From: an uncultured Candidatus Saccharibacteria bacterium
GTDB lineage: Bacteria > Patescibacteriota > Minisyncoccia > Phycocordibacterales > CALRHW01
Assembly: GCA_964390845.1 (NCBI GenBank)
Contig: CAYMIL010000001.1
Coordinates: 102,326 to 166,325, forward strand
DNA length: 64,000 nucleotides
Reading direction: 5' to 3'
In this document: piece by piece, positions 1 through 64,000 of the stretch
How positions within the stretch are numbered: the first letter of the stretch is position 1
Layout of the letters: each line of letters starts with the position of its first letter
Notes under the pieces: generated by a model
Told to the model about the DNA's origin: nothing
The model's database searches: none
Seen by the model: only the letters and a program-made list of their open reading frames with translations
Program-made: the position numbers and the translations under genes

Positions 1-76
1 TTCCAACCTTCGGTACGTTTTTGAGTAAGATAACTTTCATATTCCTTTCGGGTTAATTAATGACCCTAGAGTTTTA

Positions 77-1309
77 TCATTTTTTGAGCAATAGTTCAAC
101 CGCCTTTGCCATTTGGGGATCACGGCCTTTTGTAACATCATCAAGTGTCCTCTGCACCTCAACGTCTGGCTTCAAACCACCCGCAGAGATAGATTTTCCG
201 TTTGGTGTAAGCCATCGAGCGATTGTTACCTTAAGTGATGTGTCTGGGGTAATCTTTACGAGCTCTTGTACTGAACCTTTTCCATAGGAGTTTGAGCCTA
301 CAAGTGTCGCAACGCCGTGCTCCTGCAGAGCTCCAGCCAGAATCTCAGACGCTGATGCAGAGCCACCGTCAATCAAGACAACCATGTTTAATTTGTCACT
401 GAAAATGTGGTACCCCTTACTTCGATGAACAAGCTCCTCTTTATTTCCACCAAAATCCTCACGCACCACCACCTCACCGGACGGAAGGAACCAGCTCGCC
501 ATATCTATCGCGGCCTCAAGGTATCCGCCCGGGTTTCCTCGGAGGTCGATAACAAGTTTGTTTGAACGGGTTTGCACAAACTCACGCAATGCCGCTCGGA
601 ATAAATCGGCAGACACGGCAGAAAAATTGTAGAGCTCGATTACAAACACACCATCTGCTCGTGTGTATGACTTTATTGTTGGAATATCAATGACACCTCG
701 AACGACAGAAATCTCAAGCGGCTTCTCAGAACCTTCGCGAGCAACGGTAAACAATACTCTTGTCCCTTCTTTGCCTCGAATCAACTTAACAGCTTCGTCG
801 GTGTTGAGATCCGCTGTTGACTGATTGTTAATCTTGAGGATTTTGTCGCCCGCGCGGATGCCGGCTCTATCTGCTGGCGTACCCTTAAGTGGTGCAACAA
901 CGGTAAGTATGCCATCACGAACACCAATCTCCATGCCAACACCTTCAAAATTTCCACTAATATCACTCTCAAAGACCTCAGCATCTGCTGGAGGTAAAAA
1001 TACTGTGTACGGATCGCCCAGTGAGCTTGCGAGGCCTTCGATAGCACCCCACACTTTGTCTTGTGCAGACACAGAATTACTCGTTGTCGCGGATGCTACA
1101 TAGCGCTCATTGAGAACATTCCACGCCTTCCAAAATGGTGAGAAATCTGCCTGAATAAAAGATGTTGGAGTTTTGTTGATAACATTTGCGGCACTACCAG
1201 TGTCTATTGCTTGCTGTCGGCCGATATACACACCCCCAAAAAAAGAAACTCCTATTATGAGGAGTGACGTTGCGAGTGTCGCACGATACTTAGACATCCA
1301 TGGATTCAT
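77..1309 (-). CDS. ctpA: Carboxyl-terminal processing (tail-specific) protease, S41 family with PDZ domain; N-terminal membrane anchor
   Basis: 410-aa ORF. N-terminal hydrophobic segment, PDZ-like region (GVGMEIG...GTPADRAGIRAGDKIL), S41 catalytic region (VVLIDGGSASASEILAGAL...GKGSVQ). Confidence 0.8.
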   Translation of the reverse strand: MNPWMSKYRATLATSLLIIGVSFFGGVYIGRQQAIDTGSAANVINKTPTSFIQADFSPFWKAWNVLNERYVASATTSNSVSAQDKVWGAIEGLASSLGDPYTVFLPPADAEVFESDISGNFEGVGMEIGVRDGILTVVAPLKGTPADRAGIRAGDKILKINNQSTADLNTDEAVKLIRGKEGTRVLFTVAREGSEKPLEISVVRGVIDIPTIKSYTRADGVFVIELYNFSAVSADLFRAALREFVQTRSNKLVIDLRGNPGGYLEAAIDMASWFLPSGEVVVREDFGGNKEELVHRSKGYHIFSDKLNMVVLIDGGSASASEILAGALQEHGVATLVGSNSYGKGSVQELVKITPDTSLKVTIARWLTPNGKSISAGGLKPDVEVQRTLDDVTKGRDPQMAKAVELLLKK

Positions 1310-1369
1310 TCACTGTATTATCTCAAAACCACTTCTTGTGGTCAAACGTGTCGTAGATTATAATTGTGA

Positions 1370-2299
1370 ATGAACTTTTCACATATGATCCAACGATATA
1401 CACACAAAGATATTACGTGGCTTGATATCGATCATCCCACCGAAGCGGATGTCGACAAGGTCATCCAAGAATTCCACATCGACCCGATTGTCGCCAACGA
1501 ACTCACCACCCCGACACCAAAGCCACGCGTTGAACTTCACGGCAATTACATTTACTGCGTACTTCACTTCCCCGCTTTCAAACACAGCCACACAGACCGC
1601 ACCGACCAAGAAGTGGATTTTTATATTGGAAAAGATTTCCTTATCACAGCGCGATACGATACCGTCGACGCACTTCATAAATTTGCTAAAAAACTTGAGG
1701 TCAATGCGATTCTTGATAAAAAAAACATTGAGTATCCGGCCGGATATATCTTCTACCTCATCCTTCGAGAAATCTACCACTCAATTTTCGACGAACTTGC
1801 ATACATTGAAGATTGGGTCAAAGAAATAGAAACTCGTATCTTTACTGGCAATGAACGCGACATGGTTTTTGCGCTGTCCCAGGTCAGCAGAACACTTCTT
1901 GATTTCAAAAAAACAACCGATATGCATGAAGACATTCTCGAATCGCTTGAGATTGCTGGCAAGAAGCTTATCGGCGACCATTTCACCTACTACACACGCA
2001 CTGCTCTTGAGGAGTATCACAAAATAAAAAACCTCATACGAAGCAATATGGAAGCAGTTGTTGAACTCCGCGAAACAAATAACGCCCTCCTCACCACAAA
2101 GCAAAATGAGATCACAAAGGTATTGACCATACTCGCATTTATCGCCGTCCCCCTTTCCCTTATTGCATCAATCTTTCAAATTGATACTGTATCAAGACCG
2201 ATTGTTGGTGGTCCGCACGATTTCTGGATATTGATTGGCGTCATCCTTCTCATTGGCGCAAGCATGTTTTCGTTTTTCAAATTTAAAGGCTGGCTGTAA
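1370..2299 (+). CDS. CorA-family divalent cation transporter-like protein (atypical: canonical GMN motif replaced)
   Basis: 309 aa. Soluble N-domain plus two C-terminal TM helices in CorA arrangement. Loop reads IFQIDT where CorA has YGMNF. Confidence 0.55.
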   Translation: MNFSHMIQRYTHKDITWLDIDHPTEADVDKVIQEFHIDPIVANELTTPTPKPRVELHGNYIYCVLHFPAFKHSHTDRTDQEVDFYIGKDFLITARYDTVDALHKFAKKLEVNAILDKKNIEYPAGYIFYLILREIYHSIFDELAYIEDWVKEIETRIFTGNERDMVFALSQVSRTLLDFKKTTDMHEDILESLEIAGKKLIGDHFTYYTRTALEEYHKIKNLIRSNMEAVVELRETNNALLTTKQNEITKVLTILAFIAVPLSLIASIFQIDTVSRPIVGGPHDFWILIGVILLIGASMFSFFKFKGWL

Positions 2300-2304
2300 A
2301 GCGT

Positions 2305-3702
2305 ATGCTTACACTCTGGAACACACTGACTCGTCAGAAAGAAGAATTTACCCCTCTACACAACCGATTCGTCGGGATGTACAACTGCGGCCCAACGGTC
2401 TACCACTACGCGCACATTGGCAATCTTCGCTCGTATGTTTTTGCGGATACTCTGAAGCGCGCGCTCCTTCTTAATAGATACAAGGTCGGCCAAGTCATCA
2501 ATATCACGGATGTCGGCCACCTCACCGGAGACAGCGATGTTGGACTCGACAAAATAGAAGAAGGAGCGCGCGCCGAAAAAAAGACCGCGACCGAAATCGC
2601 GAGTTTCTATACACACGCATTCCTCGAAGATCTCAAACAACTTAACATCGATACTCGTGGTACTCGTTTTCCACGGGCGACAGCACACATCAAAGAACAG
2701 ATCGAGTTGATTGAGCGTCTGGAAAAGCGTGGGTACACGTACAGAACATCCGACGGCATTTACTTTGACACACAGCGTTTCCCGCACTACGGCAAACTCG
2801 GCAATATCAACCTCGCCCATCTCAAGGAAGGGGCGCGCATCACGATAAACTCTGAGAAAAAACACATGACAGATTTTGCCCTGTGGAAGTTTTCTCAACC
2901 CCACGAAAAACGTCAACAGGAATGGGAGTCACCGTGGGGTGTCGGTTTCCCAGGCTGGCACATCGAGTGTTCTGCTATGGCGATGAAATATCTCGGAGAA
3001 ACCTTTGATATTCACACTGGCGGCATCGACCACATCCCCGTTCATCACAACAACGAAATCGCGCAATCAGAAAGCGCGACAGGTACACAGTATGCACGCT
3101 TTTGGCTTCACAACGCATTTGTACAAATAGATGGGCAGAAAATGGCGAAGTCCGAAGGAAACTTTTTGAGACTCGACGATCTGCGTGAACACGCTATCAA
3201 CCCGCTGAGTTATCGATACTGGCTACTTACAGCTCACTACCGCCAGCCTGTACTTTTTTCATGGGAAGCACTTGGCGCGGCAGACACCGCGCTCCGCAAA
3301 CTTGCGGAAACCTTTAGTACCCTTCCGCGACTCGGATCAGTACACAGTGAGTACATGTCGCGCTTCACAGCGCTCATCAACGACGACCTCAATACCCCAG
3401 GTGCTATCGCACTCATGTGGGAGATGCTCAAAGATAAAACACTTACGCAACGAGCAAAACGTGCAACCCTTGCAGAGTTCGACAAAACACTGGGCCTCAA
3501 CCTCGCTTCTCTTGCAAAAGAAATGAAGAAGGCTCAGTCATCTATCCCCGCCCATATCAAAAAACTCGTACAAGAACGACAAGAAGCACGAGAAGCAAAA
3601 GACTGGGAAAAGGCTGATACATTGCGAACTACTATAGAAAAGATGGGCTTTGAGGTCAAAGATACGGAAAAAGGCCAAGAAATTAGGCGTATATCCCTAT
3701 AA
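2305..3702 (+). CDS. cysS: Cysteinyl-tRNA synthetase
   Basis: 465 aa. HIGH motif ([13 protein letters not shown]), KMSKS (KMAKSEGN), and N-terminus [15 protein letters not shown] typical of CysRS. Confidence 0.9.
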
Positions 3703-3763
3703 ACACCTTACACACATCTTATAAAGACTTTAGAGTTTCTTTAGCTTTTGGCTACGTGATACT

Positions 3764-5158
3764 ATGGTAGCAATGACAAACGGACAAAAACCATCACGAC
3801 CAATACGTATTCCTCCACAAAACACCGAGGCCGAAATGGCGCTCTTGGGTTCGATTATGCTCCGACCAGATTCGGCACACGAAATTGTCGACCTCATTTC
3901 CGCACAGTCATTTTACTCCGAGCGACACCGAATCATTTTTGAAACGATGATTGAGTTGTTTAGAAAAGGAACACCAATCGATCTTCTTTCTCTTTCATCA
4001 CGTCTCAAAGAAAAAAATATGCTTGAGCAGGCTGGTGGCAATGCATACCTCACTGAGCTTGTGCATGTTGTGCCTTCAGCGGCAAATATCAAACACTACG
4101 CGGAAATCGTGCACAAAAAACGCATGATGCGCAATCTCATCGAGGCATCCGAATTTATCTCTCAGCTTGGCTTTGAAGAAGCCGAGGAGCTCGACGAAAT
4201 CCTCGATAAAGCCGAAAAACGTATCTATGACGTTACCAACATTTCTGGTGCGCATAAGTTTATAGAACTCAAAGACACCCTTGGTGAAGCATGGGAACGC
4301 CTCGACAAACTACATAATTCAAAAGAAGGGATGCGTGGAGTCCCAACTGGATTCCCTGAGCTCGACAATATTTTGTCTGGCTTTCAAAAATCCGACCTTA
4401 TCATCTTGGCCGCACGACCATCTGTTGGAAAAACATCCCTCGCCCTTGATATCGCTCGCCAAAGCGCTATCCACCACAACACGCCAGTCGGTATTTTCTC
4501 TTTGGAAATGAGCTCCCAGCAACTTGTCGACCGTATGCTCTCTGCCCAGGCAAGCGTGGACGCATGGAAACTCCGTACCGGACGACTTTCAAGTGAAGAA
4601 GATTTTGCTTCAATCCGGCAATCTCTCGACAAACTCGCAACTGCACCAATCTTTATCGACGACCAACCCGGAAACAATATTCTCAAGATGCGCTCTGTTG
4701 CGCGTCGCCTCAAACGCGAAAAGGGTCTCGGTATGATTGTTGTAGACTACCTCCAGCTTATGGTGCCAACCTCAACACGTGCATCAGACTCTGTCGTACA
4801 GCAGGTTACAGAAATCTCACGGTCGCTTAAAAATCTTGCCCGCGAGCTTGACGTACCCGTCCTTGCTCTCTCTCAGCTTTCTCGAGCCGTCGAACAACGT
4901 GGCGGAAAGCCTCGCCTCTCCGACCTTCGAGATTCCGGATCTATCGAGCAGGACGCCGATGTCGTCATGTTTATTCATCGTGAAGACAAATACAAAGAGC
5001 AATCTGACCGCACCAACATTGCCGAGATTCTTATTGAAAAACATCGCAACGGCCCAACTGGAAAAGTGGATCTTTTCTTCAATGACAAGAAATCGACCTT
5101 CCAAAGTTTGGCAAAAGGAGAGTTTGGTGGCGCAGAAAAAGAATTTGCAGATTTCTAA
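3764..5158 (+). CDS. dnaB: Replicative DNA helicase DnaB
   Basis: 464 aa. DnaB N-domain (NTEAEMALLGSIM), Walker A (ARPSVGKTSLALD), RecA-like C-domain. Confidence 0.9.
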   Translation: MVAMTNGQKPSRPIRIPPQNTEAEMALLGSIMLRPDSAHEIVDLISAQSFYSERHRIIFETMIELFRKGTPIDLLSLSSRLKEKNMLEQAGGNAYLTELVHVVPSAANIKHYAEIVHKKRMMRNLIEASEFISQLGFEEAEELDEILDKAEKRIYDVTNISGAHKFIELKDTLGEAWERLDKLHNSKEGMRGVPTGFPELDNILSGFQKSDLIILAARPSVGKTSLALDIARQSAIHHNTPVGIFSLEMSSQQLVDRMLSAQASVDAWKLRTGRLSSEEDFASIRQSLDKLATAPIFIDDQPGNNILKMRSVARRLKREKGLGMIVVDYLQLMVPTSTRASDSVVQQVTEISRSLKNLARELDVPVLALSQLSRAVEQRGGKPRLSDLRDSGSIEQDADVVMFIHREDKYKEQSDRTNIAEILIEKHRNGPTGKVDLFFNDKKSTFQSLAKGEFGGAEKEFADF

Positions 5159-5164
5159 GACGCC

Positions 5165-5782
5165 ATGAACAGCTTGCACAAACTCGCATCCTTTTTTGCC
5201 GAATTCCCCGGCATCGGCCCACGTCAGGCAAAACGCTTCGTGTATTTTCTTCTCACTCGTCATCAAGGATACCTCGACGAGCTCGCCTCACTCATCACAT
5301 CAATAAAAAAAGATATGCGCACCTGTATATCGTGTCAGCGTTTTTTCATCTCAAAAGCACCCGATGTGCAGACATGCGACATCTGCTCATCAGTCAACCG
5401 CGACACATCACTCCTTACCGTTGTCGGACGTGATATTGATTTGGAAAATATAGAAAAAACTGGCGCATATAATGGCCTATACTTTGTGCTTGGGGGCTCT
5501 GTACCAGTCCTCGAGCCCACACCGGAAAAGCGCATTCGCTCTGCGGAGCTCATAAAAACGATAGAGCACCGCGCCTCAAAAGGACTTAAAGAAATCATCC
5601 TCGCCATGAACGCAAACGCCGAAGGTGAACATACTGCGGATGTTGTTCATGGTCTCCTTACCCCACTCACATCCACGCACGGCATAAAAGTATCTACTCT
5701 GGGCCGAGGCCTTTCTACAGGGACAGAGCTTGAGTACTCAGACACCGACACGCTCAAAAACGCGTTTAAAAATCGGGCGTGA
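5165..5782 (+). CDS. recR: Recombination protein RecR
   Basis: 205 aa. C4 zinc finger (CISCQRF...CDICS), Toprim region, and LASFFAEFPGIGPRQAKR HhH motif. Confidence 0.9.
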   Translation: MNSLHKLASFFAEFPGIGPRQAKRFVYFLLTRHQGYLDELASLITSIKKDMRTCISCQRFFISKAPDVQTCDICSSVNRDTSLLTVVGRDIDLENIEKTGAYNGLYFVLGGSVPVLEPTPEKRIRSAELIKTIEHRASKGLKEIILAMNANAEGEHTADVVHGLLTPLTSTHGIKVSTLGRGLSTGTELEYSDTDTLKNAFKNRA

Positions 5783-5838
5783 AAAAGGAGGGCTACCTTT
5801 CGGCGCCCCCCTCACTTCATCCCACTGCCATCATGAGC

Positions 5839-6099
5839 TCACTGCGTCGCCTGCTTCAGGCGCTCCTCCGTGATGAACTTCACGATGTCACGGATGGTGC
5901 CCTTGCCAATCTCGTTCGACTTCTCGTCGGGCACCTTGATGTTGAACTTCTCTTCGATCTCCATCACGATCTCGACGAGGTCGAGGGAGTCGGCATTGAG
6001 GCTCTCGATCGTCGCGTCGGCTCCGATGGTCGACTTCTCGCGACAGAGCTTCTCCGCAAAGATGTTGATCAGGTCAGCCTCAATCTGCTCAGTGTTCAT
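5839..6099 (-). CDS. acpP: Acyl carrier protein
   Basis: 86-aa product from the internal Met (MNTEQIEADL...), with a GGAG-like RBS upstream. DSLDLVE phosphopantetheine-attachment motif. The longer 120-aa ORF has an implausible N-terminal extension. Confidence 0.8.
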   Translation of the reverse strand: MNTEQIEADLINIFAEKLCREKSTIGADATIESLNADSLDLVEIVMEIEEKFNIKVPDEKSNEIGKGTIRDIVKFITEERLKQATQ

Positions 6100-6198
6100 A
6101 CAGGTCTCCTTCTGCTGGCATAGCCAGCTTGTGGTAAACAAAGCGTGTTCTGTCCCGTACGAGAATATACAATAAAAGTGTCTAAATGTACAGAAACA

Positions 6199-6223
6199 CA
6201 AAACCCCCTTTCGGGGGTTTTGA
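6199..6223. terminator. Rho-independent terminator hairpin downstream of rplU
   Basis: AAAACCCCCTTTCGGGGGTTTT perfect hairpin with flanking A and T runs. Confidence 0.6.
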
Positions 6224-6541
6224 TTATTTTATCGCGTCGATTGTTACTTTAAAGAATGGCTGTCGGTGTCCGTTTTTCTTGAAGTATCGGCTCTTCTGCT
6301 TGTACTTAATGACCGTTACCTTTCGCGCTCGGCCAATTTCCTTGAGAGTACCCACTACCTTAGCGCCTGAGATGTAGGGTGTGCCGATAGTCGTGTCAGA
6401 ACCATTATCAACAAGGAGTACCTTGTCGAAGGTTACAACATCGCCGACCTTAAAATCGCCTCGGATCTTTTCGACCTTCAAGGTATCGCCGGCTTTGACC
6501 TGATATTGCTTTCCGCCTGTTTGGATAACTGCAAATTCCAT
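6224..6541 (-). CDS. rplU: 50S ribosomal protein L21
   Basis: MEFAVIQTGGKQYQVKAGDTLKVEKI matches the L21 N-terminus. Start chosen at the second ATG, preceded by GGGGA. Confidence 0.85.
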   Translation of the reverse strand: MEFAVIQTGGKQYQVKAGDTLKVEKIRGDFKVGDVVTFDKVLLVDNGSDTTIGTPYISGAKVVGTLKEIGRARKVTVIKYKQKSRYFKKNGHRQPFFKVTIDAIK

Positions 6542-6596
6542 AGTCCCCATATTCTACATAAACGCCATAAAAAAGCAATATACAGGCTACACAGGG

Positions 6597-7661
6597 CTAT
6601 TCCTCCTGCTCAGGCTTCTCAAGGAGGGTCGCCTCAACCCCTATAGCCTGGCCTGCAATACGCATAACATCCTTGTCTATCTTCTTAAACTCCTTTGAGC
6701 CCGCATTAAAGTGGTTTACCGTCGTAGAGAGGGCATTTCCGAGCTTTTGGTGGTATTCCTCATAGGTTTTAAGGTGCCTGCCAAGCTCCTCCACACGCTT
6801 CACAATATCCTTCGCCTTCTCCTCAATCTGAAGAGCTTTAAGACCCTGCATCACTGTCTGTAGATATGCCAAAAACGATGTTGGGGAAACAATTATCACC
6901 TTATACTTCCCTGCCGCCCGCTGAATGAGATTTTCAGTCTCATCTTTAAGCGCGCCAATTTTATTGACCAATAAATCATAATAAATAGCCTCGTGCGGGA
7001 TAAACATAAAGGCAAAATCCATAGTGTTTTCTGACGGTCGGATGTATTTTGCTGTCTCCTGAATGCGCAGTTTCAAATCATTTACAAAGAGCTTCTCGAT
7101 ACGCTCTCGCTCTGCCTCATTTTTTTCCTCAACAATGCGGTTGTAGTTTTCTAGAGAAAACTTTGAATCAACAGGAATGATTTTATCCTTTACGAAAACA
7201 ACCGCGTCGACAATCTCACCGTCGGCAAAGGCATACTGCATCTGATACGATCCCGGCCCAAGCACATTTTTTAGCAACGTTTCAAGATAGTACTCGCCGA
7301 CAATGCCACGTTGTTTTGGGTTTTTCAAAATATCTTGGAGCGACTGCAACTGATCAGCAAACGACACCACCTGCTTGTTGGTCTCGTCGAGCTTTGTGAG
7401 CCCCTGAGTAACCTCTTTAATGAGCCGAGAAGACTCACTAAACTGTGTGCGCATAGACTCATTGACCTGTCGCGTCGTTTCCCCTATTTTTGCATCAACA
7501 GTGCGCGTGAGTTCATTCATCTGCTGAAGGAGCAAATTGAGCCCTGTTTCTGCGCCACGAGTGTCTGCGGGTGTCTGTGCACGACGCATAACAAACCACG
7601 CCACAAAAGCTTGGACAATTACCGCAACGACGACGATTCCAATAATGATACCGGCGGACAT
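6597..7661 (-). CDS. rmuC: DNA recombination protein RmuC
   Basis: 354 aa. N-terminal TM, long coiled-coil, and C-terminal RmuC nuclease-like region (DFAFMFIPHEAIYYDL). Confidence 0.75.
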   Translation of the reverse strand: MSAGIIIGIVVVAVIVQAFVAWFVMRRAQTPADTRGAETGLNLLLQQMNELTRTVDAKIGETTRQVNESMRTQFSESSRLIKEVTQGLTKLDETNKQVVSFADQLQSLQDILKNPKQRGIVGEYYLETLLKNVLGPGSYQMQYAFADGEIVDAVVFVKDKIIPVDSKFSLENYNRIVEEKNEAERERIEKLFVNDLKLRIQETAKYIRPSENTMDFAFMFIPHEAIYYDLLVNKIGALKDETENLIQRAAGKYKVIIVSPTSFLAYLQTVMQGLKALQIEEKAKDIVKRVEELGRHLKTYEEYHQKLGNALSTTVNHFNAGSKEFKKIDKDVMRIAGQAIGVEATLLEKPEQEE

Positions 7662-7720
7662 ATGAAAAAGTATATCAAATTGCTATACTGTTCGCATACC
7701 TATAACAACACAACACGAAC

Positions 7721-8176
7721 ATGGCACTTGTACAACGCATTAAAGATGAAATGAAGGACGCGATGAAATCAAAAGACGCTGTTCGCCTAACAGTTCTTCG
7801 TGGTCTCATTGCCGGCTTTACCAACGAGCTTGTTGCTCAAGGACGAAAACCACAAGAAGACATCGACGATGATAGCGCACTTGCTGTTATCAAACGAAGT
7901 GTCAAACAGCGCAAAGATTCTATCGAACAATTTGCACAAGGAGGACGCAGTGACCTCGTCGCATCAGAAGAAGCCGAGCTTGCGGTGCTTCAAGCATACC
8001 TTCCTGCAACAATGAGCAAGGAGGATATTCGAGTCGTTGCAGAACAGAAAAAAGCAGAGCTTGCTGTTACAGACAAATCAAAACTCGGCATTCTCGTCGG
8101 AGCGGTTATGAAAGAACTCAAAGGAAAAGCCGACGGCGCAGATGTAAAAGAAGTAGTCGAAGGATTGTTTGAATAA
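7721..8176 (+). CDS. yqeY: GatB/YqeY domain protein
   Basis: 151 aa. MALVQRIKDEMKDAMKSKD...LTVLRGL matches the YqeY family. Confidence 0.75.
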   Translation: MALVQRIKDEMKDAMKSKDAVRLTVLRGLIAGFTNELVAQGRKPQEDIDDDSALAVIKRSVKQRKDSIEQFAQGGRSDLVASEEAELAVLQAYLPATMSKEDIRVVAEQKKAELAVTDKSKLGILVGAVMKELKGKADGADVKEVVEGLFE

Positions 8177-8229
8177 AAAAATCCCCACCAAGAACTCGTA
8201 GCATCTTTGCAGAAAAGATGTTTTCGTAT

Positions 8230-8255
8230 CCCCCAACCCAGGCCTGGGTTGGGGG
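8230..8255. other. Perfect 26-nt GC-rich palindromic hairpin (CCCCCAACCCAGG/CCTGGGTTGGGGG) without a U-tract
   Basis: Seen directly. It could be a terminator for yqeY or the 5' element of the adjacent unassigned RNA-like region. Confidence 0.4.
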
Positions 8256-8790
8256 GTCGATTCTACGCGCTCTTATAGCGGGGGGAGTTGCGTGTACACG
8301 TTCTTATTGCTCATCCTCGGTTCCACACCAATGCGGGTTCGAGTGAGAAACCCGCGACGTCAACGTCTGAGGCTTACCTATGGGTCGTGTACACCAACAA
8401 ACTTTGGAAGCGTTGTAGCCTGCGCAATCAACCAGAATCTTACTCGAAGTCCGGCGTTCATCCCCAGCGGGGACTTTGTCGAACTTTCTGGCCCACAGCA
8501 CCTGCTACCCGAATATTGGTCATAGAACACTGCTCATGAACACAGGATCCAGACGATATCCACAGCTGTACCCACTAGCCGTCGCTTCCTTTCTGCAAGG
8601 TGCGTCTAGCATGGGATACTACAGGACACGCTTACCTTTGTCCAATTTGACATTTTGTTAAAATAGGAGTACAATACTTTCAGTAGTACATTGAGTTGTG
8701 TTGAAAGCTGGCCGTGATTTTCAGGGCGATATTCTATAGCGCTTTGAGAATCATGGCTAGCACTGTGCTGACCATGTCTCTCAAGCACCT
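8256..8790. ncRNA. Unassigned non-coding region, candidate structured RNA (type not resolved)
   Basis: About 500 nt with only short overlapping RBS-less ORFs in all frames. Contains short motifs reminiscent of RNase P RNA (GAAGTCCGG, GAGAAACCCGCGACG, TAAGAGCGC on the opposite strand) and of SRP RNA (GAAAGGAAGCGAC), but not in canonical order. Lies between a housekeeping gene and a tRNA. Confidence 0.2.
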
Positions 8791-8799
8791 TTTTTAAGG

Positions 8800-9225
8800 A
8801 TGACCACGATGGATTCCAAGGATGGTGTGCTCTCAGTGAGCATCTCTGTGCTGGTTGCGTTTGTCACGTACAACTCGATGGCGAGCATCGAAGACCAGAA
8901 GGGCGTGCTCGAGGCAGCAAGCTTCGTGCTCGGAAAGAACCCGGAGCACGTTGATACCGAAGAGGCCCTGGCGCGATTCGCCATCCTCTATCAGTACCCA
9001 GAGCTTCACGCCCTGACCCACCCAGAGCTCGACATCGAGATTCGGGACATCGAGCAGATCAGCGATCCTGATGAGCGCGCCAAGGAGTACGGCAAGTTCA
9101 TCGAGAAGTGCACAACGCGCTTTGGGGCAACCTTTACCCTGAAGCCCGTGAGCTCTGATTTCCTGGAGCAGTTCGGATTCCTCAACAAGTCCGAGCATGT
9201 CGACAATCCCGCACCGGTGGCCTAA
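8800..9225 (+). CDS. Hypothetical protein (GC-rich island)
   Basis: 141 aa, clean ORF. The second ATG at 8809 has an AAGGA RBS. Noticeably higher GC than flanking genes. Confidence 0.45.
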   Translation: MTTMDSKDGVLSVSISVLVAFVTYNSMASIEDQKGVLEAASFVLGKNPEHVDTEEALARFAILYQYPELHALTHPELDIEIRDIEQISDPDERAKEYGKFIEKCTTRFGATFTLKPVSSDFLEQFGFLNKSEHVDNPAPVA

Positions 9226-9375
9226 CGGCCCCAACACAACCTCACCCCGGCTGGTCCAAGCGAGAACCCCGCGTTCTCTGCCTTGGGCCAGCCACTTTTT
9301 TATATAAAAATAGGCCACCGCAGTGATGCAGTGGCCCATGGGGGTTGGGGCGGAAAACGCACGCCAGTGCGAGTT

Positions 9376-9627
9376 TTAGACCCGCCGAAGTGAGAGGAGC
9401 TCCTGTGGCCAGAAGCGGAACCTACCGCAGGGACTGCGATAGAGACCGCCAGGGGTCAAGAAGATGTCCACCTCTTCCACCTTCGGGGGCTTACGACGAC
9501 CAGTCTTCTCGATGACCTTGATTCGAAGACCTGCGACGCCGTTCTTTTCCGTCTGAGAGATGACGCTGACCAAGATGCGTACCTTTCCAATCAAAGAGCT
9601 GTTGTGGTGAACGTCCATGATCACCAC
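9376..9627 (-). CDS. Hypothetical small basic protein (GTG or internal ATG start)
   Basis: 83 aa ORF (KVRILVSVISQTEKNGVAGLRIKVIEKTGRRKPPK). Start uncertain. Confidence 0.3.
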   Translation of the reverse strand: MVIMDVHHNSSLIGKVRILVSVISQTEKNGVAGLRIKVIEKTGRRKPPKVEEVDIFLTPGGLYRSPCGRFRFWPQELLSLRRV

Positions 9628-9670
9628 TGCCCCATATGATACCCTATTTTAACGAAATGTCAAACACAAC

Positions 9671-9700
9671 AAAAAACCACCCGCGCGGGTGGTTTTTTGT
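9671..9700. terminator. Bidirectional Rho-independent terminator
   Basis: AAAAAACCACCCGCGCGGGTGGTTTTTT perfect hairpin flanked by A and T runs, immediately 3' of the tRNA. Confidence 0.7.
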
Positions 9701-9702
9701 GA

Positions 9703-9780
9703 TGGTGACCCTACCGGGATTTGAACCCGGGTTTTAAGCTTGAGAAGCTCACGTCCTGGACCAGGCTAGACGATAGGGCC
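9703..9780 (-). tRNA. tRNA-Glu (anticodon CUC), CCA encoded
   Basis: Reverse complement GGCCCTATCGTCTAGCCTGGTCCAGGACGTGAGCTTCTCAAGCTTAAAACCCGGGTTCAAATCCCGGTAGGGTCACCA folds as a cloverleaf. 7-bp acceptor, D-arm like E. coli tRNA-Glu, anticodon loop TTCTCAA, T-loop GTTCAAATC. Confidence 0.85.
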
Positions 9781-9873
9781 GGAAATGCGCCCTACACGGA
9801 CACATGGCACTAGTATACAAATTTTTCTCAAAAAATCCAGAAGAAAGCGCCGCGCCATGGAATGGACGCGGCG

Positions 9874-10176
9874 CTAGCGCGCAGATGTGCCAGCACTCTT
9901 TGTGTTGATCTGAAGCTCATAAGAAGGCTTCCCTTCCGTCTGGCCACACACCAAACACAAACCACTCAGCACGAGCCTCACCCCAACAATCGAGGTATCC
10001 TGCTCGATGCGAGCACTAAGCGCGGAACACTCCGTCTCTGCTTCCTGCTCACCAACGCGGTGAGTAAGCAACGCTCTGTAGAAGCTAAAGAAGGAGTCCT
10101 TGTTCATGTTGGCACGCGCAGGTTCGCCTAAAGCTTTGCAATGGGCAGACTCCACTTCGTATGCAACAATCCGCAT
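9874..10176 (-). CDS. Hypothetical protein (GC-rich)
   Basis: 100 aa ORF. ATG preceded by GGAGGT RBS. No recognisable motifs. Confidence 0.4.
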   Translation of the reverse strand: MRIVAYEVESAHCKALGEPARANMNKDSFFSFYRALLTHRVGEQEAETECSALSARIEQDTSIVGVRLVLSGLCLVCGQTEGKPSYELQINTKSAGTSAR

Positions 10177-10222
10177 GGAAACCTCCTTTCGAGAACGGTT
10201 TCGGGGTCAATTATACAAAAAC

Positions 10223-11530
10223 CTAGCGCTTTAGCCAGTCGTGCTCTTGACGCACAAGTACATCAGGAGCACTCTCTTGGTCTTCTAATACCACCTCAAC
10301 AGCTCGCTCCATACGCACAGACTGAGAACCTTTCACGAGCGCAACATCTCCCTTTCTCAACATCTTTTTCAAATGCTCCCCCGCCTGACGAGAATCTTCA
10401 AAGCGAAGAATATTTTTTTCTTTCATACCAGCAGAAAGTGCGCCCTCCGCAAAGAAACGTGCACGCACACCTACCGTAAGCAACCACTGACACACTTTTG
10501 CCGCATGAGCACCAGCATTTCTGTGTTCATCAACAGAATATTTTCCAAGTTCAAGCATGTCGCCGAGGACTGCAATTTTTCGTTTACCCGCAAGCGAGCC
10601 CAATGTTTCAAGGGCATTGTCGAGCGCGACAGGTGATGAGTTGTATGTGTCATCAAGAATAACCGTCTTTTTTACACCCTCGAGCACGCGAAGGCGTCCT
10701 GGTGGTGGCTCGTGATCAAGAAATGCACGAGCAAGCTTGTTGATCTCAAGACCCTGCGAAACACCAACAGCCATAGCGGCGAGTGCTGTGTAGATGTGTT
10801 GTGTACCAAGCGTGCCACGAATAGAGACAGGAGTGCGCGTATCATCATATGCAAGCTCAAAGGTAATACCCACAGGAAAGGCGTCGAGGCCGTTGTGTGG
10901 TGCGTATTCTACAGAGTATTGGGATGCAGTAACACCACCTTCTGTTGTTCCCTGTGCAGAAAAAACAATTGTTCGCACCGGCACCGTATCTCTAAAGGCG
11001 AGAACGTCCTCGTCATCACCATTGAGTACCACAACACCATCGGGCTTCACTGCCTTAAGAAGCTTTCCTTTTTCTTGCATCACAGCCTGGGGAGATGAGA
11101 AAAACTCTACATGCACTGGCACCTTGCTTAGCCGAGTCATCACAGCGACGTCTGGATGTATCCATGATGTGATGTAATCCATATCGCCCGGTTTGTCGAC
11201 ACCAACCTCAAGTACGAGCCATTCTGGATAATGACTTGGGAAAATAATGAGCGCAGCGCCTTCAAGAATATTACGTATCCACGCAAATGGGTTGTTCCAC
11301 CCGTTTGGACATCCGAGTATTGTGAGTGGTACGCCAATTTCACTATTAAAACTCTTCGCACTTTTTCGCACAAAGTAAAACTTTGAGAGCACAGTAAAGA
11401 CAGCGTCTTTTACAGATGTTTTTCCCACACTGCCCGTAATAGCAACAATCCGAGGCTTATATTTTTTTAATACAAGCTTCGCTTCAAACAAAATAATCGC
11501 TGTGACAATTTTTTTTAGTAGTTGTTTCAT
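10223..11530 (-). CDS. murF: UDP-N-acetylmuramoyl-tripeptide--D-alanyl-D-alanine ligase
   Basis: 435 aa. Mur ligase ATP-binding motif (ITGSVGKTS), central and C-terminal Mur domains. Sits in the dcw cluster. Confidence 0.8.
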   Translation of the reverse strand: MKQLLKKIVTAIILFEAKLVLKKYKPRIVAITGSVGKTSVKDAVFTVLSKFYFVRKSAKSFNSEIGVPLTILGCPNGWNNPFAWIRNILEGAALIIFPSHYPEWLVLEVGVDKPGDMDYITSWIHPDVAVMTRLSKVPVHVEFFSSPQAVMQEKGKLLKAVKPDGVVVLNGDDEDVLAFRDTVPVRTIVFSAQGTTEGGVTASQYSVEYAPHNGLDAFPVGITFELAYDDTRTPVSIRGTLGTQHIYTALAAMAVGVSQGLEINKLARAFLDHEPPPGRLRVLEGVKKTVILDDTYNSSPVALDNALETLGSLAGKRKIAVLGDMLELGKYSVDEHRNAGAHAAKVCQWLLTVGVRARFFAEGALSAGMKEKNILRFEDSRQAGEHLKKMLRKGDVALVKGSQSVRMERAVEVVLEDQESAPDVLVRQEHDWLKR

Positions 11531-11536
11531 GGGGTT

Positions 11537-13246
11537 CTATCGGTCTGGCGGAATCTCGTAGTAGTTAATAAGATATTCAGCAATATCCATAAATGGCATT
11601 GGCAAAGTCTCCGAAGAAAATCTGATACCTTTCGGGTAATACGTAAACAGGAAGACAAGAAACTTCGGATCGTATGCTGGAAAATAGCCAAAAAATGAAT
11701 GAAGGAACCTGTCATCATAGTACCCGCCACCCTCAGTTTTTGCAATTTGTGCGGTTCCTGTTTTTGCCGCGATACTGTAGTGCGGCACCTTAATACGACC
11801 TTCGATAAGCGATGTGTCAACCGTTTTTACAAGCATCCGTGAAATGGTGAGTGACGTCTCTTCTTTAAGCACCCTTCTTCCCGCGGGATACGACATCTTC
11901 TTAGGAATACCTGATGTGTAATCTATTTCTTTTACAATATGAGGTGTAATGAGAACACCGCCATTTGCAAGTGCAGATAGCGCTCGCACTGTCACCACTG
12001 GAGAAATTGCGATACCTTGCCCAAAGGATGCTGTCGCGTGCTCAACGTCGCGAGGACTGCGCAAATTTTCTACAAGCGGTGCCGCCTCATTGGGTAAATC
12101 GATGCCTGTTTTTTCTCCTAAACCAAAATCAAACATGTATCGAGAAAAGAGATCTTTCCCAAGCTTGCTTGCGATAAATGCCGCACCCGTGTTGAGCGAT
12201 TGATTGAGCACCTCTTGCATTGGTATCACACCACGTCCCTTGCCGTCATAGTTTGAAATCTTTTTACCATCAACCATTACAAAACCCTTGTCATCGTATG
12301 TTGTGTCGGGTGTGATCTTTCCAGCATCCAAACCTGCAGCGACGGTAAGTGGTTTGATAATCGAACCCATTTCATACACGTTTTCTACAAGAGGGTTTGA
12401 GAAAATCGCTGAATCTCGTTCACCTTGAAAATTGTTAGGATCAAACGATGGATACAGTGCCATCGCAATGATTTCTCCCGTTTTTGGATTGATAATAATC
12501 CCACCAGTATAATCTGAGGACCAACGCGTATTTACCTGTTCTATCGTTCGCTCCAAAAACGCTTGCACGGAAGGCTCGATTGTTGTAACCACATCACCTT
12601 CCATGTGCACACCCTGAGATAGACTGTGTTTTATATTTAAGAAAATATCTGCAAAAAAGTTTGTATACGTAGGTGCGGTACCTCGGTGCAGTGTATCTTC
12701 ATAATATCGTTCAAGACCATATCTACCCGCTAGCTCATCCCCGCGATACGCAACAATACCAAGTGCGTTTGATGCCATTTTTGCACCAGGATAAAAACGC
12801 CACTTTTCTCGTGTAATCATCACTCCAGGTATTTTGAGATCCATAACCCGTTCACCCTGTTCTTCTGAAAGACGCTTTGCAATATCTTCATATGGATCAT
12901 TCTTTTTACTTGCCTTAGCAAGAAATGTATCTCTGTCTATATCTGGAACAATTGTAGACAGCGCATCGTACGCACTCTGCGCATCTAAAAGAAGTTGTGG
13001 GTTTATTGCGAGCAAAAAACCACTTTGTTGAGCGGCCGCGGTAACCGTATCGCCATCTTTTTTTGAAAAATAAATAGTACCTCGATTAAACACCGAGCTA
13101 CCCGAGCTTTTGTACTGACTACTCGCCTGTTCGGCATACAGATTACCATCAACAATTTGGAGTATATACGCACGAAACAATAAGAAAAAACCGCAGAGAA
13201 ATATCAGAACCAGAAGAAATGTGACTCTGGAAACGTGCGGTCTCAT
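11537..13246 (-). CDS. ftsI: Penicillin-binding protein (class B transpeptidase, FtsI-like)
   Basis: 569 aa. N-terminal TM, dimerisation domain, transpeptidase motifs SIIKP, SNY, KTGTA. Position after ftsL in the dcw cluster. Confidence 0.8.
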   Translation of the reverse strand: MRPHVSRVTFLLVLIFLCGFFLLFRAYILQIVDGNLYAEQASSQYKSSGSSVFNRGTIYFSKKDGDTVTAAAQQSGFLLAINPQLLLDAQSAYDALSTIVPDIDRDTFLAKASKKNDPYEDIAKRLSEEQGERVMDLKIPGVMITREKWRFYPGAKMASNALGIVAYRGDELAGRYGLERYYEDTLHRGTAPTYTNFFADIFLNIKHSLSQGVHMEGDVVTTIEPSVQAFLERTIEQVNTRWSSDYTGGIIINPKTGEIIAMALYPSFDPNNFQGERDSAIFSNPLVENVYEMGSIIKPLTVAAGLDAGKITPDTTYDDKGFVMVDGKKISNYDGKGRGVIPMQEVLNQSLNTGAAFIASKLGKDLFSRYMFDFGLGEKTGIDLPNEAAPLVENLRSPRDVEHATASFGQGIAISPVVTVRALSALANGGVLITPHIVKEIDYTSGIPKKMSYPAGRRVLKEETSLTISRMLVKTVDTSLIEGRIKVPHYSIAAKTGTAQIAKTEGGGYYDDRFLHSFFGYFPAYDPKFLVFLFTYYPKGIRFSSETLPMPFMDIAEYLINYYEIPPDR

Positions 13247-13252
13247 TCGTAA

Positions 13253-13579
13253 TTACTGAACTCTATTAAGCTCTGCGCGCGCCGTGAGAGATGTCTTTGA
13301 GATGTACTTGAGGTTTTGTACATCACGATACCCGAGCGCATACGCATGATCGATGTCGATTTCGTTTCGTTTTGAAATATTTGCAAACTCAAGCTGGCTG
13401 ATGCGTGAGGACACCATCGCCATTTCTTGCTCTGCGTGTGCGCGTCGTGCGACGTTAAACACGGTCTCGTTCATAAAGTATACGTACAAGACGCACATAC
13501 CGATAATTGCCCATATACACGCCCATACAAGGGTCTGTGTTGATGGAAGGATTGCTACTTTTTCTTTAATTGCTTTCAT
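13253..13579 (-). CDS. ftsL: Cell division protein FtsL-like (small bitopic membrane protein)
   Basis: 108 aa. Single TM plus coiled-coil. Located between rsmH and ftsI as in conserved dcw clusters. Confidence 0.5.
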   Translation of the reverse strand: MKAIKEKVAILPSTQTLVWACIWAIIGMCVLYVYFMNETVFNVARRAHAEQEMAMVSSRISQLEFANISKRNEIDIDHAYALGYRDVQNLKYISKTSLTARAELNRVQ

Positions 13580-14514
13580 AAGGTGCTCAAGGTACTCTGG
13601 ATAATTCTCAACTTTGCACTCCGCGCTCGCGGGTTTACTGCTATCTCTTCGTCGGTGGGCGTAATCGGTTTTTTCGTAATCTTTGTCGCCCGACCCTCAG
13701 AGACTAATTGTGTAAAAAATCTTTTGACGATTCGATCCTCGATGCTGTGGAATGAGATCACAGCTATTCTTCCGCCCGGTCGCAGAAGCTCAAATGCTTT
13801 CTGCATACCCTCTGTCAGTGCTCGCACTTCGTCATTGACGGTCATGCGTAGAGCTTGAAAAGTACGGGTGGCTGGATGAATCTTCATCCTGTGATACGCG
13901 GATGGTGTTGCCTCGAGAATAATGTTGACGAGGTCGAACGTTGTTTCGATAGGCTTGCGCGCTCGGCGTGCAACAATTGCTCGTGCGATGCGACGCGCAT
14001 ATCGTTCCTCACCATAACTCTTGATAATTGTTTCGATGTTTTCTTCGTCCCATTCGTTAACAATCATTCGAGCGGTGAGATCTTCTTCCGTCGGATGAGC
14101 AGAGAATGTCATGAGAAGGGGTTCGTCTTTTTTGAATGAAAATCCCCTACCCGATGATTCTATTTCCTGCGAGCTTAAGCCGAGATCAAACAATGCTTTG
14201 TCGATCTGTGCCGATGGAAGCTTTCCTTGAGTAACCAGCGAATGCACCACAGTGTCGATGTTTCGGAAATTTTCCTGCACAAGGTGCACTGTAGCTGACG
14301 GTGCGTTCGTGAGTCGTGCGCGAGCACGCTCTATCGCCGCTTCGTCTGCATCAAGACCAATGAGTGTGATGTGTCCGCCATGAAGCGCACAAATCGCTTC
14401 GCTGTGACCGGCACCACCGAGGGTGGCATCGACCACAACATCATCGCGCTGTATATCAAGTCCGCGTATAGACTCCTGTAAAAGAACGCTGACGTGTCCG
14501 GAAAAGTTGTTCAT
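13576..14514 (-). CDS. rsmH: 16S rRNA (cytosine1402-N4)-methyltransferase RsmH (MraW)
   Basis: Start taken at the internal Met (MNNFSGHVSVLL...) directly after the mraZ stop. Motifs DATLGGAGHS and the MraW C-terminal region. Confidence 0.9.
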   Translation of the reverse strand: MNNFSGHVSVLLQESIRGLDIQRDDVVVDATLGGAGHSEAICALHGGHITLIGLDADEAAIERARARLTNAPSATVHLVQENFRNIDTVVHSLVTQGKLPSAQIDKALFDLGLSSQEIESSGRGFSFKKDEPLLMTFSAHPTEEDLTARMIVNEWDEENIETIIKSYGEERYARRIARAIVARRARKPIETTFDLVNIILEATPSAYHRMKIHPATRTFQALRMTVNDEVRALTEGMQKAFELLRPGGRIAVISFHSIEDRIVKRFFTQLVSEGRATKITKKPITPTDEEIAVNPRARSAKLRIIQSTLSTL

Positions 14515-14518
14515 GGCA

Positions 14519-14986
14519 TTAAAATACCCCGACTTCCCCCAACTTCTCCGCGAGCATGTCTGCTTGCCGTTCGATCTTCTTCTTGTATTCCTTCCATGTC
14601 TTCTCGTTCCAGATTTCCACGCGATTGTGGACTCCGGTGAAGACGACACGATTCTTAAGGTCGGCAAACTCCTTAAGAAAATCCGGAATGAGGATTCGAC
14701 CGATCGAATCGACGTCCGCTTCTACTGCTCCCGCGAGCATGAAGCGATTGAATCCTCGGGTGTCGGCCTGCCCCATACCAAGCTCAGAGAGTTTTGAGGA
14801 AATTTTTTCCCACTCTTTGAGCGGATACAGAAACAAACACGAATCGAGACCGTGGGTAATCACAACCTTCTTGCCGACCTCCTTGCGGAATTTTGACGGC
14901 AGAGAGATACGATTTTTTTCGTCGACAGTATGAGTGTATTCTCCTAGAAGCATATGATTTACCACTATCTCCCACTTGCTTAACAT
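14519..14986 (-). CDS. mraZ: Transcriptional regulator MraZ
   Basis: Two MraZ/SpoVT-AbrB repeats (DEKNRISLP ... DSIGRILIP). Alternative start at 14953 (MLLGEY...). Confidence 0.85.
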   Translation of the reverse strand: MLSKWEIVVNHMLLGEYTHTVDEKNRISLPSKFRKEVGKKVVITHGLDSCLFLYPLKEWEKISSKLSELGMGQADTRGFNRFMLAGAVEADVDSIGRILIPDFLKEFADLKNRVVFTGVHNRVEIWNEKTWKEYKKKIERQADMLAEKLGEVGVF

Positions 14987-15101
14987 TATATAACACTCTC
15001 TCCCACCAACCTACACAGTTATCCACATTTTTTTGAAATACCAACATACAAAAAAATCCTTATTTTAAAAGGATTTTAAAGCTGTTTTCTATTTGTATAG
15101 C

Positions 15102-16568
15102 CTACCGAGGCCTCATCGTCGGAAACAAAATCACCTCTTTAATATTTCGTGTGTTTGTGAGGAGCATCACGAGCCGATCGATACCGATACCGACACCGCC
15201 TGCAGGTGGCATGCCGTATTCCATCGCTTCGATAAACTCTTCGTCCGTAGACTGCGCCTCCGCATCGCCTTTCTTTTTATTCTCATCCTGTGCCGCAAAA
15301 CGTTCTCGCTGATCAAGCGGGTCATTGAGCTCAGAAAACGCTTTAACTGTTTCGATACCACCGACAACAAGCTGAAACACTTCTGCAAGCGCTGGGTTGC
15401 TTGGCGTTTTTTTAGCAAGTGGAAAATTTTCTGTAGGATAATCAACAACAAATGTTGGCTGAATGAGCTTCGGGCGGCAGGTTTTCTTGTAAATGTTGTC
15501 GATAATTTTCTGAACCGGATCTGTCGGGTCAACTTTCACACCGAGTTGCATTGCGCGCAATGTCACCTCTTCAAGCGAGATTGATTCTGGATTTGAAAGT
15601 AATGCGTATTGTTTCAAGAGATTTGGGAATGAAATAACAGCAAATTTCTTTGACACGTCGATTGTGTTGCCGTCATACTCAAAGGTTGTAGTGCCGTGTA
15701 CTTTTTTCACAAGCGCCTTAAGCATTTTCTCAACAAACACCATCTGCTCTTCTTTGGTGCTGTATGCCTCATAAAACTCGAGCATCGTAAACTCAGGGTT
15801 GTGCGTCATGTCGATTCCCTCATTTCTGAAATTACGATTGAGTTCGTATACCTTTGGGAAACCACCGATCAACAGCTTTTTGAGATACAACTCTGGGGCG
15901 ATGCGCAAATACAAATCCATATCGAGCGCATTGTGGTGGGTCATAAACGGCTCAGCACTCGCTCCACCTGAAAGCGGCTGAAGCATTGGAGTTTCAACCT
16001 CAAGATATTGTGCTTTTTCAAGAAATGTTCGAATCGAGCTGATGATAGCTGACCGCAACAAAAATCGCTGCTTTACCTCAGGTGACATAAGCGTGTCTAG
16101 ATATCGACGACGAAAACGCTCATCGGCATCTTGAAGACCGTGCCATTTTTCAGGCAACGGGCGAAGGCCCTTTGAAAGCATCGTCCACTCACTCACCTGT
16201 AGTGTTTTTTCGCCACGCTTTGTTTCAAAGAGCGTGCCGCGCACTTGTATAAAATCTCCGATATCTACTGCTTCAGCAAAGAGTGCAAATTGTGCATCAC
16301 TCACTTCTTCTTTTTTTATGAGTCCCTGAAACTTTGCCGTGCCATCATCGAACGTAAAAAACGTGAGTGCACCCTGTGGACGAAGAGACATAACTCGACC
16401 ACACAAAAAGAGAGGCTTCCCCGCCTTTGAAAGCTTTGCAAATTGATCGACCACTTCTACAAGCGAATAATCCCGTCGGGAAACGACCGGATATGCTTGC
16501 ATCCCTGCTTTTTTGAGCGCATCCAGCTTCTGGATGCGATTATTTCGTATTTCGTCAAATGAAGACAT
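15102..16568 (-). CDS. lysS: Lysyl-tRNA synthetase (class II)
   Basis: 488 aa. N-terminal OB anticodon-binding domain and class II motifs 1-3 (FRNEG..., GGGGIGIDRLVM). Confidence 0.9.
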   Translation of the reverse strand: MSSFDEIRNNRIQKLDALKKAGMQAYPVVSRRDYSLVEVVDQFAKLSKAGKPLFLCGRVMSLRPQGALTFFTFDDGTAKFQGLIKKEEVSDAQFALFAEAVDIGDFIQVRGTLFETKRGEKTLQVSEWTMLSKGLRPLPEKWHGLQDADERFRRRYLDTLMSPEVKQRFLLRSAIISSIRTFLEKAQYLEVETPMLQPLSGGASAEPFMTHHNALDMDLYLRIAPELYLKKLLIGGFPKVYELNRNFRNEGIDMTHNPEFTMLEFYEAYSTKEEQMVFVEKMLKALVKKVHGTTTFEYDGNTIDVSKKFAVISFPNLLKQYALLSNPESISLEEVTLRAMQLGVKVDPTDPVQKIIDNIYKKTCRPKLIQPTFVVDYPTENFPLAKKTPSNPALAEVFQLVVGGIETVKAFSELNDPLDQRERFAAQDENKKKGDAEAQSTDEEFIEAMEYGMPPAGGVGIGIDRLVMLLTNTRNIKEVILFPTMRPR

Positions 16569-16575
16569 GAAATGC

Positions 16576-17043
16576 TTACGCTATGTCTACCACTTTGTAT
16601 TTTAGCACGCCGCCGGGTGTAGATACAGAGAATTGCTCACCTTTCTTTCGGCCAATCATCGCCGCGCCAATTGGTGACTTAATGGAAATCTTACCCGCAG
16701 AAATATCTGCCTCCTCAGAACCAACGATAGTATATGTGTGAGCATCTTTTTCACGCTCCTTTTGCACAGTCACAACTGAGCCAATATCAACACTGTTGGT
16801 ATCGTGACTTGATACGATTGTAGAATTTTTGAGAATAGATTCGAGCTTTGAAATACGGTCTTCGATATTGGCCTGCATATCACGCGCCTCATGATATTCT
16901 GCATTTTCAGAAAGATCACCGAGTGATTTTGCATACTCAAGGCTCTCAGCAATTTCCTTGCGTCGAGTTGTTTTCAAAAAATCGAGCTCGTTCTTGAACT
17001 CATCGAATTTCTGTTGTGTGAGATAGTGCTTTTCTTCTGGCAT
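16576..17043 (-). CDS. greA: Transcription elongation factor GreA
   Basis: 155 aa. N-terminal coiled-coil with acidic tip (SENAEYHEA) and FKBP-like C-domain. Confidence 0.9.
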   Translation of the reverse strand: MPEEKHYLTQQKFDEFKNELDFLKTTRRKEIAESLEYAKSLGDLSENAEYHEARDMQANIEDRISKLESILKNSTIVSSHDTNSVDIGSVVTVQKEREKDAHTYTIVGSEEADISAGKISIKSPIGAAMIGRKKGEQFSVSTPGGVLKYKVVDIA

Positions 17044-17096
17044 GATAGGTTCTCGTTAATAAGTTCCCAGTATTGTATAGAGTCTAAAGGCTAAAG

Positions 17097-18812
17097 TCAA
17101 CCAATAAGATACTCAGGCGTATTGAGTTGCATCCAGTCAAGGAGCTGTCGCATCACATACGTTGCACCAAGCTGGTTTGTGGCCGCACCTTTTTCAAGAA
17201 CAATCACAAATGCATATCGCGGGTTGTCGTATGGGAAGAAACCTGACACCCACGAATTTACAAATTGCTTTGTAACACCAAGCTGTGCGGTTCCTGTTTT
17301 TGCAGCAACACCGACATAAGGAACGTTGAGGGCGCCCGCGGTCACCGTAAACACTGCCTGTCGCATACCCTCACGAACAACCTTGAAGTCTTCATCACGA
17401 ATTGGCACGGTACGTGCGTTTTCATTTTTCTCCCCTGGTTCTTTCTTGAGGATCGTCGGCTGAAGAAGCGTGCCGTTGTTTGCGATAGCGGCAACAGAAC
17501 GCACGACCTCAATCGGTGTGAGCTGAAAACCATACTGACCGATTGCGGTATGATAGGTATCACCAATACGCCACGGATCATTGCCGAATACTTTTTTCTT
17601 CCATTCGGGGTTTGGAATAACACCCCCAACTTCTCCATTGAGATTGATACCTGTCTTTTCTCCAAGACCCATCATGCGCACATATTTTTCTATATTTGAT
17701 ATTCCAAGACCCTTCTGATCGCCGTATCCGCCACCAACAGTGTAAAAATATACGTTTGAAGAAAGCGCAAGCGCATCTCGCATATCTACCCACCCATGTG
17801 CTTTCCAGTCGACGAATGTCGTTTTTTGCGTTGGGTCGTATGGGTTTTGAATCGAAATAGATCCCGTACTCAATATTTTCTTTGATGGATCAATAAGTTT
17901 TTCGGTAAGCGCACCCAACGCAACATACGGCTTTACCACAGAACCTGGCGTATACAAACCAGAAATAACACGATTGAGAAAAGGATTGTACGGATCCGTC
18001 TGATAACTCTTAATCGCTGCCACATCATCACCCTGCGTCATCACCTGAGAACTAAACTCTGGAAAACTCGTCAGTGCGATAACTTCGCCCGTGTAAATGT
18101 CCATAATAACTCCCGCACCACCCTTAAACCCATATTCCTCAGAGGAATGCTGAATCGCTTTATATAGCTCATTCTGCACGCCGGCATCAATAGACAAGTA
18201 CACATTTTCCCCATCAACTGGTGGCTTTGTAAGGCTTTGAGATTTAATATTTCCGAGCGCATCAGTTTCGACAATTCGAACGCCGTTTTCTCCAGAAAGG
18301 GTTTCGTCGAACATCTTTTCTGCACCCTCACGCCCCACATATTTTGTCTGGTAATAAAAACCCGCGCTGTCTTTTGTAGGATACGACAAATAACCAACAA
18401 CATGAGCAATGCCTGACAATGGCGCGTAGGCGCGGCGAGCAAAATCGGGCTCTTCATCGTTGATAGAGTTTGAAGCAAGCTCTACACCCTTTCTGTCATA
18501 AATAATTCCACGGTTTGAAAATATAGACGTGTATCGCAGGCGGTTGTTTTCGCTCTGTGCAGAATATGCCTCACCCTTCTGAATCTGAAATACCCAAATT
18601 TTCCCCAAGAAAAAAAATGCAACAAGCGCAAAGAGTGCTCTGAGCGAAAGGATTGTTCGTTTTGAAATAGGTTTCTCTAAACGACCTTCAAATTGCTGAG
18701 TATCAAACTTCGGCAAATTGTGAGCGTCGATTAAAATTTCGTCAGGAAATATTTCATGATTCTGACGCACGAGATTGCGTCGGAACAATCGTGTTAATTT
18801 TCTCCACGGCAT
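17097..18812 (-). CDS. mrdA: Penicillin-binding protein 2 (elongasome transpeptidase)
   Basis: 571 aa. TM anchor, SxxK (SVVKP), SSN (SNV), KTG (KTGTA). Adjacent to mreBCD. Confidence 0.8.
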   Translation of the reverse strand: MPWRKLTRLFRRNLVRQNHEIFPDEILIDAHNLPKFDTQQFEGRLEKPISKRTILSLRALFALVAFFFLGKIWVFQIQKGEAYSAQSENNRLRYTSIFSNRGIIYDRKGVELASNSINDEEPDFARRAYAPLSGIAHVVGYLSYPTKDSAGFYYQTKYVGREGAEKMFDETLSGENGVRIVETDALGNIKSQSLTKPPVDGENVYLSIDAGVQNELYKAIQHSSEEYGFKGGAGVIMDIYTGEVIALTSFPEFSSQVMTQGDDVAAIKSYQTDPYNPFLNRVISGLYTPGSVVKPYVALGALTEKLIDPSKKILSTGSISIQNPYDPTQKTTFVDWKAHGWVDMRDALALSSNVYFYTVGGGYGDQKGLGISNIEKYVRMMGLGEKTGINLNGEVGGVIPNPEWKKKVFGNDPWRIGDTYHTAIGQYGFQLTPIEVVRSVAAIANNGTLLQPTILKKEPGEKNENARTVPIRDEDFKVVREGMRQAVFTVTAGALNVPYVGVAAKTGTAQLGVTKQFVNSWVSGFFPYDNPRYAFVIVLEKGAATNQLGATYVMRQLLDWMQLNTPEYLIG

Positions 18813-18815
18813 AGA

Positions 18816-19073
18816 CTAATAGAACTTTAAACGTCTTTTTATACTAAAGGACGCTATCAGTATACCATGCGCAGTGATTGTGCACATATAACCCCACGCA
18901 TGACCCGACACTCCGTACAATGAGTCAAGCAACAGCCCAACGACAAGGGACTCATAAAATGCAGAAAAGAAAAAAATTGCACCAATGGTAAGTAGTGCTG
19001 TGCACCACCATGGCATCACAAAGACCGAGAGAAAGAGTATCGCATTTGCGCCAATACGCAGAAGAAGTGTCAT
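18816..19073 (-). CDS. mreD: Rod shape-determining protein MreD-like (small polytopic membrane protein)
   Basis: 85 aa, hydrophobic, positioned between mreC and mrdA. Confidence 0.45.
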   Translation of the reverse strand: MTLLLRIGANAILFLSVFVMPWWCTALLTIGAIFFFSAFYESLVVGLLLDSLYGVSGHAWGYMCTITAHGILIASFSIKRRLKFY

Positions 19074-19074
19074 G

Positions 19075-19869
19075 CTAGTGAGTTACAACAGACACCCATC
19101 GTAGTTGAGCGATATTGATAGGCGTCTTGCAAAATACTCGTTTAAAAAAGTTGGTTGGATTTGCCTCGATTTCAACCACCGTACCAAGGACGCTTGGTTC
19201 CATGCCTGGAATACGGATCACGTCACCCTCTACAACATCAACCTCTTGTGGGAGTCTGAGTTCAAAATTTCCTCCCCCACGTCCGATAGCGGCAACAGAT
19301 ACATTTGTTCTGTCTATCACCGCCTGTGTTTCAGTATCTACACTTGAAAAAAGTTTTGCCCGAGATGTTTTTTCATACACCTCATCAATCGTCCCCAGTA
19401 TCACTGAATCGGCAATAGTAACGCTGTTGCCCACCTGTACACCGTTGCGCTCACCTGCATCAAGTACAACCGTGTCGTACATCGATTGCGGTGGCTTCAC
19501 GAGCACAGACGCAAGAATACTGCCCGATGAGCCGGTTCGCCCCCATGCCTTTTTAAACTCTTCATTTTCATGCTCAAGCACAGAAAGTGTCGCCAAGTGT
19601 GCCTGTGCTTCAATAAGCTCTTGTGTAAGCTTTTCATTGCGCTCAAGGAGGCCATGACGCGAAGAAAGGTACGCACCAATATCGCTTCCCCTATCGACAA
19701 CAAACTGACTCATGAGCCACAGTGGTCGACCTATACCGTGTGCCATACCTGGGAACATGCGCGGGGCGACTACGCCGACAAGTATCACAAAACCCATAAA
19801 AAACACACCAACGATGTATGGAACAAATCGCTTACTGTTTCGTTTTCTACTTTGAAGGAGGTAGTTCAT
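19075..19869 (-). CDS. mreC: Rod shape-determining protein MreC
   Basis: 264 aa. N-terminal TM, coiled-coil, C-terminal MreC beta-domain. Follows mreB. Confidence 0.8.
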   Translation of the reverse strand: MNYLLQSRKRNSKRFVPYIVGVFFMGFVILVGVVAPRMFPGMAHGIGRPLWLMSQFVVDRGSDIGAYLSSRHGLLERNEKLTQELIEAQAHLATLSVLEHENEEFKKAWGRTGSSGSILASVLVKPPQSMYDTVVLDAGERNGVQVGNSVTIADSVILGTIDEVYEKTSRAKLFSSVDTETQAVIDRTNVSVAAIGRGGGNFELRLPQEVDVVEGDVIRIPGMEPSVLGTVVEIEANPTNFFKRVFCKTPINIAQLRWVSVVTH

Positions 19870-20929
19870 CTTCGTTCACGATAAGTACTTCTTTAAACGC
19901 GTCGACGTCTTCGAGAACAATACCTGCGCCGCGAGCCACAGCCGTGAGCGGATCTTCTGCGATATAGACTGGCATCTTTATACATTCATGCAAGAGCTCG
20001 GCAAGACCTTTTATAAGAGCGCCGCCACCGGCAAGATACACGCCTCGATGCATCACGTCGGCCAAAATTTCTGGAGGTGTTGTCTCGAGTACCTCTCGTA
20101 CCGCTTCAATGAGCGTATCAACAGACTGAGAAATCGCTTCGCGAATATCAGCATCCGTGATAACAACCTCTTTTGGTAGCCCCGTCACCAAATCACGCCC
20201 CTTAATAACAGCCTCCATCGGCGTGCCACTTGGGATGACAGATCCAATCGCTATCTTTACACTCTCAGCCGTCTTTTCACCAATGAGAATTTTAAATTCA
20301 CTTCGGATGTAGGAAATAATATCGTTGTTGAGCTTGTCGCCAGCAATACGAACATTTTTAGAACGGACAACACCGCCGAGAGAAATAACGGCAATATCCG
20401 TGGTGCCGCCACCAATATCAATAATCATACTGCCGACAGGATCCATCACCGGTAGACGAATACCGATAGCCGCCGCAACAGGCTCCTCGATAATGTGCAC
20501 CTCGCGTGCGCCCGCATTGCGCGTCGCGTCACGCACAGCACGCGTCTCAACGTTGGTAATACCAGACGGCACACCCACGACCACACGTGGACCAAAAAAC
20601 TTTTTACTATCTTTTTGTGCGCTATTGAGCAAATATGTAATCATCTCTTCGGTTACTTCAAAATCTGAAATAACACCATCGACGAGTGGTCGCACCGCGA
20701 CGATGTGTCCCGGCGTGCGGCCAAGCATCTGCTTTGCCTGATTGCCAATAGCAACAACACGACCAGTTTTTTGATTTACCGCAACGACAGAAGGCTCATT
20801 GATAACAACACCGCGTCCCTTTACATACACAAGTGTGTTGGCGGTTCCCAAATCAATACCAATATCATTGGAAAAGAGCGTATAGAAATACTCTATCTTT
20901 TTTTTGAGGCGCCCCCACAAATCTTTCAT
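19847..20929 (-). CDS. mreB: Rod shape-determining protein MreB (actin homolog)
   Basis: IGIDLGTANTLVYV phosphate-1 motif, DIGGGTTD phosphate-2, adenosine motif. Confidence 0.9.
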   Translation of the reverse strand: MKDLWGRLKKKIEYFYTLFSNDIGIDLGTANTLVYVKGRGVVINEPSVVAVNQKTGRVVAIGNQAKQMLGRTPGHIVAVRPLVDGVISDFEVTEEMITYLLNSAQKDSKKFFGPRVVVGVPSGITNVETRAVRDATRNAGAREVHIIEEPVAAAIGIRLPVMDPVGSMIIDIGGGTTDIAVISLGGVVRSKNVRIAGDKLNNDIISYIRSEFKILIGEKTAESVKIAIGSVIPSGTPMEAVIKGRDLVTGLPKEVVITDADIREAISQSVDTLIEAVREVLETTPPEILADVMHRGVYLAGGGALIKGLAELLHECIKMPVYIAEDPLTAVARGAGIVLEDVDAFKEVLIVNEDELPPSK

Positions 20930-20938
20930 AAGTAATAT

Positions 20939-22231
20939 TTAAAACTTTCCAGCCTTTACATCTTGTATGGAAATCATATCAGTCTTTCCTGTTGCACGTA
21001 CCTTGACCTCAACACTATTCTGTGCGAGCGTTTTTTCACTAACAACAAGCCGGTATGGAATACCAATAAGATCGGCATCTGCAAACTTTTCACCCGCGCG
21101 CGCATCGCGATCGTCCATAAGTGCCTCCACGCCATCTTTTTTCATCGCCTCATAGATATCATCCGCTACTGCGCGCACTTCTGGGCTATCGCCAACAAGA
21201 ATAATATGCGCATGAAATGGCGCGACAGACATCGGCCACACAAGCCCAGCATCGTCGGAAAGCACTTCTGCAATCGTACCCATCAGGCGGCCGATGCCGA
21301 TGCCATAGCTACCCATAATAACCGACTGAGGCTTCCCCGCTTCGTCCAAATATGTAAGCTCAAGTGACCCAGAGAACTTCGTGCCGAGCGGGAAAATATT
21401 GCCGACTTCAATCGACTTCTTTTCAACAAGATCCGCATTACCACATGCTGGGCAAGCACCGTGTTTGCCGTCTTCGCCACCCACGCTGTACATTTCTTTA
21501 TTAATCGCCATCTTACACGCTTCGCATACATAGATAGTGTCCTCACCAGCATCAGTAATAGTCTGAAATTCGTGTGATTCTTTACTGAAACTACCTCCAG
21601 ACGCAAGGGTAAAATACGTATGCGCACCGAGGCCAACATCATTGAAAATACGCGTATACGCATCTTTCACTTTTGCATAAAATGCGACATGCTCTTCTTC
21701 GTCGCGTGAAAAAGAGTAGAGATCTTTCATCAAAAATTCTCGACCGCGGAGAATGCCGCTTTTTGCACGCGTTTCGTTGCGAAATTTCGTCTGGAACTGA
21801 TAGACATAACGAGGCACATCACGATATGAGCGAATATGATCGCGCATGAGTGCGGTGAGCGGTTCTTCGTGCGTTGTTGCAAGACCAAGCTCTGTGCCAT
21901 TTTTCAAATTTGTTTTGAACCACACATCGAGCACTTCGTCACTCCAACGGCCAGTCTTTTCCCACGGCGCTTTGTCCTGAAGCGCCGCAAGCGACACTTC
22001 CTGACCGCCGAGTGCATTCATTTCTTTGCGGACAATCTTTGTGATTTTTTCTACAACACGAGCACCGAGCGGTAGGAGCGAATACACACCTGCCATGTTT
22101 TTATGAATAAATCCCGCGCGGATTAAAAGCTGTGCGTTCTTCGCAAGCTCATCTTTTGGCGCCTCCTTTCGCGTTTTCGTGAACAATTGTGATTGCAACA
22201 TTGACTGAATAGTATCATTAAACCACTTCAC
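20939..22231 (-). CDS. proS: Prolyl-tRNA synthetase (short form lacking editing insertion)
   Basis: 430 aa. Class II motifs (FRNE...RGREF, GSYGIGIGRLM) and C-terminal anticodon-binding domain. Assignment to Pro rests on overall architecture. Confidence 0.7.
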   Translation of the reverse strand: MKWFNDTIQSMLQSQLFTKTRKEAPKDELAKNAQLLIRAGFIHKNMAGVYSLLPLGARVVEKITKIVRKEMNALGGQEVSLAALQDKAPWEKTGRWSDEVLDVWFKTNLKNGTELGLATTHEEPLTALMRDHIRSYRDVPRYVYQFQTKFRNETRAKSGILRGREFLMKDLYSFSRDEEEHVAFYAKVKDAYTRIFNDVGLGAHTYFTLASGGSFSKESHEFQTITDAGEDTIYVCEACKMAINKEMYSVGGEDGKHGACPACGNADLVEKKSIEVGNIFPLGTKFSGSLELTYLDEAGKPQSVIMGSYGIGIGRLMGTIAEVLSDDAGLVWPMSVAPFHAHIILVGDSPEVRAVADDIYEAMKKDGVEALMDDRDARAGEKFADADLIGIPYRLVVSEKTLAQNSVEVKVRATGKTDMISIQDVKAGKF

Positions 22232-22314
22232 AAAACAACTTCACAAAAATACCCCTCGATGTGCGCATAAAGATACCGCCGCATCCCAGAGGGACACGGC
22301 GGCGAATGGCTGAA

Positions 22315-22644
22315 TCAGCGAAACGACAGGACGGGATTACACACCGTCTGCCCAGTGCTAGGGTCGAATGTGGCGGCATAGTCGGGCCCATCTTCCCCAA
22401 TCTGGATGTCGAACTTCGTTACGGCCTCATCGCTCGAAACCCGGATATACACGCCCCGATCCCAGTTACCTGACTGATCCTTGAGAGAGATTCTGCCGAT
22501 AAGGCAGGGTGTTCCGTTTGGATCGAAAGTCAGTTCATCAATCGAGAACCCTGACACCTCCCGAAGGTTAACCCCGAGAGCAGACCTGAGCCTTTCACAC
22601 ATCAGGAACTGCTTTTTGTTGATGGCGACACCTGTGTTTGCCAT
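22315..22644 (-). CDS. Hypothetical protein (GC-rich insert between proS and rseP)
   Basis: 109 aa ORF in a locally GC-rich segment. No motifs recognised. Confidence 0.35.
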   Translation of the reverse strand: MANTGVAINKKQFLMCERLRSALGVNLREVSGFSIDELTFDPNGTPCLIGRISLKDQSGNWDRGVYIRVSSDEAVTKFDIQIGEDGPDYAATFDPSTGQTVCNPVLSFR

Positions 22645-22755
22645 AGAGACTCCTTGTTTCGTTCGAGAGAAGAAGCCGAGGAAACATTCCTAGGCAACAT
22701 TCTGAGCTCTTTATAGCATGGCACATGTACAGTGACAATGATGTTTTTCTCTTAC

Positions 22756-23853
22756 TTAAAACAACTTCACAATGTCGTGGAATGTTACCACTACCATCAA
22801 GACCAAGAGAAGAACGAAGCCGATACCATTAAACGCATTTGAGACTTTTGGACTAATAGGCTTACGACGCACCGCCTCGATTGCCACAAACAGCAAACGA
22901 CCACCGTCGAGCGCTGGAAACGGGATCATGTTGATTACCGCCAAATTGATAGAAATAAATGCTGTAAATGAAATGAGGTGCACAAACCCAAGACGAGTGG
23001 CATCACCAACCATACTTACAATACCAACAGGACCAGTCACCTGAGAAAAATCACCTTGTCCAACAACTGCATGAAATAGGAATGTTACGAGCCCGACAGT
23101 GACGGTACCAATGAGTGTTACGACAGTTTTGCCCGCCTCCCAGAGTGCGAGATGCATTGGCAGTCTCAGCGTACCGATAGTATCCATAGAAATACCGATT
23201 GCCTTTTTGCCTTCAATAATCCCAGTAGATGGCACCACTGCAGACTCTATTGTTTCTGCCCCACGAGCAACCTGAAGAACAATCGATGCATCGCCATGCG
23301 CTTGAATAAACTCGGACACGGTGTCCGGCGTAACAGAAGGCACGGCTTCACCTTTTTCAGAACGAACAGAAACAATAGCATCTCCAGCACTCAAACCGGC
23401 GTGAGATGCGGGAGAATCTTGAGCAACACTGACGATAACAACTCGAGCATTCTGCACCCCCCCCGCTCCCGCATAGCCCGCAGGCGTTGGAAGGCCAATC
23501 ATAAAACCAAGGGCAATAATGAGCCATGCAAAGATGACATTAAAACTTACACCCGCGATAAGCACAAGCGCCTGAATCCAGCGTGGTTTTCGAGCAAAAC
23601 TGCGACCACTCTCAGGCCCGTCGAGAGATTCCTCGTCTGGGTTTTCACCAAAAATTTTAACAAACCCTCCCGCAGGAATCGCGTTGAGGGTAAAGTCTGT
23701 CTCACGCCATCTAAAAAGACGCGCAATACGCGGAGGAAATCCGATACCAAACTCGCTCACCTTTATCCCTGATTTTATTGCAACAATAAAATGACCGAAC
23801 TCATGTACCAAAATAAGTATCGCGAGTATGATGACAAAAATAAGTACAGACAT
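22756..23853 (-). CDS. rseP: RIP metalloprotease RseP (site-2 protease, M50) with PDZ domain
   Basis: HEFGHF zinc-binding motif, multiple TM segments, central PDZ, LDGG motif. Confidence 0.85.
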   Translation of the reverse strand: MSVLIFVIILAILILVHEFGHFIVAIKSGIKVSEFGIGFPPRIARLFRWRETDFTLNAIPAGGFVKIFGENPDEESLDGPESGRSFARKPRWIQALVLIAGVSFNVIFAWLIIALGFMIGLPTPAGYAGAGGVQNARVVIVSVAQDSPASHAGLSAGDAIVSVRSEKGEAVPSVTPDTVSEFIQAHGDASIVLQVARGAETIESAVVPSTGIIEGKKAIGISMDTIGTLRLPMHLALWEAGKTVVTLIGTVTVGLVTFLFHAVVGQGDFSQVTGPVGIVSMVGDATRLGFVHLISFTAFISINLAVINMIPFPALDGGRLLFVAIEAVRRKPISPKVSNAFNGIGFVLLLVLMVVVTFHDIVKLF

Positions 23854-23865
23854 AGCGACGGAGCT

Positions 23866-24417
23866 TTAGCTCATTATTTCTTTCTCTTTTGATTCTGTAA
23901 GCGCTTCGAGTTTCTTGTTTGTTTCATCAACAAGTTTTTGCATTTCGTTTTTTAGGCGAAACTTTTCATCTTCACCCATACCACCCTGCTTCTCACGAGC
24001 CTGTATGTCCTCCCACACCTTTTCGCGTTCTGTACGGAGCGCAACGCGTGCCTCTTCGAGCTTCTGCTTTGCCATTTTTACAAACGACACCCTACTCTCT
24101 GTGGTGAGCTCTGGAAATGTAACTCGAAGACCCTTGTCGTCTACAGACACAGACAGTCCGAGGTTTGATGTGATAATCGCCTTTTCTATTGCCTTAATTT
24201 GTGAAGAATCCCATGGGGCGATACGCAAACTTCGTGGACCCTCAAGCGCAACACTCCCCACCTGACTTACCGGCATTCTAGTACCGTATGATTCGACAAA
24301 CACACCGTCGAGTATCGCAGGGGTTGCCCGACCTGTTCGAATAGAACCAAACTCTTTCTGAAGCCACTCTTCAACTTGCTTTGTATTTCGTTTAAATGGT
24401 GAAAAATCGTATGCCAT
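23866..24417 (-). CDS. frr: Ribosome recycling factor
   Basis: 183 aa. Typical RRF N- and C-terminal helices (…VDDKGLRVTFPELTTESR…). Confidence 0.9.
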   Translation of the reverse strand: MAYDFSPFKRNTKQVEEWLQKEFGSIRTGRATPAILDGVFVESYGTRMPVSQVGSVALEGPRSLRIAPWDSSQIKAIEKAIITSNLGLSVSVDDKGLRVTFPELTTESRVSFVKMAKQKLEEARVALRTEREKVWEDIQAREKQGGMGEDEKFRLKNEMQKLVDETNKKLEALTESKEKEIMS

Positions 24418-24445
24418 ATGGCGTTGATTGTAGCAGAAAAATTTT

Positions 24446-25156
24446 CTATTCGCGAGTGCGTGAGCGGGCGCTTATGTTGGGTAGTGTAAGTGAGAGATGT
24501 TCGAGTATCATTTTAACCGACGAAGACTTGTCAGACAGATACCTGCGACACTGTTCAACATCTGCAAGTATCCGCGCGTATGATGCGTCACTACGATCCC
24601 ACAGCGTATACAGATGCCGTAGAAGCGCATCCACTACCCCACGCGCACCCTGTCGGTCTTTTGATTCGACAATATCCTCACACAAAGACAGACGTCGTGC
24701 GGGTGATACAGAAAGAAATTTTTGTACATCAAAGCCCGTCTGCGTCTTGTTTCCATGATGTGCCAACATACAGACGCGAGAATGAACCGTCGGCAACAAC
24801 ATATCTGCAGAAGGTACCAACAAAAAGAAATGTGTCCCCTCGGTCGGCTCCTCAAACACCTTAAGCAGGGCATTTTGCGCCTCCACTGTTATCGCATTAC
24901 ACGAAATCACAAACACCTTCATACCCGCCTCACCAAACGCTCGTTTAAGCTGGAGTTCTTTAAGAAATCTACCGTCATCGATACCAAATGAATCGTACGC
25001 TATACGCACAAAATCTGGGTTGCCTTGCGTGGAGAAACCCACCTGCGCTTCAAAAAAAGCTCGCAGTGCATCGTGAGCACTCTCAATATCACCTTCCACC
25101 ACGTATGCATGATGAAGCGTGCCCGTGTGTGCGTATGCCGTGATCAACTCATTCAT
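24446..25156 (-). CDS. holB: DNA polymerase III delta-prime-like clamp loader subunit (short)
   Basis: 236 aa. HAYVVEG N-terminal motif without intact P-loop, and NALLKVFEEP (the LLKTLEEP clamp-loader motif). Confidence 0.55.
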   Translation of the reverse strand: MNELITAYAHTGTLHHAYVVEGDIESAHDALRAFFEAQVGFSTQGNPDFVRIAYDSFGIDDGRFLKELQLKRAFGEAGMKVFVISCNAITVEAQNALLKVFEEPTEGTHFFLLVPSADMLLPTVHSRVCMLAHHGNKTQTGFDVQKFLSVSPARRLSLCEDIVESKDRQGARGVVDALLRHLYTLWDRSDASYARILADVEQCRRYLSDKSSSVKMILEHLSLTLPNISARSRTRE

Positions 25157-26169
25157 TATCGTTTTGCGATAATACTCTTTTTATAAACATCAAGATGGTC
25201 GAGTGCGATACCAGTACCCTTCACTACACAGTAGAGTGCGTCTTCGGCCAATGTTGCCTTTACACCCGTGCGGCGATAGATCAAATCGGGAAGGTTTCGT
25301 AGCTGTGATGAGCCACCTGTCATGATAATGCCATTGTCAATAATATCTGAGGCAAGCTCTGGTGGCGTGTCCTGAAATACATCTTTAATCGCCTTTACCA
25401 TTTCACGAAGTTCTTTACTAATAGCCTTTACGACCTCGTTTGTCTTTATTTCAACTGAGCGCGGTAAGCCGGTTACAAAATCGCGACCCTTAATAGTGAT
25501 AGCGAGCTCTTCATCAAGAGGAATCGCTGAACCAACTTTTATTTTTATATCTTCTGCTGTTTTGTCGCCAATACCGAGATTGTATTGCTTCTTTATGTAA
25601 TCAGTAATTGCATAGTCTATCTTGTTGCCCGCGCACTTCACAGATGTCGCCGCAACAATACCGCCAAGTGAGATGACGGCAACATCCGTGGTGCCGCCAC
25701 CGATATCAACAATCATGTGTCCCATTGCCTCATGGATCGGAATACCGGCGCCAATCGCCGCAAGAATAGGCTCCTTCACAACATACGCATTTTTTGCGCC
25801 AGCACGAACAGCCGCCTCCACAACAGCACGGCGCTCTGTCGAAGTAACACCCGCCGGCACAGAGACAAGTACTTCAGGCTTTGAGATATTCCATTTTCCA
25901 AGCGCTTTGTTGATGTAATAGCGAAGCATTGCTTCGGTGACACGATAATCCGCAATAACACCATCGCGCATTGGTCGATATGCGATGATACTGTCTGGTG
26001 TACGACCAATCATGCTTTTTGCCTCAAGACCGATTGCCATGATTCGGTTATCTTCTTCGGACACCGCGACCACAGAAGGTTCGTTGAGAACAATGCCTTG
26101 CCCAGGCACATATACAAGTGTGCTTGTCGTTCCCAAATCAATACCAAGTTTTTTAGAGAAAAACCCCAT
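25156..26169 (-). CDS. MreB-like actin homolog, second paralog (Mbl-like)
   Basis: Start at the internal Met (MGFFSKKLGIDLGTTSTLVYV), which has an AGGTG RBS. DIGGGTTD motif. The 120-aa N-terminal extension of the raw ORF is rejected. Confidence 0.85.
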   Translation of the reverse strand: MGFFSKKLGIDLGTTSTLVYVPGQGIVLNEPSVVAVSEEDNRIMAIGLEAKSMIGRTPDSIIAYRPMRDGVIADYRVTEAMLRYYINKALGKWNISKPEVLVSVPAGVTSTERRAVVEAAVRAGAKNAYVVKEPILAAIGAGIPIHEAMGHMIVDIGGGTTDVAVISLGGIVAATSVKCAGNKIDYAITDYIKKQYNLGIGDKTAEDIKIKVGSAIPLDEELAITIKGRDFVTGLPRSVEIKTNEVVKAISKELREMVKAIKDVFQDTPPELASDIIDNGIIMTGGSSQLRNLPDLIYRRTGVKATLAEDALYCVVKGTGIALDHLDVYKKSIIAKR

Positions 26170-26229
26170 AGGTGCACCTATCATACGGCCTTTTGTGCCG
26201 AGACACAACACTATCCACAGTTTGAATAT

Positions 26230-26249
26230 ATATAGCATATATGCTATAT
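26230..26249. promoter_or_regulatory. Perfect 20-bp AT-rich palindrome (ATATAGCATATATGCTATAT) in the divergent intergenic region, candidate operator
   Basis: Seen directly. Lies 30 bp upstream of a gene whose product begins with an XRE-type HTH domain. Confidence 0.45.
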
Positions 26250-26280
26250 TACTATCCATTACATAGTAGTCGTATACGCC

Positions 26281-27813
26281 ATGGCACAACGCGCACCAAA
26301 GCCACAAACGGGTTCCGCATCTATTGGAAAAATGATACAGACACTGCGAGAAAAACGTGGTATCACCCAAGAGGAGTTTGCAAAACAGCTCAACACCACT
26401 CAGAGCGCTATTGCGCGCATCGAAAAAGGTGAGCAGAACCTTACGACAGAAATGATTGCAAAAATTAGCAAGGTACTCAACCACGATCTTGTGCGTGTTT
26501 CTACGGGCGCGATCAATGTTGAGATTCATGGTGGCAAACCACTCTCTGGAACCATCGTTACCAAAACATCAAAAAATGGAGCGATGGGTCTTTTGTGCGC
26601 CTCTCTTCTCAACAAAAACACGACACTCCTTAAGAATGTTCCGAAAATTGAAGAAGTGCACCGCATGATAGAAGTCTTTCAGAGTATCGGCGTTCATGTC
26701 GCGTGGAAAGGTAATGACGTAGAAATCAAACCACCAGCAAAACTTTCACTCTCTTCTATCAATGTTGCGGCGGCAGAAAAGACCCGAAGCATCATCATGC
26801 TCATTGGTCCCCTTATTCACCTTCTACAGTCCTTTTCTCTCCCCCAGCCTGGCGGTTGCAAACTCGGCTCTCGTACTGTCCGTCCACATTTTTTTGCACT
26901 CGAAAAACTTGGCGTAAAGATAAAAACCACATCAGATGCATACGAGGTAAAAGCATCAAAGCTCAAAGCACACGATATTGTGCTCTATGAAAGTGGCGAC
27001 ACCGTCACCGAAAACGTACTCATGGCTGCTGCACGCACAGAAGGCACAACAACGATAAAATTTGCTTCAGCAAACTATATGGGGCAAGAACTCTGCTTTT
27101 TCCTTGAAAAACTTGGTGTAACCGTAGAAGGTATTGGCACCACTACGCTTGTAGTACATGGTAAAAAAAATATCGATGTCCCTGTTACCTACTACCTCAG
27201 CGAAGATCCGATCGAATCAATGTTCTTTATCGCTGTCGCAATCGTTACAAACTCTTCTATTACTATTGAGCGTTGCCCTATCGATTTCCTCGAAATTGAA
27301 TTGCTCAAGCTTGAAAAAATGGGCTTCAAGTACAAAATTCTCAAGCGATATAAAGCGGACAACGGACACACCAATCTTGTCGACATCAAAACCCTACCAT
27401 CAAAACTAAAAGCACTCGAAGAAAAAATCGAATGCCGGCCCTATCCAGGTCTCAATATAGACAACTTGCCATTCTTCGCGGTCATCGCAACACAAGCAAA
27501 AGGAACAACCTTCCTTCACGACTGGGTATACGAAAAGCGCGCGATTCACTACAAAGAGCTCGACAAGCTCGGTGCCGACACACTCCTTGCCGACCCGCAC
27601 CGTATGTACATCACCGGCCCCACAAAGCTCAAGCCTGCAGAAATCATCTGTCCACCAGCCCTCCGCCCTGCAGCTATCATTCTTATTGGTATGCTTGGAG
27701 CACACGGACGCTCTGTTCTTCGCAACATCTACAGTATCAACCGTGGCTACGAAGACATCATTGCTCGCCTTGAAAGTATCGGTGCGGATATCAAGATATT
27801 GCGAGAGCTGTAA
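26281..27813 (+). CDS. murA: Fusion protein: N-terminal XRE-family HTH domain + UDP-N-acetylglucosamine 1-carboxyvinyltransferase (MurA)
   Basis: Residues ~15-70 form an HTH_XRE (IQTLREKRGITQEEFAKQLNTTQSAIARIEKGEQN). The remainder aligns along MurA, including catalytic Cys (LPQPGGCKLGSR) and C-terminus IYSINRGYEDIIARLESIGADI. Confidence 0.8.
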   Translation: MAQRAPKPQTGSASIGKMIQTLREKRGITQEEFAKQLNTTQSAIARIEKGEQNLTTEMIAKISKVLNHDLVRVSTGAINVEIHGGKPLSGTIVTKTSKNGAMGLLCASLLNKNTTLLKNVPKIEEVHRMIEVFQSIGVHVAWKGNDVEIKPPAKLSLSSINVAAAEKTRSIIMLIGPLIHLLQSFSLPQPGGCKLGSRTVRPHFFALEKLGVKIKTTSDAYEVKASKLKAHDIVLYESGDTVTENVLMAAARTEGTTTIKFASANYMGQELCFFLEKLGVTVEGIGTTTLVVHGKKNIDVPVTYYLSEDPIESMFFIAVAIVTNSSITIERCPIDFLEIELLKLEKMGFKYKILKRYKADNGHTNLVDIKTLPSKLKALEEKIECRPYPGLNIDNLPFFAVIATQAKGTTFLHDWVYEKRAIHYKELDKLGADTLLADPHRMYITGPTKLKPAEIICPPALRPAAIILIGMLGAHGRSVLRNIYSINRGYEDIIARLESIGADIKILREL

Positions 27814-27825
27814 TAATCGTTAGTA

Positions 27826-29736
27826 TTGAGGGTAATGAAAGTCATCCACGTCATACCCATTTCTAGAGGCATTCTCATGGAGCGCCTCTCATACTTCACA
27901 TCTACCGACGTTCCCGCCGGTACGATGGTTGTCGTACCATTGCGGAAAAAAAGCATCCGCGCGATAGTTGTCCAATCCGAAGATGTGAGCACAGCAAAGT
28001 CTGAAATAAAATCATCTACATTTTCATTGCGAAAAATGGAGCACGTTGAAGCGCACCAATTTCTCTCTCCAGAGTTTATGGCGAGTGCTGAAGCAATAGC
28101 TGACTATTTTGCTACGACGACTGGTAGCGTGCTCGGCGCAATGATCCCGAAAGCAATCCTCGACCCCGCAGCAGAATTAATTTCCGAACTTCCAGATACT
28201 GTTGTGCGTCCACACACGTCAGAACAACTTGTTCTCCAAGCAGATGACGAGGAACGCTTCTCAGACTACAAAAGCCTTATCCGCGAAGAATTCGCTCGCG
28301 GATTTTCAGTCTTTCTCTGTGTTCCTACAATAGAAGACGCGAAGCGCGCACGAGGCGCACTTGAAAAAGGTATCGAGCAGTATACGTTTTTACTTCACAG
28401 TAGTCTCAAGAAAAAAGATGTTGCGGTGGCATGGAACGGCGCCTTACAACAATCTCACCCTGTACTCATCATCGCTACTGCGCAGTTTTTGTGTATACCA
28501 AAGAAAAATATTGGCACCATCATTATAGAAAAAGAAGGGTCCCGAGCATACAAAACACAAACTCGGCCATTTCTCGACGCACGCACCTGTGCGTCGATAT
28601 ATGCAAAAAAAATCAGAGCCCGGCTTCTCATGGGCGACACCCTACTACGCACAGAAACAATGTGGCGGCTCAAAAACGACGAGCTTGTCGAATACTCTCC
28701 TCTCAAATTCAGATCCGCGACATCAGCTTCAGCTATTATTGTCGACACACGAAAAGAGCCTACCTCCGAAGACCAGAAAAAAGAAGTTGCTTTTAGCACG
28801 CTGTCTCCTGAGCTCGGCAAACTTATTGAATGGAATAAGGAACGAAGCGAACACATGTTTATCTTTGGCGTACGAAAAGGATTCGCGCCCCTTACTGTCT
28901 GTGGAGACTGTGGCACTGTTGCCCGATGCACCGTATGCTCAGCGCCTGTTGTACTGCATAGCGGTATCGGAGAAAATTATTTCGAATGCCATACCTGTGG
29001 TAAGCGACGCGGCGCGAAAGAAACGTGTTCTGTCTGCAAAAGTTGGAAGCTTGTCACACTCGGGGTTGGCGTAGAGCTTATCGAGAAAGAACTGAAGCAA
29101 AAATTTCCAGACGTAACAACATTTCGCCTCGATGCCCACTCGGTCACCACACACGCAAAAGCGGTCGATGTCGTCAAAAAATTTTACGCAACACCTGGCA
29201 GTGTGCTTATCGGCACAGAAATGGCACTATCATACCTCGGAGAGCGTATCGAAAACTCAGCAATAGCATCTATCGACCCCCTCTTCTCTCTTCCCGATTT
29301 CCGTATTGGAGAAAAAATATTATCGATTCTCCTCAAAATACGTGCCCTCACAAAAGAAAATTTTGTGATACAAACCCGCGACCCAGAACACGCAATTTTT
29401 ACACACGCTATCAAGGGCAACCTCGTCGACTTTTATCGAGACGAAATAGAAGAGCGCAAAACCTTTGGCTACCCACCGTTTTTTATCTTCATAAAGATTA
29501 CACTCCAAGGAGAAGAACGTGCGGTCCGTTCTGCAATTGAAGAACTTCCACCGCTCTTTGAGCCATACCATACAGATATTTACCCCGCATTCACCTCGAC
29601 TGTAAAAGGTAAGTACGTCATGCACGCATTGATTAAGATTCCACATGGAGAATGGCCCAACAAAGAGGTTGTTGCATCCCTCCGTTCCCTACCACCTCAA
29701 TATATGGTAAAAGTTGACCCCGACAGCATGTTGTAG
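27826..29736 (+). CDS. priA: Primosomal protein N' (PriA)-like, with degenerate helicase motifs
   Basis: 636 aa. PriA N-terminal 3'-DNA-binding domain, Cys-rich zinc-binding region (CGDCGTVARCTVCSAP...CHTCGKRRG...CSVCKS), C-terminal domain. Walker A position reads QADDEERF and DEEH reads IIEKEG. Confidence 0.7.
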   Translation: MRVMKVIHVIPISRGILMERLSYFTSTDVPAGTMVVVPLRKKSIRAIVVQSEDVSTAKSEIKSSTFSLRKMEHVEAHQFLSPEFMASAEAIADYFATTTGSVLGAMIPKAILDPAAELISELPDTVVRPHTSEQLVLQADDEERFSDYKSLIREEFARGFSVFLCVPTIEDAKRARGALEKGIEQYTFLLHSSLKKKDVAVAWNGALQQSHPVLIIATAQFLCIPKKNIGTIIIEKEGSRAYKTQTRPFLDARTCASIYAKKIRARLLMGDTLLRTETMWRLKNDELVEYSPLKFRSATSASAIIVDTRKEPTSEDQKKEVAFSTLSPELGKLIEWNKERSEHMFIFGVRKGFAPLTVCGDCGTVARCTVCSAPVVLHSGIGENYFECHTCGKRRGAKETCSVCKSWKLVTLGVGVELIEKELKQKFPDVTTFRLDAHSVTTHAKAVDVVKKFYATPGSVLIGTEMALSYLGERIENSAIASIDPLFSLPDFRIGEKILSILLKIRALTKENFVIQTRDPEHAIFTHAIKGNLVDFYRDEIEERKTFGYPPFFIFIKITLQGEERAVRSAIEELPPLFEPYHTDIYPAFTSTVKGKYVMHALIKIPHGEWPNKEVVASLRSLPPQYMVKVDPDSML

Positions 29737-29762
29737 TATTTCTAGTATATAATTGACGAATC

Positions 29763-30281
29763 ATGGAGATTGTACAGAGACACGACCCTATATTGCGCGC
29801 GCAAGCAGCTGAGGTGCCCCTAGCCGACATCTCAACTCCTCGTATTAAAAATGTCATAGCGGACATGAAGCGCATTCTTGCGACACAACACGACGGTGTT
29901 GCCATAGCAGCCCCACAGATAGGTCACTCCCTACGCATATTTGTTGTATCTAAAAAAGTCTTTGCACTTGAAGAAGACAATGAGGATACGGCGCAATACG
30001 AAGACCTCACATTTATCAACCCCACAATTACGCGCATGTCCAAAAAAATGAAAGCTGTCGATGAAGGGTGTTTGAGCGTGCGTTATTTGTATGGCAAAGT
30101 CATGCGCGCCGAAAAAGCAACCGTTGTCGCATATGACGAACACGGAAAGAAATTTACACGGCACGGCTCTGGCCTGTTGGCACAAGTTTTCCAGCATGAA
30201 ACCGACCATCTCGACGGCACACTTTTTATAGACAAAGCGACAGATCTTCAAGAAATACCACCTGAAGACAGCGCACACTAG
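29763..30281 (+). CDS. def: Peptide deformylase
   Basis: Motifs GVAIAAPQIG, EGCLS, QHETDHLDG. Confidence 0.9.
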   Translation: MEIVQRHDPILRAQAAEVPLADISTPRIKNVIADMKRILATQHDGVAIAAPQIGHSLRIFVVSKKVFALEEDNEDTAQYEDLTFINPTITRMSKKMKAVDEGCLSVRYLYGKVMRAEKATVVAYDEHGKKFTRHGSGLLAQVFQHETDHLDGTLFIDKATDLQEIPPEDSAH

Positions 30282-30285
30282 CACC

Positions 30286-31161
30286 ATGTTGAACACTCAC
30301 GCATCCACTCCGATAGTATTCTTTGGCACGTCAGCATTTTCAGTATCCGTCTTAGAAACACTCGCCTCTCGCGGGATTACACCTTCACTTATCGTCACCG
30401 CACCAGATAAGCCCCAAGGTCGTAAACTCATCCTCACACCCCCACCCGCAAAGATGTGGGCAGATGCTCATGGTGTTGCCGTCATTCAGCCCTCAACCCT
30501 CCGTGCTCAGCGCATCGCCCCCGAGACACTCGAAACACTTCGCTCATACGCCGATGGCGTGTTTATCGTCGCATCATACGGTCTCATTATTCCGAAAGAT
30601 ATTTTAGATATCCCTCAACACAAAACGCTCAACATTCACCCATCGCTCTTGCCGGCACTACGCGGACCTTCTCCTATTCAAACAGCAATACTGCAAGAAA
30701 AAGAAACTGGGGTAACAATCATGCGCCTAGACGAAGAAGTGGATCACGGCCCGATTGTCGCACAGCAAAAGACACCCTACACACCATGGCCTCCATACTA
30801 CGATGAGCTTGAGCACGCCCTCGCATGCGCTGGTGCAAACCTCCTTGCAGACATTCTTCCACAATGGATCAATGGGGCTATTGCGGAACATGAACAAGAC
30901 CACATGGCGGCAACATACTCTAAGAAAATTTCAAAGGAAGATGGCCTAATTTCCCTCGACGCACCCGCAGAAGAAAACCTGAGAAAAATTCGCGCTCTCT
31001 CTCGATGGCCAGGCGCGTATTTCTTTGCCGACAGACGTGGTACACCCATTCGCGTGCGCATAAAAAGCGCATCGCTTTCAGGCGACACGCTTTTTATCGA
31101 ACGAGTTGTTCCCGAAGGAAAACGAGAAATGGATTATCGTGATTTCCTAAACGGTCTGTAG
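30286..31161 (+). CDS. fmt: Methionyl-tRNA formyltransferase
   Basis: N-terminal formyltransferase domain (NIHPSLLPALRGPSPIQ) and C-terminal domain. Directly follows def. Confidence 0.9.
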   Translation: MLNTHASTPIVFFGTSAFSVSVLETLASRGITPSLIVTAPDKPQGRKLILTPPPAKMWADAHGVAVIQPSTLRAQRIAPETLETLRSYADGVFIVASYGLIIPKDILDIPQHKTLNIHPSLLPALRGPSPIQTAILQEKETGVTIMRLDEEVDHGPIVAQQKTPYTPWPPYYDELEHALACAGANLLADILPQWINGAIAEHEQDHMAATYSKKISKEDGLISLDAPAEENLRKIRALSRWPGAYFFADRRGTPIRVRIKSASLSGDTLFIERVVPEGKREMDYRDFLNGL

Positions 31162-31520
31162 TTGTAGACACCCTTGAGCATATTTTTTATTTTTGCTCCA
31201 CCACGTCGAAGGAGTGTGAGTCGCTTAGACTTTTTCGACTTCATCTCCCGCAACATTTCATCTTTCACATGATCGATTGCTGAATGCAATGTCTCTTTCT
31301 CAGCGACAGCGCGCAAATGCATACCTCGAGAATGGCAATTTATTTCTGCACGAAATACATCGTCACCTGTCGCATGATGACGTGACGGACGACCAAGCTC
31401 AATCTCACACAACATCGAATCATCCTGCGCGATTCTCTCAATCGCCAAAAGTTTTTCATCGAGGTATGCCGATGTCTCTGGCGAAATGGTGATATTTGTT
31501 GCTTTTATATTTGTTTTCAT
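31134..31520 (-). CDS. hpf: Ribosome hibernation promoting factor (HPF/RaiA family)
   Basis: Start at the internal Met with an AGGGGT RBS. MKTNIKATNITISPETSAYLDEKL matches the RaiA/HPF family. Confidence 0.75.
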   Translation of the reverse strand: MKTNIKATNITISPETSAYLDEKLLAIERIAQDDSMLCEIELGRPSRHHATGDDVFRAEINCHSRGMHLRAVAEKETLHSAIDHVKDEMLREMKSKKSKRLTLLRRGGAKIKNMLKGVYNYRPFRKSR

Positions 31521-31536
31521 ACCCCTATTATACCAA

Positions 31537-31764
31537 TCACTTATCAATATCAACAGAGAATATTTTTGAGGGCGAATGATGGCCAGAAATAAGGCGAATT
31601 TTGCCTACAGGTACACCGTATTGGCGTGCCACAATCTCACGTACACGCTCATTTGCCATATTACGCTCAGCCTTCTCTCGTACCGACACCGCAAAGCGAC
31701 CAGCAGAAAGTGTCTCGAGCAATTCCTTTTTTGCGCCAGCACGCACCTTTACATGAATATACAT
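31537..31764 (-). CDS. DUF167 (YggU-like) family protein
   Basis: 75 aa. MYIHVKVRAGAKKE...GKAN..V pattern typical of YggU proteins. Confidence 0.6.
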   Translation of the reverse strand: MYIHVKVRAGAKKELLETLSAGRFAVSVREKAERNMANERVREIVARQYGVPVGKIRLISGHHSPSKIFSVDIDK

Positions 31765-31773
31765 TGCGAGCTG

Positions 31774-32655
31774 TTAGTCGAAGATATGCACAAGATACGT
31801 ATCAATTTCGCGTTGATCCATATCGTAGAAATTCTCGCCGCGATCATGCAAATCGAGTGCAAGTTCTTTACCTACAAAACGCCAATGCCACGGCTCAAAC
31901 TGGTAATATGCATTACCTTTTGGATACGAAAGTACAAATCCATAATTTTGTGCATGCTCTGTAAGCCATGTGTACGCAGATGTCTTTTCAAAATTAGTGA
32001 AATCACCGCTTCCACCAGCCACTTCAAAATCTATCGCTGTACCAAGCTGATGTTCAGAGTATCCTTGATCTGCAGAAAACTGATTTGCTCCAGATCCGTA
32101 CACCACCTTATACGACGCCTTCAAAGACGACTGCTGGTCAAACGAGCGGTACGCCGACACAATACGCAATTCGATACCATCATCTTCAGCATCACGAATC
32201 ATTTCACGCACATATTTTCGCACCTGAGCATGAATCTGTTGTGGTTTGTTTGGATCAAACAAAAACTCTTCATCAATATCTGAGAGTCGCGCTGGCACAT
32301 AATGCTCATTGAGGAAAAAGACCTTAGAATACTTTTGCAACAGCTCTTTATCTGTTTTGCTCAACTTCTCAAGTGTATTCACTTGCTTATTGATATCTTT
32401 GAGGTCAGATGCAAACTGTTGATTTTGTGACTGCGCAGTGGCAAGCAGGTCTGAAAGGTTTTCGTTTTCAGAAGTTTTTGCGTCAATTGCGTCTTCAAGC
32501 TCTTCGATTTTATCTCGAGTTTTTGTAGATAGCGCAACATACTCAGTCTGTTGTGCGCGCGTTTTCACAAAGAGCACGATATTGAGCACGATACTTACCA
32601 AGAGAATACTCGCCCCAATAGAGAGATGTACCTTGTTGAGCTTCATGGCGACCAT
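31774..32655 (-). CDS. D-alanyl-D-alanine carboxypeptidase, VanY/M15B family, membrane-anchored with coiled-coil linker
   Basis: N-terminal TM, coiled-coil, M15 motifs SAYRS, SEHQLGTAIDF, EPWHWR. Confidence 0.75.
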   Translation of the reverse strand: MVAMKLNKVHLSIGASILLVSIVLNIVLFVKTRAQQTEYVALSTKTRDKIEELEDAIDAKTSENENLSDLLATAQSQNQQFASDLKDINKQVNTLEKLSKTDKELLQKYSKVFFLNEHYVPARLSDIDEEFLFDPNKPQQIHAQVRKYVREMIRDAEDDGIELRIVSAYRSFDQQSSLKASYKVVYGSGANQFSADQGYSEHQLGTAIDFEVAGGSGDFTNFEKTSAYTWLTEHAQNYGFVLSYPKGNAYYQFEPWHWRFVGKELALDLHDRGENFYDMDQREIDTYLVHIFD

Positions 32656-32682
32656 TGTAGCACAAAAGGAGCTCGGGTGCCC

Positions 32683-33507
32683 TTAGGACAGAAGCACACC
32701 TCCATCGACCACCACCTGCGAACCCGTCATATAACTTGAACAATCAGAGGCGAGGAAAAGCGCGACTTTGCCGATTTCGTCTGGCTCACCCATACGCTTC
32801 ATTGGAATCTTCTCAATAAACTTTTTCTGGATAGCATCAAGAGCTGGTGTGCTTGGGGCACCAACACCGGTACCTGGTGTGCGTATACCCCCTGGAGCAA
32901 TAGCGTTGACCTGTATGTTGTGCGGCGCGAGCTCAAGGGCAGAATTTTTTGTAAAACCCCACATGCCGTGTTTAGACGCATCATAAGCCGCGAGCCCCAC
33001 AGCCGACGGATGAAGCGCATCAATGGAAGTGATGTTAATTATCTTTCCCCCACGACCCTGCCGTATCATAACTTCAGCAACATACTTTGTGCACAAAAAC
33101 GTACTTTTTAGATTGACGGCAAGAATAGTATCAAACGTCTCAACTGGCATCGACACTATCGGCATCACCGGATAAATACCGGCATTGTTTACCAAAATAT
33201 CAACGCCACCACCAACAGACACTGCATGCTCGACGATACGGCGCACATCGTCCTCACGAGATACATCGCCCGCAATAGCAGACGCACGCCACCCACTCTC
33301 TGTAAGCTCTCGAGCGGCACTCTCTGCGTTTTGCTCATTTCGATCAGCAATAACCACATGTGCGCCCGCTTCAGCAAGGCGTCGCGCGATACCAAGCCCA
33401 ATACCCACCGCTCCTCCCGTTACAATGGCAGTCTTTTGAGACATATCCATTATGTGTGCAATAGTTGTTGTTTCTGTTTTCATGTTTTTATTATACCTGA
33501 TATACAA
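32683..33507 (-). CDS. Short-chain dehydrogenase/reductase (FabG-like)
   Basis: TGGAVGIGLG cofactor motif, NNAG, catalytic YxxxK (YDASKHG). Confidence 0.85.
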   Translation of the reverse strand: MYIRYNKNMKTETTTIAHIMDMSQKTAIVTGGAVGIGLGIARRLAEAGAHVVIADRNEQNAESAARELTESGWRASAIAGDVSREDDVRRIVEHAVSVGGGVDILVNNAGIYPVMPIVSMPVETFDTILAVNLKSTFLCTKYVAEVMIRQGRGGKIINITSIDALHPSAVGLAAYDASKHGMWGFTKNSALELAPHNIQVNAIAPGGIRTPGTGVGAPSTPALDAIQKKFIEKIPMKRMGEPDEIGKVALFLASDCSSYMTGSQVVVDGGVLLS

Positions 33508-33515
33508 TAATAGGC

Positions 33516-34034
33516 ATGGGACACAAAACAGTTATCGTGCATGACACGATGCAACGTGGATACACATACACGTTGTCGGCACCCATCGGTAAAGATTTTG
33601 ACCCCGATTTCAAACCAGACCTTACTCCAGCAGAGATGCTTTCACTCGGCGTATTTGGTGGCGTATACATGCGCGACTGCACTGACGAGTTTCCAAAAGA
33701 ATGGTTTACGCATGCACGGTTTGCGCCAAGAGATGTGCGCACACATGTCGCAGACCTCAACTTTTTCGGCGTACAGGCGAGTCAGCCGTTGTCTGTATGG
33801 CGAAAAAAAGGGTGGATTTACAATGATGACCCACGAGGATGGTTTCAGTGGTATTGCAGATATTACATGGGTCGCCGTCTTCCCGAAGAAGATGCTCGAC
33901 AGATAAAACGATGGCGTGCAATGCGAAGACACAGTGCACAGATTCACCACAACTGCAGACCTGGCGACATGTCGTGTCATCGAAAACAGCGACAAGCGCT
34001 TCTCCACTGGGCTTACGATAGCCGGAAAATTTAG
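33516..34034 (+). CDS. Conserved hypothetical protein, Trp/Tyr-rich with Cys/His-rich C-terminus
   Basis: 172 aa. RBS-like spacing. Motifs GWFQWYCRYYMGRR, HHNCRPGDMSCH. Family not recognised. Confidence 0.45.
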   Translation: MGHKTVIVHDTMQRGYTYTLSAPIGKDFDPDFKPDLTPAEMLSLGVFGGVYMRDCTDEFPKEWFTHARFAPRDVRTHVADLNFFGVQASQPLSVWRKKGWIYNDDPRGWFQWYCRYYMGRRLPEEDARQIKRWRAMRRHSAQIHHNCRPGDMSCHRKQRQALLHWAYDSRKI

Positions 34035-34047
34035 AACAGAGACCGCC

Positions 34048-34242
34048 CTATTTCAAATACTTACTTGCGACACTGAGCGCAAAAGATGGGAGTATGATGA
34101 ACACACACGTCATAAGCATTCGCAAGAGAATTTGATTGAGGGGTGCATTGTCATTGTCGACGCCAAATAGCGCGAGGCATAGGCCAATAATACCAAACGC
34201 AATCGAGGCATATATAAACACACGAGTTGAAATCTTTTGCAT
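34048..34242 (-). CDS. Small hypothetical membrane protein (2 TM)
   Basis: 64 aa, two hydrophobic helices. Confidence 0.3.
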   Translation of the reverse strand: MQKISTRVFIYASIAFGIIGLCLALFGVDNDNAPLNQILLRMLMTCVFIILPSFALSVASKYLK

Positions 34243-34418
34243 AGAGATAGTATATCACTATTCATCAATTGTTTACCTGAAACGCATACACTTCGTCAGC
34301 CCGCTTCACCTCTTCAATATTTCGCAAGTCATACTCGCGTTGAGAAATATCTACAAAAGGCATTTCAATAATGCATGCATCGAAAGCAATGAATTCGTCT
34401 AATCTTTTTGTCAATCAA

Positions 34419-35369
34419 TCACCCCTCGCAAATATCCCACTCAAACCCCCTACCGAAATGTCCACCCACAGATGTTTTAGCAAATTTAATTTTATCTAAT
34501 CGAAGCAATGTTCTAATACCAAGCGGAGATAGATCGTAATCATCTATAGACACCTCTTTTCCATCCACAAGTGCAATATTCATCACAGGATTTTGTTTAC
34601 CTATAGCATATGCGAGCTTTACCAGCACCTCTTTGGCATTATATTTTTTCAAATAATCAACGGCGATTTTTCTAGCAACATATGCTCCGGAACGATCTAC
34701 CTTTGTATAATCTTTTCCAGAAAAAGAACCTCCGCCTATTGGCACCCTTGGCCCATAATTATCTATAACAATTTTTCTACCAGACAAACCGGTGTCTGCA
34801 TCAAAACCGCCCTGCTTCCATTCACCTGCAGGATTTATCAAATACTCCTCTGCTTTAATTATTTTTTTTACTAACTTCAAAAGTTCGGGAGATTTTGTGT
34901 TTTGAAAACTTGCGACGACGGTTTTAACTTTTTTATTTTCTATAGTAACCTGCGTCTTTCCATCATATGGATATTTTTTGTAAATTTCCATGCATAGATT
35001 TCTCGCAAGCTCATATTCTAGTGGTAATAAATTTTTAGTTTCGTTACACGCATAGCCGATCATGATTCCCTGATCTCCAGCTCCGCCAGTATCAACTCCG
35101 CGAGCTATTTCAGGACTTTGTTTTGAAATATTGATTATTATCTTATACCCCTTCCCCACAATGTCTTTTACAATTTTCTCTAATTGTGGATTCGCTTTTG
35201 ATGTCACCTCTCCATTTATTGTGATAAGTTTGTGACCGCCCATTATTTCTACAGCAACTCTAGATTCCGGATCTTTTTTCAAATATGCATCGAGAATGCT
35301 GTCTGCTATAACATCACATTGCTTGTCAGGATGTTTTGGACTAACAAATTCTGCTGTGTATGTACTCAT
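34419..35369 (-). CDS. metK: S-adenosylmethionine synthetase (short, AT-rich gene)
   Basis: Start at the internal Met with an AAGAGGA RBS. GHPDK-like motif (SPKHPDK) and GGGSFSGKDYTKVDRSGAY (MetK signature GGGAFSGKDPTKVDRS). About 316 aa, shorter than typical. Confidence 0.75.
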   Translation of the reverse strand: MSTYTAEFVSPKHPDKQCDVIADSILDAYLKKDPESRVAVEIMGGHKLITINGEVTSKANPQLEKIVKDIVGKGYKIIINISKQSPEIARGVDTGGAGDQGIMIGYACNETKNLLPLEYELARNLCMEIYKKYPYDGKTQVTIENKKVKTVVASFQNTKSPELLKLVKKIIKAEEYLINPAGEWKQGGFDADTGLSGRKIVIDNYGPRVPIGGGSFSGKDYTKVDRSGAYVARKIAVDYLKKYNAKEVLVKLAYAIGKQNPVMNIALVDGKEVSIDDYDLSPLGIRTLLRLDKIKFAKTSVGGHFGRGFEWDICEG

Positions 35370-35594
35370 ATAAATAAAAAATTCCTCTTGTAATGAGGAA
35401 AGATAGCGACGTTTTATCTTTCCCAAACTGGGCCAGATGGAGCACCTTGTGTACACAGGTTGCTGAATGGTCATTGAGCTGGATCTCTCGCATTCTCTTG
35501 ATATATTCAGTTGTGATTACATTTTAGCACATGTTAATTATGTGGGGCAACAAAAGAAAAAGAGAGCGCTTTCGTGCTCTCTCATCCTATAGTG

Positions 35595-35667
35595 CTCCGC
35601 GGCTAGGGATCGAACCTAGGACCTAGCGATTAACAGTCGCTTGCTCTACCAGCTGAGCTACCGCGGA
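35595..35667 (-). tRNA. tRNA-Asn (anticodon GUU)
   Basis: Reverse complement TCCGCGGTAGCTCAGCTGGTAGAGCAAGCGACTGTTAATCGCTAGGTCCTAGGTTCGATCCCTAGCCGCGGAG folds as a cloverleaf. Anticodon loop CTGTTAA, T-loop TTCGATC. CCA not encoded. Confidence 0.85.
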
Positions 35668-35839
35668 ATGTCGTACGCGCCACCTGCGCGTAAAAAACAT
35701 AATAGCAAAACTAGGCCATGATGCAACCCGCCACGAATAGCCCAGCCATTGACAACCACATTTTTCAGCAGTATTCTATCGACCAGAGTACACTGACGTT
35801 TACGACACACCACTCGCACACCTTACCAAGGAATATGCC

Positions 35840-36178
35840 ATGAGGGAGGGTCCCGGACACGGTGCGATCGCGGCAGAGTTTTTCCGATTCTTTCACAAGA
35901 AATCGACCCCGCGCCACACCATCGAGAACGATCTGATCTTCAAGAAAGCCAAGACGTTTGGTGTCGTGCCTTCGACACTGCTGGGCTTTCTCCAGTCACT
36001 GCACTACACCCACCGCCTCCCGAAAACTCAGTACACATACACCGTGTGCGCTGAGTTCCTTTCGGGAGAGCCAACCGTGGAGGACGTGATCAAGTTCATC
36101 TGGAAGAGCGTCGATGACGCCTATCTGGAGCGACGCATGCGTTTTCAGCGTCGTCATGCACCAACCGCCAATACCTAA
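35840..36178 (+). CDS. Hypothetical protein (GC-rich island)
   Basis: 112 aa ORF. High GC relative to flanks. Confidence 0.4.
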   Translation: MREGPGHGAIAAEFFRFFHKKSTPRHTIENDLIFKKAKTFGVVPSTLLGFLQSLHYTHRLPKTQYTYTVCAEFLSGEPTVEDVIKFIWKSVDDAYLERRMRFQRRHAPTANT

Positions 36179-36198
36179 GACAACAGAAGGAACCGACC

Positions 36199-36846
36199 AT
36201 GAAGAACAGCCAGACCGAGCTTCGCAAGCGCATGAAAGCATTCACGAGCGATGTCTCGACCAGGTTCACCATCTCGCTCGCAAGCCAGGCGTTTCCGGAC
36301 AAGGAACACGCCGACATCCCAATGATCGGCCGGGAAGGCCGGAAACTCGGCACGATTCCGGAGATCACGGAAGGCATGGTGCGCTCATGCATCGCAAGCG
36401 CGCTCGACAAGGTCAACGCACACATACCTCCCGAAGAACTCGAGAAGGCTGTGTGCGGATGGGAAGGTCGCACCGCGCGAGGTGTTGCTATGCGCGCGTG
36501 CCGTGTCTGCGTGCGCGAGTTCACGCTCGAGTGCATGGACATCGTCTACACGGAGATCTTCGCCTGCCTCGCACTGGAAGAGCGCTTTGAGTGGAACTCG
36601 TGCCTGAAGCGCCTCGGCGCAAACCAGGGCGACCTGGCAGAACTCGAGTTCAATCTGTCCAAGCGACTCAACGTGCCACAGATGACAAACGAGGAACGAC
36701 TCGCTGTCATCAACACGTTCCACTCGAACAAGCCAATCCTGGCAAGCGACGTCCTGTCGTTCTGTCTCAAGCCCTTTCTCGAGCGCAAGCTCACGGCCCT
36801 TCAGATCCTCTATCGCAACCCAAGCGATGTGAGCACTGCGGCCTAA
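36199..36846 (+). CDS. Hypothetical protein, Cys-containing (GC-rich island)
   Basis: 215 aa. AGGAAC-like RBS 6 nt upstream. No motifs recognised. Confidence 0.45.
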   Translation: MKNSQTELRKRMKAFTSDVSTRFTISLASQAFPDKEHADIPMIGREGRKLGTIPEITEGMVRSCIASALDKVNAHIPPEELEKAVCGWEGRTARGVAMRACRVCVREFTLECMDIVYTEIFACLALEERFEWNSCLKRLGANQGDLAELEFNLSKRLNVPQMTNEERLAVINTFHSNKPILASDVLSFCLKPFLERKLTALQILYRNPSDVSTAA

Positions 36847-36959
36847 ACCAACACCCTCGCGGACAAGTTTGTTCGCGGGGGTGTTCTACTTTGACAACAC
36901 CACATACAGCACGTACCATCAATACAGGCGCACACCATCAACACGGAAGGAGGTTGGTA

Positions 36960-37262
36960 ATGAAATTCCCACGCAACGAAACAGCGCATACGGTCGAACG
37001 ATACGTCGTTCAGGCGCTCTTCATTCAGTTCCTCTTCAGGAACAAGGTCAACGACAAGACACTCAAGATCACCACAAGCACTGTCGGGGCGCTCTCCCTT
37101 GGCAAGGTGCACATCGAGACGTTTGTCCACGAGTTGTCGCTTGAGTGCAAGAACAAGATCTGCCTCAGCGACAAGGAAATGAACCATCTTCTGGAGGAAC
37201 ATCGGACAATCGACGAGATCATCACGCTCTTGTGGGAGAAGACGAAAACCTCCCGCACGTGA
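36960..37262 (+). CDS. Hypothetical protein (GC-rich island)
   Basis: About 100 aa from MKFPRNE, with a GGAGG RBS. Followed by a strong terminator. Confidence 0.4.
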   Translation: MKFPRNETAHTVERYVVQALFIQFLFRNKVNDKTLKITTSTVGALSLGKVHIETFVHELSLECKNKICLSDKEMNHLLEEHRTIDEIITLLWEKTKTSRT

Positions 37263-37293
37263 GATGAAGGTCACGAATGGTTGATAGGACTTA

Positions 37294-37327
37294 GGGCGCG
37301 CCGCACAGCGGCGCGCCCTTCTTTTTT
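37294..37327 (+). terminator. Rho-independent terminator
   Basis: GGGCGCGCCG-CACAG-CGGCGCGCCC perfect 10-bp GC stem followed by TTCTTTTTT. Confidence 0.7.
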
Positions 37328-37808
37328 ACCTAGTTACAGATATTGGAGTAGACGGGTCAATCTCACTATTTGCAGAAACAGTAATCCTATCCGTCTCCTG
37401 ATTACGTGAAATGGTATACCCTGTCGCATACTCATCTGTATTAGCTGGTTGGGACACAAGTGAATCGTGTGGCAACTGTGCAAGATACAGCGGAACCAGA
37501 CATGGGCGGATATCGATTGTCCCAGCGCCACCAAGAGAACTCATCTCAGCACCTGGCTCAAGCGGGATATCAAACGCACTACCGTCACACGTAAAGACAC
37601 CGCGATTGTCGGCAATGTTTTGTCCAACCGCATTGAGAATCGCATTCACATTACTCACCCGTTGAGAATCTCTCGCTTGCTTAAATTGCCTCGACGGATT
37701 AATTGCTACAAGTACTATGCCCGCAAGAATCGCAATGATTCCAAGCACAAGCAAAATTTCTATCAACGTAAACCCTCTCGTATGTATTCTTTTCTTCATA
37801 TCGCTCAC
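37326..37808 (-). CDS. Type IV pilin / pseudopilin with prepilin N-terminal cleavage-methylation domain
   Basis: RGFTLIEILLVLGIIAILAGIV class III signal peptide. Variable C-domain with Cys pair. Confidence 0.75.
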   Translation of the reverse strand: MSDMKKRIHTRGFTLIEILLVLGIIAILAGIVLVAINPSRQFKQARDSQRVSNVNAILNAVGQNIADNRGVFTCDGSAFDIPLEPGAEMSSLGGAGTIDIRPCLVPLYLAQLPHDSLVSQPANTDEYATGYTISRNQETDRITVSANSEIDPSTPISVTR

Positions 37809-37836
37809 TATTTAGAGCGATAGTTCACAAGTATTG

Positions 37837-38334
37837 TTATCGCGCCACAAACGACGCGCCGACCATTTCCCCATCTGGTGACCGCATAAGCGTATCTGTA
37901 TGGTATCCAAACTGCCCATCACCATTTTCTCTATAAATACCCACATAGTATGTTGCACCATCTGTGGTGCCCCGAAGTAGTGGTACAGGGAAATTGTCAT
38001 ATTCACCAGCAGGTAAATCTCGTGCACCGAGTACATTTCCCAAATCGCCATCTTTATCTTCAAACACAGCAACCCAACCTGGCTCGGTGAGTTTCGCATG
38101 AGCAATCATCACAACTTTTCCAGCGACCTGATCCTCCACAACAACCGTATCGTCCGTACGCACAGCACCCACAACAGCCGCCGTCTGCTGTGACGCATTT
38201 TCAGAGGCTGTGTCTGATAAACGAGAATCCATGTCGCCACGACCACCCCACACCGCAAAACCAGTGCTCACGCCGAGCACAAACCCAATAACAGTGCCGA
38301 TAATAATTCTATTCTGTGGGGTTATATTTTTCAT
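37837..38334 (-). CDS. Hypothetical membrane-anchored secreted protein
   Basis: 165 aa. N-terminal TM anchor, then a soluble domain. No family recognised. Confidence 0.45.
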   Translation of the reverse strand: MKNITPQNRIIIGTVIGFVLGVSTGFAVWGGRGDMDSRLSDTASENASQQTAAVVGAVRTDDTVVVEDQVAGKVVMIAHAKLTEPGWVAVFEDKDGDLGNVLGARDLPAGEYDNFPVPLLRGTTDGATYYVGIYRENGDGQFGYHTDTLMRSPDGEMVGASFVAR

Positions 38335-38373
38335 AAAGAAAGTATAACACGCACACAGCTGTCCACAGTTTCC

Positions 38374-40044
38374 TTACCCTGCAATTGGCAACTCAACATA
38401 GAACTGTGAGCCCCTGCCCTCACCTTCAGACTCTGCCCAGACACGGCCGTTGTGCGCCTTCACAATCTCTTTAGCAACATAGAGCCCCAGACCTGTTCCA
38501 CGAATATTGACCTTGTTTGCGTTTTCTGCGCGCTTAAACTTTGCAAAGAGTTTCGGAATAATCTCAGCAGACATACCGATACCTGTGTCTTTGACCGCAA
38601 ACAACACCACTCCTTTTGCTGGGTCTTTTGTGAGTGACACGGTAATCGAACCCTGTGGTGTGTACTTTACTGAGTTATCAATAAGATTTGCGACGACCTG
38701 CTTAAACTTATCGAGGTCAGCATTGACCACAAACTTCTGTCGCTCATCAAGCTGGATAGTGAGGTCGAGGCCGGCTTTGTCTATGTTTGGCTTCAGCTCA
38801 CCCGCAACCTCTCTCACCATATCTTTAAGATCGAGTGGACGCATATCGTATTTCATAGTTCCAAGCTCGATACGAGAAATATTAAGGTAGTCGTTGACGA
38901 CGTTTGTGAGCGTGTTTGTTGATTCGTAAATTTTCTGTACAGCATCACGCACATCCGGTGCAACATCTCCGTAATCCCCTTCAAGAATGAGTGACGAATA
39001 CCCCTTCATTGCAGTAAGCGGGCTTCGGAGTTGATGTGTCGCAAACGAAACAAATTCTGTCTTTTGGACATCAAGTTCTTTGAGGCGGGTGTTGGCGTGC
39101 TCTAAGCTGGTATTTGTTTTCTTTAAGTTTTCGGCCAAAATCTCGATTTCTTCACGTGATTTTATTTCTCTTTTTACACTTCTTATAAGTTGATATCCTA
39201 ATATCGAAAACAGAGCGAGTGTTACAAAAACAACATATCTTACATTTTGTATATTTCTAACAAATAGAATCGAAAACGTGAGCAACCACAGTGTCACTAC
39301 AATGGCTTGTGTACTAATCAACTTTATGTTAAATGCCTTAAATTTAACGACTAAATACACAAGAAATGCAATAAATAGAGGCATCCCTAAAAGTCCGACC
39401 TGAGCAATAACCCAATTTTCAGTCAAACTTCCAATAATATTACCTGAGGAAAAAGCAAAAAGAAAAACAATTATACCCGCCAAAAATAGACCTATCTCTT
39501 TTCTGCGCCTTATTTCAATTGCCATCTGACCAAAACCAACAAATAAAACCGAGAAGCTAAGAAGAATTTCTAGTCCATACGTATAAAAAATAACGAGATT
39601 GCTCTCAACGGCATCACAATAAGAAACATCAATACCAGGAAGAAATCCTTTAGTTGGCAATATTATCGCTACAGGTAAAAGCACAGCCATCAAAAATAGT
39701 TTTTTACTGAAAGGTAAATCTTTTCTTTTTATAAACACATAAGCAAAGTAGAAAGAAACACCGTAAATTAGTACTTCGCATAATATCTGGAGACTCCAAT
39801 AAAACAAAACCAAATCTGGTCTATTGCTTGCCCATAAAAGCACATCGATTACGGCCCAGCTTATAAAAAGAAAAACAACATTTAAAAAAAATCTAATTGA
39901 GAGATCCTGACGTTTATGAAAAAGCAAGGCTGCAAATACTAAAGCGGCAAGAATTGCGACAAAATGAGAGTAGTAAAGTAAGGTTGGAACATTACTTGAG
40001 AAAATAAAATGTTTCGCTGGCTCCCAAGGGCAAAAAATTTCCAT
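38374..40044 (-). CDS. Sensor histidine kinase with polytopic (about 7 TM) N-terminal sensor domain
   Basis: HisKA H-box (HQLRSPLTAMKGY), HATPase_c (N, G1, G2 boxes: GTGLGLYVAKEIV). Start set at the Met just downstream of the neighbouring gene's stop. Confidence 0.8.
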   Translation of the reverse strand: MEIFCPWEPAKHFIFSSNVPTLLYYSHFVAILAALVFAALLFHKRQDLSIRFFLNVVFLFISWAVIDVLLWASNRPDLVLFYWSLQILCEVLIYGVSFYFAYVFIKRKDLPFSKKLFLMAVLLPVAIILPTKGFLPGIDVSYCDAVESNLVIFYTYGLEILLSFSVLFVGFGQMAIEIRRRKEIGLFLAGIIVFLFAFSSGNIIGSLTENWVIAQVGLLGMPLFIAFLVYLVVKFKAFNIKLISTQAIVVTLWLLTFSILFVRNIQNVRYVVFVTLALFSILGYQLIRSVKREIKSREEIEILAENLKKTNTSLEHANTRLKELDVQKTEFVSFATHQLRSPLTAMKGYSSLILEGDYGDVAPDVRDAVQKIYESTNTLTNVVNDYLNISRIELGTMKYDMRPLDLKDMVREVAGELKPNIDKAGLDLTIQLDERQKFVVNADLDKFKQVVANLIDNSVKYTPQGSITVSLTKDPAKGVVLFAVKDTGIGMSAEIIPKLFAKFKRAENANKVNIRGTGLGLYVAKEIVKAHNGRVWAESEGEGRGSQFYVELPIAG

Positions 40045-40054
40045 AAAGTACGTA

Positions 40055-40894
40055 TTATAGCTTTTTTGCAAAAACCTTAAAGTTTCTGAACCCGTTACCA
40101 AATTGATAATCAACAATAAGTTGAACCCTGTCTTTTTTAGTTACCTCTATATCTGAATCGAGCGGAACACAAACTGGACCATTTAGTGCAAGTGTGTCAC
40201 CGATAGAGGTTTTTTTATTTAACCAAGTCGAACTTTGAAGATAAATACTGTTTAAGGTACCTGTTTTTTTAATTTTAATAATATGTTCCGAATGGTGTTC
40301 CATTAAATTACTTTTATTCAGCAGAACGGAATCGAGAAGTGTTGGGTCGGAAAGACGTTTCATTTTTGGTTTTGGTAAAAATTTCCAAAAATGTTTAACC
40401 ATCCGCATATTAAATCCAAAATCATAAAAATTTGTCTCCGTAAGCAAAACGGATGTGTCTTCTTTGCAAGGAATAAATACTGTTTTCTCGTCTACATACC
40501 CCTTTTCAAAAAGCCTGTTTAGTGCCCAGATTTGGAACTCATCCACCATTCCTGTAGTCAACATTTCCATCGTAACAACATCAATAGTTGTACCCTCCGG
40601 AAGACGAATATTACGTGCATCGCCAAGCATAACTTGCACCACGTCACCATATCCATTTCTCTGAATATTCTCGTGGGCGAGTTTTGCGACAAATGGGTCA
40701 AACTCTATAGAAAAAACTTTTTTTGCTCCGGCGCGAGCCGCAAAGAGAGCAAGAATTCCGGAACCCGTTCCAACGTCAAGAACAACGCTGTCCGGCCCCA
40801 CAGCCGCATTAATAGCTTGTTCAAATTTCCTTGTTCTTTCCTCATCAAGGAGACACTGTGTAACTAAATCAATAGAGCTAAATGTTTCGTCCAT
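40055..40894 (-). CDS. Class I SAM-dependent methyltransferase with PRMT-like motifs
   Basis: Motif I VVLDVGTGSGILALFAARAGA, post-I IEFDP, motif II IDVVTMEML. Reminiscent of protein arginine methyltransferases. Confidence 0.6.
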   Translation of the reverse strand: MDETFSSIDLVTQCLLDEERTRKFEQAINAAVGPDSVVLDVGTGSGILALFAARAGAKKVFSIEFDPFVAKLAHENIQRNGYGDVVQVMLGDARNIRLPEGTTIDVVTMEMLTTGMVDEFQIWALNRLFEKGYVDEKTVFIPCKEDTSVLLTETNFYDFGFNMRMVKHFWKFLPKPKMKRLSDPTLLDSVLLNKSNLMEHHSEHIIKIKKTGTLNSIYLQSSTWLNKKTSIGDTLALNGPVCVPLDSDIEVTKKDRVQLIVDYQFGNGFRNFKVFAKKL

Positions 40895-40961
40895 GGATAA
40901 GGTGGTAATTTCTATCTTACAGGGAAATTATAACAAACGAAGTTCTCAAAGAAAAGCAAAC

Positions 40962-41570
40962 CTAAAATCTTCGTGTATGCTTAATGTGTCGAAAAGAAAG
41001 AAGAAACCACATACTTGCGTGACATAAGATCTCAGCAAAAACATAGGGTAACTCCATCCAATTGTCGAGGCGATGAATTATTAGAGTGAGGTTGAGAAAA
41101 TCCATAATCGTCCACAATATCCATGGAGTAGATATTAAATAGGTTTCTTTTGGAAGATTCCTCCAATAAGGAACATAACTAATTGGTATTGCAAGAATAG
41201 CGATTGCGTGCGCCCAGTATTGCTCCCTGAAACAAAGCCATATGATTACGGCTAAAATAGATACGGCGACGGACAAAATATCTGTTATTGCTTCCGACCG
41301 GTTCTCCCATTTATCTTCTCCGAGCCTCCAAACATAGATTAAAATTATTAGACAAGCAATTGGAGTTGTTGCCAATGGTAATGTTTTTACCCAATCACCC
41401 GATACCCAATGAAACGTAACAACTTCTACACATGAAGAAAAAGTCCAAATTAACCAGGACCATCGATTTGGTATAGGATGATTAGGTTTTCTCAGTTCCC
41501 GAAAATAGGAGACGTCCGCTGCCGTTCCAAAAACAACAGCCAAAATAGCCAATAAAATAATAGCATCCAT
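40962..41570 (-). CDS. Hypothetical polytopic membrane protein
   Basis: 202 aa, about 6 TM helices, Trp-rich. Confidence 0.45.
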   Translation of the reverse strand: MDAIILLAILAVVFGTAADVSYFRELRKPNHPIPNRWSWLIWTFSSCVEVVTFHWVSGDWVKTLPLATTPIACLIILIYVWRLGEDKWENRSEAITDILSVAVSILAVIIWLCFREQYWAHAIAILAIPISYVPYWRNLPKETYLISTPWILWTIMDFLNLTLIIHRLDNWMELPYVFAEILCHASMWFLLSFRHIKHTRRF

Positions 41571-41740
41571 ATCACCGCTTCTTAATTTTGAACATTATCA
41601 TCTTCAGTAGAACCAACCTCACTTTGTACAACATAGAAATCGCGGACAATCATTGTTCTGTAAAAAGTTAGCGCGATAGAAATCAATAGAATTAAGACAA
41701 ATAATCCTATAGAAATTTTTGATTTTTTATCCATAGTTTT

Positions 41741-42133
41741 TTATTCTATATTATGAGAAGGATACCTTGTACCTCTTTTTAAGAAATTTTTTTCAATATC
41801 TTTCAGCCCAAACTTTTTATAAAAATAGTTCAGAATCAGCTCAGTATCCATACCATTTTGACATGTATACACATCAGCACTCACAAACCTTCTTTTTGGA
41901 AAAGTGTGAATACTTATGTGACTTTCTGTAAGAGCAATAATACCTGTCCAACCACCAGGATCCTTCTTATTATTTGGTTCAGCTTTATATATCTGGACCT
42001 TAGCTAGGGATTTCATACCGAGGAGGAAAACCAGTTCATTCAATGCGTGCGCCACTAAGTTTTTATCATCGAGGAGTTTTTCTTCCCCTCCATAACCATC
42101 AATTGTGAGATGTTCACCAAAATGCTCTATCAT
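41741..42133 (-). CDS. speH: S-adenosylmethionine decarboxylase proenzyme (small SpeH-type)
   Basis: ESHISIHTFP (self-processing ES|HIS motif; canonical ESHISIHTWPE) and YTCQ. Confidence 0.7.
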   Translation of the reverse strand: MIEHFGEHLTIDGYGGEEKLLDDKNLVAHALNELVFLLGMKSLAKVQIYKAEPNNKKDPGGWTGIIALTESHISIHTFPKRRFVSADVYTCQNGMDTELILNYFYKKFGLKDIEKNFLKRGTRYPSHNIE

Positions 42134-42163
42134 ATATGATATATTAGTGCCAACTAAAGCTCT

Positions 42164-42403
42164 TTAATTTATTGCTTCAATTCTAACATCTTTTGCAATT
42201 ATCTCTAGGGACGGGTCACTATAGTTGGAATGTTGATCTTCATAGCCGTAGAAAACAAACCGTTTATATCCATGGTTTTTAGGAACTTTCCCAACATCGT
42301 CTGTATGACCCAACTCATAATTGGATTTCAGCGTGTTTGTCATAAAATCACTCTCTTCCGTTTCAGTCACCAGCACTTGAACACTAGAATTTAGAGTCCT
42401 CAC
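42164..42403 (-). CDS. Small hypothetical protein
   Basis: 79 aa ORF downstream of the RHS toxin gene and its first small ORF. Confidence 0.3.
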   Translation of the reverse strand: MRTLNSSVQVLVTETEESDFMTNTLKSNYELGHTDDVGKVPKNHGYKRFVFYGYEDQHSNYSDPSLEIIAKDVRIEAIN

Positions 42404-42456
42404 AAAACCAAGAACATCCGTGAATAGGGACTTGATTAGAACATGCGATTCATTTT

Positions 42457-42702
42457 CTACTTTAGCAGTCGCTCTGGAATTACATCACCACGTATCTCTA
42501 TACCAATAATTTTTCCAGCCTGATCAATATCGACAACAATGTCCCCTTTAAAATCCTGTCCTCCCCGTACAGTATTTCCATCAATTACCATTTGCTGTGT
42601 TGCCTGTGGTGGATAGGTATCAGTATTTTGTAGATGAATATAGGAGACCCAAGAACTGCCTGTATTTTCACTTTCTATTTCTATGTTATTTTTTTTAATC
42701 AT
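42457..42702 (-). CDS. DUF2283-like small protein (candidate immunity or antitoxin)
   Basis: 81 aa. DIVVDIDQAGKIIGIEIRG resembles the DUF2283 core. Starts 7 nt after the RHS gene stop. Confidence 0.4.
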   Translation of the reverse strand: MIKKNNIEIESENTGSSWVSYIHLQNTDTYPPQATQQMVIDGNTVRGGQDFKGDIVVDIDQAGKIIGIEIRGDVIPERLLK

Positions 42703-42709
42703 TGATTTT

Positions 42710-45700
42710 TTAATCTATTTTCTTAAACCTGCCGGGTGTCAATACTTCATCCTTAATAACTGTTATTATTCTCTTTGTTGCGTTATCGAGAGGAACTAAA
42801 ACTTGGTCTTTATATCTTACCACCTGTTGATATTTCGAATCAAAATATTTCTCCCCGGTCCTGTAGGCATCCATTACCTTCTCCGCGGTAATACCGAACT
42901 TCTCCCGAATTATAATATTGTCTATTCCATGACTTGAGATCTCGATACCTTCTTTGATAAAAGCATCTTTGATAACATTGTATTTTTGCCTGAAATTGAG
43001 ATTGCTGCTACCAAATCCACTTTTCACAAAGTTCGTTGCAGACTCAACACCACCAATAGCAATCTTCTCGGCTCCTCCAGCAATCTTTACTCCAGTCTTC
43101 TTCTCAGCCCCTCCTGGCGTAAGCATCGATCCAACAAACAATGCACCCTCAAGAGATCTGGACCCTCCTTCTTCACCAACATCTGGAGAATATGCGACTT
43201 CTGGCCATAGAAACATTGTAGCAATTGCCGTCCAGAAGTTTCCATCTCGGTCCACATTCACCATTGGGTTGTTTCTCGCATAAGAATAGCTATTGAGTGA
43301 TTGTGGGTCCGCAAGATACATTGGAAGTTCAAGTCCTGTTTTATCTTTCAAATCTTTTGCGTTTCCGACCGCCAAGAATGCAGGATCCACAGATATAAAC
43401 CGCCCAGTGTTTCCCGCGTAGTACCTCGCTCCCATATAATTAAGCCCTGTCTCAGCATCATACTCATGCCCGGTAAACTTTCGCTGTTCGGAGTAGCCGA
43501 GACCGAAATCTAGGCGAGTCGCGCCATACGGATAATAGTCAACTGTCTCTGCTGAAGTACCAGCTGAGTTTGTGATCACGCTTGAACCACCAAGATGATC
43601 GTTGTGAATATACAGAATATCTGGCGTCGATGTACCGTGTGTTTCAATTGTTGCCACGACCTGGTCACCCAAAAACACGTGCGCGGTTGTCGTGGTGCCT
43701 CCAGAACCAGACAAGCCCGAATCATCCGACACCTCAATGTTCCAATATTTATTTGGATACACTGTCGTGTTCCGTCCAAACGCATAGACAACGCGGTCGC
43801 CAGCATGGTCGTAAGAATACGTTGTTGCCGCAGGACCCACAGTGAGCATCGTCGGTCTGTTTTTATAATCCCAGGTACTTGTTGCAATGCCATTGCCCGT
43901 CAGCATATTGCCATTGCGGTCGTATGTCAGTGTTCCCGTAACCGGAGTCGACACTACGGCGTGCGGGTTTGCATACTGACTTTTTACCGACGTGCTTGGA
44001 TACGTATATGTGCCGATATCAGACTTGCTGAGAATGTTGCCGATAGCGTCATAGGTATACGTCTCACGGTACGGCAACGTCGCTGCTGCCGTTGTCGATG
44101 CAGAAAGAAGGCGGTAGAGATTGTCGTAGACATATTCAACCGTACGCTGAATTGTTGTTGTGGCGTTCTCTTTAAGTAAGGTTATGTTTCCAACCTTGTC
44201 ATACGTATACTCAAGATCTTGATACTTCGTACCGCTTGCACCCGACTGCTTTGTTACTTTTTTAGTGAGACGATATAGCTTGTTTGCGTCGTATGTATTC
44301 GTTGCCTCAATTCCGTTTGCGTTTTTCTGGAAACTAACCTTGCCTTCTGGAGAGTAATCAAGGTCATCCACCAACACAGAGAACGACGTCGCACTCGGAA
44401 GCTTCTGTAACACACGCTCTACAAAACCACCGTTGTTGTATTCATACTGTATCTGCAAACCATCTGGATAGGTGATAAGTGTGGGGTTTCCCTGTCGATT
44501 AAATGCATACGCTGTGGTATATGTCGCACCAGATATTGTCCGACCTTCTTGCACCACACGCCCAGCGGTGTCATATGCATATGTGGTTGTTGCTCCCTGT
44601 GTCACAGCCTGGCACAATCTCGTCTTTCCAAATGCGCATGTATCATACGCGTACACAACATCGACACCCGGTGTGCCTGTGAAGTTTTCAGTAAGTGGCC
44701 GATTGATGGCGTCGTAAGTATATTGAATTGTCTGACCCTTTCCATCGACTACCTGCGTTATATTTCCAGCATTATCATAGGAATATGACCATGTAGAAAA
44801 TGAGGTGTCTGCTGGATCATGAAGATCCTGTGCGGTTAGACGGCGACCCAAACCGTCGTAGGTAAAGCTACGAATATTTCCGAGTGCATCGGTAATTTTT
44901 GTGAGTAAATTTAGACCATTATATTCGTAGTATGTGGAATACGTACTCGTGCCATTGTATTCATCAACCCGAATGAGGTTGCCACGAGCATCCTTGTACA
45001 ACTTCCTCTGATTGTTTAGCGGATCTTTTACAAGGACATCCCATCCGTCATATGTTGTTGTGGTGGTACCGAGATAATTTTTTGCAGAAGTCACACGTCC
45101 CAGTGCATCGTATGAAAACTCTTGTCGTAAATTATTATCAACTGGCGTAGAATCATAATCAGAACCATCAGTAACAAAAAATGGCAACGAGTGCTGTTTC
45201 TTCAAACCACGAGAATCGTACCCGATCTTTGTAACCGTGAAAGCGTCTTGGTCACCCTCTGACTGAACACGTTCTTGTATGACACGACCAAAGCCATCGA
45301 AATACGTGTATGTTGGCACAGACATTCCAGCATCAAGATATTGTGTTTTTACTACGCCTGTAGGAAATTGATTATCAAGATATGTATACGAACTTTTTTC
45401 CTCAAGTGTCGATACCAACGATGGACTTGAAACCTTTTCAGACAAGACCCTATCAAGGCCATCATAAACAAACTCTGTTACCTTTCCATTTTCATCAACA
45501 ATTTTTTTAGGTTTTCCAGATGAGTAATCATACTGAAAATCTTTGATGTGACCCACGGAATTGGTCGTCGTTGATGGATACAAACCATATACATCGTAAG
45601 CATATGTTGTGGTTGCTCCAAGGGAATTGATTTCACCAACAATCAGGCCTTTCTCATCGTAAATTGATTGCTCATTTACAAAACCCGATCCACTTTTCCA

Positions 45701-48367
45701 ATTTTCAATCTTTGTCTTATTACCAAACGACACAGAGCCTAATGGGAGACTGTCGTAATAAATCTTACTTTCAGACAATAATCCACTACCAACATCAACA
45801 AGCGACACACGCGAAGGCAGGACGATTCGACCATCTGAACTTGTTGCGTAAAAATATTTTTTAGTAGTTTTATCTGTACCAACATCGGAAAAACCCCCAA
45901 CACCATCACCGATAACTTTTCCCCACTGATCTTCTCTACTAATCGACAAAGCGAGATCGTCATACTCATATGTGGTTGCACGATCAACCGGAGTACCGCC
46001 TTCACCATATTGCCTTTCCAAAAAGGTTGTCAGTTTCAGAAATGACGATGTTGCACTTATTGAGGAATTATGACTATCCCACCTATTTTGAATACTGGAT
46101 AATATATTCCCCTCATTATCATATGTTTCAATAAGATACGGCCTTCCAATCTTTGAATAATTATCCTGAAACTCTCCAGTTGTGAATGACGTTTGATTTC
46201 CTTGGTGAAAATATTTTTTTGTAATATTCCCGATCGGATCTGTCTCAATGATTAATCCGAATCCAGAGACTTTCTTATCATGTGAATCTGCATAATATAG
46301 ATCACCCTCTGTATACACATAAGTAGTAGTTCCAACGCCTCCCACGCCGTCATGAACGGCAATCGAAGACACGGTTATTAGATTTTCTGGAAGGTTCGGA
46401 TTCAACACGCCGCCTACTCCAGTATATTGAGCTGACCCCTTATACGTTACCAATACAGAACCTTTTTGGGGCAATAAATAGTAATGGAGCTTATCCGAAA
46501 CATCTCCGATATGGCGATAAACTTTATTAATTACACCCTCACTCGTGCGTCTACTAATAAGTAAATCCATTAGACCATCCCCGTCTATATCAGCAAAACG
46601 AACGCCCTGATCGGTGTTATTGAAATTAAAAAATTCTGGAATATCCCACGAGGTATCGAGTGTCCAGCCGTGACCGGTGTTTAGATATACTTTTTTAACT
46701 TCGATATATGGATCACCGCCCCTCCAAGCACGAATCAAATCAACAAGTCCATCACTATTTATATCTTCAAATCTTACCCCACCGTCCGTTTGAGATTTGA
46801 AAATTTCTGGAATATCCCACGAGGTATCGAGTGTCCAGCCGTGACCAGTGTTTAGATATACTTTTTTAACCTCGATATATGGATCACCTCCACGCCAACT
46901 TTTTACAATGTCTGGCAACATATCGCCATTTACATCAATCAAATATACACCCCTATCATGCGTATCCTCAACAAAAAACTCTGGCAGACTCCACGAAGTA
47001 TCGAGTGCCCAACCGCTACCAGTATTTAAATACACAACCCTTACATCTTCAGGTGGCTCAGGGTTTCCTAACATTCCGCGCACAATATCTGGCAAACCAT
47101 CCCCATTCACATCAGCAATTCTAGTGCCAGAATCCTTATTGTAATTTATAATAAACTCTTCTGGAACGCTTACAGCAGGATCCTCAACCCAATCACCTTG
47201 AGAGCTTGTATAAGTAAAACTTCTTGCTGGCAACACCACCTCCTGGCTTTCAGATTCAAAACCTTTTTCTACTACCGATCCCAATAAATCTCTCGACTTG
47301 TTATTTCCCTTACTATACGTGAAATCGTAAGCTCTACTTAGAGTAGAACCAACATAAATATTAATTTTGTTAATTCTAAAAGATGTCGTGACTGGAAAAG
47401 AAGTTTTATATGAAATTGTAGATGTTGCCAAATTCTCTTTAAGAAATTCAACTTTGTACAGACCGCTATCTGTTCCATACCCCGTGTATTTTATATATTT
47501 CGGATAAATTTGCCCCCCATCTTTCTCATATTCATATTTTATAAAGTTGCCATTTGCATCTTGAATCGTGTCGACCATCCATCGAAACACATGACTTGTG
47601 GTCGTGGCATCGCCCTGTCGACTTTGTGAGGTTAACCCAAAAGAATACCTTGTACCATTTCTGTCATATACAGTCCATATATTATTAGTTAATTCATATT
47701 TTCCAAAACTACCATCATCTACACGCGGCAAAAATGTGCTCGTAGTAGCGCCCAACGATGCCACAGAAAGCTCTCCCGACATTGATGAGAAAAAATTGTT
47801 TTCTGTATAGATCTTTTCCACACCAGAACGATTAATACGCTCTATGTACGGAACATCAATAGACCAACCGAATCCTACATAACTACCAAGAGTTCCAGAA
47901 TTACTACCGTAAGAAATACGCAATTGTGGATTCATTCCATTTCTACCTGGCGGTATAACAATTGGAATTTCAGTCTGGAAAGATCCATCAATATCAGCTA
48001 CGTTAAATATTTTTATATTTTCTGGAGTTTTAATATATCCCGTTTCGTCCTCAGACGACTGCATAACTAAGCCCCCATCTTCACCACCCTCATCCCGCCC
48101 AGCGCTAGATGTTCCATCGACAGAAAAAATGGGCGTAACATCGCCCATTGCATCTCCACTATTAATTGTCGGTTTTTCTATAGACGAGTCCTTCTTTTCG
48201 GCCCCCTCTCCAGCAGAATCGGATGACGTATCGCCCTCAGAAGAAGATTCTGAATCGCCATCCTGAGATACAGACACCTCAAAAGCGCTCACCATACCAG
48301 CGGGAACAACAAAAGAAATAATGAGGATACTCGTAAGAAAACGTAGTAAAAATGAAGGTTTTTTCAT
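42710..48367 (-). CDS. Secreted RHS/YD-repeat polymorphic toxin with FG-GAP/VCBS-like repeats and variable C-terminal toxin domain
   Basis: 1885 aa. Signal peptide. Four DxNxDGxxD repeats (ADVNGDGLPDIV, IDVNGDMLPDIV, EDINSDGLVDLI, ADIDGDGLMDLL). Dozens of YD repeats (YxYDxxGR). RHS core end (YDAETGLNYMGARYYAGNTGRFISVDP...YARNNPMVNVDRDGN), then an unrelated roughly 240-aa C-terminus. Confidence 0.85.
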   Translation of the reverse strand: MKKPSFLLRFLTSILIISFVVPAGMVSAFEVSVSQDGDSESSSEGDTSSDSAGEGAEKKDSSIEKPTINSGDAMGDVTPIFSVDGTSSAGRDEGGEDGGLVMQSSEDETGYIKTPENIKIFNVADIDGSFQTEIPIVIPPGRNGMNPQLRISYGSNSGTLGSYVGFGWSIDVPYIERINRSGVEKIYTENNFFSSMSGELSVASLGATTSTFLPRVDDGSFGKYELTNNIWTVYDRNGTRYSFGLTSQSRQGDATTTSHVFRWMVDTIQDANGNFIKYEYEKDGGQIYPKYIKYTGYGTDSGLYKVEFLKENLATSTISYKTSFPVTTSFRINKINIYVGSTLSRAYDFTYSKGNNKSRDLLGSVVEKGFESESQEVVLPARSFTYTSSQGDWVEDPAVSVPEEFIINYNKDSGTRIADVNGDGLPDIVRGMLGNPEPPEDVRVVYLNTGSGWALDTSWSLPEFFVEDTHDRGVYLIDVNGDMLPDIVKSWRGGDPYIEVKKVYLNTGHGWTLDTSWDIPEIFKSQTDGGVRFEDINSDGLVDLIRAWRGGDPYIEVKKVYLNTGHGWTLDTSWDIPEFFNFNNTDQGVRFADIDGDGLMDLLISRRTSEGVINKVYRHIGDVSDKLHYYLLPQKGSVLVTYKGSAQYTGVGGVLNPNLPENLITVSSIAVHDGVGGVGTTTYVYTEGDLYYADSHDKKVSGFGLIIETDPIGNITKKYFHQGNQTSFTTGEFQDNYSKIGRPYLIETYDNEGNILSSIQNRWDSHNSSISATSSFLKLTTFLERQYGEGGTPVDRATTYEYDDLALSISREDQWGKVIGDGVGGFSDVGTDKTTKKYFYATSSDGRIVLPSRVSLVDVGSGLLSESKIYYDSLPLGSVSFGNKTKIENWKSGSGFVNEQSIYDEKGLIVGEINSLGATTTYAYDVYGLYPSTTTNSVGHIKDFQYDYSSGKPKKIVDENGKVTEFVYDGLDRVLSEKVSSPSLVSTLEEKSSYTYLDNQFPTGVVKTQYLDAGMSVPTYTYFDGFGRVIQERVQSEGDQDAFTVTKIGYDSRGLKKQHSLPFFVTDGSDYDSTPVDNNLRQEFSYDALGRVTSAKNYLGTTTTTYDGWDVLVKDPLNNQRKLYKDARGNLIRVDEYNGTSTYSTYYEYNGLNLLTKITDALGNIRSFTYDGLGRRLTAQDLHDPADTSFSTWSYSYDNAGNITQVVDGKGQTIQYTYDAINRPLTENFTGTPGVDVVYAYDTCAFGKTRLCQAVTQGATTTYAYDTAGRVVQEGRTISGATYTTAYAFNRQGNPTLITYPDGLQIQYEYNNGGFVERVLQKLPSATSFSVLVDDLDYSPEGKVSFQKNANGIEATNTYDANKLYRLTKKVTKQSGASGTKYQDLEYTYDKVGNITLLKENATTTIQRTVEYVYDNLYRLLSASTTAAATLPYRETYTYDAIGNILSKSDIGTYTYPSTSVKSQYANPHAVVSTPVTGTLTYDRNGNMLTGNGIATSTWDYKNRPTMLTVGPAATTYSYDHAGDRVVYAFGRNTTVYPNKYWNIEVSDDSGLSGSGGTTTTAHVFLGDQVVATIETHGTSTPDILYIHNDHLGGSSVITNSAGTSAETVDYYPYGATRLDFGLGYSEQRKFTGHEYDAETGLNYMGARYYAGNTGRFISVDPAFLAVGNAKDLKDKTGLELPMYLADPQSLNSYSYARNNPMVNVDRDGNFWTAIATMFLWPEVAYSPDVGEEGGSRSLEGALFVGSMLTPGGAEKKTGVKIAGGAEKIAIGGVESATNFVKSGFGSSNLNFRQKYNVIKDAFIKEGIEISSHGIDNIIIREKFGITAEKVMDAYRTGEKYFDSKYQQVVRYKDQVLVPLDNATKRIITVIKDEVLTPGRFKKID

Positions 48368-48558
48368 AAAAATGGTCTAAAAAGCACTTTTTCTATTAAT
48401 TTGATACTACCATAAACTTTTATAGTTCAAGAATTTCTAAAGTTTTTCTAAAGTACTTATCCACAACATATATTGTCGAGATGGCACAAAACAAGGTATG
48501 CTGATATCTTCGTCGTTTTTTGACGAGGAGGTATCGCATCAGCGTGCCTAGGCCACAC

Positions 48559-49224
48559 ATGCGCATCCTCATCATCGAAAACGATACGACTACTCGCAAG
48601 TTTTTAGAGTCGAACCTCGAATCATGCTGTTTTGCCGTTGACAGTGTACCCGATGGTGCACGTGGATCATTTATGGCACGCACCAACGAATATGACCTCA
48701 TCTTGTGCGCATATATAGTCGCAGAAAAAACTGCACCCGATATGTGTCGAGAAATACGCAACGCGGAAAAACATACTCCTATAATTATCATTTCTGAACA
48801 CTCCGACATCGACGCTAAAATAGAATGCTTCGAGGCTGGTGCTGACGACTATATTGTAAAACCGTGCGTGTTTGATGAAGTTCTTGCGCGAATACGTGTT
48901 GTACTAAAACGACCACGCACAATCGCGTGCGCCGTGTTTGAAATACAAGATATTAGATTAGAAACGGGCACCCAGCGCCTACTCTACAAAAACAAAGAGG
49001 TATATCTTACAAGGAAAGAATACGCCCTCCTCGAATATCTGATGCGCCATCGCGGACGCCTCCTTACAAGAGGAATGATTCTCGAACATGTCTGGGACAT
49101 TGATGCAAACCCTTTTTCAAATACAGTCGAAACACACATTATGAATCTAAGAAAAAAGATTCGTGATATGGAAAAGAAGAGAATCGTAAGTGTGCCAGGT
49201 CGAGGATACATGTTGCGCGGATAA
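48559..49224 (+). CDS. OmpR-family response regulator, atypical receiver (phospho-acceptor Asp replaced)
   Basis: Receiver plus winged-helix (RGYMLRG) domains. Aligned with OmpR, the LDLMLP position reads LCAYIV (D to C) and the DD pair reads END. Confidence 0.75.
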   Translation: MRILIIENDTTTRKFLESNLESCCFAVDSVPDGARGSFMARTNEYDLILCAYIVAEKTAPDMCREIRNAEKHTPIIIISEHSDIDAKIECFEAGADDYIVKPCVFDEVLARIRVVLKRPRTIACAVFEIQDIRLETGTQRLLYKNKEVYLTRKEYALLEYLMRHRGRLLTRGMILEHVWDIDANPFSNTVETHIMNLRKKIRDMEKKRIVSVPGRGYMLRG

Positions 49225-49390
49225 CACCTTATAAAAACTTTAAGTTTTCATGATGCGATTTCTTTTACGATAGTACTGTGGGAAGTTGGTCGAATTTTCC
49301 CACAAACAATAATGCACTTTTACTAATCAATCATGAAGTAGTACAGCAACTTCTGGCGATAGTTCACAAGAGATGTGCATCATTGCAAAA

Positions 49391-49414
49391 ACAACCGCCC
49401 AACATGGCGGTTGT
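49391..49414. terminator. Bidirectional Rho-independent terminator
   Basis: ACAACCGCC-CAACAT-GGCGGTTGT hairpin flanked by AAAA and TTTT, between convergent genes. Confidence 0.65.
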
Positions 49415-49443
49415 TTTATCTACACATTCCCACCTGTCAGAAA

Positions 49444-50475
49444 TTAATGACTGACTATACGTAAAACTGATTTTCCTCCAGAAACAACTAGCTGAGCGCT
49501 TCCTCCTATTGGAAATGTAATCATGGGATTCGTATGTCCGAAATCTACGTTTGCCAACACAGGTATTTTATCCAATTCCCTTTTTGATTTGATTACTTTT
49601 TCGAGACGTTCACGTGTCACTTCACTCGCTTTTTGAAACCGTCCAATAACAATACCTCGTACTGTATCAAAATGCGGGAGATGGATAAGAGACTGCAAAT
49701 CTCGATCGAAATTAACCAACTTAGAATCACTATCATCTTCCAAAAATAAGATAGAGTTTGATATATCCGGCATATATTCGGTTCCCTGAAGAAGATTGAA
49801 CGTACAGATGTTTGCGCCAAGAATCGTTCCTTCTGCAGTACCTTCCCGTATCTCCCACCAACCGTCATTTATACTAAGTGTTCGTTTTTCCTGTTCACGA
49901 AACCAGCCATCATCGCCCCACGATTCACTTGGCAGAACATCAAATTCCCCTTCGTTAAGTACACATTTTTTAAAATATTCGAGTGTATAGTCGAAATACA
50001 ATTTCTGCCCAAATGTTGAATACATCGGACCAGAATATGTAACAAGTCCTGTTTTTGCATAAATCGCATTCTGTAAAGCGGTTATGTCTGAAAAACCAAC
50101 AAACACTTTAGGATTGTTTTTTATGATGTCCCAGTCTATATGGCGTAATAGTTGATTGGAATTGAAACCTCCGAAAGCAGCAAAAATTCCTTTAACATTT
50201 TTATCTAAAAAGGCAGCGTGGAGGTCATCAACTCTCGATGCGATACTTGATGAATCGAACTCGTTGACTTCGTTAGCATTTTGGGCGACAGATACCCGCA
50301 ACCCCATATCGCCGAGCCTCTCATCAGCAACGTGCTTTACATCGCTTGAAATAAAGCTCAACGAATCAGACGGGGCTATTACTCTGATTGTATCGCCCTT
50401 CTTCAGTTTTTTGGGGAAAATTGATTTCATATTATCCGTATGCCTAACAGTACTATACTTAAAATAAAATACCAC
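49444..50475 (-). CDS. ldcA: LD-carboxypeptidase (peptidase S66, LdcA/MccF-like)
   Basis: GFSDITAL nucleophile-Ser motif and conserved C-terminal His/Glu region (VDFGHTNP). Confidence 0.8.
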   Translation of the reverse strand: MVFYFKYSTVRHTDNMKSIFPKKLKKGDTIRVIAPSDSLSFISSDVKHVADERLGDMGLRVSVAQNANEVNEFDSSSIASRVDDLHAAFLDKNVKGIFAAFGGFNSNQLLRHIDWDIIKNNPKVFVGFSDITALQNAIYAKTGLVTYSGPMYSTFGQKLYFDYTLEYFKKCVLNEGEFDVLPSESWGDDGWFREQEKRTLSINDGWWEIREGTAEGTILGANICTFNLLQGTEYMPDISNSILFLEDDSDSKLVNFDRDLQSLIHLPHFDTVRGIVIGRFQKASEVTRERLEKVIKSKRELDKIPVLANVDFGHTNPMITFPIGGSAQLVVSGGKSVLRIVSH

Positions 50476-50522
50476 CAGGAGCAGTTGCTCCTGGTGGTGT
50501 GGGTGGGATTTCCGAACTTGGT

Positions 50523-51059
50523 CTAGAGCAGGATGTGGCAGGCGTCGATGCGAATCGACGTAGCGGCCACCTCCTTCACCAAGAACATGCCGTACTTGCC
50601 GGCATCCGTCATCATGGCGACGACCATCCCCTGCTCCAGGTGGAGAGAGGTCGCCCGTTCCGCACAGGCCGTCTTGCAGGTCGTGACCAGATCCGCGACG
50701 TCCGCACGGGAGCGAAGCTGGTAGAAGTCCTCTGCCGAAACGGGCGCAGGCGCGACCCAGGTCTCGCCAAAGGACCCAGCGTCGATGGAATCTCCGAGCA
50801 GACCAGCGGCATGCGCTGCGCTGATCGAACGAACCTCCATGCGTCCCGTCTGGTTGAACAGGAAGAAGAGGTTGGCTTCACGACCGAGGCGCTCGGCGTC
50901 TGCGGCCATCCACGCCTTGTTGGCCTTGCACTTCATGAAGACGAACAGGGGCTTCTTGTCCGTGAACTCCGAGGAATACGAGTAGAACTCACCCGGGACT
51001 GCCGGGATCACCGTCTGGCTGAGGGCTTCTTGAGCGGGACGTTCCAGGGGCTGGATCAT
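50523..51059 (-). CDS. Hypothetical protein (GC-rich island)
   Basis: 178 aa. AAGGAAAAGGTG RBS before the ATG. The opposite-strand 192-aa ORF is rejected. Confidence 0.45.
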   Translation of the reverse strand: MIQPLERPAQEALSQTVIPAVPGEFYSYSSEFTDKKPLFVFMKCKANKAWMAADAERLGREANLFFLFNQTGRMEVRSISAAHAAGLLGDSIDAGSFGETWVAPAPVSAEDFYQLRSRADVADLVTTCKTACAERATSLHLEQGMVVAMMTDAGKYGMFLVKEVAATSIRIDACHILL

Positions 51060-51176
51060 GTGACACCTTTTCCTTAATCAAAGACCTACCAAATCGACCT
51101 GTTCGCTTGAACAGGTAAAAACGATTTGATCTTTCTATAGAATAACCCGTATTTCTGATTTGTCAAACAACATCAC

Positions 51177-51611
51177 CTACTTAAATATCCCCTCCACTTG
51201 CTCTTCTGTAAGTCCCTCGTATGAAAGTTGCGGGTCGCAATAGTGGCGTCCGGCGCGGATTTTCTGATCTTTAAATTCCCACACAATAACCATCGGGGTT
51301 CGGTAGACGATCGAAGGGTCCCGCTCATCAGGATAGCTTTCGACAAGTTCTGCCATGACCACATCGCCGCTGGAGATAATATGCCTGATATCGTAGTGAC
51401 GACCTTTTATCACATACAGATCCTTCATTGCGGCACGCACATCCTGTGCTACAACAGACGGGAACAATACACCATCTCGCCGTTTGTATACCCACGTCAT
51501 CGAATAGTCATGAGTCATTTTTTCAAGCGCAGCATTCACATCCCCCTCAATCTCATTCTTAAGAATTTCTAAAATAGTACTGATATTCGATTGTTGTGTG
51601 TGGTTTGTCAT
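51177..51611 (-). CDS. Hypothetical protein, possibly SnoaL/NTF2-like fold
   Basis: About 144 aa from the internal Met. ATGA overlap with the upstream small ORF suggests translational coupling. Confidence 0.4.
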   Translation of the reverse strand: MTNHTQQSNISTILEILKNEIEGDVNAALEKMTHDYSMTWVYKRRDGVLFPSVVAQDVRAAMKDLYVIKGRHYDIRHIISSGDVVMAELVESYPDERDPSIVYRTPMVIVWEFKDQKIRAGRHYCDPQLSYEGLTEEQVEGIFK

Positions 51612-51613
51612 TT

Positions 51614-51793
51614 TTAACACGACATGACAATATTCTCGATTTGTTGCCATTTTTTCATATCAAACAGTGCAACACCTGTTGGCAATTCAACATCACACGC
51701 CAAATCCTTATTATGAACACATGTTATATTTTCTCGACAATAGTCCCAAAACAACTGTCGCTTTGATTCTTTGAGGAGATGGGTATCATTCAT
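51614..51793 (-). CDS. Small hypothetical protein
   Basis: About 60 aa (MNDTHLLKESKRQLFWDYCRENITCVH...). Stop overlaps the next start. Confidence 0.25.
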   Translation of the reverse strand: MNDTHLLKESKRQLFWDYCRENITCVHNKDLACDVELPTGVALFDMKKWQQIENIVMSC

Positions 51794-51866
51794 TGTTGTA
51801 TTATATACCCAAAAAAGAACGCGCAAACCCCCTCGGGTTTGCGCGTTATCTGTCGGTGAACCAGTG

Positions 51867-52412
51867 CTAGGCCACACCCTCCTTCTGACGAAGGCACATG
51901 TAGAAATCCACGAGGCTCATGACCTGCTCCATGCTGCATCCGTCAGCGGCATTGATGGTGCGCAAGCGACACTGATACTTGTGCACCAGTCCCTCAGCAA
52001 CGTCGTGAGACGTGCGAGCGATAGCGACCTCCTCGAGCTTGTCCTTGAAATCGCTTTCGATTCTCTCCTTTGCACCCTTGTCTCTCCGGAACATCAGCCG
52101 GAAGAACACCTTGTCCAGGAAGACGAACACTCGGGGTTCGTAGCCCATCTCGACAAGCTTCGCCGCCTGCAAGACGACCGTACGATGCTCAGCCGGGTGG
52201 TGGTGAAGCACGATCTTGTGGTCACGTTTTGGGTCGGGATCAATCTCCGTGTTGTAAGAGGCGTTGGGAAAGACCTTGATGTCGCGACGTTCGAGCTCCG
52301 TAAGGATCGGTTGCACCGATGCCGTGGTCCCGAAAAAGAAGTACGCGCGACGACTGGCTTTCGTCATACCACTCATCTCCGCAATGGGGGTTGTTATGCC
52401 GAAGACACACAC
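51867..52412 (-). CDS. Hypothetical protein (GC-rich island)
   Basis: 181 aa. GGAG RBS before the internal Met (MTKAS...). His-rich patch HHHPAEH. Confidence 0.45.
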   Translation of the reverse strand: MCVFGITTPIAEMSGMTKASRRAYFFFGTTASVQPILTELERRDIKVFPNASYNTEIDPDPKRDHKIVLHHHPAEHRTVVLQAAKLVEMGYEPRVFVFLDKVFFRLMFRRDKGAKERIESDFKDKLEEVAIARTSHDVAEGLVHKYQCRLRTINAADGCSMEQVMSLVDFYMCLRQKEGVA

Positions 52413-52457
52413 TGGTCAAAGAACGGCACTATCATCCATTATCTACAAAAGGCCCTA

Positions 52458-53012
52458 TCAATCAAGGGTAACTTGCACAGGTTTCTCTGCTTCCCTGTTG
52501 TGCTGAGCAAAAATAACAGTACGAACACGTTCAGGATTGTGTGCGTCTTTCATAAAAAACTCACTACTATCTTCACCCGCTGTCTGCACGCGAATATCTC
52601 CAAAGTTGAGGAATGTTGCAACGAAACCACGGACTTCAATACTGATATCCTGAATTTTATCGAAACGAAGATTGGATACCTCACGATGAAACAGATGTTT
52701 TTGGTCAACATCAATAATGCGCTTCTGTGTCACATACCACACATCGAGATAGTAGTTGGTCCATTGCACACAAAAAGATATCCATATACCCATGAGCCAG
52801 ACGGAATACGCAAACCAAAATACCGCATCGTATCTATTGAGCACAACCGTAATTCCATCGAGATTGAAATGGTGAACTGCTATATAGCCAGCAAGTGGTA
52901 TAAGTGCACCGAAAAGAAAAGCGAGTATCTGCCACAAAAAAACAAACCAATGCTTTCGCACTTCAAGTATCACTGATTCGTGTGGATCGAGATTAAAAAG
53001 CATACGATGCAA
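52458..53012 (-). CDS. Bacterial PH-domain (bPH_2/YdbT-like) membrane protein
   Basis: Two N-terminal TM helices followed by a PH-like domain (…YYLDVWYVTQKRIIDVDQK…RFDKIQDISIEVRG…). Confidence 0.55.
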   Translation of the reverse strand: MHRMLFNLDPHESVILEVRKHWFVFLWQILAFLFGALIPLAGYIAVHHFNLDGITVVLNRYDAVFWFAYSVWLMGIWISFCVQWTNYYLDVWYVTQKRIIDVDQKHLFHREVSNLRFDKIQDISIEVRGFVATFLNFGDIRVQTAGEDSSEFFMKDAHNPERVRTVIFAQHNREAEKPVQVTLD

Positions 53013-53250
53013 TGGTGAGTGCGGACGCCGTCATGAGCATCATGATGACCGCAGATACTGAAAAATATATAAGCTCAACAAGAAATGTGCGAACTGTTTT
53101 TATGCCATATCGCTCCCAATGGTATAGCAAAATGATGGTGTAGACGATGTATATAAGACAAACAACACCAACAACCCACCACACCATGTTCCACGAAAGG
53201 GTGATGCCGAAACGAGCTAGTATTGGCAAAAAGTTGATCGAATTCTCCAC
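52993..53250 (-). CDS. Small hypothetical membrane protein (2-3 TM)
   Basis: 85 aa hydrophobic ORF overlapping the downstream gene by 20 nt. Confidence 0.35.
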   Translation of the reverse strand: MENSINFLPILARFGITLSWNMVWWVVGVVCLIYIVYTIILLYHWERYGIKTVRTFLVELIYFSVSAVIMMLMTASALTIASYAF

Positions 53251-53337
53251 GTGTATAAGTATACCACACCACGCGTTGACACCAAGATGTTTTACTGCTT
53301 TAATTGCCTATACACGCGCCGAAAGGCGCACTTTATT

Positions 53338-55092
53338 ATGGAAATACGAAACATTGCAATTATTGCCCACGTGGACCACGGCAAAACCACGTTGACTGAC
53401 GCCCTCATGAAACAGACGGGTGTTGCCGAAGAAGGTGCAAGTATGGACTCAAACGCACTCGAACGTGAGCGCGGTATTACTATTTATGCAAAGAATACCT
53501 CTATTTTCTATAAGGGTACGAAAATCAACATTGTTGATACCCCAGGCCACAGCGACTTCGGCTCAGAAGTAGAGCGCGTATTGCGATCTATCGATACCGT
53601 ACTCTTGGTCGTTGACGCTCAGGAAGGACCGATGCCACAGACACGATTTGTACTCAAAAAGTCTTTGGAGCTTGGCCTCAAGCCAATTGTTGTTATCAAT
53701 AAGATAGACAAACCAGCGGCACGGTGCGCACAGGTTGTCGACGAGGTACTTGAGCTCTTTATGGAGCTTGGCGCTACCGACGAACAAATGAACTTCACAA
53801 CTGTCTATGCTATTGGTCGCGACGGCGTTGCAAAAATGAAACTCGAGGACGAAGCAAAAGACCTCACCCCACTTCTTGATACGATTCTTTCAGAAGTTCC
53901 TCCGGCAAAAAGCGACACGTCTGCCCCACTTCGCATGCAGACTTTCAACCTCGGCTACGACAACTTCCTCGGACGTCTTGCAGTCTGCCGTATTTACGAT
54001 GGAAAAGTACGTGTCGGCGAGCCTATTGTCGTGAAAAAAGTTGACGGCACATCATACACAGGAAAACTCACCAAAATTTCTACATTCGAAGGAACAGCTA
54101 AAAAAGAACTCGAGGAAGCAACCGCTGGCGACATCGTCATGATCGCTGGTCTCCCACAGATTTATATCGGAGAAACTATCTGTGCATCAGAAGACCAAGA
54201 GGCTCTTCCTGCTATTAAAATTGATGAACCAACAATCTCCCTCAATTTCCTCGTCAACGATTCCCCATTTGCTGGCCGCGAAGGAAAATTTGTTACTGGT
54301 CGCCAGATTCGCGAACGCCTCGAAAAAGAGCTCGAGATTAACGTCGGATTGCGCGTAAATTTTGATCAGGGCGATCGATTTATCGTCTACGGCCGTGGCG
54401 AGCTCCACATTGCTATTTTGCTCGAAAATATGCGCCGTGAAGGATTTGAAATACAAGTCTCACAGCCACACGTCATCATCAAAGAAATAGACGGCGTGCA
54501 GTATGAGCCATTTGAAGAAGTGATTGTTGATGTACCCGACGAAAGTGCAGGTGCGGTAATCGCAAAGCTCGGCGAGCGCAAAGGTATTCTTACCAACATG
54601 AAACAGGAGCAGGGTCACCAGCGTATCGTCTTTGAAATCCCGACACGCGGCCTTCTCGGCTATCGCGGACAGTTCGTTATCGATACAAAAGGTGAAGGAA
54701 TCATCTCAAGCCGTTTTACAGAATTTAAGCAGTATGTCGGAGAGATTAAGAAGCAAACCTACGGCTCAATGGTCTCTATGGCTGGCGGAAAAGCACTCGC
54801 CTTCTCACTTGCAAACTTGCAGGAACGAGGTGTTCTCTATATCGAGCCGACAACAGAAGTGTATGAGGGTATGATTGTTGGAAATGTAACTAAGGGCGAT
54901 ACGATGTTTGTAAACCCAACAAAGGGCAAACAGCTTACCAACATGCGCGCATCTGGTTCTGACGAAGGAATCTTTTTGATACCGCCATTCAAGCTCACTA
55001 TCGAACGTGCGATGGAAATCATGGATGAAGATGATTTTATCGAAATCACTCCGAAAAGCGTTCGTCTCCGAAAGAAAGAGTGGAAGAACTAG
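53338..55092 (+). CDS. typA: Translational GTPase TypA/BipA
   Basis: Start at the internal Met (MEIRNIAIIAHVDHGKTTL). G1-G5 motifs, EF-G-like domains and the BipA-specific C-terminal domain. Confidence 0.9.
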   Translation: MEIRNIAIIAHVDHGKTTLTDALMKQTGVAEEGASMDSNALERERGITIYAKNTSIFYKGTKINIVDTPGHSDFGSEVERVLRSIDTVLLVVDAQEGPMPQTRFVLKKSLELGLKPIVVINKIDKPAARCAQVVDEVLELFMELGATDEQMNFTTVYAIGRDGVAKMKLEDEAKDLTPLLDTILSEVPPAKSDTSAPLRMQTFNLGYDNFLGRLAVCRIYDGKVRVGEPIVVKKVDGTSYTGKLTKISTFEGTAKKELEEATAGDIVMIAGLPQIYIGETICASEDQEALPAIKIDEPTISLNFLVNDSPFAGREGKFVTGRQIRERLEKELEINVGLRVNFDQGDRFIVYGRGELHIAILLENMRREGFEIQVSQPHVIIKEIDGVQYEPFEEVIVDVPDESAGAVIAKLGERKGILTNMKQEQGHQRIVFEIPTRGLLGYRGQFVIDTKGEGIISSRFTEFKQYVGEIKKQTYGSMVSMAGGKALAFSLANLQERGVLYIEPTTEVYEGMIVGNVTKGDTMFVNPTKGKQLTNMRASGSDEGIFLIPPFKLTIERAMEIMDEDDFIEITPKSVRLRKKEWKN

Positions 55093-55167
55093 GGCGTATT
55101 GACTTATATAAAAAATGTGATATTATTGTAAAGGTACAGCACCTTTACACCTCGAAAGGAGGACGCC

Positions 55168-55713
55168 GTGAAAAACACTCTTCGCATCTGCGTACGTGGG
55201 ACACGTGTTGTCCTGCTTCTCGCGCTGATCGGCCTCGTGGCACTGTCGTTTAAGGGGGCGCTCAACGTGAGCTACCTACGTGTGGTAGCGCCAGAATACA
55301 AACTGAGGGAAACTGGGGTTCAGATTTCCCGGGGAGCACTGCGCTTTATCGATAACTGGTCACCCCAAACCGTCGCAGGAATTCAATCGTGGAATGGTTT
55401 CCGTTTCGACTTCGTGGTCTGGGATAGAGCACACAAGTACTACGATTCTGGAACCCTCTCGTTTTCAAGAGAAGGTGTTTACACCGGTTTCGGCTTCCAG
55501 TTCATCAACACTGGCGACGGTATGTACTACCGCACCTCACTGACACTCCCCCTCATCGCCTTCGTTGCCATCTGGCTTCTGTGGGAGGTGTGGTTCTGGA
55601 GAAAGCAGTTTGTGATGTGGCGCACCGCGCATCGCCGGACACACGGCCTGTGCACCCACTGCGCATACAAGCTCGGTAGCAACGTATGCTCAGAGTGTGG
55701 CACCAGAAACTAG
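55168..55713 (+). CDS. Hypothetical membrane protein with C-terminal CxxC...CxxC zinc-ribbon (GC-rich, GTG start)
   Basis: AAAGGAGG RBS 7 nt before GTG. Two TM helices. CTHCAYKLGSNVCSECG. Confidence 0.5.
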   Translation: MKNTLRICVRGTRVVLLLALIGLVALSFKGALNVSYLRVVAPEYKLRETGVQISRGALRFIDNWSPQTVAGIQSWNGFRFDFVVWDRAHKYYDSGTLSFSREGVYTGFGFQFINTGDGMYYRTSLTLPLIAFVAIWLLWEVWFWRKQFVMWRTAHRRTHGLCTHCAYKLGSNVCSECGTRN

Positions 55714-55746
55714 CAGCCTCGGACGAAAGTCCGAGGCTGTCTTTTT

Positions 55747-55920
55747 TTATTTCTTCTTTACGTCAGTAGTTTTTGTCTCATCAACATCTTTGAACGCGCC
55801 GCGCATATGGCGAATCGCTTCAACAATGCTTTTTGAAAGTTCTGGAATCTTCTTTGATCCAAACAACAAAATCGCAAGAATCGCGATAATGATGAGCTCT
55901 CTAGTTCCTAATCCAAACAT
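55747..55920 (-). CDS. tatA: Twin-arginine translocase subunit TatA/E
   Basis: 58 aa from the internal Met. MFGLGTRELIIIAILAILLFGSKKIPELSKSI matches the TatA TM plus amphipathic helix. Confidence 0.75.
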   Translation of the reverse strand: MFGLGTRELIIIAILAILLFGSKKIPELSKSIVEAIRHMRGAFKDVDETKTTDVKKK

Positions 55921-56632
55921 GGTTGTGTGTGTTACGGTTAATAAATAGGGTCGCTTCATATAATACCACAAGAGGCAACGCCATAGCCACTAGCGACACA
56001 CCATCTGTTGGAGGTAGCAAGGACACAACAAGAAATAGTATGAAAACGGCTGTTTTTCTACTGCTACGCAAGGTTTCTATAGACAGCGCCCCAAGACGGA
56101 CGAGTGCTGTTACAATAACAGGAAACTCAAATACCACACCAAGAAGAGACGCCGTGAGAAACAGTTGAGAAAGAAAAGCGCTTACATCCCAAATATTTTG
56201 AATGCCTAACGTTCTGTTGATCTGCGCAAGTAGGCCGAATGAATAATAGAGAATAAAGAATCCGTACAAAAAACCAACTACAAAAAGAAGGATACTCACG
56301 GGCACAGATACAAGGACCATTCGACGTTCTCGCGCATTGAGTGCCGGCATCAAAAAAGAAAACATAAAATATGCCACGATGGGTAGCGTACAAAGCAACC
56401 CCAAGAAAAAACCAATATCCATCGCCAAATCTGCAAACTGAAATGGCGACGTGGTCGCAATAGTTACCCCATCAAGCCTAAAGAATTCAAAAAAATGATC
56501 GAGGATAAATCCTGAAGAGAAAAAACCAACAATAAACACAACAATAAACACCAACGCGCTGTGATACAGCTTTACTCGTAGATACTCAAGATATGGCAGA
56601 AATTTCTGTATATGTTCGCTGAGTGGCGACAT
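55901..56632 (-). CDS. tatC: Twin-arginine translocase subunit TatC
   Basis: 243 aa, 6 TM. N-terminus MSPLSEHIQKFLPYLEYLRVKL typical of TatC. Confidence 0.85.
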   Translation of the reverse strand: MSPLSEHIQKFLPYLEYLRVKLYHSALVFIVVFIVGFFSSGFILDHFFEFFRLDGVTIATTSPFQFADLAMDIGFFLGLLCTLPIVAYFMFSFLMPALNARERRMVLVSVPVSILLFVVGFLYGFFILYYSFGLLAQINRTLGIQNIWDVSAFLSQLFLTASLLGVVFEFPVIVTALVRLGALSIETLRSSRKTAVFILFLVVSLLPPTDGVSLVAMALPLVVLYEATLFINRNTHNHVWIRN

Positions 56633-56817
56633 GTCATTCAGACATTATGAATATATCACTACCAGACACAAGCGGCACTTCGAGCACTGGATACTGCGTA
56701 CTTGAAGACTCTGTCGCTATATCAAGCAACTCACCAGAATACGAAGCGTTTGGAAGCTCGACAAGAAAATCTTGGCCTTCGCCCGATTGAAAATTTACAT
56801 CTGTAAGTGCCATATGA

Positions 56818-57429
56818 TTACTTTAACACGTCACTCACTGTGTCGATAACTTTAGAAATCTCCTTTGCCTTTTCTGAAATCTCGTCTGCCTTAGTATTGA
56901 CCGCTTCAATGATAGAGGTTGCCTCCTCAACTGTTGTCACTGCTGGTGCATCCGAAACTACAGCAACAGGCTCTTTTGTCTTTGGTTTTTTAGGCTTTCG
57001 TGTTGGTTTTGTTGTTGTGGGCGTGGTTGTCGAAGTGGCTGTATCGGTCGCAGCCGTACCTACTCCAGCAACTTCCCCAACATCTGGAAGCCCCTCCTGT
57101 GCACGAATTTCAGCAAGTGATGTATCAGTAATTGTGCCACCATTCATTTGAGCGAGGAGTTCATTGCTCATACGCACAAATACCGCCGCCTCATGTTTTG
57201 ATTCTGGATCAACTTTGAGAATCTCCTCACCAAGCTCTTTCGGGTCATTAAACTTATAGATCATCGAGCCATACTTTACATATTGAGCCTGATACGAACC
57301 AAGCTCAATATGTGGACGAGCGACATCGTAAAACGCCACAAGAGCCGTATCTTCGTATTCACCACTTGGTGATGCGACACGAAGATTATTTTGTTCTGCT
57401 ATGAGAGAATCTTGTTCGATGTAAATCAT
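56818..57429 (-). CDS. Hypothetical protein with Thr/Pro/Lys-rich low-complexity linker
   Basis: 203 aa. Globular N-domain, TSTTTPTTTKPTRKPKKPKTKEP linker, helical C-terminus. Confidence 0.4.
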   Translation of the reverse strand: MIYIEQDSLIAEQNNLRVASPSGEYEDTALVAFYDVARPHIELGSYQAQYVKYGSMIYKFNDPKELGEEILKVDPESKHEAAVFVRMSNELLAQMNGGTITDTSLAEIRAQEGLPDVGEVAGVGTAATDTATSTTTPTTTKPTRKPKKPKTKEPVAVVSDAPAVTTVEEATSIIEAVNTKADEISEKAKEISKVIDTVSDVLK

Positions 57430-57430
57430 G

Positions 57431-60088
57431 TTAGTTCTGTGTTAGAAGTGCACGTACTTTTATATTGTCCGCAAGCACGGTCGGTGTGTATCGAATATAT
57501 GTTGTCTCATTCGCCTTGTCTGTTGTGTTGTATGAACCCCATGTCTGGCCGTCGTCGGTAGATTTCTCAAATGTTCCAGAAGCAGATGCTGTGGTTGTGT
57601 CATCAAGAAGCAAACCATCTGTTTCTGCATTATACAACCTGATACGCAGTGTAGGCACTGTGCCACCAAATGCCGTTGAGAATCTCCACGCAAAACGCTT
57701 GCTTGTTATTGAAGACTGCGCGACAGACGGCTGGTAATGACTGTCTGTTGTATCGTCTTCATATGTACAACAAATATTGAAAATTCTAGCCGGCAAACAC
57801 ATTGAACCAATTGTTCTAAACTCCACCGCAAACTGCACTTCTGTAGTGGCGGTTGCCGCAGACAAATCCCCTGTCTGGTCAACGAGTGTCCATGTGCCTG
57901 AATTATCGCTAATTCCATTCGTTCTGTAGTAGATTCGCGCAGGCTCTGTTGGGAATGTAAGACCCGCATTTCCTAGATATGGTGCGTCGTTGAAAAATAC
58001 ACGAGAGAGCTTTGTTGCATTTGACGTTGAGAGGGATGGCGTAACGAGGCGCTGACTTACACTTCCTGTCGCATATGACCAGTCGGCACCAAGGGGTACT
58101 GTATACATGACGTTGACCAATGCGGTGGTACCTGTACGACAAATGTATACCAATCCATCCTCCGACCACACAGAAAGCGCGGCTCCCTGCGCACTCGGGT
58201 GCGGAACCGAATCAGAATCAGCAGTAGACTGATCTTGCTGAGCAGTATCCACAAGAAACATGTGATCGAAAGGGCGAGAACCAGATGCGTCATACTGCGT
58301 GAGATACGCTCTGTGGTGCGCGGTTGTTGTTGCAGACGTTGTGGTGATAATGAGGCGGTCAATTTGGTCGGCAATTTCTACCGCAGTAATGGCACCAGTC
58401 GCAGAATATGTAGCCGTACCTCCCGCAGGAATTTCTGTCATCGAATCCGCAGCCCATGTTGAACTTCCAGAGGTTATACCAGTAAGAGGCGCTCGGTAGA
58501 TCCTCGAGGAGGTAGCAAAATACAAACACTTCACACCAGAACCTGGACCATGGCTGAGAGTACCGATTCGACCGTTATTTGTTTGTGTCGTGTTTCCCGT
58601 TACTGTCTGTGTCGCAGTTACAAGTGTAAATGCAGAGGATGATTTTCCTGCACCGATACCACCAAGTGTAGTGAGGTCTGCTCTGATATTGTATTTATAC
58701 ACCTGTGGAGTGGTCGCCGCTTGCACCTCAATAATGTAGACAAACTGCTGTGTCCAACTTGCTCTATCATCAATAGCCAAACCACCCGCGATACCGTTAC
58801 CTCCCACGATTACATACGAAGTACCAGCGCCAATAGTTCCCGCTGATGCAGAAAGTGTAATAGATGTAGTACTTCCAACAGCAGAGATGGTGTACCATGT
58901 CGTGATTGACGCAGGATTGGTACTACCAAAACCAATACGACAACCCAAATGAGTGGCGGCCGCCCACGAAGTACCCGCACCAGTAACACCTGTTCCCGAC
59001 ACCGTCACAGTACCTGTTGAATAAATAGCATCGAGATCAACGAGAGAGTACACAGCTTTCTGTTTATCTACCGTAGTTGCCGCGGCTATTGTTTGGCCTC
59101 CAGAAATAAAATCATCATAAGACAAGCCAGTCGCCATAGAAAGACCTGCCGCCGCAACCACCACTGCGGTTGTTGCTGTCAAAATACGTAAATCCTCAAT
59201 GACGTAGGCCGTACCAGAAGAAATGGAGAGGCTTGGTGTCGTACCTCCGGTACCGCTTGCTGTCACCGTTGATTGGATTGTAATAGAAGTGTCCGAACTA
59301 ACTGCAGAAATATAATACCAAGTATCAATCTGCGTAGGGTCTGTACTACCAAAACCAATACGGGAACCAATAGGGATACGACTCGTAGACCACGCTGTAC
59401 TTGTGCCTGTTACGGTTGCTCCAGATACAGCGATAGTACCATCAGTATACTTTTCATAGGATGCGCGCAAACCTCTGATTGTTTGGTTACCTCCGCCGGC
59501 AGGATAGGTCAATGTAACAAACCCACGCCATGAAAAGAGCGATGTCGTTCTGTCATAGAGAAACAGAGAAATACGACGAGTAGCCGCGGCTGTGGCGTTG
59601 TCTGCAAGGAACACCCAATCGAGCTGGAGCGTCTTGTCGATTACATACGATGTACCTGAGCCTATTGTACCCGCAGAGGATGCGAGCGTCAGAGATGTTC
59701 CGCTCGGAATTGCGGCAATTGTATACCACGTTGTAATTGCCGTGGGGTCCGTACTACCAAAACCAATGCGGGCACCAACGGGCACGCCATCACTAAACCA
59801 TGATGTGCCGGAGCCCGTAACGGCCGTTCCAGAAACAGCAACGGTACCTGTGGAGTATGTGCCGTTTTTGTCGGCCCATGACACAACGTGCGGATAGATA
59901 CCCGGAATAGATGTAGATGTTTCAACCGGGCGCGCCACACCAATTTTTGCTGGCCCCGCAAATTTATCCGTCGGGTTTACTCCAGTGTATTGAAGTATCA
60001 AATCACCAAGAGTTGTCTTGGTTGAATCGTACGACGTATACGGGGTCGTCGCACCAGTAAACACATGTTCAATCGCTCGTTTTGCCAT
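57431..60088 (-). CDS. Large Thr/Ser/Gly-rich repetitive surface or secreted protein
   Basis: 885 aa. Three copies of a roughly 75-aa module (Y[ST][DT]GT[VI][AT]VSG[TA][AG]VTG.GTSW...RIGFGST[DN]P..I[TD]TWY.I[SA]A...[TS]SIT...S.GT.G.GT.YVI). Four-nucleotide gap to the upstream ORF. Confidence 0.55.
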   Translation of the reverse strand: MAKRAIEHVFTGATTPYTSYDSTKTTLGDLILQYTGVNPTDKFAGPAKIGVARPVETSTSIPGIYPHVVSWADKNGTYSTGTVAVSGTAVTGSGTSWFSDGVPVGARIGFGSTDPTAITTWYTIAAIPSGTSLTLASSAGTIGSGTSYVIDKTLQLDWVFLADNATAAATRRISLFLYDRTTSLFSWRGFVTLTYPAGGGNQTIRGLRASYEKYTDGTIAVSGATVTGTSTAWSTSRIPIGSRIGFGSTDPTQIDTWYYISAVSSDTSITIQSTVTASGTGGTTPSLSISSGTAYVIEDLRILTATTAVVVAAAGLSMATGLSYDDFISGGQTIAAATTVDKQKAVYSLVDLDAIYSTGTVTVSGTGVTGAGTSWAAATHLGCRIGFGSTNPASITTWYTISAVGSTTSITLSASAGTIGAGTSYVIVGGNGIAGGLAIDDRASWTQQFVYIIEVQAATTPQVYKYNIRADLTTLGGIGAGKSSSAFTLVTATQTVTGNTTQTNNGRIGTLSHGPGSGVKCLYFATSSRIYRAPLTGITSGSSTWAADSMTEIPAGGTATYSATGAITAVEIADQIDRLIITTTSATTTAHHRAYLTQYDASGSRPFDHMFLVDTAQQDQSTADSDSVPHPSAQGAALSVWSEDGLVYICRTGTTALVNVMYTVPLGADWSYATGSVSQRLVTPSLSTSNATKLSRVFFNDAPYLGNAGLTFPTEPARIYYRTNGISDNSGTWTLVDQTGDLSAATATTEVQFAVEFRTIGSMCLPARIFNICCTYEDDTTDSHYQPSVAQSSITSKRFAWRFSTAFGGTVPTLRIRLYNAETDGLLLDDTTTASASGTFEKSTDDGQTWGSYNTTDKANETTYIRYTPTVLADNIKVRALLTQN

Positions 60089-60110
60089 ACTATTGTTAAT
60101 TATACATCAA

Positions 60111-60716
60111 TCACACTTCTTTATAATCCACATTTATCTGTACCGTGGTCGTTCCGTCGATAACGCAATACAGTGATTCATCAACACCACCCTCGATATA
60201 GTTGGGGTGATTGTTTGCGCCATACAAACCGCCCGTTTTGGGTGATAGATACTTTTCATGATCCGTTCCGCCAGCGGTAAAACGAAACGAAACAGATGTT
60301 GCGTTTGCGTTGAGAGAAAAACGCGAGCTGTAGACACGAATTTTTTTGCCCGACGCCGGCGTGTGCACAATTCCCGACGAACTCAGTGATGTTGTGAGCT
60401 TTTCTACACCCTGTCCGCTCACAATCGCCTGCACGCTTTCGTCGGTCGCAGGATTTATGCGGTCATTTGAAGAGTCTTTAAGGCCAACGACGCTCGATGT
60501 GGGCGCACTTCCCACGACGAGAGCGTCTGCTTTCTTTGGAAAAAGCGATGCGGCAAACAATCCGAGGCCGGCACCGCCAAGAACTTTCAAAAAGAGACGC
60601 TTGTTTGAATCATCTATGTGCTCAACGAGCTCAGCAACGGCCGACGTGTCGACAGGAACATCGTTGCGCGTTTTGCGCACCAGTTTAAAGGAGAGTTTGT
60701 TAGGCAAAAAAATCAT
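60111..60716 (-). CDS. Hypothetical secreted protein with Tat-like (KR) signal
   Basis: 201 aa. SNKRLFLKVLGGAGLGLFAASLF resembles the S/T-R-R-x-F-L-K Tat motif, with KR in place of RR. Confidence 0.4.
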   Translation of the reverse strand: MIFLPNKLSFKLVRKTRNDVPVDTSAVAELVEHIDDSNKRLFLKVLGGAGLGLFAASLFPKKADALVVGSAPTSSVVGLKDSSNDRINPATDESVQAIVSGQGVEKLTTSLSSSGIVHTPASGKKIRVYSSRFSLNANATSVSFRFTAGGTDHEKYLSPKTGGLYGANNHPNYIEGGVDESLYCVIDGTTTVQINVDYKEV

Positions 60717-60845
60717 ACAACTGTGTTTGTCATAATTTTAGCACACTCTGTAATGGAGTTGGTGTCAAAAAACAAAAAAGTGTGGAAAAGTCTTCCTTTA
60801 CGAAGCGCACTTTATCAAATATCATTATCTATAATATAGAACACA

Positions 60846-63359
60846 ATGAATAGTACACGCACACTCGCACGTTTAATTGTTTTTTCACTCCTCTCGCTGT
60901 CAGCACTTGTCGCATATGCGGACTATCAAATCGTATCTCCAGGCGACACTATTCGTCTTGGTGAGTTTGTATACGACGATGATTTCACACCCACCACAAC
61001 CCCATGTACCCTTACCATCTACGATCCATCTGGTAGCACGGAGGTAAATGCCGACTCAATGAGTGCCGACCTCAGCGGATGGCATTATTATGATTATGCC
61101 GTTGACTCAGGAGCAACAGAAGGTGTGTGGTCAGCGTTTATGTCTTGCGGAAGCGTGCCGACGGGAGATTTGGTAAAGGTAGATAAATCATTTAAGGTTG
61201 GCGCAACGACGGTAGCAAGCACCACAATCGCAAGTGCTGTCTGGAATAACGCATCTCGTACCCTCACATCCTTTGGCACACTCGTATCAGACACTGCCTC
61301 TGGTGTATGGGGCTCAGTAAGCAGGACACTTACTGGAGCAGGTCTCACATCGGGATCACTTGCTACTCTTTCAGATGTTCAGACAGCGACAAGCTCTCTC
61401 GCTTCTGCAATGACGACAAATACGGCGTCTATAAATTCAACCATCACCACCGCCTCAACATCTGTTGGCTCGCTCATCGCATCAGTACCGGCTAACGTCT
61501 GGTCATACTCTTCACGATCACTCACGACGTTTGGCACGCTTGCCGCAGATACCGCATCAAGCGTATGGGGTTCTGTGACGAGAACGCTCACGGGTGCAAA
61601 CCTCGACACTGGTTCCCTCGCAACATTGTCTGATGTGCAGTCTGCAAGCTCATCACTCGCGGCAGCGATTACCAACAACGGCACAACACTTAACACAGCG
61701 ATTACCAACGCTTCAACATCACTTGCAGCAACCATCACCACCGCCTCAACATCTGTTGGCTCGCTCATCGCATCAGTACCGGCTAACGTCTGGTCATACT
61801 CTTCACGATCACTCACGACGTTTGGCACGCTTGCCGCAGATACCGCATCAAGCGTATGGGGTTCTGTGACGAGAACGCTCACGGGTGCAAACCTCGACAC
61901 TGGTTCCCTCGCAACATTGTCTGATGTGCAGTCTGCAAGCTCATCACTCGCGGCAGCGATTACCGCAAGCACAGCAAGCATCACATCAGCAATCGCATCA
62001 CTCAACGACATTTCTGCTGATGATGTATGGCAATACGGTTCTCGAACACTTACAAGCGGTGGTGGAGGCGCAACAGCTGAAGAGGTCGCCGATGAAGTAT
62101 GGAATCGAGCATCAAACCAGCTTTCAACATCAGGAAGTATTGGAAAACTTCTCGCTGACAACATCGACGCGGCAATCTCAACTCGAGGCACAAGCAACAT
62201 AACTGCGGCGGATGTGTGGGCAGTCGGTACTCGAACACTTACAGACTACTCAACATCAAGCATTGCAAATGCAGCGGCACTTGCAGTGTGGGCAAACGGC
62301 GCTCGAACACTTACAGACTACGGCAACGATATCACTGCGGCAGATGTATGGAATACACTCACATCAACACTTACTTCAGTTGATTCAATCGGCAAACTCC
62401 TCACAGACAATATCGACGCAACAATCTCTTCTCGTGCATCACTTGCAACACAAGATGCTCAGTGGTTTGTCACAATGTCTGATTACTCATCTGTACAGGC
62501 AGGAGAAACATACCGAGCTCGCGTACAGGTACTCAACGAATCAAGCACACTTGAAAGCCCATTTGCAGCTCCACGTATAACACTCTACGACGCAGAGAGA
62601 AACACTGTCGTATCTTCTGTTGCGATGACATCAATCGGCACAGGTTTGTATGAATACACATATTCTGTTTCAAATTCAGCAGCGCAAGGTGTATGGGAAG
62701 CCGTCGTTTCAACACAAGTTGAAAGCGGAAAGTATGTTACAAACAATGACTACTGGATCGTTGCTGGCTCACCTGCTCAGGTTATCATCAACAGCGTAAC
62801 AGCAAACTCCCCTTCTGATATCAGCGCAAACGTCACAATTACCAACGAAGGTCTCACTGGATACGAATACCAGTATGAATGGTGCGTTGTTACAGACGCA
62901 AACAACCCGTGCGGTGGTGGCAATGACACATACCATGCAACAGGCGCTAAGTTTATTAACCCAGGCGAAGACTGGAATACCAACCTCACCGCGACAGTAT
63001 CTTCAGCTGGCTCATACTACTTCAAGCTCGTCGTATACTTCGGTACAGAGTCATCCGGCTCATCACGCTCATTTAGCGTAACTGGTGGTGGTAGCGGTGG
63101 AGGAAGCGGTGGTGGCGGAGGTGGAGGTGGGGGCGGTGGAGGTTCTTCAGCGGGAACAGCAGTTTCTGCATGCAAAGGAGCAGACTTCAACCATGACAAC
63201 TTCGTAAACTCAATCGACTTCTCTATCTTACTTGCGTTCTGGAAGACAAATTCACCATTTGCAAACAAGTGTGTTGATATCAACAAAGACACAAAGGTTG
63301 ATTCGATAGACTTCTCTATCCTGCTTTCTCAGTGGGGTACGCCAGGTAAAGCACTATAA
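60846..63359 (+). CDS. Secreted repetitive protein with C-terminal dockerin-like domain
   Basis: 837 aa. Signal peptide. About three 97-aa tandem repeats rich in RTLT and S/T. Gly-rich linker (GGGSGGGSGGGGGGGGGGGGSS). C-terminal duplicated Ca-binding-type segment DFNHDNFVNSIDFSILLAFW / DINKDTKVDSIDFSILLSQWG, as in dockerin type I. Confidence 0.65.
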   Translation: MNSTRTLARLIVFSLLSLSALVAYADYQIVSPGDTIRLGEFVYDDDFTPTTTPCTLTIYDPSGSTEVNADSMSADLSGWHYYDYAVDSGATEGVWSAFMSCGSVPTGDLVKVDKSFKVGATTVASTTIASAVWNNASRTLTSFGTLVSDTASGVWGSVSRTLTGAGLTSGSLATLSDVQTATSSLASAMTTNTASINSTITTASTSVGSLIASVPANVWSYSSRSLTTFGTLAADTASSVWGSVTRTLTGANLDTGSLATLSDVQSASSSLAAAITNNGTTLNTAITNASTSLAATITTASTSVGSLIASVPANVWSYSSRSLTTFGTLAADTASSVWGSVTRTLTGANLDTGSLATLSDVQSASSSLAAAITASTASITSAIASLNDISADDVWQYGSRTLTSGGGGATAEEVADEVWNRASNQLSTSGSIGKLLADNIDAAISTRGTSNITAADVWAVGTRTLTDYSTSSIANAAALAVWANGARTLTDYGNDITAADVWNTLTSTLTSVDSIGKLLTDNIDATISSRASLATQDAQWFVTMSDYSSVQAGETYRARVQVLNESSTLESPFAAPRITLYDAERNTVVSSVAMTSIGTGLYEYTYSVSNSAAQGVWEAVVSTQVESGKYVTNNDYWIVAGSPAQVIINSVTANSPSDISANVTITNEGLTGYEYQYEWCVVTDANNPCGGGNDTYHATGAKFINPGEDWNTNLTATVSSAGSYYFKLVVYFGTESSGSSRSFSVTGGGSGGGSGGGGGGGGGGGGSSAGTAVSACKGADFNHDNFVNSIDFSILLAFWKTNSPFANKCVDINKDTKVDSIDFSILLSQWGTPGKAL
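61446..61963 (+). repeat. Intragenic tandem direct repeat: 227 bp identical copies (61446-61672 and 61737-61963), 291-bp period
   Basis: Read directly. Identical nucleotide stretches encode the repeated SLIASVPANVWSYSSRSLTTFGTLAADTASSVWGSVTRTLTGANLDTGSLATLSDVQSASSSLAAAIT module. Confidence 0.8.
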
Positions 63360-63365
63360 AACGCC

Positions 63366-63990
63366 ATGAAAAAATACACACCATTTCTAACACTCACCCT
63401 ACTCGCACTCGCCTTTCTTGCGCGCCCCCTCTCGGCACAGGCTCTTTCTTTGTCTGTTGAGCCAACTCGACCCCTTGTATCTGGAGACACGATCCTTCTC
63501 AACGTACTCGTTGATACTGATAGTCCAGAAATAAACGTCGTAGACGGAACCATAAGCTTTGCTGGGCCATACAACATCGTTTCTCTCAATACAAATAGTC
63601 CCCTTTTCACATTGTGGCCAAACAAGCCGTCACTTTCGGGCAACACAATCACCTTTACCGGTGGCGCTGTTTCCGGTGTGTCTGGAAAAGGTCTCAAGCT
63701 ATTCTCTATCGCACTCAAACCCACATCAACAGGCTCACTTACTATCACCACAAAAGACGCTAAAGCATTTCTTGCAGATGGAGCAGGCACCTCTCTCCCT
63801 ATCACAGGAACAACAAAAACATTTACTATTGCACCCCGCGGATCAGTTGCAAAAGACGATCTCGCAACAACAATTCTTGGTGATACAACACCACCACGCG
63901 ACTTCTCTATCATCATTGGCCAAGATCAAAATCTCTACGATGGAAAATATTTCGCATCTTTTTACACAACAGATGACGAATCTGGTATAA
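63366..63990 (+). CDS. Secreted cohesin-like domain protein (3' end truncated by the window)
   Basis: Manual translation of frame 3: MKKYTPFLTLTLLALAFLARPLSAQA signal peptide, then LSLSVEPTRPLVSGDTILLNVLVDT...INVVDGTISFAGPYNIVSLN...LWPNKPSLSGNTITFTGGAVSGVSGKGLKLFSIALKPTSTGSLTITTKDAKAFLADGAGTSLPITGTTKTFTI. This is the hydrophobic periodicity and landmark pattern of a cohesin beta-sandwich. Absent from the supplied ORF track because it has no stop within the window. Confidence 0.5.
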
Positions 63991-64000
63991 ACCGATACGA

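Follow-up and report, generated by a model that had tools for sequence, protein, structure and literature searches.

Rhs/WapA-type toxins, represented by WapA/WapI of B. subtilis and the T6SS Rhs proteins RhsA (7q97), Tse5, and Tre23, consist of a shell, a core with an aspartyl autoproteolysis motif, and a variable C-terminal toxin; an immunity gene lies directly downstream, and arrays of orphan cassettes occur. WapA is exported by a Sec signal, which stands in place of a PAAR/VgrG adaptor. In the Tc toxins, the TcB-TcC cocoons (YenB/YenC and TcdB2-TccC3) and their natural B-C fusions are made up of an SpvB-N domain, a propeller, and an RHS cocoon; the PxxxxDxxG motif and a catalytic Asp pair have been described for TcC/Rhs autoproteolysis, and the surveyed Tc loci have eukaryotic targets and lack immunity genes (PMC7861908). 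Two small domains are also relevant here. DUF4258 (PF14076) has been documented as a BECR toxin of toxin-antitoxin (TA) modules (PMC11980606), and as a CdiA-CT domain it is listed as "tRNase (?)" (PMC11630599). For DUF2283 (PF10049), the sole characterized context in the literature searched is the ICE regulator FseA/QseM (PMC4755241).

The locus described here lies in a window of 64,000 nucleotides (the whole stretch of DNA analyzed) and comprises three minus-strand ORFs at 42710-48367, 42457-42702, and 42164-42403, the layout already proposed in an earlier note on this DNA. The first is a complete RHS/YD-repeat polymorphic toxin gene, a single uninterrupted ORF of 1,885 aa plus stop. Pfam and NCBIfam backed the FG-GAP, YD-repeat, and RHS core domains called in that note, with scores of 103.9 bits for RHS_repeat (PF05593; cutoff, 22) and 79.9 bits for YD_repeat_2x (TIGR01643; cutoff, 15.8). 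The shell to which these repeats belong (43538-46450, minus strand; approximately residues 640 to 1610) carries ten YxYD motifs and is 34 to 35% identical to the shells encoded in two related loci, L009 and L008. In a PDB sequence search, its nearest solved structures were RhsA (7q97), Tse5, and Tre23, and those of the N-terminal part were YenB and SpvB. An upstream ORF of 129 aa (48420-48809), which belongs to no Pfam/NCBIfam family, looks spurious.

We estimate a probability of about 70% that the locus encodes a self-contained, Sec-exported RHS "cocoon" toxin of a probable Patescibacteria/CPR bacterium together with its own immunity protein. The protein sequence shows, in order, a predicted signal peptide, an SpvB-N domain like that of TcB, an FG-GAP propeller, an RHS/YD shell, and a core with an aspartyl autoproteolysis motif; secretion, cleavage, toxicity, neutralization, and target are all what we infer, as follows. 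The core would cleave itself between N1710 and F1711, and the cleaved 175-aa tail (a 78-aa linker and a 97-aa toxin domain) would stay encapsulated until delivery into a neighboring cell. There, the toxin domain would act as a basic enzyme of the BECR fold (like RelE, ParE, colicin E5/D, and CdiA-CT), most likely as an RNase relying on the near-invariant His1813 and Arg1821 and possibly on Asp1843; a distant relationship to DUF4258 is probable. In the producer, the toxin would be bound and neutralized by the acidic, DUF2283-like protein of 81 aa that the next gene encodes. With its uncatalogued toxin family, the locus adds another instance of a familiar bacterial weapon rather than a new type of weapon; the current understanding of polymorphic toxins is not overturned. 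The guess of a small genome is plausible: a MetK of the same ≥90%-identity cluster is encoded in a MAG of Candidatus Paceibacterota (Minisyncoccota, CPR).

At the N terminus, a Sec signal peptide is predicted at residues 1 to 28 (48284-48367, minus strand; MKKPSFLLRFLTSILIISFVVPAGMVSA↓FE). Reading by eye and hydropathy revealed a typical n/h/c layout, in which the n-region is basic, and a motif of the cleavage type, VSA↓F; residues 10 to 28 are the sole strongly hydrophobic 19-mer of the 1,885-aa protein (Kyte-Doolittle, 2.09). The N terminus of a relative, P0010, is equivalent to this region. While the predicted Sec signal, in place of a PAAR/VgrG adaptor, would be a feature in common with WapA, the N-terminal part of the window protein differs from those of Rhs/WapA-type toxins in being TcB-like (SpvB-N plus propeller), and not a PAAR or cell-wall-binding region. 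The SpvB/TcB-type domain (47516-47992, minus strand; residues 126 to 284) scored 65.7 bits against Pfam SpvB, and residues 124 to 285 matched YenB (TcB) and SpvB-N in the PDB sequence search. The FG-GAP beta-propeller blades (46493-47155, minus strand; approximately residues 405 to 625) scored 49.3 bits against Pfam FG-GAP_3. Four repeats had been read here as DxDGDGxxD; four propeller motifs are indeed present, at residues 419, 478, 535, and 593, but their actual reading is D[VI][ND][GS]D.[LM].D.

SpvB-N, the FG-GAP propeller, and the RHS shell and core, with PxxxxDxxG in the same polypeptide, match TcB plus TcC, and natural tcB-tcC fusion genes exist (PMC7861908). The protein could accordingly be read as a Tc-type B-C fusion directed against eukaryotic cells, with its TcA injector encoded elsewhere and the small ORFs unrelated, but this seems very improbable to us. 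No TcA-like gene is found in the 64-kb window, where the remaining large ORFs encode housekeeping proteins or an MG2/dockerin protein, and the 1,885-aa protein has its own predicted Sec signal. Its 175-aa tail is shorter than the 201 to 400 aa typical of TcC HVRs, and it is followed by a conserved immunity-type gene, of which the surveyed Tc loci had none (PMC7861908). The host, moreover, is a probable CPR bacterium. A TcB-like B-C architecture accompanied by an immunity-type gene argues for a bacterial rather than a eukaryotic target.

The RHS-associated core (43238-43537, minus strand; residues 1611 to 1710) scored 58.9 bits with the NCBIfam model Rhs_assc_core (TIGR03696; cutoff, 32.5) over residues 1611 to 1709, and contains GRFISVDP at residue 1655 and PMVNVDRDG at residues 1701 to 1709, in agreement with PxxxxDxxG and the Asp pair of TcC (PMC7861908). 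The description of its terminus as canonical holds insofar as the core is present and fits PxxxxDxxG, positioned exactly at the core/tail junction, but PMVNVDRDG-N takes the place of the textbook DPxGL. This DRDGN ending, together with an insertion of ~23 aa that is common to the relatives, distinguishes the core from those of Rhs/WapA-type toxins. Autocleavage is predicted at N1710↓F1711. The tail, given as ~240 aa in the earlier note, really spans 175 aa (residues 1711 to 1885) and begins with FWTAIATMF. Its first part, the postcleavage linker (43004-43237, minus strand; residues 1711 to 1788), is hydrophobic and then Gly/Ala-rich, acidic (pI 4.9), and without a Pfam match. It is conserved with the relatives P0004 and P0029, at ~60% identity up to ...LTPGG, and unrelated to the linker of P0010.

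The relatives further differ in how their modules are combined. P0004 has the core and the linker in common with the 1,885-aa protein but is not similar to it in the toxin domain, whereas P0010 has the core and the toxin domain in common with it but a different linker. The toxin module was found as the C terminus of proteins of 80 to 2,384 aa with unrelated N termini. Judged from these protein sequences, the toxin module reassorts independently of shell and core among the relatives, and this supports the view that the protein is an RHS polymorphic toxin with a variable C-terminal effector after the core. Related loci contain arrays of 3 to 4 RHS-core/tail cassettes, comparable to the orphan cassette arrays of Rhs/WapA-type systems, but the orphan alternative toxin/immunity cassettes that the earlier note proposed to look for do not occur within the 64-kb window.

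The toxin domain itself comprises the last 97 aa (42713-43003, minus strand; residues 1789 to 1885), with H1813, R1821, G1825, G1838, D1843, and V1870 as conserved residues. The C-terminal region had been described as lacking any recognizable motif, which is true of curated libraries; however, these 97 aa do contain a conserved family motif. The family consists of ~30 clusters and is not covered by any curated library, and the window domain yielded no significant sequence match in any curated family, DUF4258 included. As for the suggestion of a novel effector, it is reasonable with regard to the family, which the curated family libraries do not contain, but less so with regard to the fold: the predicted one is the well-known BECR fold of RelE/ParE and colicin E5/D, although the domain is only 3 to 13% identical in sequence to RelE/ParE, colicin E5/D, and CdiA-CT (NC101) structures and the Foldseek scores are not significant. 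A PDB search with the profile of the family alignment, A1, gave chance antibody matches only.

DUF4258 was the sole recurrent weak Pfam match in the family, obtained for 2 of 25 members with a best E value of 1.3e-3, while the window tail did not match PF14076 even at an E value of ≤10. The DUF4258 toxins, known from type II TA modules and from the tips of CdiA-CT, have the same helix-borne His...Arg...RG[IV] motif, the same size of ~80 to 100 aa, and the same predicted RelE/ParE-like fold. Members of both families are found either as small proteins on their own or at the C-terminal end of large delivery proteins. RelE uses sheet residues for catalysis; in the window domain, the candidate His and Arg would instead be located on helix 2 of the predicted fold. 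A word-indexed homolog search with the tail returned zero matches, missing even the tail's own protein, and one with profile A1 returned just 3 short matches. Two scans of genome contigs, one queried with the toxin domain of P0010 and the other with the entire window protein, gave no confirmed relatives; neither phage and plasmid collections (tblastn with stand-alone relatives and a DUF2283-like ORF) nor viral contigs (pattern scan) yielded a match. P0003, the second-best phmmer match, was discarded as a repeat-driven false positive.

With the same fold, the tail might instead be a ParE-like, nonnucleolytic poison that inhibits gyrase, for instance, or it might have some other non-RNase activity. 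We regard this as unlikely: the near-invariant His and Arg of the family (H25 and R33 of A1) point to catalysis, and those BECR domains of Rhs and CdiA fusions that have been characterized so far are RNases (ColE5, ColD, and CdiA-CT NC101; PMC11630599), which by analogy would favor an RNase here. At positions 29 and 36 of A1, two of the three Args common in the family, the window protein has Asn and Phe; with these two substitutions, the activity of the window toxin could be altered or weak.

The same substitutions could speak for a tail that is structural and not toxic, in a surface adhesin or scaffold whose teneurin-like YD shell attaches an epibiont to its host. CPR bacteria are frequently episymbionts. 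In addition, teneurins are likewise built on a scaffold of propeller and YD shell (PMC6425310). We give this explanation very little weight, however, since the protein retains an intact autoproteolysis motif as well as the invariant His, Arg, and Asp, and since its closely linked partner gene is conserved, as is the basic-toxin/acidic-partner pattern; a cleavage motif, retained residues, and a partner gene would have no obvious purpose in a structural protein.

That partner, the DUF2283-like candidate immunity gene of 81 aa (42457-42702, minus strand), starts 7 nt past the toxin stop codon. The ORF scored 22.7 bits against DUF2283 (E value of 1.1e-4), 0.3 bits short of the gathering cutoff of 23 bits, and its homologs in L009 and L008 are above it, at 25.9 and 23.5 bits. 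These homologs are 36% and 28% identical to the 81-aa ORF, have the GKIIGIEI motif in common with it, and are located 4 and 11 nt downstream of toxins of the same subfamily. A DUF2283-type gene within 4 to 11 nt downstream was therefore found for 3 of 3 RHS-linked-subfamily toxins, a count that covers the window and two independent related loci only. Another RHS tail in L009 is likewise followed by a DUF2283 gene (25.3 bits). Altogether, the 81-aa ORF and three relatives matched the profile at 22.7 to 25.9 bits and have in common a C-terminal hairpin motif, ...D.D..GK[IL][IV].IE[IL]... In the other toxin subfamily, the toxin is followed by a different family of 96 to 99 aa in 3 of 3 loci (L004, L006, and L010). 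In this set of sequences, the downstream gene covaries with toxin type. Furthermore, in all three pairs the toxin is basic (pI 9.3 to 9.5) and the partner acidic (pI 4.6 to 5.1; 4.7 for the 81-aa protein). These data suggest that the 81-aa protein is likely the antidote of the RHS toxin. Single-sequence AF2 modeling of the 81-aa ORF gave no usable structure (pLDDT of 52.7), and a PDB search with profile A3 gave nothing meaningful.

From their position, the earlier note had read both downstream ORFs as candidate immunity genes. For the 81-aa gene, conserved synteny with the toxin subfamily bears this out, but for the ORF at 42164-42403 (minus strand; 79 aa from GTG) membership in the system is not supported. 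Its start is ambiguous (79, 70, or 59 aa), public assemblies call the gene with differing starts, and an RBS-like GGAAGAGAG precedes the ATG at 42343. It has no Pfam or NCBIfam match and no counterpart in the related loci, and hhalign gave a probability of 0.2% against the DUF2283-like set, by which we rejected it as a second DUF2283-like gene. With neither a homolog nor any link to that set, it shows no sign of being a second immunity gene and probably lies outside the toxin system.

The two small ORFs might also be a toxin-antitoxin or regulatory pair in their own right, unconnected with the RHS tail, as they adjoin on one strand and DUF2283 occurs as a domain in FseA/QseM, a transcriptional regulator and ICE activator (PMC4755241). 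We consider this very unlikely: homologs of the 81-aa ORF follow the same toxin subfamily by 4 to 11 nt in L008 and L009 without a 79-aa counterpart, the 79-aa ORF has neither family nor homolog, and the small ORFs are 53 nt apart, whereas the toxin gene and the 81-aa ORF are 7 nt apart.

If the 81-aa protein is the antidote, DUF2283-type small proteins would gain a concrete candidate role, as immunity proteins or antitoxins; an immunity role for DUF2283 beside RHS tails is not described in the literature searched. The locus offers a clean, testable toxin-immunity pair from Patescibacteria/CPR, a lineage with poorly understood cell interactions, and a toxin family with obvious catalytic candidates in His1813 and Arg1821. 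We also considered, as a rather doubtful extension, a stand-alone, one-piece B-C cocoon of a CPR epibiont without T6SS, T7SS, or TcA, in which the propeller would attach to the surface of the host or of a competitor, the linker would carry an uncatalogued family of BECR nucleases across the target envelope, and DUF2283 would represent a new immunity fold. This would be a way of delivery unlike the known Rhs routes, possibly one that serves episymbiont-host interaction rather than competition. Within the propeller, blades 2 and 3 are encoded by 102-nt direct repeats that are 93% identical and spaced 171 nt, and their sequences indicate a recent duplication.

The three minus-strand open reading frames (ORFs) that the earlier note had reported were recovered exactly, namely, a large RHS/YD-repeat ORF encoding 1885 aa (42710-48367), an 81-aa ORF (42457-42702), and a 79-aa ORF with a GTG start (42164-42403). 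Its domain calls for the large protein were borne out by curated profiles, which gave RHS_repeat at 103.9 bits, YD_repeat_2x at 79.9 bits, SpvB at 65.7 bits (residues 126-284), FG-GAP_3 at 49.3 bits, and the RHS-associated core TIGR03696 at 58.9 bits (residues 1611-1709; cutoff, 32.5). The sole strongly hydrophobic segment is the N-terminus (MKKPSFLLRFLTSILIISFVVPAGMVSA|FE), which, by inspection, reads as a Sec signal peptide. It is followed by an acidic Ser-rich stretch, an SpvB/TcB-type domain, a propeller with four motifs (residues 419, 478, 535, and 593), and the RHS shell. By sequence, the nearest solved structures are YenB (TcB) and SpvB-N for residues 124-285 and the type VI secretion system (T6SS) Rhs cocoons RhsA (7q97), Tse5, and Tre23 for the shell. 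Thus, the protein is built like a one-piece TcB-TcC fusion, natural examples of which are known (PMC7861908), and P0010, a database protein of 2384 aa, has the same Pfam architecture. In contrast to Tc toxins, the large protein has its own predicted export signal and only a short tail; its gene is followed by one of the immunity type, and no TcA lies near it. Within the 64-kb window, neither a TcA-like gene nor T6SS or T7SS genes were found.

The core terminus had been described as canonical. An RHS core is indeed present, but the textbook DPxGL ending is not; the core ends with PMVNVDRDG-N, which still matches PxxxxDxxG, the autoproteolysis motif of TcC/Rhs proteins (PMC7861908). Three 102-nt direct repeats in the gene (46626-46727, 46797-46898, and 46971-47072; spacing, 171-174 nt) represent duplicated propeller blades, with identities of 93% (the pair 171 nt apart) and 63%, and two of the blades arose by recent duplication. 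Three short metagenome contigs that carry the locus (L001-L003) all end in this region, probably as assembly breaks caused by the propeller repeats.

The tail beyond the core, put at about 240 aa in the earlier note, is 175 aa long and starts with FWTAIATMF. On its own, it matched nothing in Pfam, among PDB sequences, or in a word-indexed protein search. When 1.84 billion representatives were scanned exhaustively with HMMER (E<=1e-3), 31 proteins were recovered, one of which is the window protein itself. Another, P0003 (E 6e-20), was rejected as a false positive of the phmmer scan: this 2175-aa protein is made of ~50-aa tandem repeats whose unit weakly resembles one tail helix, and its score arose from 14 such weak matches added together. 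The remaining 29 proteins (80 to 2384 aa) have a counterpart of the final ~97 tail residues, which in nearly every case lies at their own C-terminus. In many of them, this toxin module is preceded by the same CPR-style RHS core, and in others by unrelated N-terminal parts. As seen in an alignment of 25 module sequences, H25, R33, G37, G50, D55, and V82 are invariant or nearly so, and all six are kept in the window protein (H1813, R1821, G1825, G1838, D1843, and V1870), where two more family-common Arg residues are replaced by Asn and Phe. DUF4258 was the sole recurrent weak Pfam match (2 of the 25 members; best E, 1.3e-3), PHROGs and NCBIfam gave no meaningful match, and cultured phage and plasmid collections contained no relatives; the module is covered by no curated family. 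Relatives of the module (P0033) lie on two contigs (L011, 1245-1484; L012, 1184-1423) that show numerous in-frame stops when read with table 11. These stops align with Gly or Trp of homologs, so a stop codon has probably been reassigned in the two genomes.

The fold of the toxin module was predicted confidently. A Foldseek search of the model against the PDB gave no significant match, and the only near-full-length matches were PrpT, RelE, HigB, and CdiA-CT (TM 0.4-0.5, non-significant). In a separate fold comparison, AAA+ lid domains reached similar scores, but the alignment was limited to the helical part of the domain. Weak matches in BFVD included a RelE-type repressor and a phage DUF4258 protein. 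[quoted passage not shown] Published accounts place DUF4258 among the RelE/ParE-superfamily toxins of toxin-antitoxin systems (PMC11980606) and enter it, as a CdiA-CT tip, under 'tRNase (?)' (PMC11630599). From the predicted fold, together with the invariant His and Arg, we give RNase activity a roughly even chance; its main rival is a ParE-like, non-nucleolytic activity. The suspected novelty of the effector therefore holds for the family, which is uncurated, but not for the predicted fold, which is of the known BECR-like type.

Loci were found with a degenerate DNA pattern derived from the module's best-conserved stretch; the pattern matched once in the window (0 expected by chance) and on six metagenome contigs. 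Two of these, L009 (encoding P0010) and L008 (an orphan cassette, P0006), carry the RHS-linked toxin subfamily. Here, the next gene begins 4 or 11 nt past the toxin stop and encodes 81 or 84 aa; the 81-aa ORF of the window starts 7 nt past its toxin stop. Both partner proteins are homologous to the 81-aa ORF product (36% and 28% identity; 19 invariant columns; a common GKIIGIEI...IP motif) and exceed the DUF2283 gathering score, with 25.9 and 23.5 bits, while the 81-aa ORF itself scores 22.7 bits. Each of the three DUF2283-type pairs combines a basic toxin (pI 9.3-9.5) with an acidic partner (pI 4.6-5.1). L009 has a third RHS tail, which carries a KHGIEQM... His-helix motif and likewise precedes a DUF2283 gene (67 aa; 25.3 bits). 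The other toxin subfamily (…EHGLNRVLGR..RGVT…), several carriers of which have a '…LNLQLFAE…' motif and unrelated N-termini, was found in L004 (1042-1332, minus strand), L006, and L010 (2171-2470). All three toxins are followed by a different, mutually homologous protein of 96-99 aa with a 'SWFEDWY…IGxFEP' motif, one of which gave a weak colicin-D-type Colicin_immun match (E 0.086). Yet other downstream genes accompany the two more divergent family members (L005 and L007). Thus, in this small sample, partner type appears to track toxin subfamily, as cognate immunity predicts. A single-sequence model of the 81-aa protein was unusable (pLDDT 52.7).

Both small ORFs had been proposed as immunity genes; synteny supports the 81-aa ORF, but nothing supports the 79-aa ORF, which lies 53 nt after it and 30 nt before speD. 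The latter has three possible starts, a GTG giving 79 aa, a GTG giving 70 aa (the NCBI call), and an ATG at 42343 giving 59 aa, with an RBS-like GGAAGAGAG upstream of the ATG. It matched no family, had no counterpart in the related loci, and showed no relationship to the DUF2283-like proteins (hhalign probability, 0.2%), and it may have no part in the toxin system.

Core, linker, and toxin domain are found in different combinations. P0004 has the RHS core and post-cleavage linker of the window protein (~60% identity through ...LTPGG) with a different toxin domain, and P0010 has its core and toxin domain with an unrelated linker. L009 (4194-5166 and 5752-6819), L008 (2-3867, reverse strand), and L005 (892-6812) each hold an array of three or four RHS-core/tail cassettes whose tails differ; a Barstar-family gene (38 bits) comes after one of these tails, and one orphan tail gave a weak ART-PolyVal match. 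Such reassortment and cassette arrays are classic polymorphic-toxin behavior. The search for orphan toxin/immunity cassettes suggested by the earlier note, run within the 64-kb window, found none, and the window has a single RHS core.

These features, i.e., a predicted export signal, a TcB-like N-terminal part, an RHS shell, a core with an intact autoproteolysis motif, a conserved toxin module, and a small acidic partner gene kept in synteny, suggest how the locus could work. The large protein would be exported by Sec, and its core would cleave itself at N1710|F1711, with the 175-aa tail staying inside the cocoon. Following delivery of the tail into a neighboring cell, the His/Arg site would cleave RNA, while the DUF2283-like protein would neutralize the toxin in the producer. 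We put the probability of this overall explanation at about 0.7. The earlier interpretation was largely right, with tail length, effector fold, second small ORF, and orphan cassettes corrected. Previous work on a complete Saccharibacteria genome noted a secreted RHS/YD toxin with an immunity gene next to it (PMC6031116); the uncurated toxin-domain family and the proposed immunity role for DUF2283-type proteins are modest additions.

By gene content, the window is ordinary chromosomal core, with CysRS, DnaB, two PBPs, a Mur ligase, an aaRS, MreB, PriA, BipA, MetK behind a SAM riboswitch, SpeD, a histidine kinase, pilins, and an LD-carboxypeptidase. The >=90%-identity cluster of its MetK includes that of a Candidatus Paceibacterota MAG (NCBI name), i.e., phylum Minisyncoccota within the Patescibacteria/CPR radiation, so the small genome guessed previously is plausible. 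The SAM-I riboswitch (35411-35507, minus strand; Rfam, 56.2 bits) and the longest MetK ORF (34419-35474, minus strand) overlap at the 5' end of the latter. One protein of the MetK cluster is 316 aa long, which suggests a true start ~35 codons downstream, in which case the riboswitch would be the MetK leader. No convincing gene lies in the ~1 kb upstream of the RHS gene (48420-49440), where a Cys/Arg/Met-rich, 129-aa minus-strand ORF of no family is overlapped by a 234-aa plus-strand ORF with a TTG start. Two other large proteins, one of 885 aa with no Pfam match (57431-60088, minus strand) and one of 837 aa with an MG2 (alpha-2-macroglobulin-type) domain and a C-terminal dockerin (60846-63359, plus strand), are possibly surface proteins. 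A type IV pilin-like gene (N_methyl motif) beside one for a DUF7282 protein (37326-38334, minus strand) sits just upstream of the histidine kinase gene (38374-40116).

Follow-up and report, generated by a model that had tools for sequence, protein, structure and literature searches.

Why should large beta-rich proteins related to those of phages be encoded together with a Tat translocase, and which of them, if any, leave the cell? We address this question for a locus in a window of 64,000 nucleotides, the whole stretch of DNA that was analysed, and for its relatives in bacterial and viral genomes. Our preferred reading, to which we assign a probability of about 0.5, is that a minimal, substrate-dedicated TatAC translocase exports a phage-derived surface complex that is folded in the cytoplasm, with one small protein, P201, as the signal-bearing carrier. 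The presence of a single export signal among a set of phage-related proteins suggests that a ready-folded, virus-type structure is sent to the cell surface.

Organisation of the locus

The genes form one minus-strand operon in the order P201 (201 aa), P885 (885 aa), P203 (203 aa), P59 (59 aa), tatC and tatA, with gaps or overlaps of 1–22 nt throughout (Table 1): P203 starts 1 nt past the P885 stop, tatC starts 1 nt past the P59 stop and tatA and the end of tatC share 20 nt. The hairpin beyond tatA has a T tail on its plus-strand copy only. An initial annotation had given the three ORFs of 203, 885 and 201 aa exactly as they appear in Table 1 but had placed them directly downstream of tatC-tatA, when they in fact lie 5' (upstream) of these genes in the same direction of transcription. 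Its picture of a surface-protein island beside the Tat genes holds for the Tat linkage; the island, however, is not a loose one but a single operon, in which the P59 ORF had been overlooked. This ORF is also predicted by public gene callers and is conserved at both ends (MALTDVNFQ.GEGQDF ... IFIMSE). The window flanks of the operon consist of cellular genes, including those for TypA/BipA, an LD-carboxypeptidase and a response regulator, and no phage hallmark genes were found in them.

The divergently transcribed neighbour encodes an 837-aa protein with a Sec signal, an N-terminal MG2 domain (Pfam, 4.4e-14), internal repeats, a poly-Gly linker and a C-terminal type I dockerin (Dockerin_1, 2.9e-7), the last in agreement with its earlier description. 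The ORF that runs off the end of the window, previously labelled a cohesin gene, has no Pfam match. Of 78 genome loci, 66 have an MG2-domain homologue with a Sec-type signal peptide beside the cassette, as against none of 80 viral loci, and the grouping of this gene with the cluster is justified in that it is a conserved member of the locus.

Table 1. Features of the tat-linked operon and its surroundings (window coordinates)
Feature	Position	Strand	Description
P201	60111..60716	-	Operon gene 1; Tat-type signal peptide with a long n-region, then a disordered linker and a C-terminal jelly-roll (predicted)
P201 Tat-type signal core, aa 37-65	60522..60608	-	S-N-K-R-L-F-L-K, h-region VLGGAGLGLFAASLF, c-region P-K-K-A-D-A
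P885	57431..60088	-	Lacks a signal peptide; six-bladed beta-propeller core into which small beta modules are inserted, between an N-terminal domain and a C-terminal beta-sandwich region (predicted)
P885 repeat module 1, aa 78-152	59633..59857	-	Extra copy
P885 repeat module 2, aa 214-299	59192..59449	-	Copy common to all family members
P885 repeat module 3, aa 356-429	58802..59023	-	Lineage-specific extra copy
P203	56818..57429	-	Conserved N-terminal domain of ~90 aa, variable Thr/Pro/Lys-rich linker, C-terminal helix; no signal peptide
P59, acidic	56634..56813	-	ORF between P203 and tatC
tatC, 243 aa	55901..56632	-	Pfam TatC 3.1e-37
tatA, 57 aa	55747..55920	-	Pfam TatA_B_E 5.6e-11; last gene of the operon
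12-bp GC-rich hairpin, terminator-like	55713..55740	.	Between convergent tatA and a 181-aa ORF
MG2/dockerin protein, 837 aa	60846..63359	+	Divergent neighbour of the operon; Sec signal

The Tat-type signal of P201

The SNKRLFLK segment and hydrophobic stretch to which attention had been drawn correspond to S37-N-K39-R40-L-F42-L-K44, followed by VLGGAGLGLFAASLF and PKKADA, and their resemblance to a Tat signal with Lys-Arg for the twin arginines is upheld across the family. The motif [K/R]R-x-F-L-K, with its x-F-L-K complete, occurs in every P201 family member and reads KR in 54 and RR in 13 of the proteins from genome loci; R40 is invariant; K39, at least 90% conserved, is otherwise replaced by R. 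The hydrophobic region is weak and Gly/Ala-rich, with a mean hydropathy of 0.84–1.72 over the 18 residues past the motif in these 67 proteins. Basic residues, which in the c-region are a Sec-avoidance feature (PMC7317946), precede the A-x-A, and cleavage is predicted after A65 (A-D-A65). Among 988 neighbouring ORFs the motif is essentially restricted to the P201 family. Judged by its sequence, P201 thus bears every hallmark of a Tat signal, KR or RR, and it is the only cargo protein of the operon with a signal peptide. Two observations count against our preferred reading: the n-region ahead of the motif is unusually long (26–111 aa), and lysine in place of an arginine of the RR pair is poorly tolerated in E. 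coli (PMC7317946). Structure prediction gives the C-terminal domain as a viral-type jelly-roll.

In the accompanying TatC, the positions equivalent to E. coli F94, L99 and E103 do not vary, and the one equivalent to E15 is acidic in 67 of 71 sequences. These four residues have roles in signal-motif recognition (PMC13323110) and TatC, by alignment, retains the residues that read the twin-arginine-type motif.

Structure of P885 and P203

The three modules of roughly 75 aa, ending in YVI, that had been noticed in the 885-aa protein are present (Table 1). Copy 1 shares 56% identity with copy 2 and 69% with copy 3, and 36 alignment columns are invariant; module 1 is missing from phage-context and many CPR orthologues. 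The description of these proteins as low-complexity or modular fits the Thr/Pro/Lys stretch of P203, which is truly low-complexity, but not P885, which is 37% Thr/Ser/Gly yet has a confident all-beta model (pLDDT 83.7). The model is that of a beta-propeller with six blades, into which small beta modules are inserted; in structure comparison it is similar to PAL, lactonases and phytases, in a fold related to sialidases. PHROG 1591 ('tail fiber protein') matches P885 at the modules only, in three stretches (E 2e-18), and Foldseek finds matches to proteins of uncultured tailed phages. Invariant charged residues are numerous in the family alignments and no catalytic family was matched in Pfam, NCBIfam or PDB sequences. 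Some family members possess PKD and BNR sialidase-like domains, or ConA-like lectin domains, and this composition suggests an extracellular role for the family.

We propose P885 as a piggy-back cargo of P201. At 93 kDa it would be a large passenger, the more so if it oligomerises, and a Pfam search recognised no SLH or other cell-wall anchoring domain; both points count against our preferred reading. P203, a proposed accessory subunit or assembly factor, belongs to a family conserved at the N-terminus only, with lengths of 59–348 aa, mostly 180–300. The initial annotation had called all three proteins secreted: since only one of them, P201, has a signal peptide, the term would apply to the other two by way of co-export.

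Relatives in phage genomes

More than 130 viral contigs contain full-length homologues with 35–52% identity, located next to terminase, portal and capsid genes; in IMG/VR there are 137 relatives, and none of the 80 of these loci that were fetched contains tatC. In one contig (L082) the order is terminase, P885 homologue, P59 homologue and major head protein; in another (L113) terminase, portal, protease and capsid are followed by the P885 homologue and a head-tail adaptor; in a third (L100) the portal includes a Mu F domain, and in a fourth (L099) the cassette is bounded by holin and endolysin. This variable position, in the head module, in the lysis module or after the portal, counts against our preferred reading. 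The phage gene for a P201-type domain lies directly 5' of the P885 homologue, and no signal peptide was found on the viral proteins carrying that domain. Small phage ORFs resembling the P203 N-terminus follow the P885 homologue (L113, 11916-12110; L100, 9623-9814) and in L063 a single ORF matches both P885 and P203. P59 homologues come directly after the P885 homologue in phage context (L045, L082), as they do at L060 and L061, two genome loci next to tat genes. Phage genomes combine homologues of P885, P59, the P203 N-terminal domain and mature P201, without signal peptides or tat genes. The P885 family had no match in 50,697 GenBank phage records.

A strong resemblance to structural proteins of phages, together with phage genes in the flanks, had been named as speaking against a surface-protein cluster. 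Collinear homologues with the identities given above do sit in real phage genomes, whereas the copy here is cellular and Tat-linked; the module is therefore phage-related by descent, and the window copy a cellular operon. From its distribution, transfer would have run from phage to cell. Exchange between cells and viruses is ongoing, because at least one CPR copy (L080) is 66–70% identical to a viral group; within one phage clade conservation of the P885 family is 70–86%.

Conservation of the cassette in Patescibacteria

A comparison that started from P885 covered 78 species-level genome loci. In about 60 of them the order P201-P885-P203-P59-tatC recurs between unrelated flanks, and it is shared by Paceibacteria, an extensive group of very small, uncultured bacteria, and by related Patescibacteria; all five proteins are present in 57 loci, and P885 occurs as one copy or as three tandem paralogues. 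Median identity to the window proteins is 74% for mature P201, 67% for P885 and 45% for TatC in the same genomes. Within the clade the locus is close to universal and strongly conserved. Surface adhesins and receptor-binding proteins are not typically conserved to such a very high degree, which counts against our preferred reading.

An independent test began from TatC, with 38 metagenome loci having at least 1.2 kb upstream of tatC. The P201-P885 type of cassette was found in 13, an alternative cassette in 23 and neither in 2, such that 36 of the 38 informative loci have the P885 cassette or an alternative signal-less cassette directly upstream. The alternative encodes large signal-less proteins, with a P201-like KR-signal protein first in the loci inspected, and immediately 5' of tatC lies the gene for a glucosaminidase-domain protein without a signal (PF01832, 32 bits, cutoff 30.2), the substrate of which is outside the cytoplasm.

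Proposed mechanism and alternatives

We infer export, complex formation and final function of a P201/P885 complex as follows. An ancestor would have acquired from a phage a particle-surface cassette encoding proteins that fold and assemble in the cytoplasm, and a Tat signal peptide would have taken the place of the N-terminal portion of the phage-encoded partner. P885 would fold in the cell and dock on the P201 jelly-roll, probably helped by P203 and P59, and P201 would carry the folded complex across the membrane by way of the minimal TatAC translocase (a 'hitchhiker' mechanism). After cleavage of P201 by signal peptidase behind A-D-A65, the complex would be held at the cell surface alongside the Sec-exported MG2-domain protein of the adjoining gene, most likely for binding or attachment, and possibly also for glycan processing, in these episymbiotic bacteria.

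An alternative that we consider unlikely is that P201 alone is exported by Tat, while P885, P203 and P59 remain in the cytoplasm, for example as a beta-propeller enzyme or as an assembly or regulatory factor for P201, the tatAC linkage reflecting co-regulation. P201 does carry the sole signal, six-bladed propellers resembling PAL, lactonases and phytases are often enzymes, and the high conservation of P885 would suit one. This is difficult to square with phage homologues located among particle structural genes and directly preceded by a P201-type domain gene, with the extracellular-type PKD, BNR and lectin domains of relatives, and with the signal-less peptidoglycan hydrolase of the alternative tat-locus cassettes, which must exit the cytoplasm. 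Somewhat less probable again is an exported complex that is mainly an enzyme and not an adhesin, its propeller being a glycan or cell-wall hydrolase or lyase, derived from a phage particle-borne depolymerase and acting on the host-bacterium envelope or on environmental polysaccharide. The relationship of the fold to sialidases, PAL and lactonases, the many invariant charged residues, strong conservation in cells and phages alike, fusion of relatives to BNR domains, the holin and endolysin flanking the L099 cassette and the glucosaminidase of sister cassettes all point in this direction, but no catalytic family was matched in the three databases searched, and the BNR fusion suggests that the propeller core is not itself the sialidase.

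It is improbable that the complex is a regular surface layer of Paceibacteria (an S-layer or coat) in place of a discrete adhesin. S-layers are reported to be prevalent in Patescibacteria (bioRxiv 10.1101/2024.05.28.596244), which favours this idea, as do the near-universal, strongly conserved locus and the lattices made by viral jelly-roll cement or turret proteins; the large subunit P885, however, has no signal peptide, SLH and other anchoring domains were not found, and related genomes have a wholly different cassette at the same locus, which is not what one usually sees with a core lattice protein. The least credible reading is the one that the initial annotation had offered as its alternative, a tail-fibre or structural region of a decayed prophage with no function in the cell, in spite of the PHROG match on the P885 modules, the Foldseek matches to tailed phages and the true homologues inside phage genomes. 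Flanks that are cellular and free of phage hallmark genes, a six-gene order that recurs in some 60 genomes in differing settings, intact ORFs whose cargo is more conserved than TatC, a Tat signal peptide confined to cellular copies and the absence of GenBank phage matches lead us to exclude it.

Comparison with known systems

The phoD-tatAd-tatCd operon of Bacillus subtilis is a minimal, substrate-dedicated TatAC translocase encoded with its cargo. The present operon is similar in having TatA and TatC without TatB, in a monoderm-type cell, and in sharing an operon with an exported protein. The B. subtilis cargo is, however, one phosphodiesterase that itself bears an RR signal, whereas here there are four phage-particle-related proteins with one signal, mostly KR, in a cassette that is interchangeable between genomes. 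Natural KR-type Tat signal peptides are those of Salmonella TtrB and the chloroplast Rieske protein, in which, as in P201, lysine replaces the first arginine and the second arginine and x-F-L-K are retained; in the P201 family, by contrast, KR is the clade-wide majority (54/67) and RR the minority.

Domesticated phage structural modules include tailocins (R-pyocins), gene transfer agents and extracellular contractile injection systems, which are likewise cellular loci built from phage particle genes and under purifying selection for a host function. These are whole tail or head assemblies freed by lysis or by dedicated release systems, whereas the locus described here would combine a small particle-surface cassette, a general translocase and an acquired signal peptide. 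P885, with its BFVD match to an endosialidase-type phage protein, resembles phage beta-propeller receptor-binding and depolymerase proteins such as the endosialidases in having a propeller core within a large all-beta phage protein, to which lectin or sialidase modules are added in some members. It differs in that no characterised example is similar to the family in sequence, GenBank phage records do not contain it and, within a phage clade, its conservation is far above what is usual for receptor-binding proteins.

An example of hitchhiker export is [NiFe] hydrogenase, whose small subunit carries the large one (Rodrigue et al. 1999, as cited in PMC13323110). There too a twin-arginine signal is present on one subunit and the larger signal-less partner, for which we propose a pre-assembled crossing here, is encoded adjacently. 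In contrast to the hydrogenase there is no redox cofactor, the passenger is a 93-kDa beta-propeller and we infer the complex from gene order and phage synteny. Finally, the haloarchaeal Tat-fimbriae ('tafi'), whose major subunit TafA has been shown to be Tat-transported and whose subunits are predicted to be linked by donor-strand exchange, are archaeal, filamentous, without phage ancestry and unlinked to tat genes (PMC11821415), but share with the present system, for which export is proposed, a cell-surface structure of Tat-exported subunits encoded in one gene cluster.

Organisation of the operon

Three contiguous open reading frames on the minus strand, encoding proteins of 203, 885 and 201 amino acids (P203, P885 and P201), lie exactly where the initial annotation had placed them, and a fourth, encoding a 59-aa protein (P59) that had been overlooked, is predicted by public gene callers too. 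The group had been described as downstream of tatC-tatA; in the direction of transcription it lies upstream, with 22 nt between the stop of P201 and the start of P885, 1 nt between P885 and P203, 4 nt between P203 and P59 and 1 nt between P59 and tatC. Given gaps of 1-22 nt or overlaps, and an order that is kept in some 60 genomes, the cargo genes and tatA/tatC are predicted to form one transcription unit, and we read P201, P885, P203, P59, tatC and tatA as a single six-gene operon. The tatC product has the six-TM architecture and matches the Pfam TatC family (3.1e-37). One TatA-family gene is present and no second was found in the operon region of the 64-kb window; some related loci have two copies.

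Features of the window and of related loci carrying alternative cassettes
Feature	Position	Strand	Remarks
SAM riboswitch (RF00162)	35411..35507	-	56 bits, above gathering score
tRNA-Asn	35594..35667		adjoins the SAM riboswitch
1885-aa ORF	42710..48367	-	SpvB, FG-GAP and RHS-repeat domains (Pfam)
12-bp GC hairpin	55713..55740		after tatA
tatA	55747..55920	-	overlaps the end of tatC by 20 nt; Pfam 5.6e-11
P59	56634..56813	-	59-aa ORF
P203	56818..57429	-	203-aa ORF
P885	57431..60088	-	885-aa ORF
P201	60111..60716	-	201-aa ORF
N-K-x-S-F-[K/R]-L motif of P201	60681..60704		residues ~5-12
MG2/dockerin protein	60846..63359	+	837 aa; two nearly identical internal repeats (...WSYSSRSLTTFGTLAADTASSVWGSVTRTLTGANLDTGSLATLSDVQSASSSLAAAIT...)
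ORF with Sec-like signal	~63420..64000	+	MKKYTPFLTLTLLALAFLARPLSAQA...; runs off the end of the window
Alternative cassettes	L223 1..10900; L238 5500..13276; also L189, L231, L194, L234		often two tatA copies

The window flanks of the operon encode TypA/BipA, a bPH protein, an LD-carboxypeptidase, a response regulator and a giant RHS/SpvB protein, the last resembling, by its domains, a Tc/RHS-type polymorphic toxin in a small-genome bacterium; no terminase, portal, capsid or integrase-type hallmark genes were found in them. Of the two neighbours first annotated as dockerin and cohesin, the former is borne out by a Dockerin_1 match in the 837-aa protein (Pfam, 2.9e-7), and the latter finds no Pfam match at E<=0.01 in the ORF that runs off the window end. 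A run of about 20 Gly/Ser residues precedes the dockerin, and homologues of the 837-aa protein range from about 500 to 2300 aa. ORFs resembling, by eye, the supposed cohesin occur downstream of tatA in other loci, after an ORF of about 200-220 aa (for example at 11862-12887 of L189).

The putative Tat signal of P201 and the matching residues of TatC

P201 bears the S37-N-K-R-L-F-L-K44 stretch that had been noted at the outset, followed by VLGGAGLGLFAASLF and then P-K-K-A-D-A. The motif K39-R40-L-F42-L-K44, where the n-region meets the h-region, is a KR variant of the twin-arginine consensus S/T-R-R-x-F-L-K, and the form [K/R]-R-x-[F/L]-[L/I/F]-K is present in 67 of 68 P201 orthologues from genome loci (54 KR, 13 RR), with R40 invariant and F42 and K44 at least 90% conserved. 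The h-region VLGGAGLGLFAASLF is weakly hydrophobic and rich in Gly and Ala, the Kyte-Doolittle mean over the 18 residues past the motif being 0.84-1.72 across the motif-bearing orthologues. The c-region P-K-K-A-D-A, after which comes L66, ends in an A-x-A signal peptidase site and follows a pattern, P-[K/R/Q]-[K/R]-A-x-A, that is conserved in orthologues; basic residues in the c-region are a Sec-avoidance feature (PMC7317946). Amongst 988 distinct neighbouring ORFs, the motif followed by an uncharged stretch was found in 62 P201-family proteins, and nearly all other matches were false positives within TatC helices.

Lysine substitution is poorly tolerated in the Tat signals of E. coli (PMC7317946). 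In a structure of TatBC with a signal peptide, the first Arg contacts E15 of TatC via water and the second is salt-bridged to E103 (PMC13323110). The equivalents of E. coli F94, L99 and E103 are invariant across the cassette-linked TatC proteins, and 67 of 71 sequences have E or D where E. coli has E15, a pattern consistent with a second Arg that never varies and a first position that tolerates change. The window TatC has Y at this E15 equivalent, with E one residue earlier, and whether a signal is of the KR or the RR type showed no correlation with the residue at this position.

Across the P201 family the n-region is long (26-111 aa) and at its extreme N-terminus carries a conserved N-K-x-S-F-[K/R]-L, which may be a chaperone-binding site. 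A variable spacer separates it from the KR motif, and the L223 homologue has three repeats of it.

Conservation of the locus

A database search with P885 returned 1826 homologues, of which the best 120 listed are 46-79% identical and belong to Patescibacteria MAGs, on contigs of up to 837 kb. Taking one genome per species gave 78 loci, the named records including Paceibacterota, Nomura-, Adler- and Magasanikbacteria and Parcubacteria; many MAG records bear generic organism labels. A six-frame phmmer scan recovered the order P201, P885 (single or as three tandem paralogues), P203, P59, tatC in about 60 of the 78; in a few, tatC is upstream of the cassette or divergent from it, and the genes flanking the cassette vary from genome to genome. 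For the 57 genomes in which the five proteins all occur, the median identities to their window counterparts are 74% (mature P201), 67% (P885), 58% (P59), 53% (N-domain of P203) and only 45% (TatC), implying that the cargo is more constrained than the translocase. A homologue of the MG2 domain, the N-terminus of the 837-aa neighbour, directly adjoins the cassette in 66 of the 78 genome loci and in none of 80 viral loci, so that the conserved locus amounts to seven genes; these MG2-domain neighbours carry Sec-type signal peptides.

The family has its variants. Three tandem P885 paralogues lie between one P201 and one P203-P59-tatC in a subset of the Patescibacteria genomes (L035, L051, L053-L055, L068, L070, L072 and L073), and they sort into separate groups in a rough neighbour-joining tree. 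In L063 one ORF (3349..5898) matches both P885 and P203, as a gene fusion or through a frameshift or assembly artefact; no P201-P885 fusions were found among the long family members, whose additional parts are PKD/BNR or lectin domains. In the divergent lineage of L060 and L061, tatC-tatA is transcribed away from a protein with p138, an alternative phage domain, a P885 homologue and P59, and a convergent gene encodes a 276-280-aa protein in which several predicted membrane helices are followed by KR/RR-x-F-F-K near residue 160 and then by the P201 linker motif.

P885 and its phage relatives

The three modules first reported in P885 are indeed present, at aa 78-152, 214-299 and 356-429, each copy ending in YVI and 36 of 75 columns being invariant across them. 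It had also been called low-complexity, and Thr, Ser and Gly do make up 37% of it, yet an AF2 model built from a 60-sequence alignment is confidently all-beta (pLDDT 83.7, pTM 0.78). The model superposes on known six-bladed propellers (NHL, PAL or sialidase-like) and predicts the modules of about 75 aa to be small beta domains. Entire modules are gained or lost amongst orthologues, the family core keeping only the middle copy. P885 retrieved no meaningful match from Pfam, NCBIfam or the PDB sequences, and a weak semaphorin match (E 0.58) is no more than a hint of a propeller.

Collinear full-length homologues of P885 occur in three genome hits from outside Patescibacteria (L045, L077 and L082) and on 137 IMG/VR contigs, with 35-52% identity over aa 1-885 minus the extra modules and lengths of about 710-720 aa. 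Their contexts include bona fide phage genomes with terminase, portal, capsid, head-tail adaptor and tail genes. In L082 the order is terminase large subunit, a 794-aa protein, the P885 homologue, a P59 homologue and the major head protein; in L113 terminase, portal, protease, major capsid protein and head-decoration-like proteins precede the P885 homologue, which is followed by a 64-aa ORF resembling the P203 N-terminus, a head-tail adaptor, the major tail protein and an 822-aa ORF of tape-measure size. The cassette lies between holin and endolysin in L099 and after a portal with a Mu F domain in L100. Neither tatC nor tatA was found in the 80 viral loci. Directly upstream of the P885 homologue in four of them (L099, L100, L114 and L118) is a gene whose product ends in the P201 linker and predicted jelly-roll and has no signal peptide; about 36 others have the unrelated p138 domain in place of the P201 domain. 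Comparison by hhalign found no homology between the P201 jelly-roll and p138, and we therefore regard the two as alternative partners.

The P885 family comprises 232 clusters at 50% identity (E<=1e-30), and tblastn of 50,697 GenBank phage records gave no match. PHROG 1591 matches only the repeat modules of about 75 aa, and a phage-context homologue matches no PHROG. On sequence and gene context, we assign P885 to an uncharacterised family of phage virion-module proteins. One phage clade of the family is 71-86% identical and near-constant in length. L080, a Tat-linked CPR copy, is 66-70% identical to a viral group, which suggests that exchange continues. In a crude neighbour-joining tree of 186 homologues the Tat-linked copies are spread over a few clades and do not form one clean group, so that capture may have happened more than once.

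Several more specific identities for P885 were considered and rejected. It is not a major capsid protein, as the carrier phages have capsid genes of their own (phrog_9953 in L082, phrog_10 in L113). A T7 gp12-like nozzle with a gp11-like adaptor is contradicted by hhalign of the family alignment against T7 gp12 (probability 0.6%) and by the occurrence of a homologue in a siphovirus whose genome encodes a major tail protein and, downstream, the tape-measure-sized ORF. Membership of the whole protein in a characterised tail-fibre family fails on the restriction of PHROG 1591 to the modules and on the lack of GenBank phage matches.

Alternative cassettes at tat loci

An alignment of 14 cassette-linked TatC proteins was used as an independent test and yielded 80 metagenome loci, 38 of them informative in having at least 1.2 kb upstream of tatC. 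A cassette lies directly upstream of tatC in 36 of the 38: 13 are of the P885 type, 23 are different, and two loci have neither. The order in L223 is P201-like, 873 aa, 606 aa, 81 aa, 183 aa, 373 aa, tatC, tatA, tatA, and in L238 P201-like, 949 aa, 288 aa, tatC; both P201-like heads carry D-K-N-K-R-x-F-L-K and keep the P201 linker motif, with a different C-domain. The remaining proteins of the alternative cassettes are large, have no signal peptides and gave no match in PHROG. From the 36 of 38 loci and the KR-signal heads of L223 and L238, the tat genes of this clade appear almost always to follow a cassette in which a KR-signal protein comes first and the other proteins lack signals, and the window, judged by gene content, has one of the two or more types of cassette. 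Those seen so far are either propeller-type, as here, or of types including a peptidoglycan hydrolase. The proposition that Tat is dedicated solely to the P885-type cassette was rejected in its strict form, given at least two alternative cassettes at the TatC-seeded loci.

A proposed export complex and its alternatives

P201 is probably a genuine Tat substrate and the locus a Tat cargo operon. The proteins of phage particles fold and assemble in the cytoplasm, so that surface display of such a module would need a pathway for folded proteins. We propose that the N-terminal part of a phage partner protein was replaced by a Tat signal and the cassette placed in the tatAC operon. P885 would dock onto the P201 jelly-roll, as suggested by their genes being neighbours in cells and phages alike, and P203 and P59 would serve as factors for assembly or linkage; the P201-P885 complex would be exported as a hitchhiker complex, the signal cleaved after A65, and the complex retained on the cell surface alongside the MG2/dockerin protein, itself exported by Sec. 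We give this model as a whole a probability of about 0.5. Its end function would most likely be the binding of a ligand or host cell, possibly with glycan-processing activity besides.

That P201 alone is exported we consider unlikely. It is the motif-bearing protein of the cassette, which would speak for this reading; against it, the phage gene for the jelly-roll domain lies, in four viral loci, directly upstream of the P885 homologue. Mainly enzymatic cargo is an unlikely reading. Some members of the P885 family add PKD and BNR sialidase-like domains, others ConA-like lectin domains, and in the alternative cassettes the immediate upstream neighbour of tatC encodes a glucosaminidase domain (PF01832, 32 bits, cutoff 30.2). 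An S-layer protein would call for a signal of its own and a wall anchor; P885 has no N-terminal hydrophobic segment and no Pfam domain, and we hold this reading to be improbable. A decayed prophage, or the degraded tail-fibre region suggested by the initial annotation, would accord with the homologues of the cassette in phage genomes and receives next to no weight from us, as gene order is kept in about 60 genomes with differing flanks, cargo identity exceeds that of TatC and the flanks are free of phage hallmarks.

Beyond the export complex, we put forward one broader proposal tentatively, with the odds against it: that Paceibacteria and related Patescibacteria keep Tat mainly to export interchangeable, phage-derived cassettes of particle-surface proteins that fold in the cytoplasm, a conserved KR-signal carrier pulling signal-less proteins across, which would make a new virus-derived, Tat-dependent apparatus of the cell surface with which these episymbionts bind, and perhaps breach, their hosts.

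Significance and comparison with known systems

Much of bacterial diversity falls within the Patescibacteria (CPR), a group largely uncultured and presumed to live attached to other cells. To our knowledge, their surface-building and host-contact proteins are almost unknown, and this locus, whose cargo proteins are all currently 'hypothetical' and belong to no Pfam or NCBIfam family, is a concrete, conserved and testable candidate. Their minimal genomes also lack, as far as we know, respiratory cofactor enzymes, and the locus suggests why they retain Tat. If the model is true, phage-derived structural proteins that need folding before export would be a new class of Tat cargo. The locus further offers a natural, clade-wide set of KR signals for the study of Tat recognition. 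Through it a phage protein family is defined that is widespread, strongly conserved and missing from cultured phages.

We found no description of the locus in the literature that we searched. The novelty lies in three features together: cargo that is phage-derived and lacks signals, a KR signal spread over a whole clade, and a tat locus, in a major lineage that is uncultured, at which cassettes are interchangeable. PhoD-TatAdCd of B. subtilis follows the same logic, in which cargo and a minimal TatAC are encoded together. The operon also matches the logic of hydrogenase-type hitchhiking, its partner complex being proposed from gene order. The Tat-fimbriae of haloarchaea resemble the outcome that we propose, and the ancestry of the cassette recalls the tailocins, which are domesticated phage modules.
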